A stretch of DNA of 64,000 nt. Origin: Gammaproteobacteria bacterium (lineage in GTDB: Bacteria; Pseudomonadota; Gammaproteobacteria; Burkholderiales; Sulfuricellaceae). The stretch lies in NCBI GenBank assembly GCA_018823025.1, contig JAHJJI010000115.1, positions 1,833-65,832 of the forward strand. The letters run 5' to 3'. Of the stretch, positions 1 through 64,000 are shown piece after piece (within the stretch, counting starts at the first letter, position 1; every line of letters begins with the position of its first letter). The position numbers and the translations under genes were made by a program. Below the pieces are notes generated by a model. It was given only the letters and a program-made list of their open reading frames with translations, had not been told where the DNA came from and did no database searches.

Positions 1-1665
1 AAAGCCACCCCTCGCTCCTGGCAAATGACGCTGCTGACCACGGCGAACGAAGCTGGCATCGCCGACATCTTCGCCTTCTTCGCGCAACCGGAGCAGATCA
101 AAATCGAATCCGAAGCTACCCAGCCACAAACAGCAGCGAACGAAGACGACACGGGTTATGGATTCTTTACCGATACCGAAGCACCCGCTGAAGAAGACCC
201 CGGTTACGGCTTTTTCACAGATGTAGCGGCAACCCCTGTCTCGGATTCGGGTGACGAAAGTTTTGGTTTTTTTGTAGATGTCTCGGCGGCACTGGCAGTT
301 CAACAGGCCGATGAAAAGCGCGGTTATGGTTTTTTCAAAGAAATCGACACCGCAGCAGGCATCCCTGCTGCTGAAGAACAGCCTGAAACCTACACCTCCG
401 CTGCCGCACCCCAACCGCTGACCAACCCTGACGAGCCTGCCAGCCCACCCGCGAACCCGGGCCGCCGTGCGACAGACAAGGCGCCTGCCAGCGCACAGGC
501 TGAATCCGCCTCTATCCGGGTCGGCATCGACAAGGTGGATCAGTTGATCAACCTTGTCGGCGAACTGGTGATTACCCAAGCCATGCTGGCTCAGACCGCC
601 TCCGAAGTGGATGCTGCAATCTTCGAAAAACTGCAGAACGGTCTTTCCCAGCTGGAACGCAACACCCGCGATCTGCAGGAATCGGTGATGTCGATCCGGA
701 TGATGCCGATCAGCTTCGCCTTCAGCCGCTTCCCGCGCGTGGTCAGGGATCTGGCTTCCAAACTGCAAAAGAAAGTCGAACTGGTCACCATCGGTGAGGG
801 CACCGAACTGGACAAGGGCCTGATCGAAAAAATCACCGACCCGCTCACCCACCTGGTGCGCAACAGTCTGGATCACGGTATCGAACTGCCGGAGGCACGC
901 ATTGCCGCCGGCAAACCGGCGCAGGGCACCATCACTCTGCAGGCCGCCCACCAAGGCGGGAACGTGGTGATCTCGGTCAACGACGACGGCGCCGGGCTGA
1001 ACCGGGAAAGAATCCTGGCCAAAGCCCGTGAAAAAGATATTCCGGTCAGCGATTCCATGCCCGACAGCGAAGTCTGGCAACTGATTTTCGCCCCCGGCTT
1101 TTCCACTGCCGACGTGGTCACCGATGTGTCCGGTCGCGGCGTCGGCATGGACGTGGTAAAAAGAAACATCCTTGCCATGGGCGGTCAGGTCGAGATCGAA
1201 TCCTCTGCCGGATGGGGTAGCCGGATCACCATCCGCCTGCCGCTGACCCTGGCCATTCTGGATGGCATGTCGATTGCGGTGGGCGGCCAGATCTTCATCA
1301 TCCCGCTGACTTTTATCACCGAATCATTGCAACCCACGGCGGAAGAGGTCAAAACCATCACCGGCAAGGGCCGCGTGGTCCATGTACGCGGAGAATATTT
1401 GCCACTGATCGCCTTGCATGAAGTCTTCGGCATCACACCCCGCATTACCGATCCGCAGCAGGGGATCGTGGTCCTGCTCGAAGCCGAAGGCAAGAAAGCG
1501 GCTTTGTTCGTGGACGAGCTGGTCGGCCAGCACCAAGTGGTGATCAAGACGCTGGAAACCAATTACCGCAAGGTGCCGGGCGTTTCCGCCGCGACCATCA
1601 TGGGCGACGGCAAGGTGGCGATGATTCTGGATATCGGGGCGCTGGTGCGGATCAGGCAACAGTAA
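1..1665 (+). CDS. cheA: Chemotaxis histidine kinase CheA, 5' end outside the window
   Basis: Frame 1 is open from base 1 (no stop before the ATG at 25), and no HPt/P1 domain is visible, so the gene starts upstream. The product has a dimerisation region (IRVGIDKVDQLINLVGELVI), HATPase boxes (HLVRNSLDHGIE, DDGAGL, GRGVGMDVV) and a C-terminal CheW-like domain. Confidence 0.9.
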   Translation, partial: KATPRSWQMTLLTTANEAGIADIFAFFAQPEQIKIESEATQPQTAANEDDTGYGFFTDTEAPAEEDPGYGFFTDVAATPVSDSGDESFGFFVDVSAALAVQQADEKRGYGFFKEIDTAAGIPAAEEQPETYTSAAAPQPLTNPDEPASPPANPGRRATDKAPASAQAESASIRVGIDKVDQLINLVGELVITQAMLAQTASEVDAAIFEKLQNGLSQLERNTRDLQESVMSIRMMPISFAFSRFPRVVRDLASKLQKKVELVTIGEGTELDKGLIEKITDPLTHLVRNSLDHGIELPEARIAAGKPAQGTITLQAAHQGGNVVISVNDDGAGLNRERILAKAREKDIPVSDSMPDSEVWQLIFAPGFSTADVVTDVSGRGVGMDVVKRNILAMGGQVEIESSAGWGSRITIRLPLTLAILDGMSIAVGGQIFIIPLTFITESLQPTAEEVKTITGKGRVVHVRGEYLPLIALHEVFGITPRITDPQQGIVVLLEAEGKKAALFVDELVGQHQVVIKTLETNYRKVPGVSAATIMGDGKVAMILDIGALVRIRQQ

Positions 1666-1754
1666 TCAATTCTGCCGAACATCGAAACTCATAACCGGCG
1701 ACGATAAATAAAACTGTTTTAGCAAAAATCAAATAAATTCTGGGGGAATGCGCA

Positions 1755-4589
1755 ATGAAAATCAACATGCCGGTGACCAATAATGAGTATGTCATCAAGG
1801 ACACGGACTCCATCGTTTCCAAGACCGACCTGAAGGGCGCCATCACCTACATCAACGCAGACTTCCTGCGCATCAGCGGTTTTACCTCGGCAGAGTTGAT
1901 CGGCACTTCGCACAACATCGTGCGCCATCCGGATATGCCGCCGGAAGCTTTCGCGGATCTCTGGAGGTCCCTGAAAGCCGGTTCCCCGTGGACCGGGCTG
2001 GTCAAGAATCGCTGCAAGAATGGCGACTATTACTGGGTGCTGGCCAATGCCACGCCGATCTACGAAAATGGTCAACTGGCCGGCTACATGTCGGTGCGTA
2101 GCAAGCCCACTCAGGCGCAAGTCGCAGCCGCATCCCAGGCCTACCAGTTGTTCCGTGAAGGCCGGGCAGGCAATCTGCGTATTCAGGATGGCAAAGTCGT
2201 CAAATCCAGCATTTTTTCGAAGATCAACCTGTTCAAGAATTTCAATATCAAGTCCCGCCTGGCCACCGTCATCGGCATCATGGCGGTTCTGATGCTGGTC
2301 ATAGGCGGCATGGGCCTGCTCGGCATGAACAAGGTCAATGACGGCCTGCGCACCGTGTTTGAAGATCGTACCACCCCCTTGATGGATCTCGGACTCATCA
2401 TCGACATGGCCAACCGCATACGCACCAATGCCGTAGTCGCGGCCAATGCTCCCAAGCCGGAGGTGGCGATAAAAGCCACTGCAGACACCGCCGAAATAGA
2501 TAAAGACATTGACAAATTATGGGCAAAATACATCGCCACCACCCTGACGCCGGATGAAAAGCAACTGACGGACAATTTTGACTCGCAATGGAAGACTTAC
2601 GTGGAATCGCGCAACCGTACCATGAAGCTGTCGGTAGACGGTGACTACCCTGCAGCCAAGGAAAATGCGGCCAAGGATGCGGGACCGAAATTTGCCGCCG
2701 CGCGCGAAACGCTGTTCAAGCTGATCGAGCTACAGGGCAGTGTGGCCAAGTCGGAATTCGAAGCGGCGCAAGTGCGCTATGACAACACCCGCAATACCGT
2801 CATCGGGTTGATCGTGGCAGGCATCATGGTAGCACTGTGGCTGGGCATCGCCCTGCTCCGCGCCATCACGCGTCCGCTTGGCGTTGCCATCGGCCACTTC
2901 GGCCAGATTGCCCAGGGCAATTACAACAACACCATTGATATCGAACGCCATGACGAGATCGGCAAGGTAATTGAATCGCTCAAGTCGATGCAAATCAAAC
3001 TCGGCTTCGACGTCGCCGAATCCAACCGGGTCGCCGACGAAAATCTGCGCATCAGGATCGGTCTGGACAACGTCAGCACCGGCGTGATGATTGCCGACAA
3101 TGACCGTAACATCATTTACGTCAACAAATCGGTGGTCAATATCCTCGGCAAGGCTGAAGCAGACATCCGCAAGCAATTGCCGAATTTCTCGGTCGCCAAT
3201 CTGGTGGGCACCAATATCGACACCTTCCACAAGAATCCTGCACATCAGGCGCAACTGCTCTCCACCCTCAGCACCACCTATACCGCCAGCATGGATCTGG
3301 GCGGCCGCTCCATGGTGGTGAGTGCCAGCCCGGTCATCAACGAGCAAGGCTACCGCCTGGGCGCAGTGGCCGAATGGCAGGACCGCACCGCCGAAGTGGC
3401 GGTGGAGAAAGAGGTGGCCTCGATTGTGGAAGGCGCTGTCATGGGCGACTTCACCCGGCGCATCGAGATGCAGGGCAAGGAAGGCTTCTTCAAACAGCTG
3501 GGTGAAGGTATGAACCAGTTGCTGCAAACCAGCGAAACCGGCCTCAACGAAGTAGTGCGTGTACTCGGAGCTCTGTCCCGCGGTGACCTGACGGAAAAAA
3601 TCACCACCGAGTATTCCGGCACCTTCGGCCAGCTCAAGGATGATTCCAACAGCACGGTGGAGCAACTCAAGGAAATCGTCGGCCAGATCAAGGAAGCGGT
3701 GGAATCCATCAACACCGGTGCCAAGGAAATCGCCCAGGGCAACCAGGATCTTTCCCAGCGCACCGAGGAGCAGGCCTCCAGTCTGGAAGAAACTGCTTCC
3801 AGCATGGAAGAGCTCACTTCCACCGTGAAGCAGAACGCCGAGAACGCCAAGCAGGCCAACCAGCTCGCCATCGGTGCTTCCGATGTCGCCGGCAAGGGCG
3901 GCGCGGTGGTGGGGCAGGTGGTGGATACCATGGCCTCGATCAACGAATCCTCACGCAAGATCGTCGACATCATTTCGGTGATCGATGGCATCGCCTTCCA
4001 GACCAACATCCTGGCCCTGAACGCCGCAGTCGAGGCAGCACGTGCCGGTGAGCAGGGCCGCGGTTTCGCGGTGGTCGCTGCCGAGGTACGCAACCTGGCT
4101 CAGCGCTCCGCTGCCGCCGCCAAGGAGATCAAGACCCTGATCGGCGATTCTGTGGATAAGGTGGAGAACGGCTCCAAGCTGGTGCAACAGGCTGGCAGTA
4201 CCATGGAAGAGATCGTCAACAGCATCAAGCGCGTGACCGACATCATGGCCGAAATTACCGCGGCTTCGGTAGAACAGAGTTCGGGTATCGAGCAGGTGAA
4301 TATGGCCATCACGCAGATGGACGAGGTCACTCAGCAGAATGCCGCGCTGGTCGAGGAAGCCGCGGCCGCCGCCGAGTCGCTGGAAGAGCAGGCGCAGAAT
4401 CTGTCTCAGTCGGTCTCGGTGTTCAAGCTGGACAATACCGGAAGCCGTGCTTCGACTTCCCGCCAGCTCGCCGCCCCGACCAAGACAGCCATGGCGCCGC
4501 GCCGCGCCACCGCGCCGGCCAGGTCCGCACCCAAACCGGCCAAGGCGGCCAAGGCGGCCAGCGATGGGGATGAGTGGCAGGAGTTCTAA
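1755..4589 (+). CDS. Methyl-accepting chemotaxis protein with N-terminal Aer-type PAS, TM-flanked periplasmic helical domain, HAMP, second PAS and MA signalling domain
   Basis: The N-terminus ([18 protein letters not shown]...[15 protein letters not shown]) closely resembles the E. coli Aer FAD-PAS as I recall it. Hydrophobic segments sit near aa 185-205 and 345-365. The MCP hairpin core is conserved ([25 protein letters not shown]). The C-terminus is DEWQEF. Confidence 0.9.
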
Positions 4590-4700
4590 TGTAGGGTGGG
4601 CAAAAAATAGTATGAGCAGGATGGATGGAGCCTAGTGATACCCATCAATCATCACCATAAAGCGATGGGTATCGGCGCAAGCGCCTCAACCCATCCTACG
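4590..4700. repeat. REP-like imperfect palindromic intergenic element
   Basis: Outer arms are gtagggtggg / cccatcctac. Inner arms are ggatggatggagcctagtgataccca / tgggtatcggcgcaagcgcctcaacccatcc. It is related to the element at 10242-10317. Confidence 0.5.
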
Positions 4701-4718
4701 CACTAAAAAGGAGTCAAC

Positions 4719-5210
4719 ATGACACAAAGCGGCACGGAGAACACCGACAGCAGCGCGGTAGGCAACGAATTCCTCACCTTCACCCTGGGCAAGGAGGAGT
4801 ATGGCATTGATATCCTCAAGGTACAGGAAATCCGCGGTTACGATGCGGTTACCGCAATCGCCAACACCCCGGAATTCATCAAAGGGGTGATTAACCTGCG
4901 CGGCATAATCGTGCCCATCGTGGACATGCGCATCAAGTTCCATCTAGGCAAGGTCGAATACGACCAGTTCACCGTAGTGATCATCCTGAATGTCGCCCAC
5001 CGCGTGGTCGGCATGGTTGTGGACGGCGTCTCCGATGTCATCACCCTCAATCCGGATCAGGTCAAGGCCGCGCCAGAATTCGGATCAGCCATCGATACCC
5101 AGTACGTGATGGGCCTGGGCACAGTGGACGAGCGCATGCTGATCCTGGTGGATATCGAACGGCTCATGACCAGCAGCGACATGGAGTTGATGGAAAGCGT
5201 AGCTGCATAA
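4719..5210 (+). CDS. cheW: Chemotaxis coupling protein CheW
   Basis: 163 aa with a typical CheW fold sequence ([24 protein letters not shown]...[20 protein letters not shown]). It lies within the che operon. Confidence 0.9.
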
Positions 5211-5261
5211 CCGTTTAAATATTCAAATTACCAGCAAATCGAACCAAAAAAGGAACCCCCA

Positions 5262-7496
5262 ATGTTCAACAACCTCAGCATCAAGTCACGCCTGCTGTTC
5301 ATGATCGGCTTCATGTCCGTTCTCCTGATCGGCATCGGGATATACGGGCTGTACGGAATGGCCAAAAGCAACGAAGGCCTGAAAATGGTTTACGAAGACC
5401 GAACGGTTCCCATGGGTCAACTGGACACCATCGTCAGGGCCCTGTTACGCAACCGGATTGCGAACGCCAATGCGATCAACGACCCGACCCCGGCAAGCAT
5501 CCAGAAATTCACCACCGAGATCGAGAGCAACATCGAGCTGATCACCAAGACCTGGGATGCCTACATGGCGACCACCCTGACGGCCGAAGAGAAGATTTTG
5601 GCCGACAAGTTTGCCGATGACCGCAAGCGTTTCGTGGTGGAAGGCCTAAAGGCCTCAATTACCGCCTTGCGCGCCAATAAAATCGATGAAGCAAAGCAAA
5701 TCGTCGAAACCAAGATTCGCCCCCTGTACAAGCCCGTTGGCGAAGGGATCGATGCGCTGATCAAGCTCCAGCTCGACGTCGCCAAGAACGAATTCGAAGC
5801 AAGCACGGCACGCTACAGCAGCACCCGCAATATCGCCATTACCGTTATCGTACTCGGCGTCCTGCTGGCCCTGTGGAGCGGATTCCTGCTGATGCGCGCT
5901 ATCCTGCGGCCGCTGGAAACGGCACAGGAAATAGCGGGCAAGATCGCCGCCGGCGACCTGAGCAGCAACATCGTAATCCACCAGAATGACGAAGTCGGCA
6001 AGCTGCTCCATTCCTTCAAGTCCATGCAGGATGCGCTCACCATGCTGGTAAAGGACATCCAGGTGGTCGTGAATGCGGGCTCTCAAGGCGATCTCAGCAA
6101 GAAGGTCGATCTGTCCAACAAGCAGGGCTTCGGCAAGGCTATCGGCGAATCCCTGAACCAGCTCGCCGAAACCACCCAGGTCAGCCTCGGCGATATCCTG
6201 CGTGTCGCCAAGGCATTGGCTGATGGCGATCTGTCCCAGAAGATCACCAAGATCTACCCCGGCACATTCGGCGAAGTGTCAGCTGGTGTAAACGTCACGG
6301 TCGATGCCCTGAACAAGATCGTGACGGAAATCGACACCCTCGTGGCGGCTGCGGCGCAGGGCGATTTGAACAACAAAATGAACCTTTCCGACAAGCAGGG
6401 CTATACCAAGCGCCTCTCCGAATTGCTTAACCAGTTCTCCGATACGGTCGGCATTAGCCTCAACGACATCCTGCGTGTTGCCGTTGCGCTGTCCAAGGGC
6501 GACCTGACCCAGTCCATCACCAAGGAATACCCCGGCACTTTCGGCGAGGTAAAAGATGGCATCAACGGCACGGTGGACAACCTCAAGACGCTCGTCAACG
6601 AGATCAAGGTGGCGGTGGAAGGCATCAACACCGGCTCCAAGGAAATTGCGCAAGGCAACCAGGACCTTTCGCAGCGCACTGAAGAGCAAGCCTCCAGCCT
6701 GGAAGAAACCGCTTCCAGCATGGAAGAACTCACTTCTACCGTGAAACAGAACGCCGAGAATGCCAAGCAGGCCAACCAGCTCGCCATCGGTGCTTCCGGC
6801 GTGGCCGGCAAGGGCGGTGCGGTGGTCAATCAAGTGGTCGGCACCATGGCTTCGATCAACGAGTCGTCGCGCAAGATTGTCGACATCATCTCCGTCATCG
6901 ATGGCATCGCCTTCCAGACCAACATCCTGGCCCTGAACGCCGCCGTAGAAGCGGCCCGTGCCGGTGAACAAGGCCGTGGCTTCGCGGTAGTGGCCGCCGA
7001 GGTGCGCAATCTGGCGCAGCGCTCCGCTGCTGCCGCCAAGGAGATCAAGACCCTGATCGGCGATTCGGTGGACAAGGTGGAGAACGGTACCAAGCTGGTC
7101 GGCGAGGCCGGTCAGACGATGGAAGAGATCGTCACCAGCATCAAGCGCGTCACCGACATCATGGCGGAAATTTCCGCCGCTTCGACGGAGCAAAGCGCCG
7201 GCATCGAACAGGTGAACCAGGCCATCACCCAGATGGACGAAGTCACCCAGCAGAACGCCGCGCTGGTGGAAGAAGCCGCAGCTGCCGCCGAATCGCTGGA
7301 AGAACAGGCGCAGAATCTGTCGCAGTCGGTGTCGGTATTCAAGATCGACAATGCCGGAAGTCGTGTCTCGACCTCAAGACAGCTTGCCGCTCCGAACAAA
7401 ACAGCCATGGCCCCACGTCGAGCCACCACACCAGCCAGATCCGCACCCAAGCCGGCCAAGTCCTCCAGTGATACGGATGAATGGCAGGAGTTCTAG
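5262..7496 (+). CDS. Methyl-accepting chemotaxis protein with periplasmic 4-helix-bundle type domain and repeated HAMP-like units
   Basis: It has N-terminal TM, periplasmic domain, TM and HAMP. The motif GDLS/GDLT...ITK.YPGTFGE recurs three times. The MA domain is nearly identical to that of the upstream MCP. The C-terminus is DEWQEF. Confidence 0.9.
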
Positions 7497-7504
7497 AAAC
7501 CAGA

Positions 7505-7590
7505 CCTGAGTGCTGAGTTTAAAGTCCTGAGAGCTTAGTCTCAGCACTCAGCACTCAGGACTCAGCACTCAGGACTCAGCACTCAGGACT
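7505..7590. repeat. Inverted repeat plus about 3.5 tandem copies of a 14-bp unit (ctcagcactcagga)
   Basis: cctgagtgctgag at 7505-7517 is complementary to each ctcagcactcagg unit in the tandem array at 7540-7590. The element lies between the MCP stop (7496) and the cheR start (7601). Confidence 0.75.
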
Positions 7591-7600
7591 TAATGAAGCC

Positions 7601-8464
7601 ATGGCAGAATCTCCAATCAACGAAGCACGCGAGTTCCATTTCACTACGCAGGATTTCGAACGTATCCGCAAACTGATCTATGATCGGGCTGGCATTTCTT
7701 TGTCGCCCGCCAAGCAGGACATGGTCTATAGTCGCCTGGCTCGCCGTTTGCGCGTAACACGAATACCCAGCTTCAACGAATATCTGGCTCGCCTGGAACG
7801 GGGCGACGATGTAGAAATGGAGGCTTTCACCAACTCCCTCACCACTAATCTCACTTCCTTTTTCCGCGAGCAGCATCATTTCCCGCTCCTGGCCGATCAT
7901 GTTAAAAAGGTTGGCAGACACCATCCGATCTCGCTCTGGTGCTCCGCTTCCTCAACCGGCGAGGAGCCCTATTCCATGGCCATGACCATGGTGGATCTGT
8001 TTGGCACTTTCACGCCGCCGGTGCACATACTGGCGACGGATCTGGACACCACCGTATTGCAAAAGGCCCAGGAAGGCGTCTATCCGCTGGAGCGACTGGA
8101 AAAGATACCGGAGGAAATGGTAAAAAAGTTTTTCCTCAAGGGCACCGGGAAGCAGGAAGGCCAGGCCAGGGTGCGCAAGGAATTGCGCGACATGATCACC
8201 TTCAGGCAAATCAACCTGCTCGATGAATCCTGGCCGATGCGCGGACCGTTCGATGCAATTTTCTGCCGCAATGTCATGATCTATTTCGACAAGAAAACCC
8301 AATACGATGTACTGAAAAAATTCGTTCCGCTGCTGCACAAGGACGGCTTGCTGTTTGCCGGTCACTCGGAAAGCTTCTACCATGCTGCCGATTTGTTCAA
8401 ATCACAGGGCAAGACCATCTATGAACTAACGCCCCAGGCCAAACACCTCGCTGCCCATGGGTAA
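7601..8464 (+). CDS. cheR: Chemotaxis protein methyltransferase CheR
   Basis: N-terminal helical domain (FERIRKLIYDRAGISL) and SAM-binding domain (IWCSASSTGEEPYSMAM, IFCRNVMIYFD). Confidence 0.9.
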   Translation: MAESPINEAREFHFTTQDFERIRKLIYDRAGISLSPAKQDMVYSRLARRLRVTRIPSFNEYLARLERGDDVEMEAFTNSLTTNLTSFFREQHHFPLLADHVKKVGRHHPISLWCSASSTGEEPYSMAMTMVDLFGTFTPPVHILATDLDTTVLQKAQEGVYPLERLEKIPEEMVKKFFLKGTGKQEGQARVRKELRDMITFRQINLLDESWPMRGPFDAIFCRNVMIYFDKKTQYDVLKKFVPLLHKDGLLFAGHSESFYHAADLFKSQGKTIYELTPQAKHLAAHG

Positions 8465-8479
8465 CCGGATGAATACTCC

Positions 8480-9091
8480 ATGACCTCTCCGGATTATCAT
8501 GAAGTCCTCTCGCCTAACCTCTATTACGACCGCCATTTCAATATGGAAGCGGCCAAGATCCTGCCGGGCGAATATTACGCCACCACGCGCGACATGCTGG
8601 TCGTCACCGTGCTCGGCTCCTGCGTTTCGGTCTGCCTGCGCGACAAGACCAATGGGATCGGCGGCATGAACCATTTCATGCTGCCCCACAGCGACAACGA
8701 TCCGCAGAATCCCGTCAGCGTCTCGGCGCGCTATGGTACCTATGCGATGGAAATGCTGATCAACCACCTGATCAAGCTGGGTGCTAAACGCAATAATTTC
8801 GAAGCCAAGGTGTTCGGCGGGGGAAACGTCCTGCGTGGATTCACCGTGTCCAACGTCGGCGCCCGCAATGCCGATTTTGCTTTGGACTTTCTGTGCTCCG
8901 AAAAAATCAAGATTGTCGCCGAGGATCTGCTCGACATCTATCCGCGCAAGGTCTATTACTTTCCCAAAACCGGACGGGCACTGATCAAAAAACTGAAAAG
9001 TGTACACAATAACACCATCGTGGATCGCGAGAAGGATTACGAATCTCGCCTGGATTACGCCAAGATGGAAGGCGATGTGGAATTGTTTTAA
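8480..9091 (+). CDS. cheD: Chemoreceptor glutamine deamidase CheD
   Basis: CheD signature (ILPGEYY...VTVLGSCVSVCL.D...GIGGMNHFMLP) and operon position between cheR and cheB. Confidence 0.85.
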   Translation: MTSPDYHEVLSPNLYYDRHFNMEAAKILPGEYYATTRDMLVVTVLGSCVSVCLRDKTNGIGGMNHFMLPHSDNDPQNPVSVSARYGTYAMEMLINHLIKLGAKRNNFEAKVFGGGNVLRGFTVSNVGARNADFALDFLCSEKIKIVAEDLLDIYPRKVYYFPKTGRALIKKLKSVHNNTIVDREKDYESRLDYAKMEGDVELF

Positions 9092-9157
9092 CGTATTGCA
9101 GGTCGGGCTGAAGCATGACCTGTAATTTTCCCCTCGCCTCAAACAAGGAATGCTTGC

Positions 9158-10234
9158 ATGACCATCAAGGTTCTTATTGTCGACGACTCGGCGCTCATCC
9201 GCAGCGTGCTCAAGGAGATTATCGAAAGCCACAAAGATTTGAAGGTAGTCGGCGCTGCGCCCGATCCCCTCGTCGCCAGGGAAATGATCAAGGCACTGAA
9301 TCCCGACGTGATCACCCTTGATGTCGAAATGCCGCGCATGGATGGTCTGGATTTCCTGGAAAAGCTGATGCGCCTCAGGCCCATGCCGGTGGTGATGATT
9401 TCCACCCTCACCGAAAAAGGTTCCGACATCACCTTCCGCGCACTGGAACTGGGCGCGGTCGATTTCGTTTCCAAACCCAAACTCGATATCAGCCGCGGTT
9501 TGCAGGAATACAGCGATGAAATCGCCGACAAGATCCGCGCCGCCGCCAAGGCGCGTATGAGAAAGCCTTCTGCCATGATAGTCCAGAAAAGTCTGACAGC
9601 CGATGCCATACTGCCATCCCTGTCCAATCATATCGCCTCGACAGAAAAATTGATTATCGTTGGCGCCTCCACGGGCGGGACCGAGGCGATCAAGGACTTT
9701 CTCATCAAATTGCCGCCAGACTGCCCCGGCATCGCCATCACCCAGCACATGCCGGAGGCCTTCACCAAATCGTTCGCCCAGCGCCTCGACACCCTGTGCA
9801 AAATTTCGGTTAAGGAAGCCGAAAATGGTGACCGTATCCTGCCAGGCCATGCCTTCATCGCGCCGGGACATTCCCACTTGCTGGTAAAGCGCAGCGGCGC
9901 CAATTACGTCTGCGAGCTATCCGACGGGCCGCCCGTCAATCGTCATCGCCCCTCGGTGGACGTCCTGTTCCGCTCCGCTGCTAACCACGTGGGCAAGAAT
10001 GCCATCGGTGTAATTCTGACCGGCATGGGCAAGGATGGCGCCAAAGGGATGTTGGAGATGAAGCAAGCCGGCGCTTTCAACTTCGCCCAGGATGAAGCCA
10101 GTTGCGTGGTGTTCGGCATGCCCAAGGAAGCCATTCTCTCGGGCGGCGTCGATGAAGTCGTCCCCCTGCAGGACATGTCTGCGCGCGTTATGGCATACTT
10201 GGCAAGTCTGGGCTCACGCGCCTTCCGTGTTTAG
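9158..10234 (+). CDS. cheB: Chemotaxis response regulator protein-glutamate methylesterase CheB
   Basis: Receiver domain ([12 protein letters not shown]...[14 protein letters not shown]) and methylesterase domain ([21 protein letters not shown]). Confidence 0.9.
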
Positions 10235-10241
10235 AAGGCCT

Positions 10242-10317
10242 GGGATGGGTGGAGCGTAGCGATACCATCGTTGTTCGCCATATCTTGTTGGGTATCGCTA
10301 CGCTCCACCCATCCTAC
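10242..10317. repeat. REP-like element: perfect ~24-bp inverted repeat with ~24-nt spacer
   Basis: gggatgggtggagcgtagcgatacc (10242-10266) pairs with ggtatcgctacgctccacccatcc (10291-10314). It sits downstream of cheB and may also act as a terminator. Confidence 0.7.
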
Positions 10318-10354
10318 ATGAATAGCCCCTCACTTTTAGAAAGGCCGAATCACC

Positions 10355-10660
10355 ATGCAGATAACCGTAGAAAAAAAAGGCGAAACAGCCCGACTGGTCC
10401 TCAATGGCCGTTTTGACTTCAGTTCCCACCGCGAATTTCGCAATGCCTGCGACGAGGCTTTGCAAACTCCTGAGATCAAAGTCATCGAAGCGGATTTCAG
10501 CCGTGTGGATTACCTCGACAGTTCTGCCCTGGGGATGTTGTTGCTGTTGCGCGAAAAAGCCCAGAATACGAACCTGAAGGTCTCGCTGACGAACTGTACG
10601 GGCCTCGTCCAGCAGGTACTCGATGTGGCCAACTTCCAGAGACTGTTTACCATCAGCTAG
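10355..10660 (+). CDS. STAS-domain anti-sigma-factor antagonist
   Basis: 101 aa with the conserved phosphorylatable-serine context (VDYLDSSALGMLLLL) typical of SpoIIAA/RsbV-type STAS proteins. Confidence 0.8.
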   Translation: MQITVEKKGETARLVLNGRFDFSSHREFRNACDEALQTPEIKVIEADFSRVDYLDSSALGMLLLLREKAQNTNLKVSLTNCTGLVQQVLDVANFQRLFTIS

Positions 10661-10679
10661 GGTCGCAGCACGGATACCT

Positions 10680-12377
10680 ATGGACAAACCACTCAATATT
10701 CTTGTCGTTGACGATACAGAACCGAATCTGGTTCTGATCAGCACATTCATCACCAGGCTTGGCCACACCACGATACTGGCGAGAAATGGTCAGGAAGCAG
10801 TCGATTCGTACCGTGAGTCATCGCCGGACATGGTCTTGATGGATGTCATGATGCCGGTCATGGATGGCTACCAGGCTACCGCAGAAATCAGAAAACTGGC
10901 TGGCAACAAATGGGTCCCGGTGATCTTCCTCAGCGCAAAAGCCCAGGACAGCGACCTGGTCAGGGGGCTGCAAGTCGGGGGGGACGATTACCTGACCAAA
11001 CCCATCAACCTGCCTATCCTGCAAGCCAAAATCAAGGCGATGCAACGCATCGCGGAAATGCAGCGCGAAATAACCGAAAAAGCAGAACAACTGGAGCGCT
11101 ACCACGCAGAAAACGAACGCGAACAAAACCTGTCCAAACATCTGCTGGAAAGAATCATACGTGCCCACAAGCCAAATGACCCGATGGTTGAGCAACTGGT
11201 TCTTCCGGCAACACGCTTCAGCGGCGATATCATCGCTACCGAATTCACGCCCAACAACATATTGCACGTCATCCTGGCCGATAGCGCCGGCCACGGCCTG
11301 TCCGCCGCGCTGAATGTGCTGCCTGTTGTCGAGGTGTTTTACAGTATGACTGAAAAGGGATACAGCCTTCCCACCATCGTCAGAGAACTCAACAATAAGA
11401 TCAAGCAGCTCATGCCGACAGAACGCTTTGTCGCCGCCACGCTGGCCGCCATCGATTTTTCGGAACGCACCATCGAGATCTGGAATGGCGGCATGCCGAC
11501 CGCCTATTTTGTGGATGAGAAGGGCAAAATCATTCGGGAATGGCGAGCAGCGCAACCGCCGATGGGAATCATGAGCAATGCCGATTTCCTTTCGAAAACC
11601 GATGTTTTTCAATGGAGTGAACCGGGACGTTTGTTTCTTTATTCGGATGGCCTGGTTGAAGCGGAAAACGAGGCCGGTGAACGCTTCGGGAGCGAGCGAC
11701 TCCTGCAGGCGCTGAAAGCTGAGTGCGACCAGGGACAATTCTGGTTTCTGATTGCTGCGGCAAACCAATTCATGGGCCTGGACAGTGCGACTGACGACAT
11801 CTCCCTTGCCGCCATCCACTGCCCGATGGCTCCTATTGGCGAAGATATCGCCCAACCCGAGCAACCCTCCGCCAAACCGGTAGAACCGAGCGAATCCAGG
11901 CTGGCAGTCAAGCTCAGCCCTCTGGAACTCAAGTCCTTTGATGTCTTGCCATGGCTGATCAACTGGCTGCAGCAGTTAAATTTCAGCCAGCGGCAATGCC
12001 AGGAAATGTTCCTGATTCTTTCCGAACTCTACAACAACTCCCTGGATCATGGTGTACTGGCCCTGAATTCCAGTATAAAACATCAGCCAGACGGTTTCGG
12101 CCTCTACCTCGACATGCGCGAGGAGCGCCTGGTTGGACTGCAACAGGGATCAATCGAAATTGAACTGGAACGAGTACAGGAAAACCAGGTACCCTGCCTC
12201 AAGCTGCGAGTCACGGACAGCGGCATGGGATTTCATGCGGATTCCATACTGAATGTGGATATTTCATCCAGCGCCAGACTGGCTGGGCGCGGCATCGTAC
12301 TGGTCAAGAGCTTGTGCGCTGAGGTGAGCTATCCGGGTAGCGGCAATGAAGTGGTCGCGCTATACCGGTTGAAATAA
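10680..12377 (+). CDS. Three-domain response regulator: receiver + PP2C/SpoIIE phosphatase + RsbW-like HATPase (anti-sigma kinase) domain
   Basis: I prefer the start at ATG 10680 (MDKPLNILVVDD) over the ORF-track GTG at 10623. Receiver (DMVLMDVMMPVMDG), PP2C region (SGDIIA...ILADSAGHG...LYSDGLVE...DDISL) and C-terminal N/G boxes (ELYNNSLDHG, DSGMGF, GRGIVLV). Confidence 0.8.
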   Translation: MDKPLNILVVDDTEPNLVLISTFITRLGHTTILARNGQEAVDSYRESSPDMVLMDVMMPVMDGYQATAEIRKLAGNKWVPVIFLSAKAQDSDLVRGLQVGGDDYLTKPINLPILQAKIKAMQRIAEMQREITEKAEQLERYHAENEREQNLSKHLLERIIRAHKPNDPMVEQLVLPATRFSGDIIATEFTPNNILHVILADSAGHGLSAALNVLPVVEVFYSMTEKGYSLPTIVRELNNKIKQLMPTERFVAATLAAIDFSERTIEIWNGGMPTAYFVDEKGKIIREWRAAQPPMGIMSNADFLSKTDVFQWSEPGRLFLYSDGLVEAENEAGERFGSERLLQALKAECDQGQFWFLIAAANQFMGLDSATDDISLAAIHCPMAPIGEDIAQPEQPSAKPVEPSESRLAVKLSPLELKSFDVLPWLINWLQQLNFSQRQCQEMFLILSELYNNSLDHGVLALNSSIKHQPDGFGLYLDMREERLVGLQQGSIEIELERVQENQVPCLKLRVTDSGMGFHADSILNVDISSSARLAGRGIVLVKSLCAEVSYPGSGNEVVALYRLK

Positions 12378-12537
12378 GCCTAAAAACCCCTTCACTACAG
12401 AGGCGAAAAGGCACGAAATACCAATAATCAATGCGTTACAGATCGACAAGCTTTCACAAAGTGGATGGTTTTCCGTGTTGGTGTAATGCCTTGTCTTTCA
12501 CTCTGTGCCTCTGTATCTCTGTGGTTAACCACTTTTT

Positions 12538-13497
12538 TCAGAGGGTATCGTCTCTCGATATCCCCTTGCGCTTAAGGCTGCGGCGCAAAAGTTTCAAAGC
12601 TTCCACCTGAATCTGGCGCACCCGCTCACGGGTGATATCCAGGGTGTCAGCCACTTCCTCCAGAGTGTGAATGGCATGTCCGTTCAGGCCAAAACGCCGC
12701 TCTATCACACGGCGCTGTTTATCTCCCAGTTCCTCAAGCCACTGACGCACGAGCGCCTCGAGCTCTGTATGCTGCAGCTGCAATTCGGGCGAAAGGGTAT
12801 TTTCGTCGGGAATCGCATCACTCAAAGAGAGTCCAGGGTCAATATCCAGCGGCGTATCCAGGGAGGCTATACGCTCATTCAGGTTCAGCACATAGCGCAC
12901 ATCGGCCACCGGCTTGCCCAGCATGTGCGCCACCTCTTCCACGCTGGGTTCGTTGCCTTTGTGGGCCTCGAGGTGACGAAACGCCTGCAAGCAAGTATTC
13001 ATTTCCCGGATCACATGCACCGGAATGCGGATAGTGCGCGACTGATTCATGATGGCGCGCTCGATATTCTGCCGTATCCACCAGGTGGCGTAGGTGGAAA
13101 AGCGGAAACCCCGTTCCGGATCGAATTTTTCCAGGGCATGTATGAGCCCCAGATTGCCTTCCTCTATCATGTCCAGTAGTGCCATACCACGATTGACATA
13201 ATGTTTGGCGACATTGACCACCAACCGGAGATTGCACTCAATCATCCTCTGGCGGGCCTCGAAGTCACCCTGGATTACCCGGCACGCCAGGCTGTACTCC
13301 TCTGTAGCGGTCAGCAAGGCATTCTGCCCGATTTCATTCAGGTAAATCAGGGTCGGGTCATGCCGCGACTCGCCAGGCAGCTCAGACAGTTCAGGCACTT
13401 CAAGCCGCTCCGGCAGCACCTCGACCTTCTCCTCTTCCAGAGGGGGCTTGTCTTCGCTCAGGAACTCATCATCGTCGCTGTAAGGGTCTTCGCTCAT
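12538..13497 (-). CDS. rpoS: RNA polymerase sigma factor RpoS (sigma-38)
   Basis: Sigma-70 regions 1.2-4 (DPTLIYLNEIG, NLRLVVNVAKHY, STYATWWIRQ, TLEEVADTLDITRERVRQI), 319 aa, directly downstream of nlpD in the conserved surE-pcm-nlpD-rpoS arrangement. Confidence 0.85.
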   Translation of the reverse strand: MSEDPYSDDDEFLSEDKPPLEEEKVEVLPERLEVPELSELPGESRHDPTLIYLNEIGQNALLTATEEYSLACRVIQGDFEARQRMIECNLRLVVNVAKHYVNRGMALLDMIEEGNLGLIHALEKFDPERGFRFSTYATWWIRQNIERAIMNQSRTIRIPVHVIREMNTCLQAFRHLEAHKGNEPSVEEVAHMLGKPVADVRYVLNLNERIASLDTPLDIDPGLSLSDAIPDENTLSPELQLQHTELEALVRQWLEELGDKQRRVIERRFGLNGHAIHTLEEVADTLDITRERVRQIQVEALKLLRRSLKRKGISRDDTL

Positions 13498-14387
13498 CAG
13501 GATTTGTCGCTGGGCAGATATTTCATCGGGTCGACCGGCTTGCCAAACCGCCGTATCTCGAAATGCAGCTTGACCTGATCGGCATCGGAATCACCCATTT
13601 CGGCAATTTTCTGACCCTTGGTCACACTCTGCCCTTCCTTGACCAGGATCTTGTGATTGTGCGCGTAGGCACTCAAATAGGTCTTGTTGTGCTTGATGAT
13701 CACCAGTTTTCCATAGCCGCGCAGTCCGCTGCCACTATAAACCACTTTACCCGGTCCAGCGGCGAGAACAGGCTGGCCGCTCTTCCCGCCGATGTCCAGG
13801 CCCTTGCCAGAACCGGATGCCTCATTGAACGACGTGATTACTTTGCCTGTGGTGGGCCAGTTCCATTCGACCCGCTCATCATCCTCGGACTGGTTACCCT
13901 CTTTTTTCTCTGCCGGCAATTCAGCCGGTACCGGCTTGTCCTGGGATTCTGTCCTGGCCGTGGAAGCCTTTTCCGCCTGTTCTGAGTAAGCCAGCTTGAG
14001 CGCCTTGGGTTGGGTCTTCAGCAATGCATCCTCGCCGGCTTGCCGGGTTTCCGCCATCGCTCCGGTTTTCAACGGAGTGACCACTACCGTCTGCGGAGAA
14101 TCTTTAAACTTCACAGACTGGCCGATATGTATGGTGTAGGGCGGCGTGATGCCGTTCCATTCCGCCACTTCCTTGTAGTCGAAGCCATGCTCCAGCGCAA
14201 TGCCATACAGAGTATCGCCCTTCTGAACAGTATAGGTCTGGGGGCGCAAGTCCCCGTCCTTCCTGGTTTTGGTGGGTGATTTCTGAGTCATGGAAGCGCG
14301 CTCGAGTACAGGCGCACTCGACTTGGTCGATGCGCAACCGCTGATCAGCAGGGCAAATACACCAGCGACCAGAGCGGTACCAATCAT
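13497..14387 (-). CDS. nlpD: Murein hydrolase activator lipoprotein NlpD (LysM + M23 peptidase domains)
   Basis: Lipobox LISGC, LysM (YTVQKGDTLYGIA) and M23 domain (GKGLDIGG...GYGKLVIIKH...YAHN...LHFEIR). Confidence 0.85.
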   Translation of the reverse strand: MIGTALVAGVFALLISGCASTKSSAPVLERASMTQKSPTKTRKDGDLRPQTYTVQKGDTLYGIALEHGFDYKEVAEWNGITPPYTIHIGQSVKFKDSPQTVVVTPLKTGAMAETRQAGEDALLKTQPKALKLAYSEQAEKASTARTESQDKPVPAELPAEKKEGNQSEDDERVEWNWPTTGKVITSFNEASGSGKGLDIGGKSGQPVLAAGPGKVVYSGSGLRGYGKLVIIKHNKTYLSAYAHNHKILVKEGQSVTKGQKIAEMGDSDADQVKLHFEIRRFGKPVDPMKYLPSDKS

Positions 14388-14411
14388 AACAAGCGCCCTT
14401 TACCATTGCCT

Positions 14412-14474
14412 CCTCTCCCGCTTGCGGGAGAGGATTGAGGTGAGGGCGCCTCCTTGGGAAAGGGTTGTGCCCTC
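14412..14474. repeat. Two short GC-rich hairpins (REP-like/terminator) between pcm and nlpD
   Basis: cctctcccg-cttg-cgggagagg (14412-14432) and gagggc...gccctc (14442-14474). Confidence 0.4.
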
Positions 14475-14496
14475 AGAAAAACCCTGTTTTCCAGAA

Positions 14497-15159
14497 TCAT
14501 ACCAACCCCGGCAATAGTGGAACAAACTTCACTGCCTCCAGCGTTGTCTGACGATATTCTTCAGCAGTATGTTCTATCAGACACAAGCGCTGTTCGCCAG
14601 TTCCAATCGGGAACACCATCCGCCCACCCTCGGCCAATTGTGACAGCAGCGCCTCCGGCACGTGAGTGGCAGCCGCAGTCATGATGATCCCGTCGAACGG
14701 CCCGAGTTCCGCCAATCCGAGAGAACCGTCTGCATGCTTGACCCTGACGTTGGCAGCTCGAATTTCGCGCAGATGTCCACGCGCCTTCATCAGTAGCGGC
14801 GCGATCCGTTCCACGGAATACACTTCCTTCGCCAGACGGGCCAGCACTGCGGTCTGGTAACCACAGCCCGTGCCGATTTCCAGCACTTTACCCAGTGACC
14901 TGCCACCGCGTAGCAGTTCAGACATGCGCGCAACGGTTTGGGGGTTGGAAATGGTCTGACCGAAACCGATCGGCAGCGAGCAGTTTTCATAGGCGCGGGT
15001 GGCCAGCGCCTCGTCCACGAAAATATGGCGCGGCACAGAAGCCATCGCATCGAGCACCACCTCGTCCTTGATACCCTGGCTGCGCAAGCGCTCCACCATG
15101 CGCACCCGGGTACGCTGGGAAGTCATGCCGATGCCACTGAGGTTCGCACTCATAACCAC
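14497..15159 (-). CDS. pcm: Protein-L-isoaspartate O-methyltransferase
   Basis: Pcm motifs ([25 protein letters not shown]) and the conserved position after surE. Confidence 0.9.
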
Positions 15160-15887
15160 CCTTTGATCACGTCCATCTGCTCATAATGAGTCAAGTCAAT
15201 CTGCAACGGGGTCACAGAGACCATGCCGCGTGCCACCGCGCCGAAATCCGTGCCAGCCCCGGCATCCTGCGCAGCGCCGGCCGCTCCCACCCAGTATACC
15301 GTTTCACCACGCGGGTTAACCGACTTCACCACCGGTTCCGCCTTGTGCCGCCTGCCCAGCCGCGTGACTTCCCGGCCCTGGAGCTGATCATAGGGAACGT
15401 CCGGTACATTGACGTTCAACAGCACCGGACTGGTGAAGGGCTGGTCCTGGTGGCGCTTGATAAGTTCGGCAACCACGCGCGCTGCAGTTTCATAATTGCC
15501 AGCCCCCTTGCTTACCAGGGATACAGCGATTGAGGGGATACCCAACAAATAGCCTTCGGTTGCCGCCGCCACCGTACCGGAATAAATCGTGTCGTCACCC
15601 ATGTTGGCGCCGTGATTGATGCCTGAAATCACCATGTCCGGCAGATGATCCAGCATGCCGGTCACAGCAAGGTGTACGCAGTCGGTGGGGGTGCCGTTAA
15701 CGTAATAGAAGCCACTGTGGGCTTTGCGTAAGCTGAGTGGGCGATCAAGCGTGAGCGAGTTGCTGGCGCCGCTGCGATCGCGCTCTGGGGCGACTACAGT
15801 GATATCGGCAAGAGAGGAAAGTGTTTCGGCAAGGCAGGCCAAGCCAGGAGCGAAATAACCGTCATCGTTACTCAACAGAATCCGCAT
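15150..15887 (-). CDS. surE: 5'/3'-nucleotidase SurE
   Basis: N-terminal [15 protein letters not shown] signature. Overlaps the pcm start by 10 nt. Confidence 0.9.
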
Positions 15888-15959
15888 CGTTGATTTTTAC
15901 GGTTGGCCAGTGAAATCTCGAAGTGGTACACCCCTTCGGGCTTCCACTTCAGTTATAAG

Positions 15960-16037
<78 letters not shown>

Positions 16038-16083
16038 AGAGACGGCATTATAGCCGAAACCTCCGGGCTCGGCTACATTCGAA

Positions 16084-16467
16084 CTAGATATGAAGCAGTT
16101 CCAGCACGCTTTTGATTTCCCGCCTTAGCAACGCCATATCCATAGCATTGCCCGCATCAGGCGTAGTGTCTGCAACCCCTGCCGGTGCTTCGCGCTCACC
16201 CGCTTCTTCCAGGCGATGGCGCGCACCGCTGATGGTGAAACCCTGCTCGTACAGCAGATCGCGGATGCGGCGCACCAGCAGCACCTCGTGGTGCTGGTAG
16301 TAGCGCCGGTTGCCGCGTCGTTTCACCGGCTTGAGCTGGGTAAACTCCTGCTCCCAGTAACGCAGCACGTGTGGCTTGACTCCGCACAACTCGCTCACTT
16401 CACCAATCGTGAAGTAACGCTTTGCCGGAATCGGTGGTAAATCAGGCTTGCTTGCGAGTTCCGCCAT
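16084..16467 (-). CDS. MerR-family transcriptional regulator
   Basis: MerR HTH ([25 protein letters not shown]). Overlaps the end of ihfA. Confidence 0.75.
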
Positions 16468-16768
16468 TTGCGGCCTCTAATTGATAGGACTCTTCCACCA
16501 ACCCCTTCAGCTTCTGGCTGGCATGAAAGGTCACCACGCGCCGCGCGGTAATAGGAATTTCTTCACCGGTTTTGGGATTGCGGCCGGGACGTTCAGGCTT
16601 GTCGCGTAGCTCGAAATTGCCGAATCCGGACAGCTTGACGCCATCCCCTTGTTCCAGGGACACGCGAATCTCTTCAAAGAAGGATTCCACCATGTCCTTG
16701 GCTTCCCGTTTGTTCAACCCTACTTTTTCGAACAGCATGTCTGCTAGTTCGGCTTTTGTTAATGTCAT
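16442..16768 (-). CDS. ihfA: Integration host factor subunit alpha
   Basis: [28 protein letters not shown]...[26 protein letters not shown]. Downstream of pheT, as in E. coli. Confidence 0.9.
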
Positions 16769-16777
16769 GTTTGTTCC

Positions 16778-19135
16778 TCAATTACGTAACTTCGCGCCGA
16801 AGCGGGAAGCCAAAACTTCAGCAAGTTGCGCGGTCACCGCGTCTACTTCTTCATCGGTCAGAGTCTGTCGAGTATCTTGCATCAACACCCGGAATGCAAG
16901 ACTTTTTTTACCTAAATCAATGCCTTTGCCACGATACACATCAAACAACGCGAGCTCGGCCACGACGCCCGGCAAGTGCTCACTCATGCCGTCAAGCAAG
17001 TCCTGCACGCTGACTCCCTCGTCCACGACCACCGCAATATCACGGCGAACCACCTGAAACTTCGATATCTCGGTAAACGACGGAACCCTGCCACTCAGCA
17101 GTACGGCCATATTCAGTTCGAACACGACCGGCGCGGCCGGCAGCTCGTATTTCTGCTGCCACTTCGGATGCAGCGTGCCGACCCAGCCAATAAACTCACC
17201 CTCCAGCCACACCTTTGCCGACTGGCCAGGATGCAACGCCGGATGCGAGCCGGACTCGAAGCGGGGAACCCACGGCCAGAACAGGGCTTCTACATCCGCC
17301 TTGGCATCATAAAAATCCACGCCGCGCACGACCTCGCCCCACTGCTCGGGCTTAGTATTGCCGTAACACAGACCGGCGATTTTTTCTGGCTGGATAAATC
17401 CGTCCGCCGATTGGGTGAAGCAGCACCCGGTTTCAAACAGGCGCACGCGTTCCTGCTTGCGATTGAGATTGAAGCACAGGTTATCGAGCAACCCGCCGAA
17501 CAGGGTCGAGCGCATCACGCCCATCTGGCTGGCAATCGGGTTCTTTAGCGACAGCGGGTTGTCGTTGCCGGCAACATCACGTTCCCATGCCGCATCGACA
17601 AAGCTGTAATTAATTACTTCCTGGTAATCGCGCGCGGTCAGCAGCGCCCGCAATGCATCTCGCCCCCGCGCCGCCTCGGACTGGGCCAGCATGTTCAGAC
17701 TACCTCGGGGCGGCAGTGCGGGGATGTTGTCGTAGCCATAGAGCCGTGCCATTTCCTCGATCAGGTCGGCCTCGATGGCCAGATCGAAACGATAGCTCGG
17801 CGGCGTAACCTGGAATGCGCCGCCGTCTTCGGCAAAATCGAATTGCAGGCGAGTGAGCAGCGCAGCCATTTGGACCGCACTAAAATCTATGCCCAGCACC
17901 TGGCTGACGCGTGCCACCCGCAGCCGGATCGGCGTGCGCTGCGGCAATTCAGCCGTTACTTCGGTGATCTCGCCCGCCGCGCCACCGCAGATTTCCAGCA
18001 ACAACTGCGTGGCCCGCTCCAGCGTAACGCGCGTTGCAGCGAAATCCACACCCCGCTCGAAACGATAGGAAGAATCGGTGGATAGAGTCAGCCGGCGCGC
18101 CTTGCCGGCAATCGTATCCGGATTGAAGAATGCACTTTCCAGGAAAATATCGACGGTAGTATCAGACACCGCGCTAGCCTGACCGCCCATCACGCCTGCC
18201 AGTGCCAGAGCCTGGGCAGTATCGCTGATGACCAGCATGTCGGAATCCAGCGCCGCCATCTGCTGGTTAAGCAGTTCCAGTTGCTCTCCGGAACGGGCGA
18301 AACGCACGCTGATGCCGCCCTGAATTTTCGCCAGGTCAAACGCATGCAGGGGCTGGCCCAGTTCCAGCAGAACATAATTGGTGACGTCCACGATCGCACT
18401 GATCGGACGCAGACCGCTTCTTTTCAGCCGGCACGCAATCCATTCCGGCGTCGCTGCTGCCGCATTCAGACCTTTCAGCACCCGGCCGCAGTAACGCGGG
18501 CAAGCCGCTGGTTCGTCCACCACCACAGCGATCCGGTCAGAAATTGAGGCAGGCACCACCACCACATTCGGTAAACTCAATGCTGCGCCCGTCACCGCCG
18601 CTACTTCGCGCGCCACACCGGCCACGCTCAGGCAGTCGCTACGGTTGGGAGTGAGTTTGAGGGTATACAAATTGTCGTCGAGGCCAAGATAATCGCGGAT
18701 CGATTGTCCAACCGTCGCATCGGCCGGTAACAGCAACAGGCCGTTGCTTTCTTCGGCCAGTCCCAGCTCCGACTCGGAACACAGCATGCCGGAGGATTCT
18801 ACGCCGCGTACTTTAGCCTGCTTGATCGCCATCTTCGGCAGTTGCGCACCAACCAGGGCGCACGGAACCTTCGCTCCGGCACGCACATTGGCCGCACCAC
18901 ACACGATCTGCAACGGCTCGCCTGAACCGATATCGACCCGGCAGACATTCAGCCGGTCTGCATCGGGATGTTTCTCCAGTGACAAGACTTCCCCCACCAC
19001 TACTTTGTCGAAGGGAGGCGCTACCGTTTCCAGCGCTTCCACCTCCAGCCCCGCCATGGTCAGGGCATGGGCGAGTCGTTCACTATCGAGTTCGGGATTG
19101 ACGTAGGCACGCAGCCAATTTTCGGAAAATTTCAT
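16778..19135 (-). CDS. pheT: Phenylalanine--tRNA ligase beta subunit
   Basis: 785 aa. N-terminal MKFSENWLR signature, tRNA-binding, B3/4, B5 and FDX-ACB regions. Confidence 0.9.
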   Translation of the reverse strand: MKFSENWLRAYVNPELDSERLAHALTMAGLEVEALETVAPPFDKVVVGEVLSLEKHPDADRLNVCRVDIGSGEPLQIVCGAANVRAGAKVPCALVGAQLPKMAIKQAKVRGVESSGMLCSESELGLAEESNGLLLLPADATVGQSIRDYLGLDDNLYTLKLTPNRSDCLSVAGVAREVAAVTGAALSLPNVVVVPASISDRIAVVVDEPAACPRYCGRVLKGLNAAAATPEWIACRLKRSGLRPISAIVDVTNYVLLELGQPLHAFDLAKIQGGISVRFARSGEQLELLNQQMAALDSDMLVISDTAQALALAGVMGGQASAVSDTTVDIFLESAFFNPDTIAGKARRLTLSTDSSYRFERGVDFAATRVTLERATQLLLEICGGAAGEITEVTAELPQRTPIRLRVARVSQVLGIDFSAVQMAALLTRLQFDFAEDGGAFQVTPPSYRFDLAIEADLIEEMARLYGYDNIPALPPRGSLNMLAQSEAARGRDALRALLTARDYQEVINYSFVDAAWERDVAGNDNPLSLKNPIASQMGVMRSTLFGGLLDNLCFNLNRKQERVRLFETGCCFTQSADGFIQPEKIAGLCYGNTKPEQWGEVVRGVDFYDAKADVEALFWPWVPRFESGSHPALHPGQSAKVWLEGEFIGWVGTLHPKWQQKYELPAAPVVFELNMAVLLSGRVPSFTEISKFQVVRRDIAVVVDEGVSVQDLLDGMSEHLPGVVAELALFDVYRGKGIDLGKKSLAFRVLMQDTRQTLTDEEVDAVTAQLAEVLASRFGAKLRN

Positions 19136-20155
<1,020 letters not shown>

Positions 20156-20198
20156 TCAATTTATATTGGAGCTAACGATTTTCTGCCCTTAAACCCAA

Positions 20199-20230
20199 AC
20201 AAAAAAAGGAGGCTTCTCAGCCTCCTTTTT
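20199..20230 (-). terminator. Rho-independent terminator after rplT
   Basis: ggaggc-ttctca-gcctcc hairpin flanked by A7 and T5 runs. On the minus strand the stem is followed by TTTTTTTGTTT. Confidence 0.7.
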
Positions 20231-20242
20231 CTTGACTACTGC

Positions 20243-20602
20243 TTAAGCTGCGAGGCGAGCTTTTACCTGATTCACGATGTGTGCAAAAGCGGGCTTGTCG
20301 AACACAGCCAGATCAGCCAAGACCTTGCGATCCACTTCAATCGCGGCTTTCTTTATGCCGTTCATGAACACGCTGTAAGTCAGACCCAGTTCGCGAGCTG
20401 CCGCGTTGATGCGGACAATCCACAGGGCGCGGAATTGACGCTTCTTCTGGCGACGGTCACGATAAGCATACTGACCGGCTTTCATCACCGCCTGTTTGGC
20501 GATGCGGTATACGTTCTTGCGGCGACCGCGGAAACCCTTGGCCTGTACCAGAACTTTCTTGTGGCGCGCGCGCGCCGTTACTCCACGTTTAACTCTTGGC
20601 AT
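20243..20602 (-). CDS. rplT: 50S ribosomal protein L20
   Basis: [18 protein letters not shown] signature. Confidence 0.95.
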
Positions 20603-20614
20603 TTTTCAGTCTCC

Positions 20615-20812
20615 TTACGCGTAGGGCATCATGGCGCGAACCGACTTCATGTCGCTCGCACAAACCATCGAAGTACCGCGCAGCTGACGCTTACGCTTGG
20701 TCGTCTTTTTGGTCAGGATGTGGCGCAGGTGAGAATGGGTGCGCTTGATACCGCCGCCACCCAGAGACTTGAAGCGCTTGGCAGCGCCGCTCTTGGTTTT
20801 CATCTTAGGCAT
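20615..20812 (-). CDS. rpmI: 50S ribosomal protein L35
   Basis: [15 protein letters not shown] signature. Confidence 0.95.
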
Positions 20813-20930
20813 TTACAACTCCTACATTTTAGCTTGATGTCAGGCGCTCCCCTGCGGGGAAACTTGGTAGCCTGAACACCACTTCTTTTTAGCTGACAAC
20901 TTGCGCCACCAGCTGGACTTACAACTACTA

Positions 20931-21449
20931 CTACTTCTTCTTCGGCGACAGCACCATCACCATCTGACGGCCTTCCATTTTCGGAAACTGCTCGACCGTA
21001 CCATGTTCCAGAAGATCGGCCTCAACGCGCTTAAGAAGCCGTAAACCAATCTCCTGGTGCGCCATCTCCCGACCACGGAAGCGCAACGTGATCTTGCACT
21101 TGTCGCCCTCTTCCAGAAATTTGATCAGATTGCGCAGCTTGATCTGGTAGTCGCCCTCGTCCGTTCCCGGACGAAACTTGATTTCCTTGACCTTGATCTG
21201 GATCTGTTTCAGCTTGGCTTCGTGCTGCTTCTTGCTTTCGCGGTACTTGAACTTGCCGTAATCCATCAAACGGCACACCGGCGGCTGGGCTTGCGGAGCG
21301 ATCTCGACCAAGTCGATCTCGGCCTCTTCCGCCATACCCATGGCCACTGCCAGGCTAACTATGCCAAGCGGCTCACCTTCCACACCGACCAAACGAATTT
21401 CGGGCGCATTAATCTCGCCATTAATTCGTGATTCTTTTTCCTGAGCGAT
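20931..21449 (-). CDS. infC: Translation initiation factor IF-3, probable non-AUG (AUC) start
   Basis: IF-3 sequence ([24 protein letters not shown]...[14 protein letters not shown]). The frame is open upstream of the ORF-track start (TTG 21392). An ATC codon at 21449 lies 7 nt downstream of GGAGG and gives an N-terminus of the normal length. Confidence 0.8.
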
Positions 21450-21473
21450 AGCAAAACCTCCAAATCAAAAAAA

Positions 21474-23390
21474 TTAAACCGCGCCTACCCTCTCGGCAAC
21501 CTCGCCCTTGAGCCGCTGAATCAACGCTTCCAGCGGCATCTGGCCTAGGTCTTCGCCCTTACGAGTACGCACGGCAACCTGTTTCGAAGCCACCTCTTTG
21601 TCCCCCACAATCAGGAGATAAGGCAACCTTTGCAAACTATGTTCCCGTATTTTATAGGTTATTTTCTCATTTCTCAAGTCCGCCTCGGCGCGCAGACCAT
21701 TCTTTTTGAGCTCAGCCACCACCTCACGCGCATAATCTGCCTGGGCATCGGTGATATTCATGACCACCATTTGCCGCGGCGCCAGCCACATCGGAAAAGC
21801 GCCAGCGTAGTGTTCGATCAGAATGCCGATGAAACGCTCAAGCGAGCCGAGAATGGCGCGGTGCAGCATGACCGGCGTCTGCTTGGCGCTCTCTTCGTTG
21901 ATATAGGTTGCGTCCAGCCGGCCAGGCATGGAGAAGTCCACCTGGATGGTACCGCACTGCCAGACACGATTCAGGCAGTCGCGTAGCGAGAATTCAATCT
22001 TGGGTCCGTAGAATGCGCCTTCGCCTGGCTGCAGTTCGAATTCCAGCCCCTTGCGCTTGAGCGCCGTTTCCAGGGCAGCCTCGGCCTTGTCCCACTCTTC
22101 GTCGGAGCCGACGCGCTGCTCAGGCCGGGTGGATAGCTTGACGACGATGTCAGCGAAGCCGAATTCAGCGTAGACCTTTTGCAGCAGATCGATGAACGTC
22201 GCCACTTCATCCTGGATCTGCGCTTCGGTGCAGAAAATATGGGCGTCGTCCTGGGTGAAATTGCGCACCCGCATGATGCCTGCCAGCGTACCTGAAGGCT
22301 CATTCCGGTGGCAGGAACCGAACTCCGCCAAGCGCAGCGGCAGGTCGCGGTAGCTCTTCAGGCCCTGGTTGAATACCTGAATATGGCACGGGCAATTCAT
22401 CGGCTTAACCGCGTAATCACGGTTTTCCGAATGCGTGGTGAACATCATCGCCTGGAACTTGTCCCAGTGACCCGACTTCTCCCACAGACTGCGGTCTACC
22501 ACCTGCGGTGTGCGGATTTCCTGGTAGTCGTTGTCGCGAAACACGCCGCGCATATACTGTTCGACGATCTGGTAAAGCGTCCAGCCATTGGGATGCCAGA
22601 ACACCATACCCGGCGCTTCTTCCTGAGTATGAAACAGATCCAGCAGCTTGCCGATCTTGCGGTGATCGCGTTTCTCGGCTTCTTCCAGACGGTGCAGATA
22701 GGCTTCCTGGTCTTCCTTCTTCGCCCAGGCGGTGCCATACACCCGCGTCAGCATTTCATTCTTCGAATCGCCGCGCCAGTAGGCGCCAGCCACCTTCATC
22801 AGCTTGAACACCTTGAGTTTGCTGGTGGAAGGCACATGCGGGCCGCGGCAAAGGTCGGTGAAATCGCCCTGAGTGTACAGCGACAGATCTTCGTCACTGG
22901 GAATGGATTCGATGATTTGCGCCTTGTACTGCTCGCCCAAATCCTTGAAGAAGGCAATGGCGTCGGAACGCGACAGCACCTTACGCTCGACTTTCAGGTC
23001 GGCTTTGACCAACTCCGCCATTTTCTTTTCAATGGCCAGCAGGTCATCAGGCGTGAACGGGCGTTTGTAGGAGAAATCGTAAAAGAAGCCATCATCGATC
23101 ACCGGACCGATAGTGACCTGAGCATCCGGAAAGAGGGATTTTACGGCTTGCGCGAGAAGATGCGCAGTGGAGTGGCGGATCACTTCCAGACCTTCGGCGT
23201 CCCGGTCGGTGATGATCGCCAGATCGCTATCGACCTCGATGCGATGGGATGTATCCACCAGCTTGCCATCGACCTTACCGGCCAGTGCCGCGCGAGCCAG
23301 GCCCGCACCGATGCTGGCAGCCACTTCGGCTACCGTTACTGGCTGATCGAATTTACGCTCGGAGCCATCAGGCAAGCGAATAACAGGCAT
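21474..23390 (-). CDS. thrS: Threonine--tRNA ligase
   Basis: The start [10 protein letters not shown] at 23390 matches the canonical ThrS N-terminus. The longer ORF-track start (23480) would overlap tRNA-Val. Class II aaRS motifs are present. Confidence 0.9.
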
Positions 23391-23402
23391 AACAACCCTA
23401 CC

Positions 23403-23433
23403 AAAACAAAAGTGCGGCATGGCCGCACTTTTT
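23403..23433 (-). terminator. Rho-independent terminator between tRNA-Val and thrS
   Basis: The minus strand reads GTGCGGC-CAT-GCCGCAC followed by TTTTGTTTTGG. Confidence 0.65.
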
Positions 23434-23440
23434 AAGAATT

Positions 23441-23517
23441 TGGTAGGCGCGATTGGACTCGAACCAACGACCCCCACCATGTCAAGGTGGTGCTCTAACC
23501 AGCTGAGCTACGCGCCT
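23441..23517 (-). tRNA. tRNA-Val (anticodon GAC)
   Basis: The reverse complement reads AGGCGCGTAGCTCAGCTGGTTAGAGCACCACCTTGACATGGTGGGGGTCGTTGGTTCGAGTCCAATCGCGCCTACCA. Anticodon stem is CCACC/GGTGG with loop TT-GAC-AT. Confidence 0.85.
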
Positions 23518-23540
23518 AAAAAACGAAACGGCATTCTATC

Positions 23541-24401
23541 TTAATTTCCCCGCCGTTTCAAATCGTGTTTTGCTGTGCCTCCCACATGCCTGTTCAGGAA
23601 CTCACCCAAAGCCTGAACCCAGGATTCGCGCACGAAAATAAATCCCTCGTTATGGCCGCCGCTAAGTTCGAGGAACTGCTTGGGGGCCTTCGCTGCGTCG
23701 TACAGCGCACGACCGTGCTGGTAGGGAATGATTTCGTCTTCGGGACTGTGGGCGATAAACACCGGCGCCTCGACCACGCGCAATGATGATCGCGTGTCGT
23801 AATCGAAGCGGGACAGCCACCGAACCGGAAGAAAGGGGTAGAACTTCGCCGCAAGATCGGGCACCGAAGTGAAGCCCGAGGCGATCACCAGCGCGCCCGG
23901 TCGATGGTGGGCAGCCAGCCAGGCCGCGACGGCGCCGCCCAGCGATTCGCCAAACAGCACGATGGTATCGGAAGGAATTTCCCTGACTTCAGTCAAGTAG
24001 CGCCAGGCCGCCTCGGCATCCTGATAGGTGCCCTGTTCCGAAGACTTGCCGCCACTGTTGCCGTAACCGCGGTAATCGATAATCAGGGTGCTGTAGCCGA
24101 GGCGGTGGAACATCAGCAGCGAATCGAGGCGATGGGAAATATTGCCCGCGTTGCCATGCAGGAACAGTACCGTGCCGCGGGATGATGGCGCGCTGGGGAC
24201 AAACCAGCCATGCAGAGCAACGCTGTCCGTCGTGACCAGTTTCACCTCCTCGTATTCGAGTCCGGCCTGGCGCGGCGTGGCAACCATTTCACGCCCGATC
24301 TCGGGGTAATAAACCATGCTCGACTGGGAAAAATACAGCACACCCATGACCCCAGCATAGGCCGCAGCCAGAATACCCAGAACAGACCACATCAGGCGCA
24401 C
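23541..24401 (-). CDS. Alpha/beta-fold hydrolase with N-terminal membrane anchor
   Basis: Nucleophile elbow GESLGGAV and HGNAGN oxyanion region. Confidence 0.75.
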   Translation of the reverse strand: MRLMWSVLGILAAAYAGVMGVLYFSQSSMVYYPEIGREMVATPRQAGLEYEEVKLVTTDSVALHGWFVPSAPSSRGTVLFLHGNAGNISHRLDSLLMFHRLGYSTLIIDYRGYGNSGGKSSEQGTYQDAEAAWRYLTEVREIPSDTIVLFGESLGGAVAAWLAAHHRPGALVIASGFTSVPDLAAKFYPFLPVRWLSRFDYDTRSSLRVVEAPVFIAHSPEDEIIPYQHGRALYDAAKAPKQFLELSGGHNEGFIFVRESWVQALGEFLNRHVGGTAKHDLKRRGN

Positions 24402-25177
24402 CCCGCTTCCTCGCCCATCCGCATCGCCGGATCCTGGCGGTAAAATTCGGCCAGCTGCCGGTACACCTCGGGATATTCCCGTCGCAAGATGTGCGGAACC
24501 TCAAAAAAAGCCTCGCTCATCACGGCAAAGAATTCAGCCGGGCTTTCAGCCGCATAAGGATCGATCATTGTTTCCGTGCCGGACTCGACTTTGGCGCTAA
24601 AGTCGTCAAATGCACCGGAGAAAACCTGCGTCCAGGCGACTCGATCCATTTCACGATGCAACGGCGGGAAACCATCCGGCACTCCATTCAGCATATCCAG
24701 CTTATGGGCAAATTCGTGTATCACCACGTTGACGCCGTCGTGTTCGCCGGAATGCTCTACGTCGACGCCGGACAGGATGACCGGCCCACGCTCCCAGGAT
24801 TCGCCGATCATCGGTTCGCGCACCTGGTGCACCACCCCGTCTTCATCCATGAATTCGTATTCCGGTACGAATTCGTCCGGATAGACGATGATCGACACCC
24901 AGCCCGCATAATAGTCCAGACCCAAATTGAGAATCGGCAAGCACGCCTGTGCGGCAATCTTCAACCTCATGTCGCCACTCAAGACATATCCATCCGCCGC
25001 AACCAGCTCTTTTTCGTGCAAAAATAAAATCACCAGTTCGCGCAATCGAATGATCTCGTCGCCTGACAAACCACCCAGTAACGGCAAGGATGAAATGGCA
25101 TCCCTCCATGCCGGTTCTGGCAGGGTATCGTGCGCCTGGATACGCCTCCTGCGCCAGTTCCTGAAACTCCACACCAT
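24392..25177 (-). CDS. MtfA-like zinc metallopeptidase (M90 family)
   Basis: HEFAHKLD zinc motif and overall resemblance to MtfA. Confidence 0.7.
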   Translation of the reverse strand: MVWSFRNWRRRRIQAHDTLPEPAWRDAISSLPLLGGLSGDEIIRLRELVILFLHEKELVAADGYVLSGDMRLKIAAQACLPILNLGLDYYAGWVSIIVYPDEFVPEYEFMDEDGVVHQVREPMIGESWERGPVILSGVDVEHSGEHDGVNVVIHEFAHKLDMLNGVPDGFPPLHREMDRVAWTQVFSGAFDDFSAKVESGTETMIDPYAAESPAEFFAVMSEAFFEVPHILRREYPEVYRQLAEFYRQDPAMRMGEEAGCA

Positions 25178-25340
25178 GGCATCCTAAAATAACACAACCA
25201 ATTGATTTAAAGATCTATTTATCGTATTAAAAATATCTTTAAATCATTTTTTATCCTCTATATTTAAGTAATTCATGGAAGGCACTCATCTTCCATTGAA
25301 AGGTTCCTGTCAACGAGTAAACACGACACGGAGGGACAAA

Positions 25341-25541
25341 ATGAATAGCTTGATCATTCAAACCGAAGCAATGCTGTATGAGTTCCGCAAGAGCATTCCA
25401 ACCGACTGCAAGACCGCCAAATCCATTGACCGCAACGACTCCTGGGACAAAGTTGCAACATTCGCCAAGAACGACGGATTTGTGGAACTCGCCGAACAAC
25501 TGGAGGCATCAAAATATCAATTGTTTAAACAAGCTCACTGA
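25341..25541 (+). CDS. Small hypothetical protein (66 aa)
   Basis: ATG 25341 is preceded by GGAGGG. It lies in an AT-rich intergenic islet. No recognisable domain. Confidence 0.4.
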   Translation: MNSLIIQTEAMLYEFRKSIPTDCKTAKSIDRNDSWDKVATFAKNDGFVELAEQLEASKYQLFKQAH

Positions 25542-25548
25542 AAACCGA

Positions 25549-27735
25549 TCAGCTGCGCCGCCACGCCCCAGCCACACCGGGCACTTCCCGGATCTGGGCG
25601 AGGATGCGCGCGAGCTGATCAAGATCAGCGATCTGCACGGTAAACCGCATTCCCGCCTGTAGCCCCCGGCTTAGCGTGCTGACTGCCGTGACATTGATTT
25701 TCTCGCGCGTCATCACCTCGGAAACATCACGCAGCAACCCCTGCCTGTCATTCGCCTCGATCTCGATATCCACCTCGTAATGACCGCCGCTCTTCGCTCC
25801 CCAGCTGGCGACGAGCAACCGGTCACGCTGGCTCTCATCGAAATGCAGAACATTCGGGCAATCCTGACGATGGATCGCCACGCCACGCCCCCGCGTAACG
25901 AAACCGATGATGGCATCCGGCGGCACGGGCTTGCAGCATTTGGCAATCGTGGTGAGCATCCCACCCTCGCCGTGAAGCAGCACACCGGATGCAGAGGGGC
26001 CGATACCCGCACGGGGCGCGGGCAGATGCCATTCCTCCTCCTTTGGCTCGACCTCTTCCTGGATCGCTGCCATTACCTGACGGGCAGTAATGTCGCCGCG
26101 GCCGATGGCAGCGAGCAAATCCTCAGGCCTGGCGAAGCGGTTTTTCTGCGCCAGTGTTTCCAGGTTGGGCAGGGGCAGACCAAGGCGGTGGGTTTCTTTT
26201 TCCAGCGCCTCGCGCCCCTGAGCGACATTCTCTTCGTAGTGCTGATGCTTGAACCAGTGGCGAATTTTCGCCTTGGCGCGCGAGGTCCTGACATAGCCCA
26301 GGTTGAAGTTGAGCCAGTCGCGCGAAGGCCCGCCTTGCTTCACGGTGATGATCTCGACGCGCTGACCGTTCTGCAACGGGTAAGTAAGCGGCACAATATT
26401 GCCGTCTACCTTGGCGCCACGACAGCGATCGCCCAGATCGGTGTGAACATGATAGGCGAAGTCGATCGGGGTCGCCCCCTTAGACAGCGCCACCACCTTG
26501 CCCTGGGGAGTAAGTATGTAAACCGTATCCTGGAACAGCCCGGTCTTGAATTGCTCCATCAGCTCGCCGGCATCGTGGACGTCCTCCTTCCACTCCATGA
26601 TCTGGCGCAACCAGGCGATTTTTTCCTCGAACCCGGCGTCCTGTCTGCCGCCTTCCTTGTAGCGCCAATGTGCAGCCACGCCCAGCTCGGCATGGTTATG
26701 CATGTCGTGGGTACGGATCTGGACTTCCAGCGCCTTTTCCTCTGGCCCGACTACAGCGGTGTGCAGCGAGCGATAATCGTTGCCCTTGGGATGGGCAATA
26801 TAATCGTCGAACTCGCCCGGAATCGGCTGCCACAGGCTATGGACCACGCCCAATGCGGTGTAGCAGTCCTTGAGATCGTTCACCAGCACCCGCACAGCGC
26901 GCACATCATAGACCTCGGAGAAATCCACCCCCTTGCGCTTCATCTTTTTGTAAATGCTGTAGATGTGCTTGGGACGGCCAGACACCTCGGCAACGACACC
27001 GTTCTTATGCAGTTCCTGGCGCAACTGCTCGCGCACGTCCGCAATGTACTGCTCGCGGCCAAGTCGTTTCTCGTCCAGCAACCGGGCGATTTTCTTGTAA
27101 AGATCAGGCTCGAGGTAGCGGAACGACAGGTCTTCCAGCTCCCACTTCACCTGCCACACACCGAGACGGTTCGCCAGCGGCGCAAAAATGTCCTGCACCT
27201 CATGCGCTACGCGATGGCGGGTGTCTTCGTCAGCAACCGAAAGCTCGCGCATGGCCTGGGTGCGCTCGGCCAGTTTGATCAGCACCACCCGGATATCCTC
27301 CACCATCGCCAGCAGCATTTTGCGCAGCGACTCGATATGAGCACCCTGCTCACGCTTGTCGCCACCTGCCGGTGCGCTGTATTCGCTGATCTGACCCATG
27401 CGGGCAACACCGTCCACCAATCTGGCGACCCCATCGCCGAAGATAGTCGCCACTTTGGCTAACCCTTCCGGATCGTGCTCTGCCGCTCCCTGCAGGATTG
27501 CGGCAACAATGCTTTCCTGATCCAGGTTCTGATGCGCCAGAATAACCGCGGTGCCCAGCGCATGTCTCATGGCGTCCGGATCTTCGGTGTTAAGTTCCTG
27601 CGCAAACTCGCAGGCATGCAAAAGGACTTCCCGCTCCTGGGAATTGAACCTTATACCCAGGGATTCCAGCCAGGAAGGGAAATCAGATTGATCACCGCCG
27701 TTCGGCAGTGCTTGAGAAGTGTGTACGGAAACCAT
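25549..27735 (-). CDS. relA: GTP pyrophosphokinase RelA ((p)ppGpp synthetase I)
   Basis: Strong resemblance to E. coli RelA as I recall it (RKMLLAMVEDIRVVLIKLAER, YGRPKHIYSIYKKM-like, ELGVAAHWRYKEG). The hydrolase HD position reads QG...EHD, i.e. degenerate as in RelA rather than SpoT. Confidence 0.85.
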   Translation of the reverse strand: MVSVHTSQALPNGGDQSDFPSWLESLGIRFNSQEREVLLHACEFAQELNTEDPDAMRHALGTAVILAHQNLDQESIVAAILQGAAEHDPEGLAKVATIFGDGVARLVDGVARMGQISEYSAPAGGDKREQGAHIESLRKMLLAMVEDIRVVLIKLAERTQAMRELSVADEDTRHRVAHEVQDIFAPLANRLGVWQVKWELEDLSFRYLEPDLYKKIARLLDEKRLGREQYIADVREQLRQELHKNGVVAEVSGRPKHIYSIYKKMKRKGVDFSEVYDVRAVRVLVNDLKDCYTALGVVHSLWQPIPGEFDDYIAHPKGNDYRSLHTAVVGPEEKALEVQIRTHDMHNHAELGVAAHWRYKEGGRQDAGFEEKIAWLRQIMEWKEDVHDAGELMEQFKTGLFQDTVYILTPQGKVVALSKGATPIDFAYHVHTDLGDRCRGAKVDGNIVPLTYPLQNGQRVEIITVKQGGPSRDWLNFNLGYVRTSRAKAKIRHWFKHQHYEENVAQGREALEKETHRLGLPLPNLETLAQKNRFARPEDLLAAIGRGDITARQVMAAIQEEVEPKEEEWHLPAPRAGIGPSASGVLLHGEGGMLTTIAKCCKPVPPDAIIGFVTRGRGVAIHRQDCPNVLHFDESQRDRLLVASWGAKSGGHYEVDIEIEANDRQGLLRDVSEVMTREKINVTAVSTLSRGLQAGMRFTVQIADLDQLARILAQIREVPGVAGAWRRS

Positions 27736-27798
27736 TGCGAAATGATAGCAGACTTGGCCAGTAATATAGGTTGGGCAGGCTGAAAGCCGTAACCCAAC

Positions 27799-29388
27799 CT
27801 ACCGTTCCTGCCAGTAGCGATGTCTCTCCTGGCGCCAGGTTTGCAGCTTGACGCCCCCTTCGCTCTCAAAGCGCAGCAGCACCGCACCATCTTGGTCCGA
27901 ACGGTACAACCGGCTACCCAACACCCGGTAGCGTTCCACCACTTCCGGCTTGGGATGACCAAATTGGTTGCGATATCCCGCAGTAAAAATCACGATGGAC
28001 GGATTAACCTGGCGAATGAACGCCTCGGTGGAAGAACTCTTGCTGCCGTGATGCGGCGCCACCAAAAGCGTGGCGGCCAGGGCAGCGGGGGTACGCGCAA
28101 GGATTTCCGTTTCCGACTCGCGCTCGATGTCAGCAGGCAACAGCACACTGCCGTAGGCCGAGGTGATTTTCAGCGTACAGCCGCGGGCATTCTTTCTGAG
28201 TCGCTCGTCGGCGTAACTTTCCCAGCCTGGATGGAGCATTTCAAAACGCACCCCATCCCATTCCCAGGATTGGCCGGCGAAGCAGGGCAGCGACTTTCGA
28301 GCGTGGGACAAGATAGGGCTATCTGCGGGTAATGATGAAGCCAGCCAGCCGACCGGAACCGCATCCAGCACCGAAACCGCCCCGCCGCTGTGGTCGCTGT
28401 CGTCATGGGTCACGATCAGCCCGTCGAGCCGTTTGATGCCGGCAGCGCGCAGGTAAGGCACCACGATGCGGCTGCCGCTGTCGGCATCGGCGGTGTAGCG
28501 CGGGCCGGTATCGTAAAGCAGGGCGTAGTTTTGGGTCTGCACCACCACCGCCAGCCCCTGCCCGACATCCAGCACGCTAAGCCACAAGGCACCCTGCGCG
28601 GGCTGCGGCGGCAACACCAGGAACAATGGCACGAATCCCGCCGCACCCAGCCAGCGCGCCGGAAATCCACGCGGCAACAGCAGCCAGAGAATGCCCAGCG
28701 CCGCTGCCAGCGCCGTCCACAGCGGCGGCGCGTGCTGCTGCCACACCGCATCCGGCAGCTGGCTCAGCCATTCCAGCGCGGCCATGCACCAAGCCATTAC
28801 CTGATGCGCCAGCAGCAGCGGGAAATCGAGCGGCAGAATCGCTCCCGCCAAGGTCAGCGGCACCACCACCAGGCTGATGACCGGGATAGCGAAAGCATTG
28901 GCCAGCGGTGAAACGATAGACACCTGCTGGAACATCAGCAGCAAAGCCGGGACCAGACCGAGCGTCACGGCCCACTGTACATTGGCCCATTCGCGCAACC
29001 AGTGCGGCCTGCCGAGGCGTCCGACGCCAACATAAAGAATCACCGCCACCGCGCCGAAGGACAGCCAGAAACCCGGCGACAACACCGCCCACGGATCTAT
29101 CAGCAGCACCACCAGAACGGCCAGCGCCAGCACCGACGAAGCCGAGCTGGCGCGCCCCATCCACAATGCGGCTGCCACCACAGAAAGCATGTACAGGGTA
29201 CGCTGGGTCGGCACGCCGAAACCCGACAGCAGCGCGTAGAGCAAGGCCGCCAAGGCACCAGCCACGGCCGCCGCCTTGCGTGCCGGCAGGCGCAGGGTGA
29301 GCCTCTGGCTGCGCCGCCACAGGCCATAGACCAATGCAAAGGCCAGGCTGGAGATCAAGGTAACGTGCAGTCCGGAGATGCTGCTTAG
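27799..29388 (-). pseudogene. comEC: comEC/rec2 (DNA internalisation competence protein), N-terminal ~1/3 missing
   Basis: The frame is open up to 29388 and begins right at the conserved ISGLHV motif. Only the membrane 'competence' domain and the metallo-beta-lactamase domain (VTHDDSDHSGG) remain, with no N-terminal region. AT-rich foreign DNA starts at 29389. Confidence 0.8.
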
Positions 29389-29590
29389 TTATCTATTAAA
29401 ACGTAAAACTGGTAGAGATGTTCTTGAAGTGCTGGAAAATAACGTTTTAATAGATATTAGATCGACACCAGATATTCTGAATTCTTAATCAGAGGACTGC
29501 ACACAATTTTAATATGGTGGTTAACACGACACGTAAAAATTACGTTTTAATAGATATTAGATCGAGATTAGATATCTATTAAAACGTTAA
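29389..29590. repeat. Cluster of four copies of a 14-16 bp motif (acgttttaatagat) at the island boundary
   Basis: Copies lie at 29391-29404 (reverse), 29442-29455 (forward), 29542-29555 (forward) and 29574-29587 (reverse). Copies 2 and 3 extend to acgttttaatagatattagatcga. Copies 3 and 4 form a 16-bp-arm palindrome. Confidence 0.8.
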
Positions 29591-29623
29591 TATTAATCGC
29601 GTATTACTGGGCATCTAATTGGA

Positions 29624-29896
29624 CTAATACTCATCAGGAAGCAGCAGGCAAGTGGACGAACGATCTGCTTCTGTAATTACCCACAACTTATCGCCCTGCT
29701 CATTCATCTGGTAGCTGGACATAATTCTGTATCCATTCTCGATGCTGAGCTGATTTTCCTGCTTGTCTTCCTCAGGAACACATCCCCAATCACCATTAAC
29801 GTGGCGCTGTATCAAACTCCACGTATCAAGGTTGTTTTCCTCAATTGCCCGAAGTGCTCCTGGTGTAGCAACTACCTGACCTAGCTTAAACAGCAT
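29624..29896 (-). CDS. Conserved small plasmid/ICE-associated protein of unknown function
   Basis: I prefer the start at MLFKLGQ (29896). The pattern ...RHVNGDWGCV..EDK.EN...ITEADRSSTCLLLPDEY is one I recognise from plasmid and ICE accessory regions. Function unknown. Confidence 0.6.
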   Translation of the reverse strand: MLFKLGQVVATPGALRAIEENNLDTWSLIQRHVNGDWGCVPEEDKQENQLSIENGYRIMSSYQMNEQGDKLWVITEADRSSTCLLLPDEY

Positions 29897-30045
29897 GATT
29901 ATGCTCCGAAATAGATGGCCGAAATGGCACGTCATCTTCCGGTGGACAACCTCTGCTAGAGCACATGAATATTTTTACCCCAGCCTGTTGTCCTCATTAG
30001 GGTTTGGTTGGATGGTGGCCCTGCGGTTAAGAAAAAGGGTCACAA

Positions 30046-30240
30046 ATGAAATCACTAACAACTGAGCAGAAACAGCAACTGGTGGAAATCATCAATGAAG
30101 AATTCGGCAGCGGAATGTCGCTGGAAGAATTCACCGATGCCCTGCTTGGATTGTTGGAGGACATTTCCGGAGTCGAGACTGCACATCAACGCACCATCAA
30201 CAAACTTACTCAACAACTATGGAGTCAATATCATGAATAA
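30046..30240 (+). CDS. Hypothetical small acidic protein (64 aa)
   Basis: ORF with an upstream AAGGG. Its stop overlaps the next ORF start. Confidence 0.45.
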   Translation: MKSLTTEQKQQLVEIINEEFGSGMSLEEFTDALLGLLEDISGVETAHQRTINKLTQQLWSQYHE

Positions 30241-30514
30241 AGCCGTAACCGCACCAGCAGCAGCCGTTGAACCGAAGAAAATCGACCTCAACAAGCCGCT
30301 GATCAAGGAAGCCATTGCCAAGGGAAAAGCTCTTATCAAGGACGGCAAATCCAAGGCCGATGCAGCGATGGTCATTTTTGAAGCGTTGAAAGCAGAAGAA
30401 AAAGATGTTGTCATCGCTGCCTTTGTTCAAGGTGCGACGCTGACCGAGAAAGGAGCTGTTACCTACTGGTATAACTGCCGCCGCAAGGCAAAGAAAGCAG
30501 TGAAACCAGCTTAA
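30233..30514 (+). CDS. Hypothetical small basic protein (93 aa)
   Basis: ATG at 30233 overlaps the preceding stop. Lys-rich C-terminus (YNCRRKAKKAVKPA). Confidence 0.5.
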   Translation: MNKAVTAPAAAVEPKKIDLNKPLIKEAIAKGKALIKDGKSKADAAMVIFEALKAEEKDVVIAAFVQGATLTEKGAVTYWYNCRRKAKKAVKPA

Positions 30515-30614
30515 GGTGATGGGTAATCTAAATCCGTGGGCAATGGGTGTTTCCATAAAAACAATCGTTGCCCATGGATGAATGTTTGTGGATCATGGAC
30601 TCAACGATTAAGAA

Positions 30615-30836
30615 ATGGAGAAAACCATGAGCGACATTAACAACATCCTGACCCTTATAGCAAAAAATCATTTTGCCATCGAAACACTGGAAGTTAGAAA
30701 CCGTGACCAACTTGATTTCCATGAGGTCGGAGTGACCCAACTCAAGGACGCCTTATATGCCGCCTTTATGATTGGATGTGAAGTCGGCATTCAAAACCCC
30801 CAAGCCATTGGGACCGAAATTGACGATGAGTTTTAA
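30615..30836 (+). CDS. Hypothetical small protein (73 aa)
   Basis: ORF only. Motif LEVRNRDQLDFHEVGV. Part of a co-directional string of small genes. Confidence 0.45.
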   Translation: MEKTMSDINNILTLIAKNHFAIETLEVRNRDQLDFHEVGVTQLKDALYAAFMIGCEVGIQNPQAIGTEIDDEF

Positions 30837-31062
30837 CAAGGATCAACCTGGATCAAAGATTAAACCGAATATTCTGAAGGAGCTGGATGTGGAATACCAA
30901 CAATTCAATCAAGGTCAGAAAGTTAGGAATCAGTTCGGAGAAATCCGAACTGTCCTGCGTCAAATTGGATACCAAGTATTCGTCGAGGAGGAGTGCAATG
31001 GCCACTACCACCCGAGCAAGTTATTTTCCATCGAGGAATCAACTACATTTAAAAGCAGTTGA
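30826..31062 (+). CDS. Hypothetical small protein (78 aa)
   Basis: ATG 30826 overlaps the preceding stop (gatgagttttaa). Confidence 0.4.
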   Translation: MSFNKDQPGSKIKPNILKELDVEYQQFNQGQKVRNQFGEIRTVLRQIGYQVFVEEECNGHYHPSKLFSIEESTTFKSS

Positions 31063-31286
31063 TGATAGCAAATAATAAAGTCTGTCGATCACAATGACAA
31101 TTGGTTTCTAACGTTATTATTCAACGCCAATGGCCGCTCTGGAGAAAGACGACTGAGCACTCCCTCAGCGGTTCGTCAGGAGTATCGTCATGAAAACCCT
31201 CTCCTCGGGGCCAACCCGGATGATCGAGATTCTTTAGAAGCCTGAATATCAAAGCGGATTCTATAGCTTAGCTCCCACATCCCCCG

Positions 31287-31550
31287 TTGTTATCCATCTC
31301 AATTTCTTGCCGAGGAAAGCCAATGGTATGGGCCTACGGTTGCGTGAACGATGCAAAGCGGGGCCTGGAGAAATACTTCAGGCTGTACAACCAAGAAAGA
31401 CCACATTCATCGCTTGACGACAAAACGCCGGATGAGTTCTACTTCGACAACCTGCTTGTACTGCCAAAAGCAGCGTAGGCATTAACCGCAAGGCTTCCAC
31501 TTAAGAAATGGGAAATACTGTCCAATCTAGCGGAGCCACCTCTAGCGCCG
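31287..31550 (+). pseudogene. Remnant of an IS3-family transposase (C-terminal end of integrase-core domain) with terminal repeat
   Basis: Only the last ~55 aa are present (YFRLYNQERPHSSLDDKTPDEFY), followed by an IS3-type end (...actgtccaatctagcggagccacctc). Confidence 0.7.
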
Positions 31551-31616
31551 CCATTTTTTTGTATTTTGCATCAGTGACACTCCTATAGAATTAAATCGAC
31601 TTCTAGCTCGAATGGG

Positions 31617-32258
31617 CTACTCAAGCTCCTTGGCTATCCGCTGCTTGAACCCTTTGTGGCGGATCTCCGCATCCTGAATGCCTTTCAGTATGCGCTGCTC
31701 TTTAGCTGTTTTTTGATTCGTTTCTTTCTGTTGCTTGGCCAACTCAGTTTCTCGCTTGAATATGGCGTCATAATCTGACGAGCGCATTATGATGCTTGCG
31801 TGGTTATCGCCAATGTATAACCTCATGCTGGTATTGTTGGCGCTCTTCCAGATCGTGTTTTTAAACATTTCCGCTGATGGTGCACCGTATTTAGCAGTGA
31901 GCGCCTTCTTCACCCGCCCCTCGAATGCCGCTAGGCCATTTGATTGAGCCGATAACTGGACAATTACTTCCAATATCTTATCGTCCGCAGCGTATAGCTG
32001 AAGAGATATTACTTTTTCACCCGCAAACGTTTCATATTTCCCAAGATTGAAGTCTATACGGCAGGCTTGATGATTCAGTTCGGCCTGGCAGGATGCTAAA
32101 AGCGGGTCAGCCCTCTCCAATCCGGACAAACTGGCACCAAGGGTTATCCCCTTTAGGCCAAACTCAGGCAGGGTTTCAGCCGACTGCGAGAGGGACGGCA
32201 ACAAGCTGAAACACGCAATAATGGCTACGATTAACATTTTCTTTGATTCGGATCGCAT
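31617..32258 (-). CDS. Secreted protein of unknown function (paralogue of upstream gene)
   Basis: Signal peptide (MLIVAIIACFSLLPSLSQSA). Shares the motifs FGLKGITLGASLSG and KYGAPS with the 32259-33146 product. Confidence 0.6.
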   Translation of the reverse strand: MRSESKKMLIVAIIACFSLLPSLSQSAETLPEFGLKGITLGASLSGLERADPLLASCQAELNHQACRIDFNLGKYETFAGEKVISLQLYAADDKILEVIVQLSAQSNGLAAFEGRVKKALTAKYGAPSAEMFKNTIWKSANNTSMRLYIGDNHASIIMRSSDYDAIFKRETELAKQQKETNQKTAKEQRILKGIQDAEIRHKGFKQRIAKELE

Positions 32259-33146
32259 TTACATGTCCCCCTGTGAGCGATTTGCTTGCTTCTGAGCTTC
32301 TTCATTAGCTAAGGCAGTCATCGCAGCTTCATATGTAGCAACATTTCGAATGTGCAATTGACCTGCATTTAGTGCCCTGTTGCATTCAATAATGTCCCCG
32401 GTGAATCTATCGAATGTACCCCCCTCTTTACAAGCAAGTTCCCTGTACAATTTCATATCGACTACATCTTCTTTATCAACAACAATGAATGATTCATCAT
32501 TCTCAACCCAGGTTGATGTTTTAGACAGTGCTTTTGCGGGTTTCGCATAGTCACTTGATGATTGCCAAACCATAGAGTCCTCAGTGTTCGTAGGCGCCCC
32601 ATATTTCTCTTCAGCGGCTTCAGCCACCAAGTCATAGAATAAATATTTTTTTTCTGGAGGCCAACCTTCAGGTTTGTAATTTATCCCTGTCGCATGCGCG
32701 AGGGTAATATCGATAAGCCGACCATCGCTTGAGAATAACAGTAATGCAAAGAGGACTCTCAAGTCACCAAACTGCTTCCAATTATTGTTTGTGAGCAGTG
32801 GCGCACACACTGAAACAGCCTTACTGAAGCCAGGTGGCGTGCAGTTAAATCCATTATCTTTTCTGAACCCATCAATACTCGCGCCAAGGGTTACACCCTT
32901 CAATTTGAACTTATGTGCTTTGCCATCGCTGTGCATGATAGTCTGCGCCGCAGTCTCCTGTGGTGCTACAGGAGGTGCTGCGGGCGCAGCCAAAGTTGGA
33001 GCAGCCTGTACAGCGGCGTTGCTGACGGGAACTGGCTCGGTGGATTTTTTGCTGCAACCGGTAAGCGATGCAGACGCTGCTATTAACACAGCTAAAAGAA
33101 CAGGCAATCTCAGTACAATTGTTATGCTAGCCATTGACTTCTCCAA
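32259..33146 (-). CDS. Lipoprotein of unknown function
   Basis: Lipobox LTGC. Motifs FKLKGVTLGASIDG and KYGAPT. Its stop directly abuts the next start (TAAATG). Confidence 0.6.
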   Translation of the reverse strand: MEKSMASITIVLRLPVLLAVLIAASASLTGCSKKSTEPVPVSNAAVQAAPTLAAPAAPPVAPQETAAQTIMHSDGKAHKFKLKGVTLGASIDGFRKDNGFNCTPPGFSKAVSVCAPLLTNNNWKQFGDLRVLFALLLFSSDGRLIDITLAHATGINYKPEGWPPEKKYLFYDLVAEAAEEKYGAPTNTEDSMVWQSSSDYAKPAKALSKTSTWVENDESFIVVDKEDVVDMKLYRELACKEGGTFDRFTGDIIECNRALNAGQLHIRNVATYEAAMTALANEEAQKQANRSQGDM

Positions 33147-33283
33147 GAGAAAACACTGTTGACACTTACAATGCTTGGCCCATTAGCGCTAAAGCGGGCT
33201 CTTGCGCCAACAGATTGAGTTTTTCAAGTGTGCCGCAACCAACACCTCCCAGCATGAATCCTTTAATTTGCTGGAATAGCGAT

Positions 33284-33556
33284 CTAGTTTTTGGTGCAGC
33301 GACTGCGCTCGGCCATGCCGTACGTGCGGGAAACCATTCGGTCGTAGGAACGTACGAAGGCCGGATTATTGGACCGCCCCGCCGGGGATTGATCGAAGCT
33401 CAGCAGTTGTCGGTGGATATTTTGGCAAACCGGATTATCTGTCCGCACTTGGCTTGCGGCTCGTTGAGCGTAGGTCTGCCCCGCCAGGGCAGTGACGCTT
33501 ACGGTGGCCAGCGATGCGGCCATGCTCAAAATTGCTACCAGAGTATGTATCTTCAC
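33284..33556 (-). CDS. Small secreted protein (about 90 aa)
   Basis: GTG 33556 is preceded by AAGGAA. Signal peptide KIHTLVAILSMAASLATVSVTALA. Confidence 0.45.
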   Translation of the reverse strand: MKIHTLVAILSMAASLATVSVTALAGQTYAQRAASQVRTDNPVCQNIHRQLLSFDQSPAGRSNNPAFVRSYDRMVSRTYGMAERSRCTKN

Positions 33557-33857
33557 AAAGATTCCTTTTGGGGCGTTAGTAAAGAATGCCAATAACAATG
33601 TGCCACTCGATTGCCATTATGAGTTTAAGTGGGGCATTTACCGTTCCGGCTGTTATACGGTATATCTTTTTTAAATTTTATCGTATTTGGATAAACCCCA
33701 CCTGTCAATCACATATTCCGATACTTATAACGAGACTCACCCAATAAAAGACAGAACAGATCAATCATAGAATCCGGATGCCCGTCTTTCTTTTACTAGG
33801 GCCTAATATTTCTGCGCTGCGAAAGATTTTTCTGACTAGCTGCCCAACAACACATTC

Positions 33858-33892
33858 GAGAGGGGCGCGCGCAGCCCTAACGCGCCCCTCTC
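33858..33892. repeat. Isolated GC-rich perfect hairpin (12-bp stem, 11-nt loop)
   Basis: gagaggggcgcg-cgcagccctaa-cgcgcccctctc, embedded in AT-rich spacer DNA. No adjacent U-run on either strand. Confidence 0.7.
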
Positions 33893-34098
33893 TGTGAACT
33901 TTAAAACTCATTCAGTAATTCCACCGACAAATGGCTGTAGTTCGCCATATTTCAGACGGTTATTCTCGGTAGGTCAAACAACTGTTCATGGCGCAATTGA
34001 GGCGTTAAATGCATAAGCATCAACACGAAAATAATTGTTGTCCCCTCAGTGTAGGTACTGGATGGTCTAGTCATTGACCAACTGTATCGGATTCAGCC

Positions 34099-35181
34099 AT
34101 GAGCATAGTCAAACGGGGAAACAGCAAGTACTGGTACATCCACTTCCAGTTCGATGGACAAATCCATATCAAATCTGCCAGAACAACCAATAAGAAAATT
34201 GCCGAGCAGATGGAGATTGAATGGAAAGCCAAGCTGCATTCTCAACAATATCAAGGCCGTAAACAGCGCCTCACACTGGCTGATGCATTCGAGCAGTACA
34301 AGGCATCCAAGAAAGGGATTTCCAGCTACGGAAACCTGATTGCCCATGAAACCGTGTTAATCCGACTTCTACCGATGAAAAAACACATGGATGAACTGAC
34401 ATCACACGATCTGGAGCGGTTTAAGCAGAAGCGTATAGCTGAAGGTGTAGGTGCAGAAATCATAAAGTATGGCTTGCTGCTGATTCACGGCACACGGAAA
34501 TTTGCTCAAAAATTAGGCTATCAGGTCAGCCCACTGGAATTTCCATCGGTAAAAATACCAAAGGTTCCATTGCGCTACCTGACCGAACAGGAGGAACGTC
34601 GCCTGCTAAATGAACTTGCTCCTAATCGTGAGGGTTCTGGCCTGAAGCCAATGGCTGAGCGCAGCGATGAATTGAAGCGGATGATGCAGGACGCCTATGA
34701 CTTGGTAATCCTGTTACTCGATACCGGAGCAAGATACAGTGAGATTGCCAATATCGAATGGTTCCGTATCAGTCTTGCAGAGAGGACAATTAACCTCTGG
34801 AGGACCAAGGTGCAGAATGAAACTGTGCTTTACATGACGGATCGGGTGTTCGATGTGCTATCTCGTAGATTGGCAACCAAAGCCAGCCCCTATGTGTTCA
34901 ACAACAGCAATGGCGAGGCTCGTGGTTACTGCACCCAATCAATCCGCAAAGCGATTTTACGCGCTGGATTACAAAATTGTAGGGTGCATACGTTGCGTCA
35001 CACCCTAGCCTCGAGGCTGATACAAAATGGAATGAGCGTTTACGAGGTTAGGGAGATTCTAGGGCATAGCGACCTCAAAACGACGATGCGCTACGCCCAC
35101 CTTGAACAGAAGCATGTAACAATCAAAGCTCGTGATGTAATTAATCGGCTAAATCAGATATCTGGGAAGAATGCCGTGTGA
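34099..35181 (+). CDS. Tyrosine site-specific integrase
   Basis: C-terminal catalytic region (LLLDTGARYSE...HTLRHTLASRLIQNGMSVYEVREILGHSDLKTTMRYAHL) shows the R...H-x-x-R...H...Y arrangement. Confidence 0.85.
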   Translation: MSIVKRGNSKYWYIHFQFDGQIHIKSARTTNKKIAEQMEIEWKAKLHSQQYQGRKQRLTLADAFEQYKASKKGISSYGNLIAHETVLIRLLPMKKHMDELTSHDLERFKQKRIAEGVGAEIIKYGLLLIHGTRKFAQKLGYQVSPLEFPSVKIPKVPLRYLTEQEERRLLNELAPNREGSGLKPMAERSDELKRMMQDAYDLVILLLDTGARYSEIANIEWFRISLAERTINLWRTKVQNETVLYMTDRVFDVLSRRLATKASPYVFNNSNGEARGYCTQSIRKAILRAGLQNCRVHTLRHTLASRLIQNGMSVYEVREILGHSDLKTTMRYAHLEQKHVTIKARDVINRLNQISGKNAV

Positions 35182-35286
35182 TTATGTGCAGATTCGGCTT
35201 AATTAGGGTTTCCCCTATACCAAAATGGTTACTTAAGTACTAGGGTGTTTATGCGCAGCGTTTTTCAAGCCAAGGGGGAGTGACAA

Positions 35287-35982
35287 ATGAAAAATAAGAA
35301 TGGAATGACAGTTTTAATAGCCAGCATCGCAATCATGTTGGGTGTTGTTGGTTGTGGTAAGAAGGAAAATCAACAAACAACCGTTCCAAGCACTTCAGTG
35401 GCTAAAGATTCCAACTTACCAGTAGCGGCTAAAGATTCCAGCCTACCAGTTTATAGCAGTAAGCGGGAAGTAATCCCCCCTGAAGAATATCAGGATTTCT
35501 TTAAAGGATTATTCATCAATGATCCCGATGGGGCGAAGAGGCAAGGTTACATCTGCTATAGCGCACAAGAACCGGGGATCAGGCGTTGGATGGATTTCAA
35601 CCCATCTTATAACATAGATAAAGGCATGAACTTAATGGAATTTTTCAAGGATGCAGACCCTTCTAATTCCCTGTCTAAGCCTATCACCCACAGTGGAAAT
35701 TGGTCTCTGAAAAACGGATTGCTGGAGACGAAATTAGTTAAAGAGACGAAGACAACAACTGGCTTGTACAGTCAAACATACCACAACAAAATTAACCTCT
35801 CCATTAATTGGGAAATATTGAAGTTAACCCCGAATTCATTAGTTATGGCAGCGAAATTAGAAGGTGGGACTGTTTACAGGCAGTGTAATCTAGTCGGTGC
35901 ACAATATAGCTATTCGTTTGTAAATGATGGATATATGGAAAAAAAATCGGAGCAGATTGTTTGGCCGGCTATTCCTAAATAA
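35287..35982 (+). CDS. Lipoprotein, unknown function (cassette 1)
   Basis: MKNKNGMTVLIASIAIMLGVVGCGKKE, a lipobox shared with the two following genes. Confidence 0.65.
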   Translation: MKNKNGMTVLIASIAIMLGVVGCGKKENQQTTVPSTSVAKDSNLPVAAKDSSLPVYSSKREVIPPEEYQDFFKGLFINDPDGAKRQGYICYSAQEPGIRRWMDFNPSYNIDKGMNLMEFFKDADPSNSLSKPITHSGNWSLKNGLLETKLVKETKTTTGLYSQTYHNKINLSINWEILKLTPNSLVMAAKLEGGTVYRQCNLVGAQYSYSFVNDGYMEKKSEQIVWPAIPK

Positions 35983-36244
35983 CAACCATTGGTTTCCATC
36001 GACAAGAAATTGAGATTCAAAACCACGGTGGATGTAGGCTTTAATCCCGGCAGGTCTGGCAATGACGCTATCATTACCCGCCCCCTCTAGATCAATCAGG
36101 TCTTGGGAAAATCCTTGCCAACATTTCAATATCCATTTGTATTAAAGAAGATAACAGGCTGACTTAGCAGGGTCGACATATCCAAGTCAGTATTTAAATA
36201 TTGGCGGCCAGATTCTGTAGACCTAAGTCAAGGGGGAGTAACAA

Positions 36245-37897
36245 ATGAGAAAAATGAATGGAATAACAGTTCTGATAGCCAGCATCGCAATCCTTGTTAG
36301 TATTGTTGGGTGTGGTAAGAAAGAGTCTCAGCCAGCTGTTGCTCCCGTGGACGCGGCACCTACCGTTCAGGCCACTCTGGCTGCAGAATGCGCGGAGTTA
36401 AAATCAAAATCAACGCCGACTGGAAGCTCTGAAGGTATTGCAGAACCCAATTACCCAGGTTTCTCAACGGACGAATTCACCAAATTGGCTGAAAAGTTGA
36501 GTCAATCTGGAAGTTCGATAAAGCCGGAAGCAATGCTGATTTGGATGAATTTTAAGGCAAATCAAGAGAGAGACAAGATTTTCTCTTACGAAGCAAACCA
36601 CTCTCATTCCATTGATACTATTGCAGCTGTTTTAGAAAAACCATATGAAGATGAATTTGCAAAGCATATGTATTTATCCAATAGGATATTTGATGTATTT
36701 GGCACACCATTCGTAAGGAGTGGGCATGTCAGATTGGCTGAATCAAGCTCATTTGTCACGAGTCAAGAGGATGATTTTATCAGTGTAAATATTGATAAGC
36801 TGCATCTCAACCCGGAAGACGTAGAGGAACAAAAGGCTATTCTAGGAGGCACTCTCGTTTTATTTAGCGAATCTAATGGAGTCATTATTCCGGTCGAGCT
36901 TGCCATTCTCGACAAGGATTCTGGTGAGTACAAAATATACAACCTAGGGAAGCAGGAAAGTATTAATTTGAAAGCAGGTTTGGAAAAGAAGATCGTTGAG
37001 AATGCCAGAAAACTGGCAATCCAGAAATCAGGCGTCCCTCCCGACAATGTCGTGATATGGGAAACATCAAACAACGGTGCTAGCACCCCCGGAACAAGCC
37101 AAGCCAGAATTCATTTTAACCAGGTCAACTTTTCCACGGTGCAGGATTTGGCCGAATACATGGGAAGTTCAGCTCCACAAATTGATCCTAAAGGCGAATT
37201 TGAGAAAACAGACGACTATGAAAAACGCCTAGCACAGGCAAAAGTGGAATCGTCTAAAGACCAACTGCAGAAACTGTGTGGCAAAGATGCCAAGCGCAAT
37301 GAAATCATGGCGCCTTATCTCAATGGTGGCGGCCTCGGCAATCCAGTAGTCACTAACGTTACTTACAATGCGGATAAGGGGCAGTTTCTGCTACAGATAG
37401 CCTCAACGACGACGGATTACCGCCTTCCCATGGCTATTAATGTCGATCCAATCAAAGCACCAACGATGAAAGATGACATTGTCGGCATGAAACCGACAGT
37501 CGTGTATGAGTTGAAGGGCGAAATGTTGACTGCCCGAGCTATCCAGCTCATCGACCCCAAAACGGGCAACACCTACCACGTCAACTTCAATTCGCCGGTG
37601 AACCTCAAATTTAATGAAGCTTCCGCCAAGGAGTGGGCAGCTGAAAACGACAAAAAACTAGAAGAATTAGCCAAGCAACAAGCCATTGAAAAGGAAGCTC
37701 GTGAAAAATATGCGCGGGAACATCCAACATACGCTCGATTGATTATGAAAAAAATTAGAACTGACTGGCAGCCGTGCCAGAACTTCATAAATTTGCTTGG
37801 AATGATTGATAGATCTGGATCACCAGACTATATAAAGGAACGTCAGGTTGACAAAATAATTGATTCTGCCGATCGTGCCCGTTGCTTGGTTTATTAA
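36245..37897 (+). CDS. Lipoprotein, unknown function (cassette 2)
   Basis: MRKMNGITVLIASIAILVSIVGCGKKE. The 550-aa mature part is unrelated to its neighbours. Confidence 0.65.
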   Translation: MRKMNGITVLIASIAILVSIVGCGKKESQPAVAPVDAAPTVQATLAAECAELKSKSTPTGSSEGIAEPNYPGFSTDEFTKLAEKLSQSGSSIKPEAMLIWMNFKANQERDKIFSYEANHSHSIDTIAAVLEKPYEDEFAKHMYLSNRIFDVFGTPFVRSGHVRLAESSSFVTSQEDDFISVNIDKLHLNPEDVEEQKAILGGTLVLFSESNGVIIPVELAILDKDSGEYKIYNLGKQESINLKAGLEKKIVENARKLAIQKSGVPPDNVVIWETSNNGASTPGTSQARIHFNQVNFSTVQDLAEYMGSSAPQIDPKGEFEKTDDYEKRLAQAKVESSKDQLQKLCGKDAKRNEIMAPYLNGGGLGNPVVTNVTYNADKGQFLLQIASTTTDYRLPMAINVDPIKAPTMKDDIVGMKPTVVYELKGEMLTARAIQLIDPKTGNTYHVNFNSPVNLKFNEASAKEWAAENDKKLEELAKQQAIEKEAREKYAREHPTYARLIMKKIRTDWQPCQNFINLLGMIDRSGSPDYIKERQVDKIIDSADRARCLVY

Positions 37898-37968
37898 TAG
37901 CTAGATGTTTATTTTGGTATGTAAAAATGACTGTGGCCCTCAAGAACGCTCCCAAGGAGAAGTGACGA

Positions 37969-39198
37969 ATGAAAAATAAGAATGGTATAAAGGTGCTAGT
38001 CGCCTGCATTGCAATCATGATTGGTGTTGTTGGCTGCGGGAAAAAAGACGATAGCCAGAATTCAACATCTAGCGCAGAAAACCTCATTCTTTCAAAAATT
38101 GGCGCATCTTGCTCTCAACCTGGAAACGAAATTCAGATTTTTTTTAGGGATACAGTTATTCCAAATGGATCAAAAATCATGTCATCACAAGTGTGTGACA
38201 TGATGAATGATATGAATGCTAAGGAAATAGCTACCGTCAAAAAGTATACTAATGAGTGGCTGAATGGAGAGGATGGAATATGTAAGCTTATTGCTGAAAA
38301 AGCCTACGCACAATGGGGTTACGAAAGAGCTCTTGAAATTACTCAAATAGGACTAACTGCCAGCCAGGGACAATCTAATGAACACAATTCCAGAATGGTG
38401 TATAACGCCGTAAGAATTTGTCACTCAGACGAAACAAAAGAAAAATACTACAAAGAATCATATTCCGGGCGAACATTTGGCATATTTTCAGTGGGAACGA
38501 TCATCAATCCAACCACAAAGAAAACTTGCCCTGCTTACTTAGCAGAAATGACTGTTCAGTCAAATCGACAGGGTGTATCTACAGTCATGTACCCACTTCG
38601 TGCTTTAAATTGCGATGGCCTAGATTTGACTGCCTATGAAAAACCAGTTGATATGAAAGGCAATACATATATAGAAACGCTGAAATACAGCGGGACGTTA
38701 CCAGAATACTATATAAATTTTGAAGGGGATCGTGTTCCTTTCTTCAAGCCTGGTAGCCAGAATAATATCGCAACTGGTGTGGTCCCAGAGCAAGCCAGCC
38801 CCATCCCCTTGCCTCAGGAGCAGGTGAAAACCACTACTGCCGAGTCACCCAACAAAGAAGCACCGTACATTACTGAGGCAATAATAAAATTTTACGCCTG
38901 CAAAAAGTGCGACACCACAAAAAATCGGAAGCAATCCACCTATGAAGGGCGAATCGACAAGAGTCTAACCAAGGAGGGGGTCTACCGCTATTATCTGGAC
39001 ACCATTCAACCAGCCGAGATCATTATCATAGGTGATCGTTTACCTAAGCAGTTGGCTGATATTGGAAGAACAAAAATAAAACTGACGGGGACATTACTAA
39101 GTTTCTGCACTCCTGAAGAGGAGATTGACCCTAAGAGGGAAAATATTTGTTGGGCGTTTGAGCTATCTGAACCATTTGATATTATCAAACTTGAGTAG
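37969..39198 (+). CDS. Lipoprotein, unknown function (cassette 3)
   Basis: MKNKNGIKVLVACIAIMIGVVGCGKKD. The mature part is Cys-containing and unrelated to its neighbours. Confidence 0.65.
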   Translation: MKNKNGIKVLVACIAIMIGVVGCGKKDDSQNSTSSAENLILSKIGASCSQPGNEIQIFFRDTVIPNGSKIMSSQVCDMMNDMNAKEIATVKKYTNEWLNGEDGICKLIAEKAYAQWGYERALEITQIGLTASQGQSNEHNSRMVYNAVRICHSDETKEKYYKESYSGRTFGIFSVGTIINPTTKKTCPAYLAEMTVQSNRQGVSTVMYPLRALNCDGLDLTAYEKPVDMKGNTYIETLKYSGTLPEYYINFEGDRVPFFKPGSQNNIATGVVPEQASPIPLPQEQVKTTTAESPNKEAPYITEAIIKFYACKKCDTTKNRKQSTYEGRIDKSLTKEGVYRYYLDTIQPAEIIIIGDRLPKQLADIGRTKIKLTGTLLSFCTPEEEIDPKRENICWAFELSEPFDIIKLE

Positions 39199-39773
39199 CA
39201 ATTTACGCTCCAGTTGCCCACGTCTGCCAAGTTGGGGGCGGCTTGAGTGGCGCAGTGACACAGGTATTTATCCCAATGACCTGCTGGGGCTGGTTCTATG
39301 CCAGTCAATAATCGTTGCCATCACAGCATGATTGAATGACAGTCTATTCATAACTCCAAGACTGTTTGCCAGCATTGTGTGGGTCAATAAACTGACAAAG
39401 CTGGAACCCATTCGAGGACGCTCATCGGCGTCCTCTTCTTTTACACCCGGTAAGACCTCCACCACAAGCTGTATGGGTTTATGACGTACCTCAAAGTCGC
39501 CACGGAAACCAAGCGGTTAATTGCCAGGATTTGAAACTGGGCTAGTTTCTGTGTCAGGTCGTTGAGAATTACAGCGATGGCGAGTCGCCAAAAAATCATA
39601 CTGTATTTTTCCTATTAACAATCACTTGATTTCTAATCCGTATTACTATTGCATATGGCCTTGGTGCGCAACCAGATCAGACATGGCGCAAGAGAAACTT
39701 CACAACAAAATCTACCACTATTTTCGGATAGCGGTTCCTGAATATTATGTGATTTATTAACGTTTAATTTCAA

Positions 39774-41486
39774 ATGAAGCTAAAAACTATCCGCATCGAA
39801 AAATTCCGCGCGATTCGTTCATCGGAGATCCGCGTTAATTCTGAACTCGCCTTGGTGGGCCAGAACAGTGCTGGTAAATCTTCTGTGCTTCGAGCCTTAA
39901 ATGCATTCTTCAACTTCAATGATGAGAAGGAGGCATTTGATCTTGGCAGGCACAACTTCCAAAAAACATCCACTGCTGAGATTGACCTCAGCTTTGTGGA
40001 AACTCCTGTGGCGTGCACAATAGCTCGAGTAACAATTGGTGGAGATGAGGTTCGTGTACGACTTCGATTCAAACGTACTGATTCTTGGCAGGTTTACACT
40101 AACGGAATTTGGGCGTCTGTTGCTTCTGATTTTCACACTGAATTACGCAAATTTATCAGCTACGTTTACGTGCCACTACGCCGGGATCATGAGATATCTG
40201 GGTGGGGTGATCACGGACTTTTGCAGACAGCCGTTGAGGCTTGGGTCAAGCACCACACGAGTAGGCGGGATAGCATAAGCCCTAGAGTTGCGGAGCTCGG
40301 ACAAATGATCCAGCGAAGGGCTTTTGATGGCTTGAGTAAGCAGCTAAGAAAGGTTACTCCAATCAATGGAGCCTTCACATTCAACCTAGAGTACACGCGC
40401 CCTCCTGACTATAGCTTGCTTCTTAGGGATCTTATTCTTCGTGTTACAGAGGGAACCACCACAGTAGACCTTCAAGACTGTGGTAGTGGAACACAGAGCA
40501 TGACTGCATTTGCGCTCTACTCTTACCTTGCCGAGTTGGAAGGCAATACTTATATCTTGGGTATTGAAGAGCCCGAACAAAACCTGCATCCTCAAGCACA
40601 ACGCGAACTGCTAGCAAACCTTCGTGCGCTCCCATTGCAGGTGCTATTTACAACACATTCGACAGTAATACTCGATGATTTACGCCACGATGAAGTTGTC
40701 TTGTGTCGTCGCGTCAAATCTGCCACACGAGGTATTGAGGTTACAACCACCCAGTTAGCCGCAACATTTTGGTCCACGTCAGGCCTCAACGAGGAACGCT
40801 ATTATCACTTTTACCGTCGTAGGAATTCGGAATTCTTTTTTTCGAACTTTGTCATCCTAACAGAAAGCCCGATTGATGCTGAGCTAGTGAAAGAACTCCT
40901 GCGTCAAGCAAAGACAGATACAGTTACTCACTCTGTGTCTATTCTCAGCGTCGATGGAGTCCAATCATTGCCATATGCATATCATCTCCTACGTGCACTC
41001 GATTTAGATTTCGCAACCGTCGTTGATAAGGACTATTTCATGCCGTATCTACACGATGAGCTAGAAACTAGCAGAGATGCGCGAGGATTTCCCCGTTACC
41101 GCAAGGAGTTTAACAAAGGGACATTGCTGGAGAACATGCTGCCAAGCACTGCTGAACGGGCAACGCTGTTGAACCTCTTCCACGGCAACCATTCTCGAGC
41201 AATGGACATTCTAGAAAAATTCAATGTGTTTTGTTTTAAGTGGTCACTAGAAATCGACCTGGTTAACTCAACCACAGCTCGCCAGCTGCTGTTTCAAGGG
41301 CTAAATATTGCCGGTGGAGACCAAACAACAAATACTTTGTTGGTCACCCGGAAAAAGGCGCTTAAAAAACTTGAGACCCTTCTTCCGGTTGTCCAAGGAG
41401 TTCAGCCATCAAACCTCCCTAACTCTTACAAGAGACTGAGGAGAACCCTGCCTGACCTCATTAAAAAAACTGGTTTTTTACACTAA
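39774..41486 (+). CDS. OLD-family ATP-dependent endonuclease (ABC-type ATPase + Toprim)
   Basis: Walker A GQNSAGKSS, signature-like GSGTQS, Walker B ILGIEEPEQNLHP. The C-terminal Toprim-like region has ILTESPID...SVDGVQS...VVDKD. Confidence 0.75.
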   Translation: MKLKTIRIEKFRAIRSSEIRVNSELALVGQNSAGKSSVLRALNAFFNFNDEKEAFDLGRHNFQKTSTAEIDLSFVETPVACTIARVTIGGDEVRVRLRFKRTDSWQVYTNGIWASVASDFHTELRKFISYVYVPLRRDHEISGWGDHGLLQTAVEAWVKHHTSRRDSISPRVAELGQMIQRRAFDGLSKQLRKVTPINGAFTFNLEYTRPPDYSLLLRDLILRVTEGTTTVDLQDCGSGTQSMTAFALYSYLAELEGNTYILGIEEPEQNLHPQAQRELLANLRALPLQVLFTTHSTVILDDLRHDEVVLCRRVKSATRGIEVTTTQLAATFWSTSGLNEERYYHFYRRRNSEFFFSNFVILTESPIDAELVKELLRQAKTDTVTHSVSILSVDGVQSLPYAYHLLRALDLDFATVVDKDYFMPYLHDELETSRDARGFPRYRKEFNKGTLLENMLPSTAERATLLNLFHGNHSRAMDILEKFNVFCFKWSLEIDLVNSTTARQLLFQGLNIAGGDQTTNTLLVTRKKALKKLETLLPVVQGVQPSNLPNSYKRLRRTLPDLIKKTGFLH

Positions 41487-41493
41487 TATTTTT

Positions 41494-41775
41494 AGACAAG
41501 AGACCTGTTAGACAGTAGTCCTAGCAAGCCTACAGCTTGCAGCTATCTATAAAAAGTCAAATCCGACGACTTATACCCAAGCGGAGCTGAGTAAAGCAAA
41601 CAGATTTTCCAGCATATCCACAATCCAACAATTTCAGGAACAGGTCAACGCCAACATATCGATCAGTTTTATCCTCTTGGCACCCTACCCCGTTGCCCAG
41701 TGCTCAAATTGGCTGGATAGACCTAATAATGGAAAAATCTTTACCTGGTGAATCGCCGAGGCAGTACATATATCT
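41494..41775 (+). repeat. Island junction repeat, copy A (~280 bp, non-coding)
   Basis: Aligns by eye with 50125-50400 and 53762-54007. Shared blocks: ttccagcat..ccacaatccaaca, aacaggtcaac, ccctaccccgttgcc, ggatag...ataatgg. Confidence 0.8.
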
Positions 41776-41991
41776 GATGACACTTGCGCGGCAATGGCAG
41801 CGCTTTTGGAAGAGCGACACCAGGCCAAGATGCCGCCACACGAAGCAACATGCACAAGATACAAGCTATCGGGGATCCGGCTACTTAGCAGATGCCTACT
41901 GGCCATCAATATGTATTATTATGGCATATTGAAAATTCACATTTTTGAGCTCCTCCACTACATTCACTCTTGTTTCTGATCGCCACCACTT

Positions 41992-44694
41992 ATGAACATT
42001 GCCGAGATTGAATCGTCGCTCAAAAACCTGGGTGAAACACCATTTGATGCCGACACCTTCATTTATCGTTTTTTAGATATTTACGATGCCCCAAAAGCAA
42101 CAGTAACCAAGCTTCGCCAAGGCACAACGAATCAAACCAAGGAACCTGGCGATCTACTCTGGAAAAACAAACTATTTTTCCGCGTTACCGAAAAAGGCCA
42201 GACCGCCACAGCGGTTGACACCATGTTGGCCGATCCACTGACTAAGAAATACACCCCCCGTTTTTTATTGGCAACTGATGGTGAGGAAGTTTATTGCCGG
42301 GACATCAAGACTGACCAAACGCAGGACTCCCGCTTTGACAGACTGAACGATATTTTTGATTTTTTCCTCCCTCTCGCCGGGATTGAGCGCTATGAGGGAG
42401 TAGCGGAAAACCCCGCAGATATCAAAGCGACTGCTCGACTCGCCAAACTCTACGATGCCATTCTGGAAGCCAACCCGGAATGGGTGGGAAATGACCACAC
42501 CCACGAACTCAACATTTTCATGACACGCATGCTGTTCTGCTTTTTTGCGGAAGATACGTCAATATTTGAAAAGGACTTGTTCACCACAACTTTAATGACG
42601 TTGACCCGAGAGGATGGTACCGACACATCCTCTGTTTTGGAAACCGTCTTTGCGGCCATGAACACGTCAGACAAAGGGCGTGAAGGTTTGCCGGAGTTCG
42701 CCAGACGTTTCCCGTTCGTCAATGGCGGTTTGTTTCATGACAAGACTCCAATCCCGAAATTTTCCAAGCGCGCACGGCGGTTATTGAAAGAGTGCGGCGA
42801 ATTGCATTGGAAAGATATTAACCCGGATATTTTCGGCTCAATGATTCAAGCCGTGGTCGAGCCAGGTATGCGCGGCGATATGGGTATGCACTATACGTCC
42901 GTGCCCAACATCATGAAGGTATTGCAGCCGTTATTCCTGATGTCGTTGGAAGACGAGTTTGAATCTGCCCGTGATAGTGAAGCCAAGCTGCAGAAGCTAT
43001 TGCAACGCATCTATAACATCCGTGTATTCGACCCTGCCTGCGGATCCGGCAATTTCCTCATCATTGCCTATCGGGAACTACGCAAGATTGAGTCCCGGAT
43101 CTTTGCACGCCAAAAGGAAATTGCTAGGCAATGGTTGCTACCGATGACAGGAGTGCGACTCACCCAGTTTTTTGGGATCGAGCTTGCCGACTTCGCTGTG
43201 GAAACCGCGAAACTTTCACTGTGGATCGCCGAATATCAAATGAACGAGCAGTTCAAGGCTCAGTTTGGTACAGCCCCACCAGCACTGCCACTTCGTGATA
43301 GCGGAAATATCGTGCATGGGAATGCCACCCGATTGGATTGGTTGGAGGTCTGCCCACACATAGAGGGCGGCGAGACCTATATCGTGGGTAATCCGCCATA
43401 TTTAGGCGGTAAAAAACTCAGCAGTGGCCAATCAGAAGACATGGATGTTGCCGGTCTAGCAAAGATGAAGCAACTAGACTATATAGGTTGTTGGTTTGTA
43501 AAAGCGGCAAACCACATTGCTGAATCAGACTCTGAGTTTGCATTTGTGACCACCAGTTCTGTGTGCCAAGGCGAGCAAGTTCACTTGCTTTGGTCATATA
43601 TTTTCAAGAAAAATTTAGAAATTAGTTTTGCCCATGAACCATTCGCTTGGTCAAACAATGCCAAGAATAATGCAGGTGTTTTTTGCGTAATCGTAGGAGT
43701 TAAACAGATTGGCAAAAAATATCAGAAATGGATTTTCTCTGGAGCGCACGGAAGAAAGGCAAAAAACATAAGTCCATACTTGGTTGAGGGACCTTCTATT
43801 TTTGCAGTCCCTTCCACTAAGGTGTTAACAAGCTTGCCTCCAATGTGCATGGGCAGCAATCCTGTTGATGGTAAGCATCTAATTCTTGATCGCAAAGAAT
43901 ATGAGCAGCTTATTCAATCGCAACCAAATGCTGGAAGTTTTATGAAGAGGTATATGGGCGGGGAGGACTTCCTGAGTGGAAATCACCGTTATTGCATATG
44001 GATTGAGGAAGATGAAGTAAACGACGCTTGTGAAATTCCATTCATAAAGCACCGATTGGAAAGTTGCAAAATATATAGAAAAACTGCTGGTCGAGACGCG
44101 AAGAAATCAGCAGAAAAACCGTATCGATTTTGTTATAAAACACACCAAAATACATCCGCAATAATCTTTCCAAACACAAGTGCCGCAAGTAGAAACTACG
44201 TTCCTGGTGGTTTCACAGACGAAAATACGGTTATCAATAAAGATGCCTTTGCTATCTATGCTCCAGATGCATATGTTCTAGGGTTGCTGACCTCAACCCT
44301 TCATAGAGTATGGTTAGCAGCGGTAGGTGGTCGGCTCGGCATTGGGTACCGATATTCAGTGAAACTCGTCTACAATAATTTCCCGGTTCCCGAACTCTCT
44401 TCTAATCAGAAGCAATCGCTTGAAGACCATACTTGGGCGATCATTAATGCTCGCGAAGCACATCCCGGAAAAACAATGGCCTGGCTGTATGATCCTGCGA
44501 CCATGCCGGCAAACCTCTTGAAGGCTCACCAAGAACTGGATGATTCCCTGGAAGGCATATACATAGGCCGTCCATTCAAGAACGATGTTGAGCGGTTGGA
44601 ACACTTATTCAAACTCTACGCGAACATGATCAAAAAAGTACAAACAGCCAAAGCTACAAAACAACCGAGTTTGATTTCGACAGGAGCTGCTTGA
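41992..44694 (+). CDS. MmeI-family (Type IIL/ISP-like) N6-adenine DNA methyltransferase with target-recognition domain
   Basis: 900 aa. LFCFFAEDTSIFEKDLF, HYTSVPNIMKVLQPLF, FDPACGSGNFLIIAYRELR (motif I) and IVGNPPYLGG (motif IV). Colinear with MmeI along its length as I recall that sequence. Confidence 0.8.
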   Translation: MNIAEIESSLKNLGETPFDADTFIYRFLDIYDAPKATVTKLRQGTTNQTKEPGDLLWKNKLFFRVTEKGQTATAVDTMLADPLTKKYTPRFLLATDGEEVYCRDIKTDQTQDSRFDRLNDIFDFFLPLAGIERYEGVAENPADIKATARLAKLYDAILEANPEWVGNDHTHELNIFMTRMLFCFFAEDTSIFEKDLFTTTLMTLTREDGTDTSSVLETVFAAMNTSDKGREGLPEFARRFPFVNGGLFHDKTPIPKFSKRARRLLKECGELHWKDINPDIFGSMIQAVVEPGMRGDMGMHYTSVPNIMKVLQPLFLMSLEDEFESARDSEAKLQKLLQRIYNIRVFDPACGSGNFLIIAYRELRKIESRIFARQKEIARQWLLPMTGVRLTQFFGIELADFAVETAKLSLWIAEYQMNEQFKAQFGTAPPALPLRDSGNIVHGNATRLDWLEVCPHIEGGETYIVGNPPYLGGKKLSSGQSEDMDVAGLAKMKQLDYIGCWFVKAANHIAESDSEFAFVTTSSVCQGEQVHLLWSYIFKKNLEISFAHEPFAWSNNAKNNAGVFCVIVGVKQIGKKYQKWIFSGAHGRKAKNISPYLVEGPSIFAVPSTKVLTSLPPMCMGSNPVDGKHLILDRKEYEQLIQSQPNAGSFMKRYMGGEDFLSGNHRYCIWIEEDEVNDACEIPFIKHRLESCKIYRKTAGRDAKKSAEKPYRFCYKTHQNTSAIIFPNTSAASRNYVPGGFTDENTVINKDAFAIYAPDAYVLGLLTSTLHRVWLAAVGGRLGIGYRYSVKLVYNNFPVPELSSNQKQSLEDHTWAIINAREAHPGKTMAWLYDPATMPANLLKAHQELDDSLEGIYIGRPFKNDVERLEHLFKLYANMIKKVQTAKATKQPSLISTGAA

Positions 44695-46670
44695 TGGCCG
44701 ATTTTGTCACCGTAAATTATGCCCAGACCGGCGCAAGCCAAAATACCAACCAATACGGCATGCGGGCCATGCAGGCGCGGGCGTTTGATGCACGGAATTC
44801 CCAATATTTACTGGTCAAAGCACCGCCAGCGTCCGGCAAATCACGCGCCCTGATGTTCATCGGTTTGGACAAGCTTGAGAATCAAGGCATCAAAAAAGTG
44901 ATCGTCGCCGTGCCAGAACGATCCATCGGCGCATCATTCAAGTCCACCAAGTTAGGCGATGGAGGATTTTTTAGTGACTGGGTGGTTAATCCACAATGGA
45001 ACCTTACCGATGCGGGCTGCACGCAAAAGACTAAAGCCTTCGCTGATTTCATGGCTTCCAATGACAGCATTTTAGTCTGTACCCATGCCACGCTCCGTTT
45101 TGCGTTCGATCAACTGGGTGCCGCTGCCTTTGCAAACAGTGTGATCGCCATTGATGAGTTTCATCATGTTTCCGCCGACGAGAACAATCGCCTGGGCGAG
45201 GTGGTTAGAGCTCTTATGGTGGATGGCCGTTCTCACATTGTAGCCATGACCGGATCTTACTTTCGTGGCGACACAACCCCAGTGTTGCGCCCCGAGGACG
45301 AGGCACGCTTTACCCGTGTCAGCTACACCTATTATGAGCAGCTAAACGGGTATCGTGACCTGAAAACATTGGGTATTGGCTATCATTTTTATCGTGGTCG
45401 CTATGTTGATGCGATCAATGAAATTCTTGACCCCTACCTCAAAACCATTGTTCATATCCCCAGTGTTCGTTCGGCGGAGTCAACAACCGACAAATATACG
45501 GAAGTTGACCGAATTCTCGACCATCTAGGAGAAGTGGTCGGTAAGGACCCAGATACAGGATTCGATCTTGTGCGGCGTGCTGATGGCAAAATCATCAAGG
45601 TAGCCGACCTAGTGGACGACAATCTGGGCCGTGAAAAAGTCATGCTTGCACTACGTGATATAAAAGGGCGGGATGATGTCGATATCATCATTGCCTTGGG
45701 CATGGCTAAGGAAGGGTTCGATTGGATTTGGTGTGAACATGCGCTTACTGTAGGTTATCGAGGTTCTTTAACCGAAATTATCCAGATTATTGGGCGCTCG
45801 ACACGAGATGCACCCGGAAAATCTCACGCACAGTTCACCAATTTAATCGCCGAACCCGATGCAAGTGAAGATCGAGTCACCGATGCCGTCAATAATATGC
45901 TTAAAGCTATTGCGTGCTCGCTTTTGATGGAACAGGTACTAGCCCCTAATTTCAAGTTCAAGACCAGGCTGGATGCGGACGAGTTGGACGGTAGTCGACG
46001 AGAGAGCAACATCGCATACACTGGGGACGATAATATCATTGCAATCCGTGGATTCGCCGAACCCTCCACTGCTCGTACCAGACAGATACTCGAAAGCGAT
46101 TTGAATGACCTTTCAGCGGCGATCTTTCAGGATGAAGCCGTTTTGCGCGCGGCAATGAATCCGGATGAATATGCCCCAGAGGTAGTCAATCAGGTATTTA
46201 TTCCCAAAGTTATAGCTCGACAATATCCTGATCTGACTAGCAACGAAGTTGAAGAGGTACGCCAAGCAGTTGTGGCAAATGGCATTTTTAAGAGCCCAAC
46301 TGTCACTGTCGAACAGCAGGCCGATATTAAGTTTGTTCGGATGGCCGAAAGACTTATTAACATCGATGAAATCAACATTGACTTGATAGACAGCATCAAT
46401 CCCTTCCAACGAGCTTACGAAATTTTGTCCAAGTCAGTTACTGCCGATGTACTTAAAACCATACATGGCGCGATCACCTCCACCAAGATCGCCATGAGTG
46501 AAGAAGAAGCTGTTTCTCTTTACCCACGTATTAAAGCTTTTGTTGCTGAGAAAAAGGTAGAGCCCAGTCTTGTGAGTCCGAATCCGCTGGAACGAAGAAT
46601 GGCTGAGGCGTTAGCCTGGATACGTGAAGCCAAGCGCCGCAAGATGGCAGCCTCACCGCAGGAAGCTTAA
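44694..46670 (+). CDS. SF2 (DEAH-type) helicase
   Basis: Motif I APPASGKS, motif II DEFHH, motif III TGS, motif VI QIIGRSTRD. The start overlaps the methyltransferase stop (TGATG). Confidence 0.8.
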   Translation: MADFVTVNYAQTGASQNTNQYGMRAMQARAFDARNSQYLLVKAPPASGKSRALMFIGLDKLENQGIKKVIVAVPERSIGASFKSTKLGDGGFFSDWVVNPQWNLTDAGCTQKTKAFADFMASNDSILVCTHATLRFAFDQLGAAAFANSVIAIDEFHHVSADENNRLGEVVRALMVDGRSHIVAMTGSYFRGDTTPVLRPEDEARFTRVSYTYYEQLNGYRDLKTLGIGYHFYRGRYVDAINEILDPYLKTIVHIPSVRSAESTTDKYTEVDRILDHLGEVVGKDPDTGFDLVRRADGKIIKVADLVDDNLGREKVMLALRDIKGRDDVDIIIALGMAKEGFDWIWCEHALTVGYRGSLTEIIQIIGRSTRDAPGKSHAQFTNLIAEPDASEDRVTDAVNNMLKAIACSLLMEQVLAPNFKFKTRLDADELDGSRRESNIAYTGDDNIIAIRGFAEPSTARTRQILESDLNDLSAAIFQDEAVLRAAMNPDEYAPEVVNQVFIPKVIARQYPDLTSNEVEEVRQAVVANGIFKSPTVTVEQQADIKFVRMAERLINIDEINIDLIDSINPFQRAYEILSKSVTADVLKTIHGAITSTKIAMSEEEAVSLYPRIKAFVAEKKVEPSLVSPNPLERRMAEALAWIREAKRRKMAASPQEA

Positions 46671-46674
46671 AGCT

Positions 46675-47877
46675 ATGGTGCGCCAAACGCTAGACGATGT
46701 ATTGGCCGAGAATGACGACTTGGGTTTGCTGAATGTAAAACCGCACTCATCCAACTCCAGCACCGACGCAGTTCGCATTCAGCAGGCATTCGAAGAGGTC
46801 AATGTATTTGTTGATCGTCATCATTTCTCCCCCGGCGAAGGACAGAATGGTGAAAAGATTTCAGTAAGCGAGCGCACTCTACAAATGCGCCTTAAAACCT
46901 ATCGGGATCAACCAGACATATCTGCCCTATTGAAAGAAACAGACCGTCATGGTTTGTTAACAAGTCTGACTAAACAACCGCCACCACCGGCCAGTTTGGA
47001 CGACATTCTTGCTTTGGATGACGAACTACTTTCTGACCCAAACGAAGATATTTTTACATTTCGGCATGCTCGCCCAGCAGCAGCCCGTCCAGACAAGATA
47101 TCCGAACGTAAACCATGCCTTGATTTTGAGCAGTTCAAACCGCTATTCGATCAAGCGATTGATGATTTGGCAACAGGCGAACGTAAGAGTATGAAATTTG
47201 CCAATGAACAGGAGATCGAGGCTGGAGGGTTCTTCATTCTGAATGGTGTAATGGTCTATGTTGCCGAGGTAAACGACCCACATATTCGCAATGGAAAGCG
47301 TAATGCCCGACTCAGACTGATTTTTGAAAACGGCACTGAGGGGCAAAATTTGCTTAGGTCTCTGGCGACAGAGCTTTATAAAGACCCCAACGGTCGCCGC
47401 CTTTCTGACCCTAATGCCGGACCACTCTTTGATGCCAGACCTACCACTGCCACAGTAGCCAGTCCGAATGATCGCATCACGGGGTGCATTTATGTTGTAC
47501 GGAGCCTTTCGCCGTCCCCAGAAATTGCCAAACTTGATGGCCATCTTTTTAAAATCGGCTTCACTACAGGCACTTTTGAAGACCGTATTCGCGGAGCAAA
47601 GGATGACCCAACTTTTCTGTTGGCCGCAGTTCATCCCGTCCGAACTTACGATGCGATTAACCTTAATGCCAATAAATTTGAGAGTTTGGTACACCGGTTT
47701 TTCGCCGATGCACGGCTAGACATCGAAATCATGGATCGATTCGGCAAGCCATGTCGGCCAAGAGAATGGTTCCTACTTCCTCTTCCGGTTATTGAGGCGG
47801 CCATTACAATGCTGCTTGATGGTTCTATCTTGCGACATAGGTATGACCTGGTTTCGTGCGCCATTGTCCCTGTGTAG
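46675..47877 (+). CDS. T5orf172 (MUG113/GIY-YIG-like) domain protein
   Basis: ATG lies 4 nt after the helicase stop. The C-terminal domain has CIYVVRS...LFKIGFTTG..EDRI...PREWF, typical of T5orf172. Confidence 0.7.
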   Translation: MVRQTLDDVLAENDDLGLLNVKPHSSNSSTDAVRIQQAFEEVNVFVDRHHFSPGEGQNGEKISVSERTLQMRLKTYRDQPDISALLKETDRHGLLTSLTKQPPPPASLDDILALDDELLSDPNEDIFTFRHARPAAARPDKISERKPCLDFEQFKPLFDQAIDDLATGERKSMKFANEQEIEAGGFFILNGVMVYVAEVNDPHIRNGKRNARLRLIFENGTEGQNLLRSLATELYKDPNGRRLSDPNAGPLFDARPTTATVASPNDRITGCIYVVRSLSPSPEIAKLDGHLFKIGFTTGTFEDRIRGAKDDPTFLLAAVHPVRTYDAINLNANKFESLVHRFFADARLDIEIMDRFGKPCRPREWFLLPLPVIEAAITMLLDGSILRHRYDLVSCAIVPV

Positions 47878-47951
47878 CCAGCGGCGTAAGAATCGCACCC
47901 GAATTTAGTAAATACCATCAAACCTAAAGCCATCAAAAGTAGACGGTAGCC

Positions 47952-48239
47952 TTACAATCCTTTGAACCAGTATTGGCGCATTTTCGCCAAGAAATATCTC
48001 GAAATGGGGAACCCTGATTTATCACCAATAACAGAATCAATTCCGCAGTGTGGGCAAATAGCAGTAGTTCCCATATCAATCTCTGGGGATCCCAGATCTC
48101 TCACCGGCCCATCAACCCACTGGGTGACCTCCTTTGGATCGAATATAGTGAGACAGCAGAAACATCCACAAATCTGGCTCGACAGTAATTCCTGGCGATG
48201 AGATGTCGAGTGCAGGTGAGCTTTAATGATGTCGGGCAT
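47952..48239 (-). CDS. Cys-rich small protein (putative zinc ribbon), unknown function
   Basis: CGCFCC...CPHCGIDSVIG pattern. Lies 36 nt downstream of the DUF262 gene on the same strand. Confidence 0.55.
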   Translation of the reverse strand: MPDIIKAHLHSTSHRQELLSSQICGCFCCLTIFDPKEVTQWVDGPVRDLGSPEIDMGTTAICPHCGIDSVIGDKSGFPISRYFLAKMRQYWFKGL

Positions 48240-48275
48240 AACTCTTAGGGACCATCCAATAACTGATCACCCATA

Positions 48276-49991
48276 TCACTCCATGTTCTCGGCTTCAGCT
48301 TCGAGATTTGTTGCTTCAATAATACCTGTAACACGTTTGATCTCTTGCCAAAGTCGAGCCTCACGCCAAGCAAGGAATGCGTCGTAGTCGTCGGTCCAGA
48401 ACGGCGCACTGTCACCTGTAGGTAAGCAATGTGATGAAAGAATAGCGTCAAACGGAAAGCCATCTGTACTGCGGATTACTGATAGATAGTCGGAGGGTGC
48501 ACGATTGCTGATCATTTGATTGGTCGTCCGATCAATCAATGTTCGATTCAGGACGCAGTCTCTAGCACGTGCTAACTTTATGCCCTTCTGTTTCTCCAGG
48601 AAATCAGCAGGGAAAATATGGTGATCATCAATACCCTCTTCACTCATTAGCTTGCCCGTAATAACTGCCTGAGTATGAAAATCCCGTGCACCTGTCTCGT
48701 TTCCAAGGATTAGGCACATGACCCCGCGATAAATCGAACGCTGTCTGGGAGTCACATCTCGTAATGCCTTGGGATCGAAGCGAAGTCCTACAACGGTCTC
48801 GGGTAAAACACCGCCTTCAAACCAAGAAACCAATTCAGCGACATCTTTTGCTGCTTGGCTGTTGGGTGAACTCTCGTAAGCTTGACCAAATACAGCACAC
48901 CAAAACCAGCGCTTGAGTTTCTCTCTTTGAGCGCCAGCCTCGGCAGTTTTCGGCTGACCAGACTTAGCCAGAACAGCCGCCATCGGCGAAAGCATGGTCT
49001 GATAAGGCAACCATTTCGGCAGGACCACCTTGCAATCATCTCTCAGCATATTAAGACTCGCTGTCAGCCCTGCAATAACCTTAGGCCACCATATTTCAAT
49101 GTCAGAAGCCGTGAGATTCAGGACCTCACTACGTTTACATGAAGGAGATTTCCGGCTCGCCAGAGCAATGGCTTGCAAGATGTAATAGGGATCGACCTCG
49201 TAATCAGTGATGATTGGATTTTCTTCTTTAGCCTTATCCCACAGGTCTCGTAGGTTAATTTTTAGTGGCCAGAACCTTGCTGTCAGCAATTCAAAAACAC
49301 TGAGCTTAACGCCCGTTCTATTAAGCGTTTCGAAAATGGTGCACAGAGCATCCGGTTCAGTCTTGTCTGAAAGTGTAACGACGGGGAAGTGGTAGTCATC
49401 AATGACCTGAATCCACTTCTGATCGATATCGTCGAGAGTATCCTCCAAGGCGATACGGTCTTGGTCAGGCAGTTGGCGAGCTACTTTGCGACTCCACTGG
49501 CCGAAACCACCTGCCCCTCCTTTCAGCAAACTCAAAGGAAGGAGAAGTTCTTTCGCTTGAAGTTCAAAGCTCTCCCGAGCCTTTGCCCACTTGGTCGTGG
49601 CACGCACATGAAATATTGCTTCCTCAAAATCAGCACCATGTAGCAGTTTATTTAGATCAAGGTAATAGCGGTGTTCGCCAACGCCGTAGAAAGCCTGATA
49701 GAGCGATGTGAGTCGTTGTTGTCCATCGAGAACTAGAAACGTGTGCGACTTTCCGTCAAGAGCGGGCGCCCCTTCAAATTCTCTGGCAGCAAATACACGT
49801 TGAGCATCACGCACACGTAGGATGCTGCCAGCTGGGTAATTGTTAGCAATGGAAACGATCAATTCCTGCGTAGCACCAGGTTCCCAGACAAAATCACGCT
49901 GAAAGTCAGGCAACACCATCGCCCGAGAGTGAACGTCGCTCAATAAATCTTTTAAAGCGCGGGGGTTTGTGTCTTCAAATAAATTCATCAA
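48276..49991 (-). CDS. GmrSD-like DUF262 + DUF1524/His-Me (HNH) domain protein (Type IV restriction-like)
   Basis: N-terminal LPDFQRDFVWE and LVLDGQQRLTSL (DUF262/ParB-like NTPase). C-terminal IDDHHIFP...NRTLID..TN (His-Me finger). Confidence 0.8.
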   Translation of the reverse strand: MMNLFEDTNPRALKDLLSDVHSRAMVLPDFQRDFVWEPGATQELIVSIANNYPAGSILRVRDAQRVFAAREFEGAPALDGKSHTFLVLDGQQRLTSLYQAFYGVGEHRYYLDLNKLLHGADFEEAIFHVRATTKWAKARESFELQAKELLLPLSLLKGGAGGFGQWSRKVARQLPDQDRIALEDTLDDIDQKWIQVIDDYHFPVVTLSDKTEPDALCTIFETLNRTGVKLSVFELLTARFWPLKINLRDLWDKAKEENPIITDYEVDPYYILQAIALASRKSPSCKRSEVLNLTASDIEIWWPKVIAGLTASLNMLRDDCKVVLPKWLPYQTMLSPMAAVLAKSGQPKTAEAGAQREKLKRWFWCAVFGQAYESSPNSQAAKDVAELVSWFEGGVLPETVVGLRFDPKALRDVTPRQRSIYRGVMCLILGNETGARDFHTQAVITGKLMSEEGIDDHHIFPADFLEKQKGIKLARARDCVLNRTLIDRTTNQMISNRAPSDYLSVIRSTDGFPFDAILSSHCLPTGDSAPFWTDDYDAFLAWREARLWQEIKRVTGIIEATNLEAEAENME

Positions 49992-50124
49992 AACTTCACT
50001 TAGAAAGTTGGAAAAATACAGCGCGGAAGATGGAATGACAATGTCACAGCGTGAAGCAAACCTATTGAAATATCAAGTAGTCAGCTCACACACAGCAAAT
50101 TTAGTGCAACGGATGCTGTTTGAG

Positions 50125-50400
50125 CATGACATGAGACGGTGTAACAGTGCCGTATATACACCCCATCCAACGAACCACACCCGCCCGGAGTTGGCAATAC
50201 AAACAACTTTTCCAGCATGACCACAATCCAACAAATCCGAAAACAGGTCAACATCAACATCTAGACTAGGTTTCGTCTTCCAGGCACCAGGAAAGGTTAA
50301 CAAGGTTCGGCTCCCTACCCCGTTGCCAAGTGGTCTTGTTGGAGGGATAGTCCTGATAATGGCAAAGGCTTTGCCAGACACGTCCGAACAAGAGACGGTC
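50125..50400 (+). repeat. Island junction repeat, copy B
   Basis: Same blocks as copy A, in the same orientation, with an internal ~30-bp insertion (ccaggcaccaggaaaggttaacaaggttcggct). Confidence 0.8.
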
Positions 50401-50477
50401 GAGCTCCTCAACCGAGACTTCAGCCGTTACTATACTTATCGTGTCGTATTTGACTGACTCTGGAGAAACGGTGAGGT

Positions 50478-50693
50478 ATGAACTTTCTGCTTAGTTCTAT
50501 ATTCGCGGAGCGTCTACGTGATGCTGTCAGGTTGGAACCGCTGCTGCCAGACGAGATTCGCCGGATCGTTGGAATGGGTGAGAAATACATCGCGCTCTCA
50601 AACGCAGCGATTGACACTAATGTTTACACCAACATGTTTGAAGTAGAGATTGATGGAGTGAATCACATAATCTACGCCAAAATCTCACCATGA
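50478..50693 (+). CDS. Hypothetical small protein (71 aa)
   Basis: ATG preceded by GGTGAGG. Convergent with the STAND gene. No recognisable domain. Confidence 0.35.
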   Translation: MNFLLSSIFAERLRDAVRLEPLLPDEIRRIVGMGEKYIALSNAAIDTNVYTNMFEVEIDGVNHIIYAKISP

Positions 50694-50832
50694 ATGGTGT
50701 GGAGATCCGATTTGTCCACCGTTTCAGAGGTAGTCCAGTCTAGCGAAACGATAGAGCTTAGTAGCATCAGATCAGCCAGAGTGATCAGAGCTTTCACCAG
50801 CACACTCAAAGGGTTGAAGGCTGGCTGTATGG

Positions 50833-53589
50833 TCAAGAAGCAGCATACCCACTTGGTAAGGCGGATAATTTATTCTGGCTTTCAATCAGGTCTGGATGCT
50901 GGGATTCGAACTTGCGTTCAAAAATGTCCACGGCCTTGCTATAGCACTCCTTTGCGCCTGAAAAATCATTTTTGTCGCGCAGCACGTCTCCAAGTATTAC
51001 TAGGGCATTGGCAATCCATGGATGGTCAGGTGTATGACCCAGCCTCAAATCCTCCAAAGCCCTCCGGGAGTGTTGTTCAGCATCGGAGAGATTCCCCTGT
51101 TGCCGCAGGACGCTGGCCAACCACATGCGACCCCGGGCGGTGCGCCTATTCTGGGGGCCATATTTCAATTCTCGAATTTTTAGGCACTTGCTAATCAGCT
51201 CGGCTGCATCATCAAAATTACCAATATCCAGAAGTAGCAAACCCAGATTTAAGTAGCTGAAGGCGGTACTGGGATGATCTTCACCATACTCATGTACGCG
51301 AATCTCAACCGAACGGAGCAGCATAGGCTCAGCCTCGTCAAAGTTACCTTCACGACGAAGCAGGCTGCCCAGATTCGAGTAACGTAGTGCCAGCTTTGGA
51401 TGATCAGGCGGGTAGTAGCGAAGTGAAGTTTCCAACAGCCGGCGATAGAACTGTTCAGCCTCGTCGTAAAGCCCCATTTTCACTAGAGCAGAACCAAGGT
51501 TGTTCAAAGCCACCTGAACATCCGGATGATCCGGTGGCAAGCTATTCTCTCGATGAGCCAGAATTCGTCGATAAATAACAGCCTCTCCAGCATAGTCTCC
51601 ATATCGTCCTGCTATCAACAAAGCAAGAGTTCCCAGAGTGCGAAACACATCCGAATGTTCGCTTCCCAATAGCCGCTCCCGAATAGACAAGGCTTGGCGA
51701 ATCAACGTTTCGGCCTCAGCGAACTCTCCCCGAGCAGACAATGCAGAACCCAGCAGACTCATATATCTGGCAGAGTTCTTATGGAATTCACCATTAGCTT
51801 CTAAACAGATCGCCAGCGCCCTTCGTCGCATTTTAATGGCGCCGTCGAAATCCGAATGCTCTAAAACGATAACAGAAGCCAGTCCCGACAAGGTTGACGC
51901 CACATCGGGATGATTTTCGCCTAGCAGACGCTCCCTAATGTCCAGAGCTCGCCGGTAGAGAGATTCCGCCTCAGATAGCCGCCTTTGTTTGGAGTAAACC
52001 CTGGCAAGGTTGTGCAGGCTGGTTGCAGCGAGTGGATGCTCCCGTCCGAGCGTCCTCTCACGTAGTTCCAGCTGACGCTCTAGGATCGGTTGAATTGCCA
52101 CATAAGCTGCGGCCTTGCGGAACGGATCAAACCGTTTATCGAGCCAATCGGATTTGGCAAAAGCCTCCGGGTCCGCCTGTTCCAGATGATAGCTTGCCTC
52201 ATCAAGGGCACGGATGGCTGCCAGCGTCACATCAATGAGTGATAACACCTCGGCCCTAGGTTGCCAGAAGGCCGCGACCACCTCATGCATCCGGTGGAAA
52301 AAGGATGGGTCTTCACGTCTCGTGCGCTCAATCAGATAGTCGTGCATCAAAGCATGCATGGTACAACTCCCATCGGGTTGGCATGTGATGAAGCTCTGAC
52401 TCTTTAACTCGTTAAAACTTATTTGATGCACCTCTCCAGGCATGGCTTGGCGAAGGGCGTCGAACAATACCTCGTCAAAAATACGGGTGTGGGCTAGAGC
52501 ACGCAAAGCTGAGGCAAGAGCCGGGCTACAATGGCTGATGAAGCGTTCGATGATCTGTGGATGGTTCCCCCCGAAGTGGTCAACACTCGGCGTCATATCC
52601 TTGTTACGTATAGCTTCATAAACGTCGGCTTCGAGGTCCAAGTAGAAAGGAACGCCTTTGGCAGCAGTAACGATGCGGCTGATGATATCGGGTTCGGCGA
52701 TGGGAATGCCTCTTAAAAACTGATAAGCATCTTCGTCCGACAATTCTCCCATCAAATGTTGATCAAGGAACTCGGCCCAGGATGGATCGATCTCCTCCCA
52801 ACGCAGCCGATCACGACCAAGGACCACTAGAAGCACGCCAGGCATTTCAGCAGCCATGTCCCGTACCCACTTGTCCGCCAGCAAACCACCCCTGCCCTGC
52901 CAGAGCTGTTCATAGGTGTCGAGAAATACCACTAACCGGCGTGGTGAGTCGCTATGTTCCTGATAGTGAAGAATGTCAGAGCCGAGGTACTTGGGGAGCG
53001 ACTCATAAAGCTCTTGAGCCGTCATTTCCTCAATTTCGTTGATCAGGCTGCGCCCTCTCGCCTGGTACCACTGTCTACCCCAGTCTGAAGCTTGCTTTAA
53101 TAAGGCCAAAACTGGAAGGCCAGAGGCAATATTTACTGCCAGATCAGCCAACTCTGCCCAATCAGGGAGATTGCCCCCGAATAGTTCTGGATAGTGATCC
53201 TTTGCTGAAGCGCCAGGGCGCGTTTTCGCGAAATAGCTGAGGAAAGCCCGATTGAAAGCAGGAAACGCTAAACCAGCACGTTCTCCCAAAGCTAGACGGA
53301 TGTACAGCAGTGCTTGTTCTTGCGAGCGCGCCTCGGGGGCGGCAAAGTCCACGTGCGCCCAAGCAATCTTTTTTTCATGTTTTCCAACATCTGCGACGTC
53401 ATTGAGAAACTCCCGGCACAGACGGGTTTTACCGTGCCCTCCAGCACCGTAAATAACAAGTACACGATACTGCGTGGGCGATTGAGGCGTGTAAAGGTTT
53501 TGATGGAATAGGTCGACAATTTCGACCCGGTCTGTGAATTTTTTCTGGGCGATAAAGCTCTTGGGCAAATGAGATGGACGTGGGCACAT
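50833..53589 (-). CDS. STAND NTPase: NB-ARC-like P-loop domain + C-terminal TPR array, no N-terminal effector domain
   Basis: Walker A GAGGHGKT near aa 50, Walker B LVVFLDTYE, then about 10 TPR units of the LA.SLHNLA..Y...G....AE.LY.RAL.IRE type. Confidence 0.75.
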   Translation of the reverse strand: MCPRPSHLPKSFIAQKKFTDRVEIVDLFHQNLYTPQSPTQYRVLVIYGAGGHGKTRLCREFLNDVADVGKHEKKIAWAHVDFAAPEARSQEQALLYIRLALGERAGLAFPAFNRAFLSYFAKTRPGASAKDHYPELFGGNLPDWAELADLAVNIASGLPVLALLKQASDWGRQWYQARGRSLINEIEEMTAQELYESLPKYLGSDILHYQEHSDSPRRLVVFLDTYEQLWQGRGGLLADKWVRDMAAEMPGVLLVVLGRDRLRWEEIDPSWAEFLDQHLMGELSDEDAYQFLRGIPIAEPDIISRIVTAAKGVPFYLDLEADVYEAIRNKDMTPSVDHFGGNHPQIIERFISHCSPALASALRALAHTRIFDEVLFDALRQAMPGEVHQISFNELKSQSFITCQPDGSCTMHALMHDYLIERTRREDPSFFHRMHEVVAAFWQPRAEVLSLIDVTLAAIRALDEASYHLEQADPEAFAKSDWLDKRFDPFRKAAAYVAIQPILERQLELRERTLGREHPLAATSLHNLARVYSKQRRLSEAESLYRRALDIRERLLGENHPDVASTLSGLASVIVLEHSDFDGAIKMRRRALAICLEANGEFHKNSARYMSLLGSALSARGEFAEAETLIRQALSIRERLLGSEHSDVFRTLGTLALLIAGRYGDYAGEAVIYRRILAHRENSLPPDHPDVQVALNNLGSALVKMGLYDEAEQFYRRLLETSLRYYPPDHPKLALRYSNLGSLLRREGNFDEAEPMLLRSVEIRVHEYGEDHPSTAFSYLNLGLLLLDIGNFDDAAELISKCLKIRELKYGPQNRRTARGRMWLASVLRQQGNLSDAEQHSRRALEDLRLGHTPDHPWIANALVILGDVLRDKNDFSGAKECYSKAVDIFERKFESQHPDLIESQNKLSALPSGYAAS

Positions 53590-53761
53590 TGCAAAAGGCT
53601 TCCTTTTATTTCATTGATCAATAATCTTGGCCAAATCTTTGAGCTTTGAAATTAATCACCAGGATCGACTTGCACGTCTCTGTTGCAGGCAGCGAGATTG
53701 TTTACTTGTGTGATCAACTTTCTACTAACAGGTCTTATGCAAACATCACGTAACTGATTCT

Positions 53762-54007
53762 TCCAAACACAAAAGGGTAAGACCACCGTACCTATACCAT
53801 CTAACGACCTACACCCGGGTTGGTGGATCAAACTGATTTCCCAGTATGTCCACGATCCCACAAATCCGAAAACAGGTCAACGCTCAACATATCTATCAGT
53901 TTTATCCACTTGGCACCCTATCCTGTTGCCCAGTACCCATGTTGGATGGATAGTACAGATAATGGAAAAGTTTTTACATGTTGAATCACCGGGGTAGTAC
54001 ACGTAAC
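53762..54007 (+). repeat. Island junction repeat, copy C
   Basis: Closest to copy A (e.g. aaaacaggtcaacgctcaacatatctatcagttttatccacttggcaccctatcctgttgcccagt). Confidence 0.8.
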
Positions 54008-54152
54008 AGTCCATATCCCAGATTTTCATCCATATTTCCGAACCTTCGAATATGCGGCTACTAGCCTAGGTCAGAGCCCAATACTGTTAGTCTAACTTTT
54101 ACCTTTTTACCCTCGTAGCCGTACGATTTTCGCAGGATTCCCAAGCCTGGGA

Positions 54153-54332
54153 CTATTGTGATGTATTTTCAGTGCTGGCTCTGACAGCTTGATTCATTTT
54201 CTGCTGGGCCTTCAGCATCGTCATTCTGGCTTGTGCCACCTTGGCCTGTTGCTGTTGGCGTTTTGCATTATTTTTGAGCAATTCGACATTTCGTTTTTCG
54301 ACTTCTAAATCTACAAGTTCACATAACTTCAT
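54153..54332 (-). CDS. Small coiled-coil protein (59 aa), below the ORF-track cut-off
   Basis: ATG at 54332 preceded by AAAGGAGAAA. The product MKLCELVDLEVEKRNVELLKNNAKRQQQQAKVAQARM... is Gln/Lys-rich. Confidence 0.5.
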   Translation of the reverse strand: MKLCELVDLEVEKRNVELLKNNAKRQQQQAKVAQARMTMLKAQQKMNQAVRASTENTSQ

Positions 54333-54477
54333 TTTGATTTCTCCTTTGGTCTGTGCCTGTATTTATGAGGCGGATCAAAATGGGAGTTTGCTGACATTGT
54401 TATTCTCCTCAGTTTCAATATCGAATGGGTCTCAACGATTAAGTGAAACCCAATTCGACATTGTAATTAGACGTCTA

Positions 54478-54777
54478 TTAAACCTTCAGATAAGGCAATC
54501 CACTTTTAGATACCCCACGTTCGTACCCTTGCTGTTCCATATATTCAAAATACACATCTGGGGGCCTCCACTTCGGAGCTTCCTTACAAACCTTTTCGAT
54601 ACACTCCTTTGTGAACGTATCATTGGGGTTGGAAAACTCAACTTCGTGTACTGCACCGCCGACAATTAAGGCTGCAAAATAATTAAACTCGTCTAGCGTT
54701 TCAATGTCGTTGAATGTTGCTCGCCGATTACCTACACAGGTATATTCTTTCTTCTTAAAATTAAAAATGTATTTCAT
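54478..54777 (-). CDS. Small protein (99 aa), paralogue of 54896-55138
   Basis: Shares F.F...T..G.RR...D......NF.A..I..G...P.D..TKEC..K with its neighbour, plus the same RBS context (agaggtgac). Confidence 0.55.
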   Translation of the reverse strand: MKYIFNFKKKEYTCVGNRRATFNDIETLDEFNYFAALIVGGAVHEVEFSNPNDTFTKECIEKVCKEAPKWRPPDVYFEYMEQQGYERGVSKSGLPYLKV

Positions 54778-54825
54778 TTTGTCACCTCTTTCTTAGTTAT
54801 CTGTTGATCACCAGTTTTTCACTGC

Positions 54826-54872
54826 AAAAAAAACGGGTTGCCGTGAACTTATTATGCTCAAACGGCAACCCG
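54826..54872 (-). terminator. Rho-independent terminator
   Basis: 11-bp stem cgggttgccgt/acggcaacccg, followed on the minus strand by T8. Confidence 0.7.
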
Positions 54873-54895
54873 GTATAACTACATCAACTTTTCAC

Positions 54896-55138
54896 TCATT
54901 TATCGATAGAAATCCTTTCTTCAATTTTTGCCACACACTCTTTTGTCAGTTTATCGTTTGGATAAGCATAATGAACATTGGGATCATACTTTCCAGCCTT
55001 TCCTAACTGGATCATACCGGCAGCGAAGTTGATCATCGTATCGACATCAGGATCATGCTCTACGAGTCGTCTGTCACCGGTACTTGTTACAGTTAAGTTT
55101 CTGAAATTGAATACAGTTTTAAGATAATACTTATTCAT
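54896..55138 (-). CDS. Small protein (80 aa), paralogue of 54478-54777
   Basis: See the paralogue entry. The start overlaps the stop of the upstream 54-aa ORF (ATGA). Confidence 0.55.
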   Translation of the reverse strand: MNKYYLKTVFNFRNLTVTSTGDRRLVEHDPDVDTMINFAAGMIQLGKAGKYDPNVHYAYPNDKLTKECVAKIEERISIDK

Positions 55139-55299
55139 TTGGTCACCTCTTTTATTGATTTACAAGGAACCCATTTAACCTCTACCCACGAACACTTATC
55201 ACAGTACTGAGGACACGCCCAAACTTGATAAATGCCTGGGTGAATCAACTTTTGGAATTCACATCGACGATCATCTAAGGCGGTTTCTATCTGGTTCAT
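55135..55299 (-). CDS. Cys-rich 54-aa protein, below the ORF-track cut-off
   Basis: MNQIETALDDRRCEFQKLIHPGIYQVWACPQYCDKCSWVEVKWVPCKSIKEVTK. ATGA overlaps at both ends couple it to the flanking genes. Confidence 0.5.
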   Translation of the reverse strand: MNQIETALDDRRCEFQKLIHPGIYQVWACPQYCDKCSWVEVKWVPCKSIKEVTK

Positions 55300-55637
55300 G
55301 ACGTTGCCTCCTTATCTTTAAACCCTACGGAGTAACAATCACCATATTCATCAACTGCCAGCACACCTCGCATGTCGTAACCACACTCATTAACAAACTC
55401 TGTCAGCAACAATATGAGATTGTAGAAGTGCGATTTGTACTCATTTTGAATCCGGGCAGCTTCTTCCCGAGGTGATTCATAAAAATGAATACCAACTTTT
55501 TCTGCCTTATTAAAACTTTCAATTAAAAACCTGACACCCACTAAATTTATTAGCGTTAGATGAGCTGACTGAATACCGTCAAGACTCTTCGTGTATTTGT
55601 TCATAAGCTGCTGCTCTTTCTTACCTGATATAAACAT
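55296..55637 (-). CDS. Hypothetical protein (113 aa)
   Basis: I prefer the start at ATG 55637 (MFISGKK), preceded by AGGAAA. First gene of a minus-strand operon of small genes. Confidence 0.5.
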   Translation of the reverse strand: MFISGKKEQQLMNKYTKSLDGIQSAHLTLINLVGVRFLIESFNKAEKVGIHFYESPREEAARIQNEYKSHFYNLILLLTEFVNECGYDMRGVLAVDEYGDCYSVGFKDKEATS

Positions 55638-55902
55638 TTTGTTTCCTTTCGTTAATTTAGAACGTAAGAATCCCTCCAACAGAATTGATGGATGGGTTTT
55701 GTTGCATCCAAGTCTTTTGTTACAACTTGATCCGATGATTTTAAAGAGCGGGGGTGATGCCACCAGATGAATTTGGTGTTTGTTACATCCACCCTTTTAA
55801 AGAGTGAAAGAATCAGTGTTTCGTTGATCCATGGACGCTATTTTCTGCCGATGCGTGGTATAAACATATTCCGCAACGATTACGAACTAATGGTTTGTTA
55901 AT

Positions 55903-56601
55903 ATGGCTAAGATTATTAGGTACCCATCAGAGTCACTGAACTTTCCAACCCTTCCTAAAGAGGTCACGAAGAGTGCTTATTACTGGTGGTGGGAATATAT
56001 GAGGCGTGTACCTGGGTACGGAGAGAGTCATCCATTGTTTAAAGACTTTGGAGACCTGACTAATAACTTCATGGGTTGGTGGCACACAGGATATGGCAGG
56101 GGGGCTAAGATGCTCTTTGCAGAACCGCCTACCATACGGATGCAAATCGTTCAGGCTGAAAAGATTCCGCCTTTTGATCCTGACCATTCATTTCTGCTTC
56201 TTGTCCCACTTTCTGAAAATGGCAGAACGATAACCAAAGCCAAATGGAAGAAAATGTTTAATAGGCTCATTGATACGCTACCGAAACAACACGGTAGAAG
56301 GCTGCCAACGAAAGCCAAATATAATCTTCACACGATGCCAGATGTTAATGCTTTGGCTATCACGTTAGATGTTTACGATATGAAGCAACAGCATCCAGAG
56401 ATGACCTTGTGGCAGATCGGTAACGAACTCCATAAACAAGGTAAAGTTATGTTCAGACGTAAAGAGGTATTAAAGGATACTGACGTAACCGCCGAGTCGA
56501 GAAACAAGAAGCAGATCATGGCAAGCACAGTCAGCCGTTACCTTCTTCATGCAAATAGATATATTGAAAACGTGGGTAAGGGAAGTTTTCCCAAGAAATA
56601 A
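55903..56601 (+). CDS. Putative transcriptional regulator with Trp-rich N-terminal motif
   Basis: AYYWWWEYMRRVPGY resembles the W..EFLRRN motif of DUF6499/DUF2285-type ICE regulators, as I recall them. The C-terminal segment (MASTVSRYLLHANRYIENV) looks like an HTH. Divergent from the small-gene operon. Confidence 0.45.
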   Translation: MAKIIRYPSESLNFPTLPKEVTKSAYYWWWEYMRRVPGYGESHPLFKDFGDLTNNFMGWWHTGYGRGAKMLFAEPPTIRMQIVQAEKIPPFDPDHSFLLLVPLSENGRTITKAKWKKMFNRLIDTLPKQHGRRLPTKAKYNLHTMPDVNALAITLDVYDMKQQHPEMTLWQIGNELHKQGKVMFRRKEVLKDTDVTAESRNKKQIMASTVSRYLLHANRYIENVGKGSFPKK

Positions 56602-56749
56602 TGATTGGTGATGTGGATTTACTGTGATTTTAGGTTTTTTTGGATAACCTTATGATTTTGGTGGGATTTGTTAATTTTGTGTATATATAATATAGGCAGA
56701 ATGAATGTTTTTTACTATTATCAAGGGGTTAATGTAAAAAACCTGATTT

Positions 56750-59470
56750 TTAGTAAGATTCCGTTTCCTTGATGTTGTTTATGTACTTTTCAAGGGCGGA
56801 TTTTACGCTCTCAGGGGGAATTTTCTCACTGAGAACCCAATTACCCAATTCCCAATAGATCTTACCGATATCATGATCTGGTTCCGGGCAGTTCGGGAAA
56901 TCATCGAATTTAACGCCTGACATAGTCGTGAACGACATCAACATCCTGGCGATGAACGCTACACGCTCAGAATCGTTTTTAATCGATTTTACGACGTAGG
57001 TTATATCCGGTTTGATCTTTCGATTGTCGGCAGCATAGGCGTTGAAGTTGTTTAATAGCGTTTCAATCGCTACAACCATATCGCTGGCATCTCCGGCAGT
57101 CCGCTTAGTCTTTCTACCCATAGTCTGGGTTCGGTCTATGACTACACTATTCTTTTCATCGGTTAGGTAACGACATTCCTTGGCAATGTGTCGGTGCTTA
57201 CTCTTATCCACAAGTACCACACACTCAAATCCTTTATATCTAAACCCGCTATTTCGACCAATTGCCTGATGCATCTTGTCCAGCAATCGTGCTTTGGTCA
57301 CCTCATCCCGATCCCTGCTATACGACTTTCCTAGAGCATCACATACAGTTCGAATTTCAGCAGGATGTGGAATACTCAATTCCACCAATATATTGGTTTT
57401 GTTTAGAGCGTTCTGTCCCTTGCTGTTCATATGGTTGTAAGTTGCGCCAAGACCGTCGGCAATCAGTTCAGTTGCGAAACCAGATTTTGTTAGCCGTCTG
57501 GCGACTAGCGGGATGATTCCATCGAATTTCTTTTGCACTAACCTTGTTCCGAGAATTGTTACCTCTCCCCCAGCGATGTTATTCATCTTGTCATGGACAA
57601 GAAATTTATCCTTTCGAACACCTGCCATTTTTTGAATTGCTTCCTTGGTAACGATCTCAGTTGTCGTGTAAATCCGACGATGCCTGGCAAACACATACCC
57701 CAAGGACTGTTTTTCATTTCGCCGGAAATAAAGCCTTCCATTGATATCTATGGTTTTACTTTCAACCTCCTGCTCAGGCAACCAACCCCAATCGACCGTG
57801 GTGTAAGGATCAATATCAATCACGTCAGAAATGTCAGGATCGTCAAACCAAACAATCCAGTTCTTTGGCACGAACTGTTTCTTCGGATTCATAATGCGAA
57901 GTTGAGCAAAGGTTGTCACCACAATGACGCCACCCTCCTCTGACACATCAATGCTTCCTCTATGATCTTCGTCCTCCTCTTCCTCTTCAGATGGTGGCGA
58001 AATACGCTCAAACGATAGCCTATCAGGAGTAAAAAACCTCCAAGCTAATTTAATGAACTCTGGATTTAAATCTGGTCTGTTTTTGATGAAAGCTTGGACG
58101 CTCTCTTCATCCAAGATTTTTCCTGTATCGAAGGGGGATCTAGCCTGCCCTCGCTCTACTGGAACCCCAAATCGCCGCCTCGCCTTGGCATCCTTACTGC
58201 GATACAGAACAACCTTAAATCCGGTTTCCAAAGCCAGCTGACTATACTCATCATATTTCTTGAATGCCTGATCCCACGATTTACAAGCAAACAATATTTT
58301 GTTTTTCTTCTTTGCCAGGTTCACAGCAAGGCGGCTTTTACCTGCCCCTTCTGGTAAATATATGAGATGGGAGAGGACGATGTTGTACCCTTGTGATGTG
58401 AATCTCTTTTTTACAATTTCCTTCTCAATTGCATCTAATTGCTTAATTACACCAGCCCTACTCCTGGCATCTTGGAATACTTTATTTGGCGCACCAATCA
58501 TATCGTCGAGTGTGTAAATCTTGTCATCAACAAACCGATCCTGCTTCTTGGCTTGGACTGCTTTGGCTATCGAACTTTCTTCTTCCCGGACATAGAAGCT
58601 TTTTCCACAATGCCGACAGTGCAGAAAGATGTTTCCGGCGGGTGATTTCTTGATGAATTCCGACCCATTCTTATCAGCATGGAATGGACAACTCACCCCT
58701 TCAACCTTGCCAGTAACATCACCTGCTCTAATCACCCCTTTTCGGGTTTGTATTAAATCGTCGGGGCGAATGAACTGATCATCTTCCCCTTTAGTGGTTT
58801 GCTTACCTGAAACCACCCTTGCCGATTTATCAAATACCGGGTTATTTCTAGGAAACTGCGACCAATCCAGCGGCTTGCCCTTGTTGTGCCATGCCACGGC
58901 CCGATCAATTCGATCCTGAGGTGCTGCCGGAACATAATAAAGTTGGTTTGGGTTTAGCGACGCGGGGTCGCAATCCCCTGCAAATGTATGAATACCATCA
59001 ATAATGGAATACCAAACACCTCCACCTATTTGATTACCTAGCTCATCTTCCTGACAATCGGCGGGGATAGGCTCTGATAACAGAAACACGAGGCGGAATT
59101 TGTGAACGTCTTTGTTTTCAAGGTGGCGGAATGAGGTGTAGCCCACATATTCATATGCTGAAAATCGATCTTTGGCTGCTTCGATTGTCATCGTGCCGTC
59201 GTAGTCCAACACCAACAGATCCACTGCCAGAATGTTTGATTTTAGACGCTTGGCAAAGGGTATTCCGGTATCGTAATCAATGCCCACCGCTGCGGCTTCG
59301 ATATCCTCAACGCTTTTGTAGTGGGCGGCATTAAAGAGCCGTCCCATGCTCTTATCTTCATATATCTGAAAATCTTGCAGAAAATCCACGAGCACATCCC
59401 AATCGACGACGCTTTCACGGACGAGATTGTCGCTAGTACTCCGAAATCGGTTGATATGAATGTCGTACAT
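56750..59470 (-). CDS. Primase-polymerase (AEP-like) + zinc finger + P-loop helicase replication protein
   Basis: N-terminal LLVLDYDG and GYTSFRH motifs (AEP-like), CPFHADKNGS...HCRHCGKSF zinc finger, Walker A PEGAGKSR and Walker B-like IVWFDDPD. Confidence 0.7.
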   Translation of the reverse strand: MYDIHINRFRSTSDNLVRESVVDWDVLVDFLQDFQIYEDKSMGRLFNAAHYKSVEDIEAAAVGIDYDTGIPFAKRLKSNILAVDLLVLDYDGTMTIEAAKDRFSAYEYVGYTSFRHLENKDVHKFRLVFLLSEPIPADCQEDELGNQIGGGVWYSIIDGIHTFAGDCDPASLNPNQLYYVPAAPQDRIDRAVAWHNKGKPLDWSQFPRNNPVFDKSARVVSGKQTTKGEDDQFIRPDDLIQTRKGVIRAGDVTGKVEGVSCPFHADKNGSEFIKKSPAGNIFLHCRHCGKSFYVREEESSIAKAVQAKKQDRFVDDKIYTLDDMIGAPNKVFQDARSRAGVIKQLDAIEKEIVKKRFTSQGYNIVLSHLIYLPEGAGKSRLAVNLAKKKNKILFACKSWDQAFKKYDEYSQLALETGFKVVLYRSKDAKARRRFGVPVERGQARSPFDTGKILDEESVQAFIKNRPDLNPEFIKLAWRFFTPDRLSFERISPPSEEEEEDEDHRGSIDVSEEGGVIVVTTFAQLRIMNPKKQFVPKNWIVWFDDPDISDVIDIDPYTTVDWGWLPEQEVESKTIDINGRLYFRRNEKQSLGYVFARHRRIYTTTEIVTKEAIQKMAGVRKDKFLVHDKMNNIAGGEVTILGTRLVQKKFDGIIPLVARRLTKSGFATELIADGLGATYNHMNSKGQNALNKTNILVELSIPHPAEIRTVCDALGKSYSRDRDEVTKARLLDKMHQAIGRNSGFRYKGFECVVLVDKSKHRHIAKECRYLTDEKNSVVIDRTQTMGRKTKRTAGDASDMVVAIETLLNNFNAYAADNRKIKPDITYVVKSIKNDSERVAFIARMLMSFTTMSGVKFDDFPNCPEPDHDIGKIYWELGNWVLSEKIPPESVKSALEKYINNIKETESY

Positions 59471-59696
59471 GGTTTCCCCCTGGTGATCCTAGGAGGAACT
59501 AGATAGCAAACGGTATAAATTAAACGCCATCAATTCTTTTACTTCCCGTGAGTTCCCGGCACTGGAAGGAGGGAGTATCTGTGTTGTGACGGCTTGTCAC
59601 CTTCAGGAACTTGATGGCGCTGAAAAGCACACTCACAAGCACAGATTCACCATCGGTATTTATGGAAATCATTTTGGGGGTTGTCTGGGGCAAAAA

Positions 59697-60251
59697 TCAA
59701 CGACACCACTGAGATTCACACGGAATGCCATCCCCGTCACCATCCATTTCCGTCCCAGGGCAGTTTTTCAGATAAAACGTGGCCTCTTCGCAGGAGGTCA
59801 TCTCAGAACAGTGTCGCTTACCTTGGCACTCGAACTTCGCCGTAGCACTGAGAGAAATAGCGGACTCACCACCTCCTAAGGTGCTAACAGGCAATACTGG
59901 TTCACTGCCTAATGGGTGCCCAACTCGACTTGTTTTCTGAATGAAATGCTGCCAACCGTAGAACCCCATTGCTGCCAAAATAATCACGGAAACAACTCGA
60001 ATGAAAAGGCGTGGCCGTTCTGTGGATGAGGAAGCTTTACGAGATCCCACGTAAAGGACATTCTCTGCACGATTACCCTTCTTCTCATCTTTCACAAGTT
60101 CGTATGTAACAAGCTCATTTCCAACAGGGCGTTTCTGACCTTTTTCAAAGGCACGGATATGCACAAACACGGCGTCACTACCCCCATTCGGAGTAATGAA
60201 GCCAAAGCCTCTATTGTCTTTCCAGTCTGTGATTCGTCCTTGATGGCGCAT
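59697..60251 (-). CDS. Cold-shock domain - TM - Excalibur (Ca-binding) domain protein
   Basis: N-terminal GRITDWKDNRGFGFITP...VFVHIRAF (CSD), a hydrophobic helix (FIRVVSVIILAAMGFYGW), and C-terminal CEEATFYLKNCPGTEMDGDGDGIPCE (Excalibur). Confidence 0.7.
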   Translation of the reverse strand: MRHQGRITDWKDNRGFGFITPNGGSDAVFVHIRAFEKGQKRPVGNELVTYELVKDEKKGNRAENVLYVGSRKASSSTERPRLFIRVVSVIILAAMGFYGWQHFIQKTSRVGHPLGSEPVLPVSTLGGGESAISLSATAKFECQGKRHCSEMTSCEEATFYLKNCPGTEMDGDGDGIPCESQWCR

Positions 60252-60291
60252 ATTTTCCTGGCGATTTGTCTAATCGAAGTAATACCGATCT

Positions 60292-61014
60292 TTAATTAAT
60301 TGGTGCTATTCCTCGGCATTTAGGAAACGTGGCACACCCCCAGAACTGATTGCCTGCATTGGCTCCTTGCTTGGCTGTCCGCTTGATCATGGCACTTCCA
60401 CATTTTGGACAGCTGGGCTCGGCCGATTTTATTAATTTCGGGGACGTATCTGGCACCGAATGGCGATCGTTGAGTGAATCTATGTGCAGCCTACGTGTTG
60501 CCCATGTCCTTGGCAGCTTGCCTGTCTGGATAGCTTCAACAATCAGCTCAACTTCATCATCCGGGAACAATACTTCAGTTTTGCTTTTGATGTATGACGA
60601 GTAACCCTTATCCAGTACATTTTCAGGCATGGGTGTCTTGAACGTGCTCTCACCCCAGAACATCACCACAGAATGAAGCTTGTTATGCTCAATACCCAAA
60701 AACTCCGACAAGCACTTGGTATGTCGGTAATTCTGGCGCAGTGGATTTTGAAACTTGAACTTGCCTCCAGAAAAAGATTGCGTCCATTCGGCTGATTTTT
60801 CATTGCCGAAGATCCAGCCATTCATGTTTTTTGCTTCAATCACAAAAATACCATAGCGAGAAACAATGACGTGGTCGATCTGAGTCGTACCATCCGGAGT
60901 TGGAATGGTTACATTGTTGAGTTCACGGTAGATGCTGCTGTCTAGCATGACCTTATGCGCTAGAGAGCCCATCGCCTCGCCAACAAACCCTTTAAATATC
61001 GACATCAAGCCCAT
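60292..61014 (-). CDS. NERD-domain protein with C-terminal topoisomerase-type C4 zinc finger
   Basis: I prefer the start at ATG 61014 (MGLMSIFKG). The ORF-track start (61155) lies inside the IS element. NERD core (IDHVIVSRYGIFVIEAKN) and CPKCGSAM...FWGCATFPKCRG. Confidence 0.7.
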   Translation of the reverse strand: MGLMSIFKGFVGEAMGSLAHKVMLDSSIYRELNNVTIPTPDGTTQIDHVIVSRYGIFVIEAKNMNGWIFGNEKSAEWTQSFSGGKFKFQNPLRQNYRHTKCLSEFLGIEHNKLHSVVMFWGESTFKTPMPENVLDKGYSSYIKSKTEVLFPDDEVELIVEAIQTGKLPRTWATRRLHIDSLNDRHSVPDTSPKLIKSAEPSCPKCGSAMIKRTAKQGANAGNQFWGCATFPKCRGIAPIN

Positions 61015-61096
61015 TTGTCGTCCGTTTTTGTTATGAGGGTGACCTGCCCCCATTAGAAGTGCCATCGGCATCCTAGTAAAATCCAAAGTTGTAACA

Positions 61097-61930
61097 TTAA
61101 ACAATTTCCTGCTGTGATGCATCATCTGGCAAATTTGTTCGCCATCGTGCTGCAAACTCTGCCGGAGTCTGGTAATTCAACGCGCTGTGCGGTCGACACT
61201 CGTTGTAGTCCCGCCGCCAAGCGCTGACAAGCACTCTGGCCTCAGGCAGGCTGGTAAACCAGTGCTCATTCAGGCATTCGTCCCTGAACTTGCCATTGAA
61301 GCTCTCAATGTAGGCATTCTGGGTCGGCTTGCCCGGCTCAATGAGCTTGAGTTGCACCCCGTTGCGATACGCCCACTGGTCCAGCGCCTTCCCCGTAAAC
61401 TCCGGCCCCTGATCGGTGCGAATGGCTGTCGGCAGCCCACGAAACAGGGCTGCCTGATCAAGCACACGAGTCACGTAGTGTCCCGAGATGCCGTGATCGA
61501 CCACGATGTCGACCGACTCTTTGGTGAAATCATCAACAATCGTCAGTGCCCTGATCCTGCGACCACTGGACAGCGCGTCACTGACAAAATCCATCGACCA
61601 GACTTCGTTCGGCTGGCTTGGCAGTTCCAACTTCTCTCGCTCAACGGCGACGCCGTGGCGCTTGCGCCGACGACGAACTGCCAACCCCGCCTCCTGGTAA
61701 AGCCGGAAGACGCGCTTGTGGTTCGCTTCCACACCTTCACGACGCAACAGAGCATGGATGCGACGATAACCAAATCGGCGGCGTTCTCCGGCAATCTCGG
61801 TGATGCGTTCCTGTAACCGTTCGTTCTCTGGCTGCACCTTCGGCTCATAATGCAGCACCGTGCGTGATAACCCCACAAGCAGGCAGGCGCGGCGCTCGGA
61901 AATTAGGATTTCCAGTTGCATCGCGGTCAC
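61097..61930 (-). CDS. IS3-family transposase OrfB (DDE integrase core), probably expressed by -1 frameshift from OrfA
   Basis: WSMDFV...RTDQGPEF...[15 protein letters not shown] motif. The -1 frame continues upstream into the end of OrfA. Confidence 0.85.
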
Positions 61931-61953
61931 TGCCTCACGCTTTGCTTGTGGGG

Positions 61954-62217
61954 TTAACGCTTTCGGCCCAGAGCCACCTTCAAGGCTTCGGCATCAAGAA
62001 TGGATTCCGCCAGCAGCTTCTTGAGCCGGCTGTTCTCGGCTTCCAACTCCCGCAGCCGTCTCGCGTCCGGAACGCTCATGCCGCCGAACTTGGCCCGCCA
62101 AGTGTAGTACGACACATCGCTGAATCCATGTTGCCGGCACAGTTCCTTGACCGGCACACCCGCCTCAGCCTGTTTCAGAAATCCGATGATTTGCTCTTCC
62201 GTAAATCGCTTCTTCAA
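61954..62217 (-). CDS. IS3-family transposase OrfA (HTH)
   Basis: [46 protein letters not shown], typical of IS3/IS407 OrfA. Confidence 0.85.
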
Positions 62218-62336
62218 GTCCCTTCTCCTTCCAGAAAACGGACTTTACTAGATTTTAGGTGGCACTGTTTAGTGGGGGCAGGTCAAGGGAGTCAAATCAT
62301 TAGCATTCAGAGTGTCGGCGCTGGCCCACACCCCTA

Positions 62337-62564
62337 TCAACTCATCTCAATTAATCTTGCCACATCATCACAACACTCTGAGCATTTACCTACCAGCAAC
62401 AAATCACCTGCTTTGACGGCCCCAGAGAAATTGGTAATCGTGACTTCACGACGGCATTTTCCGCACCAGACATTTGATATTAGAAGTTTTCTGGTTTCAT
62501 TTGTGATGGTTGCCCACAGTTCAGCGGCGGGATCGGTAAATGTGGGAAGGGATTCAACTATCAT
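62337..62564 (-). CDS. Small zinc-ribbon protein (75 aa)
   Basis: CGKC...CSECC pattern. The start overlaps the stop of the IHF-beta-like gene (ATGA). Confidence 0.45.
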
Positions 62565-62842
62565 TTGCTATCAACACGTTCACGCAATTCCTTACCTGCC
62601 TTGAAGTGCGGCACGTGCTTGGCTGGCACTTCTACCTTCTCGCCAGTTTTTGGATTACGTCCCAGGCGTGGCGGTCGGTGATTCACACCAAAGCTACCGA
62701 AACCACGTATTTCTATATGCTCGCCATTAGATAACGAATTGGACAGCGCATCGAGCATTACCTTAACAGCAAGTTCGGCATCTTTGATTTGGAATTGGGG
62801 GTGTAGCTTGGCTAGGCGTTCAATGAGTTCAGATCGGGTCAT
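62561..62842 (-). CDS. Integration host factor beta-like DNA-bending protein (island-borne)
   Basis: I prefer the start at [11 protein letters not shown] (62842). [44 protein letters not shown] is canonical IHF-beta/HU. Confidence 0.8.
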
Positions 62843-62999
62843 GCTGGTTGCCGTTATTTGAGAGGTGATGAATGATGTCAATTCTCACCGAAAGCCCATT
62901 TACCTTCAATCACTTTATGTGCAAATTGAAATTGATGCGATAGCCCTTTAGAAAGTCATCTTGCTATCGCACTACCTGATGGCTTCTGTTAAATCTGTA

Positions 63000-64000
63000 C
63001 TACTTAACCCCGTAACGTGAGTAAACAAATTTACCGAATTCCTGGTCTAGCTTACCGAACTTCGATTCGTAGTACTTGCTGGCAGTAAGCTGACCAACTT
63101 TCTCACCAGCCCAAGTTCCTCCAAATGATCCAACGGTTGCCCCGAATTCAGTTGCTACCGGAATGGGTGTAATGCTTCCCAAAAAACCTCCGCCCAGCCC
63201 GCCGACCGTTCCTCCAGTTAATGAAGATCCCAGAACCCACTGCGTCGTCCAAAATTCTCGGGAAGACACATCTCCGTTTACATATCTAGAAACTAGGAAC
63301 ACCTCACTTAAGCCATGGATAATAGGAGAATAGATGCCGCCTGTGCGTCCTAATGAATAGAGTTTGCCCTGCAACCCCTCACTGGCGTATCTACTTGCCA
63401 TTAATGAGCCCCCAGAAAGCAGCATACCTCCACCTGCCAGTGTGGATGAACCGTTTTCACCAAATCGAAGCCATGCTTGAGTTGAACTCGTACTAGAATT
63501 TAGCGCTGTCTGAAGATCATCCCATGCCGCCGGTGCTGAATACATCAGAATTCCAGCCCCATAGCCAGACAGTCCTCCCCCCAAAGTGGCTCTTGTCCGA
63601 GCGGTTTTAATAAATTGTTGATCAACCTGGTCAAGAGCTTCTTTGGCAGACATCGTATTGTTAATGGAGGTGCGGCCAGTCGAAACATTACCTAATACAT
63701 TTATCCCATTCCCACTCGCATACTGTCGAATTTCTGGAAGCACCTCTCGACGGTTAATCCAGAACTGGGGCTGGCCTGTGGCTCGACCCTCTTTCGCCAT
63801 CTTATCAATTTGAATCTTGAGGTCCTTGAGGTTGGTTATTTGCGAGTTAAGGGAATAGTCTTTGACCTCAATGCGCCCATATAGCCCCGTTTTATGACGG
63901 ATAACCAAGTCGGCATCTGTATTGCCCCATGATCGCTTAAGAACTCGATTCATCGCCTCTAGGCCGAAGCGTGGATCATTGTGAAACGCACTGGCGTAAA
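63000..64000 (-). CDS. Partial protein: PD-(D/E)xK-like nuclease region followed by Gly-rich (glycine-zipper) C-terminal region; N-terminus outside the window
   Basis: The frame stays open from 63953 to the window edge. DADLVIRH...GRIEVKDY resembles a D...E-x-K nuclease core. The C-terminal ~200 aa is rich in GxxxG-type repeats (GGTVGGLGGGFLGS). Confidence 0.5.
   Translation of the reverse strand, partial: YASAFHNDPRFGLEAMNRVLKRSWGNTDADLVIRHKTGLYGRIEVKDYSLNSQITNLKDLKIQIDKMAKEGRATGQPQFWINRREVLPEIRQYASGNGINVLGNVSTGRTSINNTMSAKEALDQVDQQFIKTARTRATLGGGLSGYGAGILMYSAPAAWDDLQTALNSSTSSTQAWLRFGENGSSTLAGGGMLLSGGSLMASRYASEGLQGKLYSLGRTGGIYSPIIHGLSEVFLVSRYVNGDVSSREFWTTQWVLGSSLTGGTVGGLGGGFLGSITPIPVATEFGATVGSFGGTWAGEKVGQLTASKYYESKFGKLDQEFGKFVYSRYGVK

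Follow-up and report, generated by a model that had tools for sequence, protein, structure and literature searches.

The window, by which we mean the whole stretch of 64,000 nucleotides that was analysed, contains a comEC gene split by an island whose cargo genes are set apart by three copies of a repeat, R. The features on which our argument draws are listed below; LSR stands for large serine recombinase, P1 for a bipartite motif and X for a second conserved element.

27799-29358, - strand: C-terminal part of the island-interrupted gene comEC (TIGR00361 positions 170-663 only)
29367-29592, unstranded: left island junction with three LSR att-like sites, one attL-like, one attR-like and one full attP-like palindrome (aligned with the L007 attL and the L010 and L023 right junctions)
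29985-30016, + strand: P1 before the conserved 64-aa backbone gene (30046-30240); 23.7 bits, rank 1
34035-34066, + strand: P1 before the integrase, 33-64 nt upstream of the start codon; 23.0 bits, rank 3
34099-35181, + strand: Xer-like tyrosine recombinase (int) of the island backbone (Pfam Phage_integrase; NCBIfam XerA-like, 120 bits)
39242-39581, + strand: element X, a conserved non-coding backbone segment (kept in L007, L009, L010, L013, L014 and L023)
39312-39343, 39344-39442 and 39414-39442, + strand: within X, P1, a ~100-nt unit and its intrinsic terminator
39774-41486, + strand: cargo slot 1 (X to R-A), an OLD/GajA-like nuclease (Pfam, PADLOC)
41510-41783, + strand: R-A, short form (HMM match, E 5e-59), between OLD (+) and the type IIG restriction-modification (RM) operon (+)
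41620-41651, - strand: degenerate inverted P1-like site in the R-A left arm, GTTGACC-N15-TGGATTGT (relaxed pattern scan)
41690-41721, + strand: P1 in the R-A right arm, CCGTTGCCC-N15-TGGATAGA; 19.9 bits, rank 5 of the window (also found by pattern scan)
41992-49991, both strands: cargo slot 2 (R-A to R-B), type IIG RM, helicase and T5orf172 genes on + converging on a 95-aa gene and a GmrSD-like gene on - (Pfam, PADLOC, ORF map)
50114-50423, + strand: R-B, long form (HMM match, E 2e-80), between GmrSD (-) and the 71-aa ORF (+)
50223-50254 and 53852-53883, - strand: equivalent inverted P1-like sites in the R-B and R-C left arms (relaxed pattern scan)
50320-50351, + strand: P1 in the R-B right arm; 21.6 bits, rank 4 (TTGCCA-17-GATAGT in a sigma-70 consensus scan)
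50478-53589, both strands: cargo slot 3 (R-B to R-C), a 71-aa ORF on + converging on a STAND NTPase-TPR gene on - (Pfam; gene calls on L005)
53758-54029, + strand: R-C, short form (HMM match, E 1e-67), flanked by STAND-TPR (-) and by the 3' end of a - strand small-gene block
53923-53954, + strand: P1 in the R-C right arm; 23.5 bits, rank 2

Three diverged copies of a non-coding repeat

The initial annotation had described three direct copies of R on the + strand at 41494-41775, 50125-50400 and 53762-54007; they are present at nearly these coordinates, and all of the conserved blocks quoted there were found in them. R is 270-310 bp long, with the copy limits taken from HMM envelopes, and a profile search found no fourth copy in the 64-kb window. 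The long form, R-B, has ~27 extra nt near 50280-50306 and is common to five related islands (L009, L010, L013, L014 and L023). Pairwise identity among the three copies is 65-82%: in pairwise blastn with window-size scaling, R-A and R-C are 81.5% identical over 173 nt (E 7e-43), R-A and R-B 65.6% over 212 nt including the 27-nt indel (E 5e-13), and R-B and R-C align in two pieces at 76-80% (E 2e-13 and 4e-9). As had been proposed, the copies delimit modules, occupying three intergenic gaps that split OLD from the type IIG RM-helicase-T5orf172, 95-aa and GmrSD genes, these from the 71-aa and STAND-TPR genes, and these in turn from the small-gene block. A "142-aa ORF" to the right of R-C is probably spurious, the true neighbours there being small genes on the - strand.

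The copies in the window differ from one another as much as different islands do. L007, the closest related island, has a single R that matches the R-A core at 90-95% identity, while an extra right flank of ~60 nt is common to R-C and the L007 R. The latter is itself a mosaic, its left part nearest R-B, its middle nearest R-A (90-93%) and its right part nearest R-C.

R is non-coding, as claimed from the first: it shows no 3-periodicity, and a database search with its sole continuous frame found no protein homologue. Variable columns fall 26:22:34 by codon position among the three copies (p=0.26) and are flat over 7-8 copies. R-A has a + frame open over 80 codons; some substitutions in it look synonymous, and it is broken in R-B and R-C. 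Gene callers put no gene on R in the related islands, with at most ~10 nt of overlap between a neighbouring call and an R end (L009, L023). Two coding candidates were rejected. That R is a decayed gene end was unsupported by codon-position counts, dN/dS (which was uninformative), Pfam and a protein search that gave no match, and a conserved leaderless small ORF starting from ATAATGG was discarded on the grounds that neither downstream lengths nor downstream sequences are conserved.

R belongs to the backbone of an island family

R is a backbone element of an apparently undescribed island family whose members are inserted into comEC by an LSR. Our comparison sample consisted of seven islands, each viewed out to 10 kb from an anchor gene. 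A survey of whether R flanks different cargo in other genomes had been suggested at the outset, and six other islands (L007, L009, L010, L013, L014 and L023) indeed carry R in the same orientation and order with wholly different cargo. The backbone order in six related islands is small genes, tyrosine recombinase, X, cargo, R and LSR. The window fits this family as defined here: it shares S1 (the P1 site of the 64-aa gene), int, X and R, in order, with the six islands, its LSR end lying beyond the window's limit. L010, L013, L014 and L023 each have a single R, 1-250 bp after the stop codon that ends the LSR or endonuclease gene; one R lies just inside the LSR module wherever the LSR end is visible (these four relatives).

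The N-terminal DUF4131 fragment of comEC adjoins the LSR in L010, L019 and L023. At the comEC junction the LSR att takes the form of a ~50-bp palindrome whose sequence is unrelated to that of R; its half-site recurs at the junctions on the LSR side in L010, L019 and L023, and L007 has a single attL. Within the window the att arms ACGTTTTAATAGATA are confined to 29404-29587, the one exception being a chance match with 3 mismatches at 58761, far from R, and the idea that R is an LSR att site is already contradicted.

The family appears widespread, with >1000 homologues of the integrase and >2000 of the LSR in metagenomes and with Dechloromonas, Sulfuriferula, Gallionella and Methylomonas among the named sources. 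Strict R patterns, which are too strict for diverged copies, returned chance matches (L001, L004) or nothing from genome, metagenome and viral collections; blastn against plasmids gave no match, and a search of viral contigs with the integrase and LSR found nothing. The small backbone proteins match no Pfam family, and no regulator could be named among them.

Element X is kept throughout the six islands and in part in the distant L019. Its terminator is a stem-loop followed by a T-run in which pairing is kept while stem sequence varies between islands, the L019 stem being one that differs, and X has no match in Rfam. Overall homology between X and R was considered and rejected (none by nhmmer; local alignment significant for L009 only), as was pairing of an X RNA with R leaders, for which duplex energies were no better than those of shuffles.

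R and the backbone have a promoter-like motif in common

Each R contains, on the + strand, one copy of the bipartite motif P1, cGTTGyCC-N15-tGGATrGT. When a matrix was trained on non-R sites alone, from other loci (those before the 64-aa gene, those before the integrase and those within X), the top six sites in 128 kb were S1, R-C, int, R-B, R-A and X at 19.3-23.7 bits; maxima in shuffled windows were 13.9-19.5 bits. The strict pattern has six matches, all on the + strand, versus 0.11 expected. The integrase P1 is kept in the same place in L007, L009, L010 and L013 and that of the 64-aa gene in L007, L010 and L013, and for both genes conservation between islands begins right at P1. Judged by its placement, P1 behaves like a promoter, lying 33-64 nt before two backbone start codons and heading the terminator-ended ~100-nt unit of X. 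The initial annotation had thought a shared promoter unlikely; that view is contradicted by the presence in every R of a high-scoring motif that precedes backbone genes and the terminator-ended X unit.

Read as a sigma-70 promoter, P1 (TTGyCC-17-GATrGT) keeps A2 and T6 and matches the -10 at 3-4 of 6 positions, and R-B is the only place where a generic promoter scan picked it up. The predicted R-A start site is 264 nt upstream of the RM operon and that of R-B 120 nt upstream of the 71-aa ORF. Both R-bounded modules are convergent gene sets, and gene orientation in the window would fit a rightward R promoter, with the RM operon and the 71-aa ORF downstream. Against a promoter, GATrGT, the -10-like hexamer, fits the sigma-70 consensus poorly, and P1 of R-C and of R in four single-R islands faces the 3' end of - strand genes, so that a simple role of driving the next gene fails there.

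The inverted left-arm site is kept in 8/8 R copies and scores 13.0-16.4 bits with the matrix, inside the chance range. A reading of the two arms as an inverted duplication was rejected: single-copy alignments are not significant and the left-arm scores are at chance level. For these reasons only the right-arm P1 is taken as firm. Separately, the ~180 bp conserved upstream of P1 in R go beyond what a promoter reading explains.

Discussion

What kind of element is R? A MITE-like non-autonomous transposon, one of the options first put forward, or a decayed gene fragment could account for the internal inverted symmetry of R, for the 80-codon frame open in one copy and for the few substitutions that look synonymous. 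R copies are not dispersed, however: they keep to one fixed place in the backbone of a single island family and are absent from the rest of the window and from the flanks of the loci, their inverted parts are internal rather than terminal, no target-site duplication was seen, and R has no similarity to the window's IS3. With the lack of codon periodicity, the frame broken in two of three copies and the absence of a protein homologue added, we find this reading scarcely credible. It is very improbable that R copies are the scars of whole-island tandem integration, attP-type junctions belonging to the integrase by which the island moves. Tandem events did happen in this lineage, given the extra att-like sites at the left junction of the window's island, and the R copies have diverged as those of different islands have. 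However, the island att half-site is absent near R, R resembles neither island end, it sits inward of the LSR gene and not at an island terminus, and no backbone remnants (LSR, small genes, integrase or X) lie beside R-B or R-C. Of the earlier suggestion of tandem accretion, then, what stays plausible in a mobile-element context is the accretion, to which R mosaics and the extra left-junction sites point; R as an attP-like junction does not. A structured RNA on the - strand, in which R would form a long imperfect hairpin 3' of the LSR operon and act in a retroregulation-like way, for instance as an element for processing or stability, seems to us quite improbable. The consensus fold does pair left with right blocks and places the 27-nt indel at the apex, G-U pairs favour the - strand, in four islands the LSR or endonuclease gene ends just before R, and 91% of cells are paired with a covariation score reached by 1/500 shuffles, the structure being derived from the same eight related copies. 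Against it, that covariation was tested on its own source sequences, and related sequences can beat shuffles without any structure; shuffled sequence folds with minimum free energies as low as those of R (z +0.2 to +0.9 for the - strand, -0.1 for the +); R-B and R-C have minimum-energy folds other than this hairpin; and the consensus energy over eight copies is only -10.8 kcal/mol, with most pairs invariant. The pairing blocks moreover coincide with the conserved -35-like and -10-like elements of the motif, so their conservation would be explicable without RNA. A known non-coding RNA, also raised initially, finds no backing in the folding scores or in Rfam 15, which gave no match at the gathering score in the window (best sub-threshold score on R 20.7 bits versus a gathering score of 56).

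The tyrosine recombinase of the backbone, highly conserved and with many of its homologues 80-96% identical, invites the reading that R is its recombination site and that R-bounded modules are cassettes inserted or excised between direct R copies in an integron- or cer/res-like manner, the P1-like inverted arms being binding sites for the recombinase or an accessory protein. Direct R copies do bracket modules that have no integrase of their own, the layout is imperfectly palindromic with an indel-tolerant centre, the length is like that of accessory-sequence-dependent Xer sites such as cer, and the assembly contig L002 ends inside R-A. Yet the recombinase is not an integron integrase, giving partial C-terminal matches only and scores far below the cut-offs of the integron-integrase models (54.5 bits versus 265 for TIGR02249; 34.3 versus 435 for PRK15417). 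No R or partial R adjoins its gene, from which the first R is 6.3 kb away with three lipoprotein genes, X and OLD between; the relatives with a visible LSR end have one R each; other cargo slots are bordered by S1, the int promoter or X; similarity breakpoints between copies fall at several positions and not at one crossover point; and the centre has no conserved short inverted core with a 6-8 bp spacer. In an attC test R also did poorly, with its length of 270-310 bp, with GGTCAAC and GTTGCCC misfitting the cores and with adjacent sequences that are not complementary. We consider this reading unlikely. The integron-like system imagined at first is not borne out, given the recombinase's scores, an R without attC cores and one R at a fixed place in four relatives. 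A bolder version, that recombinase, P1-type sites and R form an unknown cassette platform inside an LSR island, with modules captured, stacked and excised at R and R also serving as their promoter, we hold to be distinctly unlikely; if true, it would be a second integron-like system, independently evolved and specialised for multi-gene anti-phage cargo.

On balance we lean towards a model in which R is a promoter or regulatory boundary cassette of comEC LSR islands, multiplied when cargo modules were joined by recombination. In the basic island a lone R, next to the inner edge of the LSR (or endonuclease-LSR) module, forms the right border of a variable cargo slot, with X as the left border. 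R comprises a conserved upstream part of ~180 bp (with the weaker inverted P1-like site), P1 (TTGyCC, 17 nt, GATrGT) and a conserved initial segment of ~50 nt, and would fire rightward, possibly weakly leftward too, into whatever adjoins; in the basic island it would face the 3' end of a convergent LSR operon, whereas in the window R-A may drive the type IIG RM operon and R-B the 71-aa gene. Recombination between related islands would have added further cargo modules that each carried a diverged R of their own, with R acting as the homology anchor for such exchanges; we propose that the window has three R copies because the extra modules brought theirs. We infer the promoter activity from position and geometry, and the direction of transcription and route of accretion are likewise deductions.

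Several known systems resemble parts of this arrangement. Sites of the cer type are about 250-280 bp long, occur as direct repeats and need an Xer-family recombinase. R is like cer and psi in its similar length, its direct repetition and the Xer-family recombinase of the backbone but has no recognisable dif-like core, and we regard this as resemblance only. Integron arrays likewise combine a tyrosine recombinase on a fixed platform with direct, imperfectly palindromic non-coding repeats between swappable cargo, and in both the centre of the element varies in length. However, attC sites are 57-141 bp long with RYYYAAC/GTTRRRY cores that R lacks, R has a promoter-like motif, and its usual state is one per island. 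Most integron cassettes hold one ORF, lack a promoter and point the same way, in an array that runs from attI beside the integrase, whereas R modules are multi-gene and in both orientations. In the defence hotspots of P2 and P4, the hotspots of SXT/R391 ICEs and bimodular pipolins, a small conserved core carries defence slots that are swapped by recombination at conserved flanks (PMC11551731). R islands too have a conserved core and swapped defence slots, but their slot borders are the non-coding X and R and not core genes, the border element R is itself multiplied to give extra slots, and the backbone joins an LSR, an Xer-like recombinase and a small terminator-ended RNA-like unit. In SCCmec-type composite islands, with their tandem accretion, and in cis-mobilisable elements, the repeats are short att sites of the recombinase (PMC11470126). 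These are likewise serine-recombinase islands at one chromosomal gene in which defence modules pile up separated by repeats; in R islands, by contrast, att is another sequence at the comEC junction and R an internal 270-310-bp element.

Clustering of defence systems in mobile-element hotspots is known, but the sequences that define and express the slots have rarely been identified. This island family appears to mark its slots with X and R, both of them short, conserved and non-coding and with one promoter-like motif in common. If our reading is confirmed, X and R would be practical anchors with which to search metagenomes for new defence genes, much as attC sites are for integron cassettes, and would exemplify a portable control cassette by which an island expresses cargo of any origin. 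Since the island interrupts comEC, natural transformation is probably abolished in its hosts.

A conserved non-coding repeat between defence modules

Altogether our results establish that the repeat R is real and conserved and does not code for protein. The three direct-orientation copies described in the initial annotation were recovered at almost exactly the same positions by profile envelopes, every conserved block quoted there was found in the copies, and a search with a profile built from them found no fourth copy in the window.

Copies of R (profile envelopes)
41510-41783 (+): R-A
50114-50423 (+): R-B
53758-54029 (+): R-C

In pairwise blastn comparisons with window-scaled E values, R-A and R-C are 81.5% identical over 173 nt (E 7e-43), R-A and R-B 65.6% over 212 nt (E 5e-13), and R-B and R-C 76-80% in an alignment split in two pieces. 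The copies do separate gene modules, as had been proposed, and occupy intergenic gaps between anti-phage cargo genes. The order is OLD, R-A, type IIG RM-helicase-T5orf172 together with a 95-aa and a GmrSD-like gene, R-B, a 71-aa ORF with STAND-TPR, R-C, and a small-gene block on the - strand. A long form carrying a 27-nt segment is in the majority (R-B and the related contigs L009, L010, L013, L014 and L023); the short form, a deletion between two GG(C/T)ACC repeats, is found in R-A, R-C and the related contig L007.

The + strand of R-A contains an open frame of 80 codons in which a few differences look synonymous, and a decayed-gene origin was therefore tested. Variable columns are distributed 26:22:34 by codon position (p=0.26), which is not 3-periodic, and the counts are flat over 7-8 copies of R. 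The dN/dS of the candidate frame, 0.4-0.9, is not better than that of other frames, and the frame is interrupted by in-frame stops in R-B and a frameshift in R-C. A Pfam search gave no meaningful match and a protein search no homologue. In the related contigs R is free of called genes, apart from neighbouring calls that overlap one of its ends by at most ~10 nt. On these results R is non-coding, as claimed earlier, and a decayed gene is not supported. R has no plasmid match, and we regard a MITE or gene remnant as extremely unlikely.

R belongs to the backbone of an island family inserted in comEC

Strict DNA patterns of R gave only chance matches in genome, metagenome and viral collections. 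Relatives were reached via the tyrosine recombinase of the window, which has >1000 homologues, dozens of them at 80-96% identity. R is present once in each of five recombinase-bearing contigs (L007, L009, L010, L013 and L014) and in L023, which is anchored by a serine recombinase; in all six it has the same orientation relative to the recombinase (E 1e-86 to 9e-52 with an 8-copy profile). These islands share a fixed order: the small-gene segment S1, a variable region, the tyrosine recombinase, a second variable region, the conserved non-coding element X, cargo, R, and an endonuclease and/or a large serine recombinase (LSR). The cargo is wholly different from island to island and consists largely of nuclease, helicase, RM or other defence-like genes. 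R lies 1-250 bp past the stop codon of the LSR or endonuclease gene in L010, L013, L014 and L023, and forms both the inner edge of the LSR/endonuclease module and the right border of the cargo slot that begins at X. In the more distant island of L019 an X-like element is present and R is undetectable by profile search.

Backbone features and left comEC/island junction
27799-29358 (-): comEC C-terminal part, only ComEC-model residues ~170-663
29367-29408: attL-like site at the left comEC/island junction
29437-29473: attR-like site at the same junction
29540-29592: full attP-like palindrome at the same junction
29559-31041: S1
34099-35181: tyrosine recombinase gene
39242-39581 (+): X

In the relatives L010 (a 4-Mb contig), L019 and L023 the LSR adjoins the N-terminal, DUF4131 fragment of comEC; at the other island end, visible in the window and L007, the C-terminal part of the gene follows. 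These junctions identify the island as an LSR element that has inserted in comEC, and natural transformation is probably lost in its carriers. The LSR end of the present island lies beyond 64000. Targeted literature searches turned up neither this island family nor X or R; the nearest described concepts are pipolins and SCCmec composites, and the island is a form of a known kind, the hotspot-bearing mobile defence island. To the left of its recombinase, the island of L013 has a slot (contig positions 2690-6788, -) with genes for a family-B DNA polymerase (DNA_pol_B_2) and a D5/VapE-type primase-helicase, a module reminiscent of pipolins.

A promoter-like motif is shared by R, X and backbone genes

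The most conserved positions of R form a bipartite motif, cGTTGyCC-N15-tGGATrGT, on the + strand of its right half (TTGyCC, 17 nt, GATrGT). In every island examined this promoter-like motif, P1, also precedes the integrase start codon by 33-64 nt and is found upstream of a 64-aa backbone gene; it occurs at the start of X as well. A strict pattern, expected 0.11 times by chance, matches the window 6 times, each time on the + strand. Since this pattern was written after the sites had been seen, the test was repeated on both strands of the window (128 kb) with a position matrix whose training set consisted solely of non-R sites from other loci. The six highest scores were S1 (23.7 bits), R-C (23.5), the integrase (23.0), R-B (21.6), R-A (19.9) and X (19.3); maxima in ten shuffled windows were 13.9-19.5 bits. 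The left half of R holds a degenerate form of the motif in inverted orientation, GTTGACC-N15-TGGATTGT, with a similar short box after it. This site is kept in all copies, its matrix scores (13.0-16.4) fall inside the chance range, and an arm-to-arm alignment of the two halves is not significant; we treat it as a lead only.

In X, P1 precedes a ~100-nt conserved unit (39344-39442) that ends in a GC-rich stem-loop and a T-run. The stem sequence differs in L019 with pairing preserved, which marks this as a genuine intrinsic terminator. X is conserved in all related islands and has no Rfam family; it looks like a small-RNA gene, with P1 where the promoter of such a putative RNA would be. Four tandem 33-nt repeats follow X in L009.

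The arrangement of neighbouring genes fits a promoter role in part. The predicted rightward start in R-A is 264 nt upstream of the RM operon, that in R-B 120 nt upstream of the 71-aa ORF, and in L007 a 1776-aa helicase gene begins ~355 nt downstream of it. The two modules that R copies enclose in the window consist of convergent genes, with + strand genes by the left R and - strand genes by the right R, and the X-to-R slot of L007 is convergent as well. However, R-C and the single R of L009, L010, L013, L014 and L023 face the 3' end of - strand genes, which speaks against a simple promoter-for-next-gene reading; in the basic island this orientation means that a transcript from R would run antisense to the LSR operon.

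Alternative readings of R

Could R act as an RNA? In the consensus fold the left and right blocks pair with each other to give a long, interrupted hairpin whose tip holds the 27-nt indel. Owing to G-U pairs, folding is better on the - strand than on the + strand, and across 8 copies 91% of cells are paired with a covariation score above 499 of 500 shuffles. However, covariation was tested on the same sequences that gave the structure, the consensus fold energy is only -10.8 kcal/mol, single-copy energies are not better than shuffles (z -0.1 to +0.9), and the hairpin differs from the minimum-energy fold in R-B and R-C. The inverted P1-like site in the left half explains why folding programs see a hairpin. 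A known ncRNA family, one outcome envisaged initially, did not emerge from Rfam at gathering score (best sub-threshold score on an R copy 20.7 bits against 56 needed). A structured RNA on the - strand is possible, though we rate it as distinctly improbable.

The initial annotation also raised, as one option, that the copies are attP-like junctions with integron-like modularity. LSR att sites are readable at island junctions, as a plain attL in L007 and a matching arm beside the LSR in L010 and L023. No LSR arms occur near any R, and R shows no resemblance to either end of the island. This excludes R as an attP-type junction of the LSR, and accretion scars of this recombinase are a very unlikely source of the copies. 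The window has three att-like sites within 230 bp, versus one attL in its closest relative, L007, and this cluster is probably a remnant of past tandem integration, of excision, or of an almost fully deleted element. The tyrosine recombinase fails integron-integrase models, no R lies beside its gene, other cargo slots are bordered by segments different from R, and islands with a visible LSR end have one R. An integron-like mechanism is thus unsupported, though conceivable, and a role of R as a site for this Xer-like recombinase, against which the same observations count, is unlikely, if the least so of these alternatives. Interest in the finding would rise markedly were R shown to be a recombination site.

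How the three copies may have arisen

By a modest margin over even, we lean towards reading R as a cassette that carries a promoter, serves regulation and marks boundaries in a modular defence island inserted in comEC, and that was multiplied as cargo accreted. The core of R-A is 90-95% identical to R of L007, similar to the level of backbone divergence (89-92%), and R-B and R-C are more distant. R of L007 is itself a mosaic, its left 80 nt nearest R-B, its middle 120 nt nearest R-A, and its right 70 nt and flank nearest R-C. Similar patchwork is seen in other pairs; L009 and L010, for example, are 95% identical around P1 and 53% in the left block. The similarity breakpoints among copies are scattered, consistent with variants of the island having repeatedly exchanged parts of R by homologous recombination. 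Extra cargo-plus-R units may have been added in this lineage; from the seven islands compared, candidate routes would be dimer integration then deletion, unequal exchange, or site-specific capture.

Other features of the window

Just past the integrase, three paralogous putative lipoprotein genes (35267-39198, +; 231, 550 and 409 aa), which have no Pfam family, share a ~100-nt repeat over the ribosome-binding site and signal peptide at 77-84% identity. Between the arms of a 54-nt inverted repeat, 81% complementary (31274-31327 and 35985-36038), lie the tyrosine recombinase gene, the first of the lipoprotein genes and two unknown genes. The repeat is absent from the related islands and occurs in this genome only; it may delimit an invertible segment or be a coincidence. 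In the right part of the island, an IS3-family transposase (61097-61930, -) is inserted near NERD-topoisomerase-Zn-ribbon and cold-shock-Excalibur genes, in a patch of 56% GC against ~45% for the island. Two ~3-kb paralogous genes (2720-7590) with 300-nt repeats at 3541 and 6457 (79% identity), and the run of CTCAGCACTCAGGACT-type repeats that comes after them (7502-7590), are features of the host chromosome unrelated to the island.

Follow-up and report, generated by a model that had tools for sequence, protein, structure and literature searches.

A full-length dnmA(yeeA)-yeeB-yeeC module in a gammaproteobacterium and its possible function as an ATP-dependent restriction system

Homologues of MmeI that lack a PD-ExK motif were described by Morgan et al. 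in 2009 as being "invariably" flanked by a DEAD helicase and a GIY-YIG protein, and a split Type I-like mechanism was proposed for them; no endonuclease activity was found for YeeA or for a homologue from Moraxella osloensis (PMC2731913). The same split idea was taken up in 2012 in the literature on Type ISP enzymes, which are related to the MmeI family (PMC3553950). The module was later studied in B. subtilis (PMC7261158, 2020; PMC9973331, 2023) and in Vibrio crassostreae (bioRxiv 10.1101/2021.05.05.442762). In B. subtilis, DnmA forms m6A at GACGAG (PMC7261158), no restriction by the cluster was seen for plasmid transformation or for three phages, and phage genomes show no depletion of the methylation motif (PMC7261158, PMC9973331). 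In V. crassostreae, inactivation of yeeAB caused sensitivity to one phage group to be regained (bioRxiv 10.1101/2021.05.05.442762). An EcoSal Plus review of 2025 still classes DnmA as an orphan methyltransferase, and in the searchable literature no YeeABC system was found to have been reconstituted biochemically.

The DNA analysed here, referred to as the window, is a stretch of 64,000 nucleotides from a gammaproteobacterium of about 57% GC, a different bacterium from the two hosts above. An ORF and junction check showed that positions 41992-47877 hold three intact, co-oriented and translationally coupled genes, all on the + strand. The first, a yeeA/dnmA-like gene (41992..44694), encodes a 900-aa MmeI-family N6-adenine methyltransferase with a fused target recognition domain (TRD) and a predicted nuclease-dead N-terminal domain. 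It is followed by a yeeB-like gene (44694..46670; 658 aa from ATG) for an SF2 DExH helicase/translocase and by a yeeC-like gene (46675..47877; 400 aa from ATG) for a protein with a C-terminal T5orf172/GIY-YIG domain. The methyltransferase stop TGA shares one base with the helicase ATG (TGATG, 44692-44696), and between the helicase stop TAA (46668-46670) and the yeeC-like ATG at 46675 lies a 4-nt spacer, AGCT (46671-46674); the overlap and the gap are exactly where the preliminary description had placed them in calling the trio translationally linked. A weak sigma-70-like promoter match on the + strand (41936..41964, 9/12 consensus positions, 28 nt 5' of the first ATG) is no evidence of function because a consensus scan found only three matches of this grade in the scanned region, as against some ten expected by chance. 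The locus sits within a low-GC island in which OLD-family and GmrSD-like genes adjoin it. No second methyltransferase is adjacent to the trio, and no HsdS or HsdM gene was found in the flanks.

The order of the genes, methyltransferase first, helicase at +1 and T5orf172 gene at +2 on one strand, matches that of the described module and is the synteny reported in PMC9973331. BLASTP against YeeB and YeeC reference sequences that were machine-read from Fig. S5 of that paper, and thus carry slight OCR noise, gave 57% identity to B. subtilis YeeB (residues 1-613, 693 bits) and 52% to V. crassostreae YeeB for the helicase, and for the T5orf172 protein an alignment with B. subtilis YeeC that extends over its N- and C-terminal regions alike (38% identity, E 8e-73) and a match at 32% identity to V. 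crassostreae YeeC (E 4e-62). With an MmeI-like methyltransferase devoid of PD-ExK, a YeeB-homologous helicase and a YeeC-homologous T5orf172 protein all in place, the sequence comparisons make it almost certain that dnmA(yeeA)-yeeB-yeeC is present here as a full-length and apparently functional copy. The trio is an already known one, an ordinary member of a widespread module first described in 2009.

The preliminary description had not recognised the trio as a named defence system. That it might be a previously unrecognised defence system, or a new split Type ISP enzyme, has a negligible probability and is refuted by the 2009 work and by the homology to YeeB and YeeC. An impression of novelty could arise from PADLOC-DB v2, which lacks dedicated models of both the helicase and the T5orf172 protein, and from the PDB, where neither protein has a detected relative. 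Yet the architecture, the absence of PD-ExK, the two neighbouring genes and the idea of a split Type I-like enzyme were all in print in 2009 (PMC2731913), the subject was revisited in 2012, 2020, 2021 and 2023, and the direct homology to YeeB and YeeC leaves the trio essentially a catalogued restriction-modification or defence subtype. PADLOC itself would give the locus no label other than 'Type IIG', on account of the methyltransferase.

In the methyltransferase five Pfam domains follow each other in order: MmeI_N (93 bits), MmeI_hel (82), MmeI_Mtase (343), MmeI_TRD (220) and MmeI_C (75). Its match to MmeI chain 5HR4 has an E-value of 8e-172 (phmmer), in line with the collinearity with MmeI noted in the preliminary description, and the PADLOC model REase_MTase_IIG (PDLC03598) scores 929 bits across the full length. 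Motif I, FDPACGSGNF (residues 346-355; 43027..43056, + strand), is at least 95% conserved over 61 homologues. Motif IV, NPPY (residues 467-470; 43390..43401, + strand), is likewise read in the translation, both motifs having been pointed out before, is conserved in homologues too, and is the counterpart of the catalytic Y465 region in B. subtilis DnmA (PMC7261158). The TRD, the hypervariable part of the protein, spans residues 600-802 (43789..44397, + strand; Pfam MmeI_TRD E 4e-65).

The MmeI_N-like domain (residues 1-159; 41992..42468, + strand; Pfam MmeI_N E 3.5e-26) has kept its fold and lost its catalytic triad. The site of the D70-x9-E80-x-K82 motif of MmeI is occupied by GDLLWKNKLFFRVTEK (42148..42195, + strand), and the phmmer alignment to 5HR4 places D70, E80 and K82 onto D54, R64 and T66. 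This confirms both the R-V-T reading at the E-X-K positions and the triad residues given for MmeI in the preliminary description. An E67-K68 pair beside the triad columns is out of register and not conserved among homologues, and not one of the roughly 60 homologues taken from related loci regains E-x-K at these columns. Because the triad has become D54/R64/T66, the nuclease site is degenerate and no cleavage by the methyltransferase itself is expected. With R64 and T66 in place of E and K, the sequence argues against classing the protein as a Type IIL/IIG restriction enzyme, whatever label PADLOC gives it.

The Pfam DEAD/ResIII match of the 658-aa protein is barely over the cut-off, but its helicase motifs I (KAPPASGKSR, 44817-44846), II (DEFHH, 45153-45167) and VI (QIIGRSTRD, 45783-45809), all on the + strand, are invariant in 80 sequences, and so is motif III. 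A RefSeq homologue with 50% identity is labelled 'DNA helicase restriction/modification system component YeeB', and 265 plasmid records, Firmicutes plasmids among them, match the helicase. A profile search of PDB sequences with the helicase gave no match. A Foldseek search with a helicase model of pLDDT 58 returned EcoR124I HsdR as the best matches (E ~1e-5) at TM-scores of only 0.2-0.26, so that the resemblance of the modelled helicase to HsdR is a weak hint only.

In the 400-aa protein the T5orf172/MUG113 Pfam match covers residues 270-378 (nt 47482-47808), preceded by a conserved, uncharacterised N-terminal region (residues 1-265). Seven residues (G270, Y273, K293, G295, R304, E364 and W365) do not vary across 65 sequences. 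An AlphaFold model of the protein had no significant match in the PDB; the GIY-YIG fold is predicted from Pfam and sequence motifs. Pfam and the invariant motifs thus agree with the earlier assignment of an SF2 helicase and a GIY-YIG-related T5orf172 protein behind the methyltransferase, the helicase motif II being of the DExH type.

In a BREX-like scheme of phage exclusion with no DNA cleavage, the methyltransferase would mark self, the helicase would remodel unmarked DNA or block its replication, and the T5orf172 protein would serve as a DNA-binding module. The T5orf172 domain is largely uncharacterised and DNA-binding roles have been predicted for it (PMC9973331), no nuclease activity of YeeC is reported in the literature, and the methyltransferase gives weak partial matches to the PADLOC models of BREX PglX and DISARM DrmMI. 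However, these matches are confined to the shared methyltransferase core, with PglX far below the cut-off, and neither the locus nor its flanks contain partner genes of BREX or DISARM (PglZ, BrxC, DrmA/B/C). The GIY-YIG catalytic-type residues Y273, R304 and E364 are moreover invariant, and exclusion without cutting is very unlikely. The multi-gene PADLOC systems considered (BREX PglX, DISARM DrmMI, MADS) were rejected, as the methyltransferase matches them only partially and partner genes are missing from the flanks; PADLOC matched the helicase only weakly, to Cas3 and PbeA, and the T5orf172 protein not at all.

Conservation of the neighbourhood was followed in 80 helicase-anchored loci from other genomes, distributed over Proteobacteria, Verrucomicrobia, Planctomycetes, Bacteroidetes, Cyanobacteria, Acidobacteria and other phyla. 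The T5orf172 gene lies immediately 3' of the helicase gene in 79 of them, and an MmeI-like gene is found close by on the same strand in 73, upstream in all except one locus (L075), where it is located downstream; the loci without it are mostly cut contigs. With these counts, the trio occurs together far beyond chance and well outside the genome of the window. The junction between helicase and T5orf172 genes is an 8-nt overlap in nearly all loci. Across the loci the identity of the MmeI_N-like domain rises with that of the helicase (Spearman 0.88), whereas TRD divergence is decoupled from helicase divergence (rho 0.42); in one locus (L001) the helicase is 90% identical to that of the window and the TRD only 34%. 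The TRD diverges independently of the other parts of the module, which on these sequence comparisons is typical restriction-modification behaviour.

The methyltransferase-helicase junction is a hotspot at which defence and toxin-antitoxin genes have been inserted. About half of the loci have 0.3-2.8 kb of unrelated cargo there, with RhuM, Fic, YhcG, GmrSD, PDDEXK_4, AbiE, TIR and DarTG-like genes represented.

The loci can also be read as a self-contained effector pair of helicase and T5orf172 protein, such as a nuclease that causes abortive infection or senses modification, that travels beside an independent MmeI-like methyltransferase. The near-universal overlap between the two effector genes, set against cargo 5' of the helicase in about half of the loci, would fit such an arrangement, as would the single locus with the methyltransferase downstream. 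But the presence of the methyltransferase in 73 of 80 loci, with exceptions due mostly to cut contigs, and the co-divergence of its N-terminal domain with the helicase (rho 0.88) tie it to the pair. All methyltransferases of the set have lost their own nuclease, which is sensible only if cutting is delegated. Type I hsd operons carry similar cargo between hsdM/S and hsdR and still encode one enzyme, which also counts against two independent units. The Vibrio phenotype, finally, was assigned to yeeAB and not to the helicase alone (bioRxiv 10.1101/2021.05.05.442762), and an effector pair of its own is unlikely.

The B. subtilis (M.BsuPY79I) and V. crassostreae clusters share with the window the genes, their order and orientation, the lack of a second methyltransferase and a location in a low-GC mobile region. 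The TRD of the window differs from theirs, and the recognition sequence presumably differs as well. The window proteins are full length as in Vibrio, while those of B. subtilis (YeeB 599 aa, YeeC 382 aa) are shorter, the difference lying at the C-terminus. The window methyltransferase resembles MmeI and other Type IIL (Type IIG) enzymes in its five collinear domains, its gamma-class N6-adenine methyltransferase motifs and its fused TRD, and modification of one strand would be expected from this likeness. In contrast to MmeI, which has an intact D70/E80/K82 triad, the window system needs two further genes, and this suggests that cutting would require ATP and would not occur at an MmeI-like fixed distance of 18-20 bp.

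Type ISP enzymes (LlaGI, LlaBIII) have the same parts list of nuclease, SF2 motor, gamma-class adenine methyltransferase and TRD, and their asymmetric sites and single-strand methylation would by analogy be expected of the window system. They consist of one polypeptide, in contrast to three ORFs with stop codons between them; their nuclease is of the Mrr/PD-(D/E)XK type, whereas the only candidate in the window is of the T5orf172/GIY-YIG type; and their domain order differs from that of the window, where the methyltransferase-TRD gene comes first. Type ISP enzymes cleave on collision after ATP-driven translocation; of this, the window shows the conserved helicase motifs. The preliminary description of a split Type ISP-like enzyme was reasonable and had the parts right, but the idea is that of Morgan et al. 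and is biochemically unproven. Type I systems (HsdM/HsdS/HsdR, e.g. EcoR124I) resemble the window in keeping the specificity and methylation unit apart from the motor and nuclease unit, and in the variable cargo between methylation and restriction genes. In contrast to Type I, the window system has its TRD fused to the methyltransferase in place of an HsdS subunit, is without the bipartite site and two-strand methylation, and has motor and nuclease on separate polypeptides, with a different nuclease fold.

In view of the above we consider it rather probable that the trio acts as a whole as an ATP-dependent restriction system that methylates one strand. The MmeI-like subunit would use its TRD to read an asymmetric site of some 6-7 bp and would methylate a single adenine on one strand of the host DNA, as shown in family members. 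Its triad-less N-terminal domain probably offers YeeB and YeeC a surface for docking or signalling. At unmethylated foreign sites the complex would switch on the DExH motor of YeeB, which would hydrolyse ATP and translocate on DNA much as Type I HsdR or Type ISP enzymes do, after which the GIY-YIG/T5orf172 nuclease of YeeC could cleave. In analogy with Type ISP and Type III enzymes, the host would be safe with methylation of one strand if cutting needs two convergent unmodified sites. Catalytic motifs appear intact in all three proteins (methyltransferase I and IV, helicase I, II, III and VI, and the GIY-YIG residues). The independent divergence of the TRD, the low-GC island beside defence genes and the lack of an adjacent second methyltransferase are restriction-modification-like as well.

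The B. subtilis results have been modelled differently, with an orphan or regulatory methyltransferase and inactive relics of yeeB and yeeC. Neither plasmids nor phages are restricted there and m6A alters gene expression and promoter activity (PMC7261158, PMC9973331); a methyltransferase of S. mutans with the YeeA motif has been read as regulatory, and DnmA is termed an orphan in the 2025 review. Relics, however, would not keep all helicase and GIY-YIG motifs invariant across phyla, and translational coupling is retained in 79 of 80 loci. The C-terminal segments absent from the B. subtilis proteins are present in those of the window, which lie in a mobile low-GC defence island and not in a core regulatory context. 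As the Vibrio cluster does defend (bioRxiv 10.1101/2021.05.05.442762), we regard a purely regulatory role with relic partners as rather unlikely.

Taken together, and tentatively, YeeABC may be a distinct, unclassified ATP-dependent type of restriction-modification system, in which an MmeI-type one-strand-methylating reader is combined with an HsdR-like motor and a GIY-YIG nuclease. The full-length proteobacterial copy described here may be active, and the methyltransferase-helicase junction may be a conserved landing site for defence and toxin-antitoxin cargo. Such a cargo site may never have been described for the YeeABC family and, if the proposal is true, would be a counterpart to the genes embedded in Type I hsd operons.

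The three co-oriented genes of the locus encode a 900-aa MmeI-like methyltransferase (41992-44694), a 658-aa SF2 DExH helicase (44694-46670) and a 400-aa T5orf172 protein (46675-47877). At the first junction, TGATG, the A is shared between the stop codon TGA (44692-44694) and the ATG at 44694. At the second, the stop codon TAA (46668-46670) is followed by AGCT and the ATG at 46675. Pfam searches detected the five MmeI domains in order in the methyltransferase, namely MmeI_N (93 bits), MmeI_hel (82), MmeI_Mtase (343), MmeI_TRD (220) and MmeI_C (75). The helicase scored only just above the DEAD and ResIII cut-offs, and a T5orf172/MUG113 domain was assigned to residues 270-378 of the 400-aa protein. 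The open reading frames and both junctions are as given in the preliminary description, whose domain-level structural reading was right.

Alignment of the methyltransferase with the MmeI structure 5HR4 (phmmer, E 8e-172) places the nuclease triad D70/E80/K82 of MmeI at D54/R64/T66 of GDLLWKNKLFFRVTEK. Both the MmeI triad as given in the preliminary description and the reading of the window protein as lacking it agree with this alignment. With R64 and T66 at the E80/K82 positions, an intact PD-ExK site was not found in the N-terminal domain. In about 60 full-length homologues of the methyltransferase, no sequence has an acidic-x-Lys pair at the E80/K82 columns, and the D70 column is variable too. 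The adjacent residues E67-K68 were considered as a shifted E-x-K motif and rejected, since on the strand they are out of register and the homologues do not conserve them.

The trio was initially regarded as a possible split Type ISP/IIL-like system not recognised as a named defence system. The claim of novelty fails, since the trio, the absence of the nuclease motif and the idea of a split enzyme were all published in 2009, and because of the homology to YeeB and YeeC. A literature search on MmeI and T5orf172 led to the dnmA (formerly yeeA)-yeeB-yeeC locus of Bacillus subtilis. According to Morgan et al. (2009, PMC2731913), MmeI homologues fall in two sets, and those of the second set are accompanied by a YeeB-like DEAD-family helicase and a YeeC-like protein with GIY-YIG motifs. 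No endonuclease activity was found for YeeA and a Moraxella osloensis homologue. The same authors speculated that the MmeI-like subunit supplies specificity and one-strand modification, and put forward a Type I-like arrangement in which the helicase and the nuclease are recruited by its altered N-terminal domain (PMC2731913). A 2012 paper on Type ISP enzymes mentions related restriction-modification enzymes with helicase subunits and GIY-YIG nucleases (PMC3553950). DnmA was later shown to produce m6A at GACGAG, and the locus did not restrict plasmid uptake (Nye et al. 2020, PMC7261158). A 2023 mBio study on DnmA localization described the synteny as kept (helicase gene at +1, T5orf172 gene at +2) and saw no protection against phage in B. 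subtilis (PMC9973331). In Vibrio crassostreae strain 7F1_18, resistance to one phage group is mediated by yeeAB, according to a preprint on the coevolution of phages and bacteria in natural populations of Vibrio (bioRxiv 10.1101/2021.05.05.442762). A 2025 review still classes DnmA as an orphan methyltransferase.

[quoted passage not shown] In BLASTP comparisons with these OCR-derived references, the window helicase is 57% identical to B. subtilis YeeB over residues 1-613 (693 bits) and 52% identical to V. crassostreae YeeB (674 bits). With the same kind of reference, the T5orf172 protein shares 38% identity with B. subtilis YeeC (E 8e-73) and 32% with V. crassostreae YeeC (E 4e-62), and the alignments span the N-terminal region and the T5orf172 domain alike. 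C-terminal extensions are common to the window and Vibrio proteins and are missing from those of B. subtilis; the mBio authors consider the missing segments a possible reason for the inactivity of the B. subtilis locus (PMC9973331). A helicase homologue on an Acetobacter pasteurianus plasmid (50% identical) is named in RefSeq "DNA helicase restriction/modification system component YeeB", and its neighbours encode a 902-aa DNA methyltransferase and a GIY-YIG nuclease family protein. The helicase representative P0001, listed at 100% identity, occurs on two metagenome contigs and has the same neighbours there. The locus belongs to the YeeABC module, every testable defining feature of which was found.

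The module is widespread. With each GTDB species represented by one genome, at least 570 stretches encode relatives of the helicase, and neighbourhoods were counted in the best 80 of these loci. A T5orf172 gene lies directly downstream of the helicase gene in 79 of the 80, the exception being cut by a contig end, and an MmeI-like gene is nearby on the same strand in 73 of the 80, upstream in all except L075. Most loci without a detected MmeI-like gene are cut contigs or contain long inserts. The three-gene neighbourhood, for which a conservation analysis had been proposed, therefore co-occurs outside this genome. Its hosts include Alpha-, Beta- and Gammaproteobacteria, Verrucomicrobia, Planctomycetes, Bacteroidetes, Cyanobacteria, Acidobacteria, Nitrospirae and others, and 265 plasmid records match the helicase, including Lactobacillaceae plasmids at about 52% identity. 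In protein searches all 8000 scored helicase candidates passed E <= 1e-5, as did 2721 proteins among 8000 candidates scored for T5orf172. Comparisons by blastn and tblastx detected no conserved non-coding or small-ORF element upstream or downstream of the trio; conservation is thus confined to the three genes. A promoter and terminator scan at the locus was uninformative.

Conservation is not uniform along the methyltransferase. The closest genome locus among the at least 570 listed is L001, from a Gallionella MAG, with a helicase that is 90% and a T5orf172 protein that is 80% identical. Its methyltransferase shares 82% identity in the N-terminal domain, 88% in the helical spacer and 68% in the MTase core, but only 34% in the target recognition domain (TRD). 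The window TRD (43789-44397) is 31-34% identical to those of the related loci L001, L002 and L010, whose helicases are 74-90% identical. Over all locus pairs, which are non-independent and serve for description only, identity of the N-terminal domain follows that of the helicase (Spearman 0.88) and identity of the TRD is largely decoupled from it (Spearman 0.42, mean 40%). This pattern agrees with a switch of specificity in which the TRD is exchanged while the chassis is conserved, and suggests that the window recognition sequence differs from those of the L001, L002 and L010 relatives. It is also compatible with co-evolution of the N-terminal domain with its partners.

The two gene junctions differ in what they tolerate. 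The helicase and T5orf172 genes overlap by 8 nt in nearly all related loci. About half of the related loci carry 0.3-2.8 kb of mostly same-strand cargo between the genes for methyltransferase and helicase, and L032 and L065 carry more; the window junction is without cargo. The inserts encode RhuM, Fic, YhcG/DUF1016, GmrSD_N, PDDEXK_4, AbiEi/AbiEii, TIR or DUF4145 proteins, and a Moraxella plasmid carries RelB/YafQ together with a DUF4433-macro pair. Examples (L013-L077) are L026:5870-7853, L020:6832-7965, L054:6827-7891, L045:6268-7974, L041:6667-7974, L032:266-7934, L059:637-2631 and L082:2564-4914. A conserved fourth gene at this position was rejected, because the inserts are heterogeneous and no cluster occurs in more than 4 loci. 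The junction appears to be a hotspot for insertions, with a parallel in the genes embedded in Type I hsd operons.

Helicase motifs I (PPASGKSRA), II (DEFHH), III (MTGSYFRGD) and VI (QIIGRxTRD) are invariant in 80 helicases, and motifs I and IV of the methyltransferase are conserved. In the T5orf172 protein G270, Y273, K293, G295, R304, E364 and W365 are invariant in 65 sequences and match the signature of the GIY-YIG superfamily (GIY, YIG-like, Arg and Glu). Such conservation points to purifying selection on catalysis in each of the three proteins and speaks against a relic. YeeB is unusually conserved for a defence-island gene, with a mean pairwise identity of about 64% across phyla and more than 100 invariant columns in an alignment of the window and L001-L083; proteobacterial and Firmicutes sequences are about 50-57% identical. 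The N-terminal two-thirds of the YeeC-like protein (residues 1-265, 46675-47470) match no Pfam family and are modelled by AlphaFold with low confidence. This region contains invariant P53, E66, F158, G191 and R212 and the motif NARLRLIFENGTE, common to B. subtilis and Vibrio YeeC, and appears to be an uncharacterised conserved domain.

Structure searches added little. Neither single-sequence nor profile searches (80 and 65 sequences) found PDB relatives of the helicase or the T5orf172 protein. The AlphaFold2 model of the latter has a mean pLDDT of 65 and is confident only for residues 270-400; Foldseek returned nothing significant for it in the PDB, and the GIY-YIG fold is thus putative. The helicase model is poor (pLDDT 58), probably because of a shallow alignment at 78-93% identity. 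Its top Foldseek matches were to EcoR124I HsdR (E ~1e-5, TM-scores 0.2-0.26), a hint of HsdR resemblance.

In view of the above, a mechanism can be considered that starts from one-strand m6A formation at an asymmetric site, as shown for the family (PMC7261158). The subunit combining methyltransferase and TRD would tell self from non-self, and its degenerate nuclease-fold domain would couple to YeeB and YeeC. YeeB could then act as an ATP-driven translocase, and DNA would be cut by YeeC. Type ISP and Type III enzymes achieve self-protection under one-strand methylation through a site-orientation rule, and a similar rule may make one-strand methylation safe for the host here. This mechanism is an already published hypothesis.

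Known systems share parts of this scheme. The methyltransferase is homologous to MmeI, yet the catalytic triad was looked for and is absent, which sets the locus apart from Type IIL enzymes. Type ISP enzymes have a similar parts list, but their defining features are a single chain and an Mrr-type nuclease, and the window system has neither. The subunit logic resembles that of Type I systems, but HsdS and a bipartite site are missing. DISARM, BREX and MADS, prompted by partial methyltransferase matches, were rejected since scores were below cut-off and partner genes absent. The PADLOC lookup proposed in the preliminary description gave a Type IIG label from the methyltransferase, which model PDLC03598 covers end to end (929 bits), but no models specific for YeeB or YeeC exist in PADLOC-DB v2, so that automated tools report just a Type IIG enzyme.

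GC content is 43-50% in the region that holds the trio and begins near 30 kb, against about 57% in the rest of the window. This low-GC island (~30000-60000) begins just past a ComEC-like gene (27799-29358) and contains a tyrosine integrase gene (34099-35181). Near its far end are genes for a NERD/Zn-ribbon protein (60292-61155, minus strand) and an IS3-type transposase (61097-61930, minus strand). A tRNA gene was not found at the island boundary, nor a second methyltransferase in the island region. Immediately upstream of the trio is a plus-strand gene for a 570-aa OLD-family ATPase with TOPRIM nuclease (39774-41486; PADLOC Old 137 bits, GajA 109 bits), with no GajB-like helicase evident beside it; the two open reading frames preceding it, at 36245-37897 (550 aa) and 37969-39198 (409 aa), have no Pfam or PADLOC match. 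Convergent with the trio, on the minus strand, a 570-aa GmrSD_N (DUF262) protein is encoded (48276-49991; PADLOC PDC-M55C and HEC-05 matches), probably a modification-dependent, Type IV-like restriction gene. This neighbour is also found on metagenome contigs L084 and L085. Two further minus-strand genes in the island are possible uncharacterised defence genes: one for a 918-aa TPR protein (50833-53589), with TPR_12/TPR_10 repeats in the C-terminal half and no assignment for the N-terminal ~500 residues, and a 906-aa open reading frame (56750-59470) with no Pfam or PADLOC match.

The window locus is one more member of a known family and has low value as a discovery. Its modest residual value lies in the family being abundant, poorly served by annotation tools and explained so far by a proposed mechanism. 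The family is very common (at least 570 helicase-encoding stretches at one genome per species, and 265 plasmid records), strongly conserved and, by genetic evidence, protects a Vibrio from phage (bioRxiv 10.1101/2021.05.05.442762). No reconstitution of its mechanism was found in the literature searched, two of the three proteins lack a solved structure and PADLOC has no dedicated model, which is why annotation pipelines wrongly call it a Type IIG enzyme or an orphan methylase. The full-length window copy is a reasonable candidate for supplying the family's missing biochemistry.
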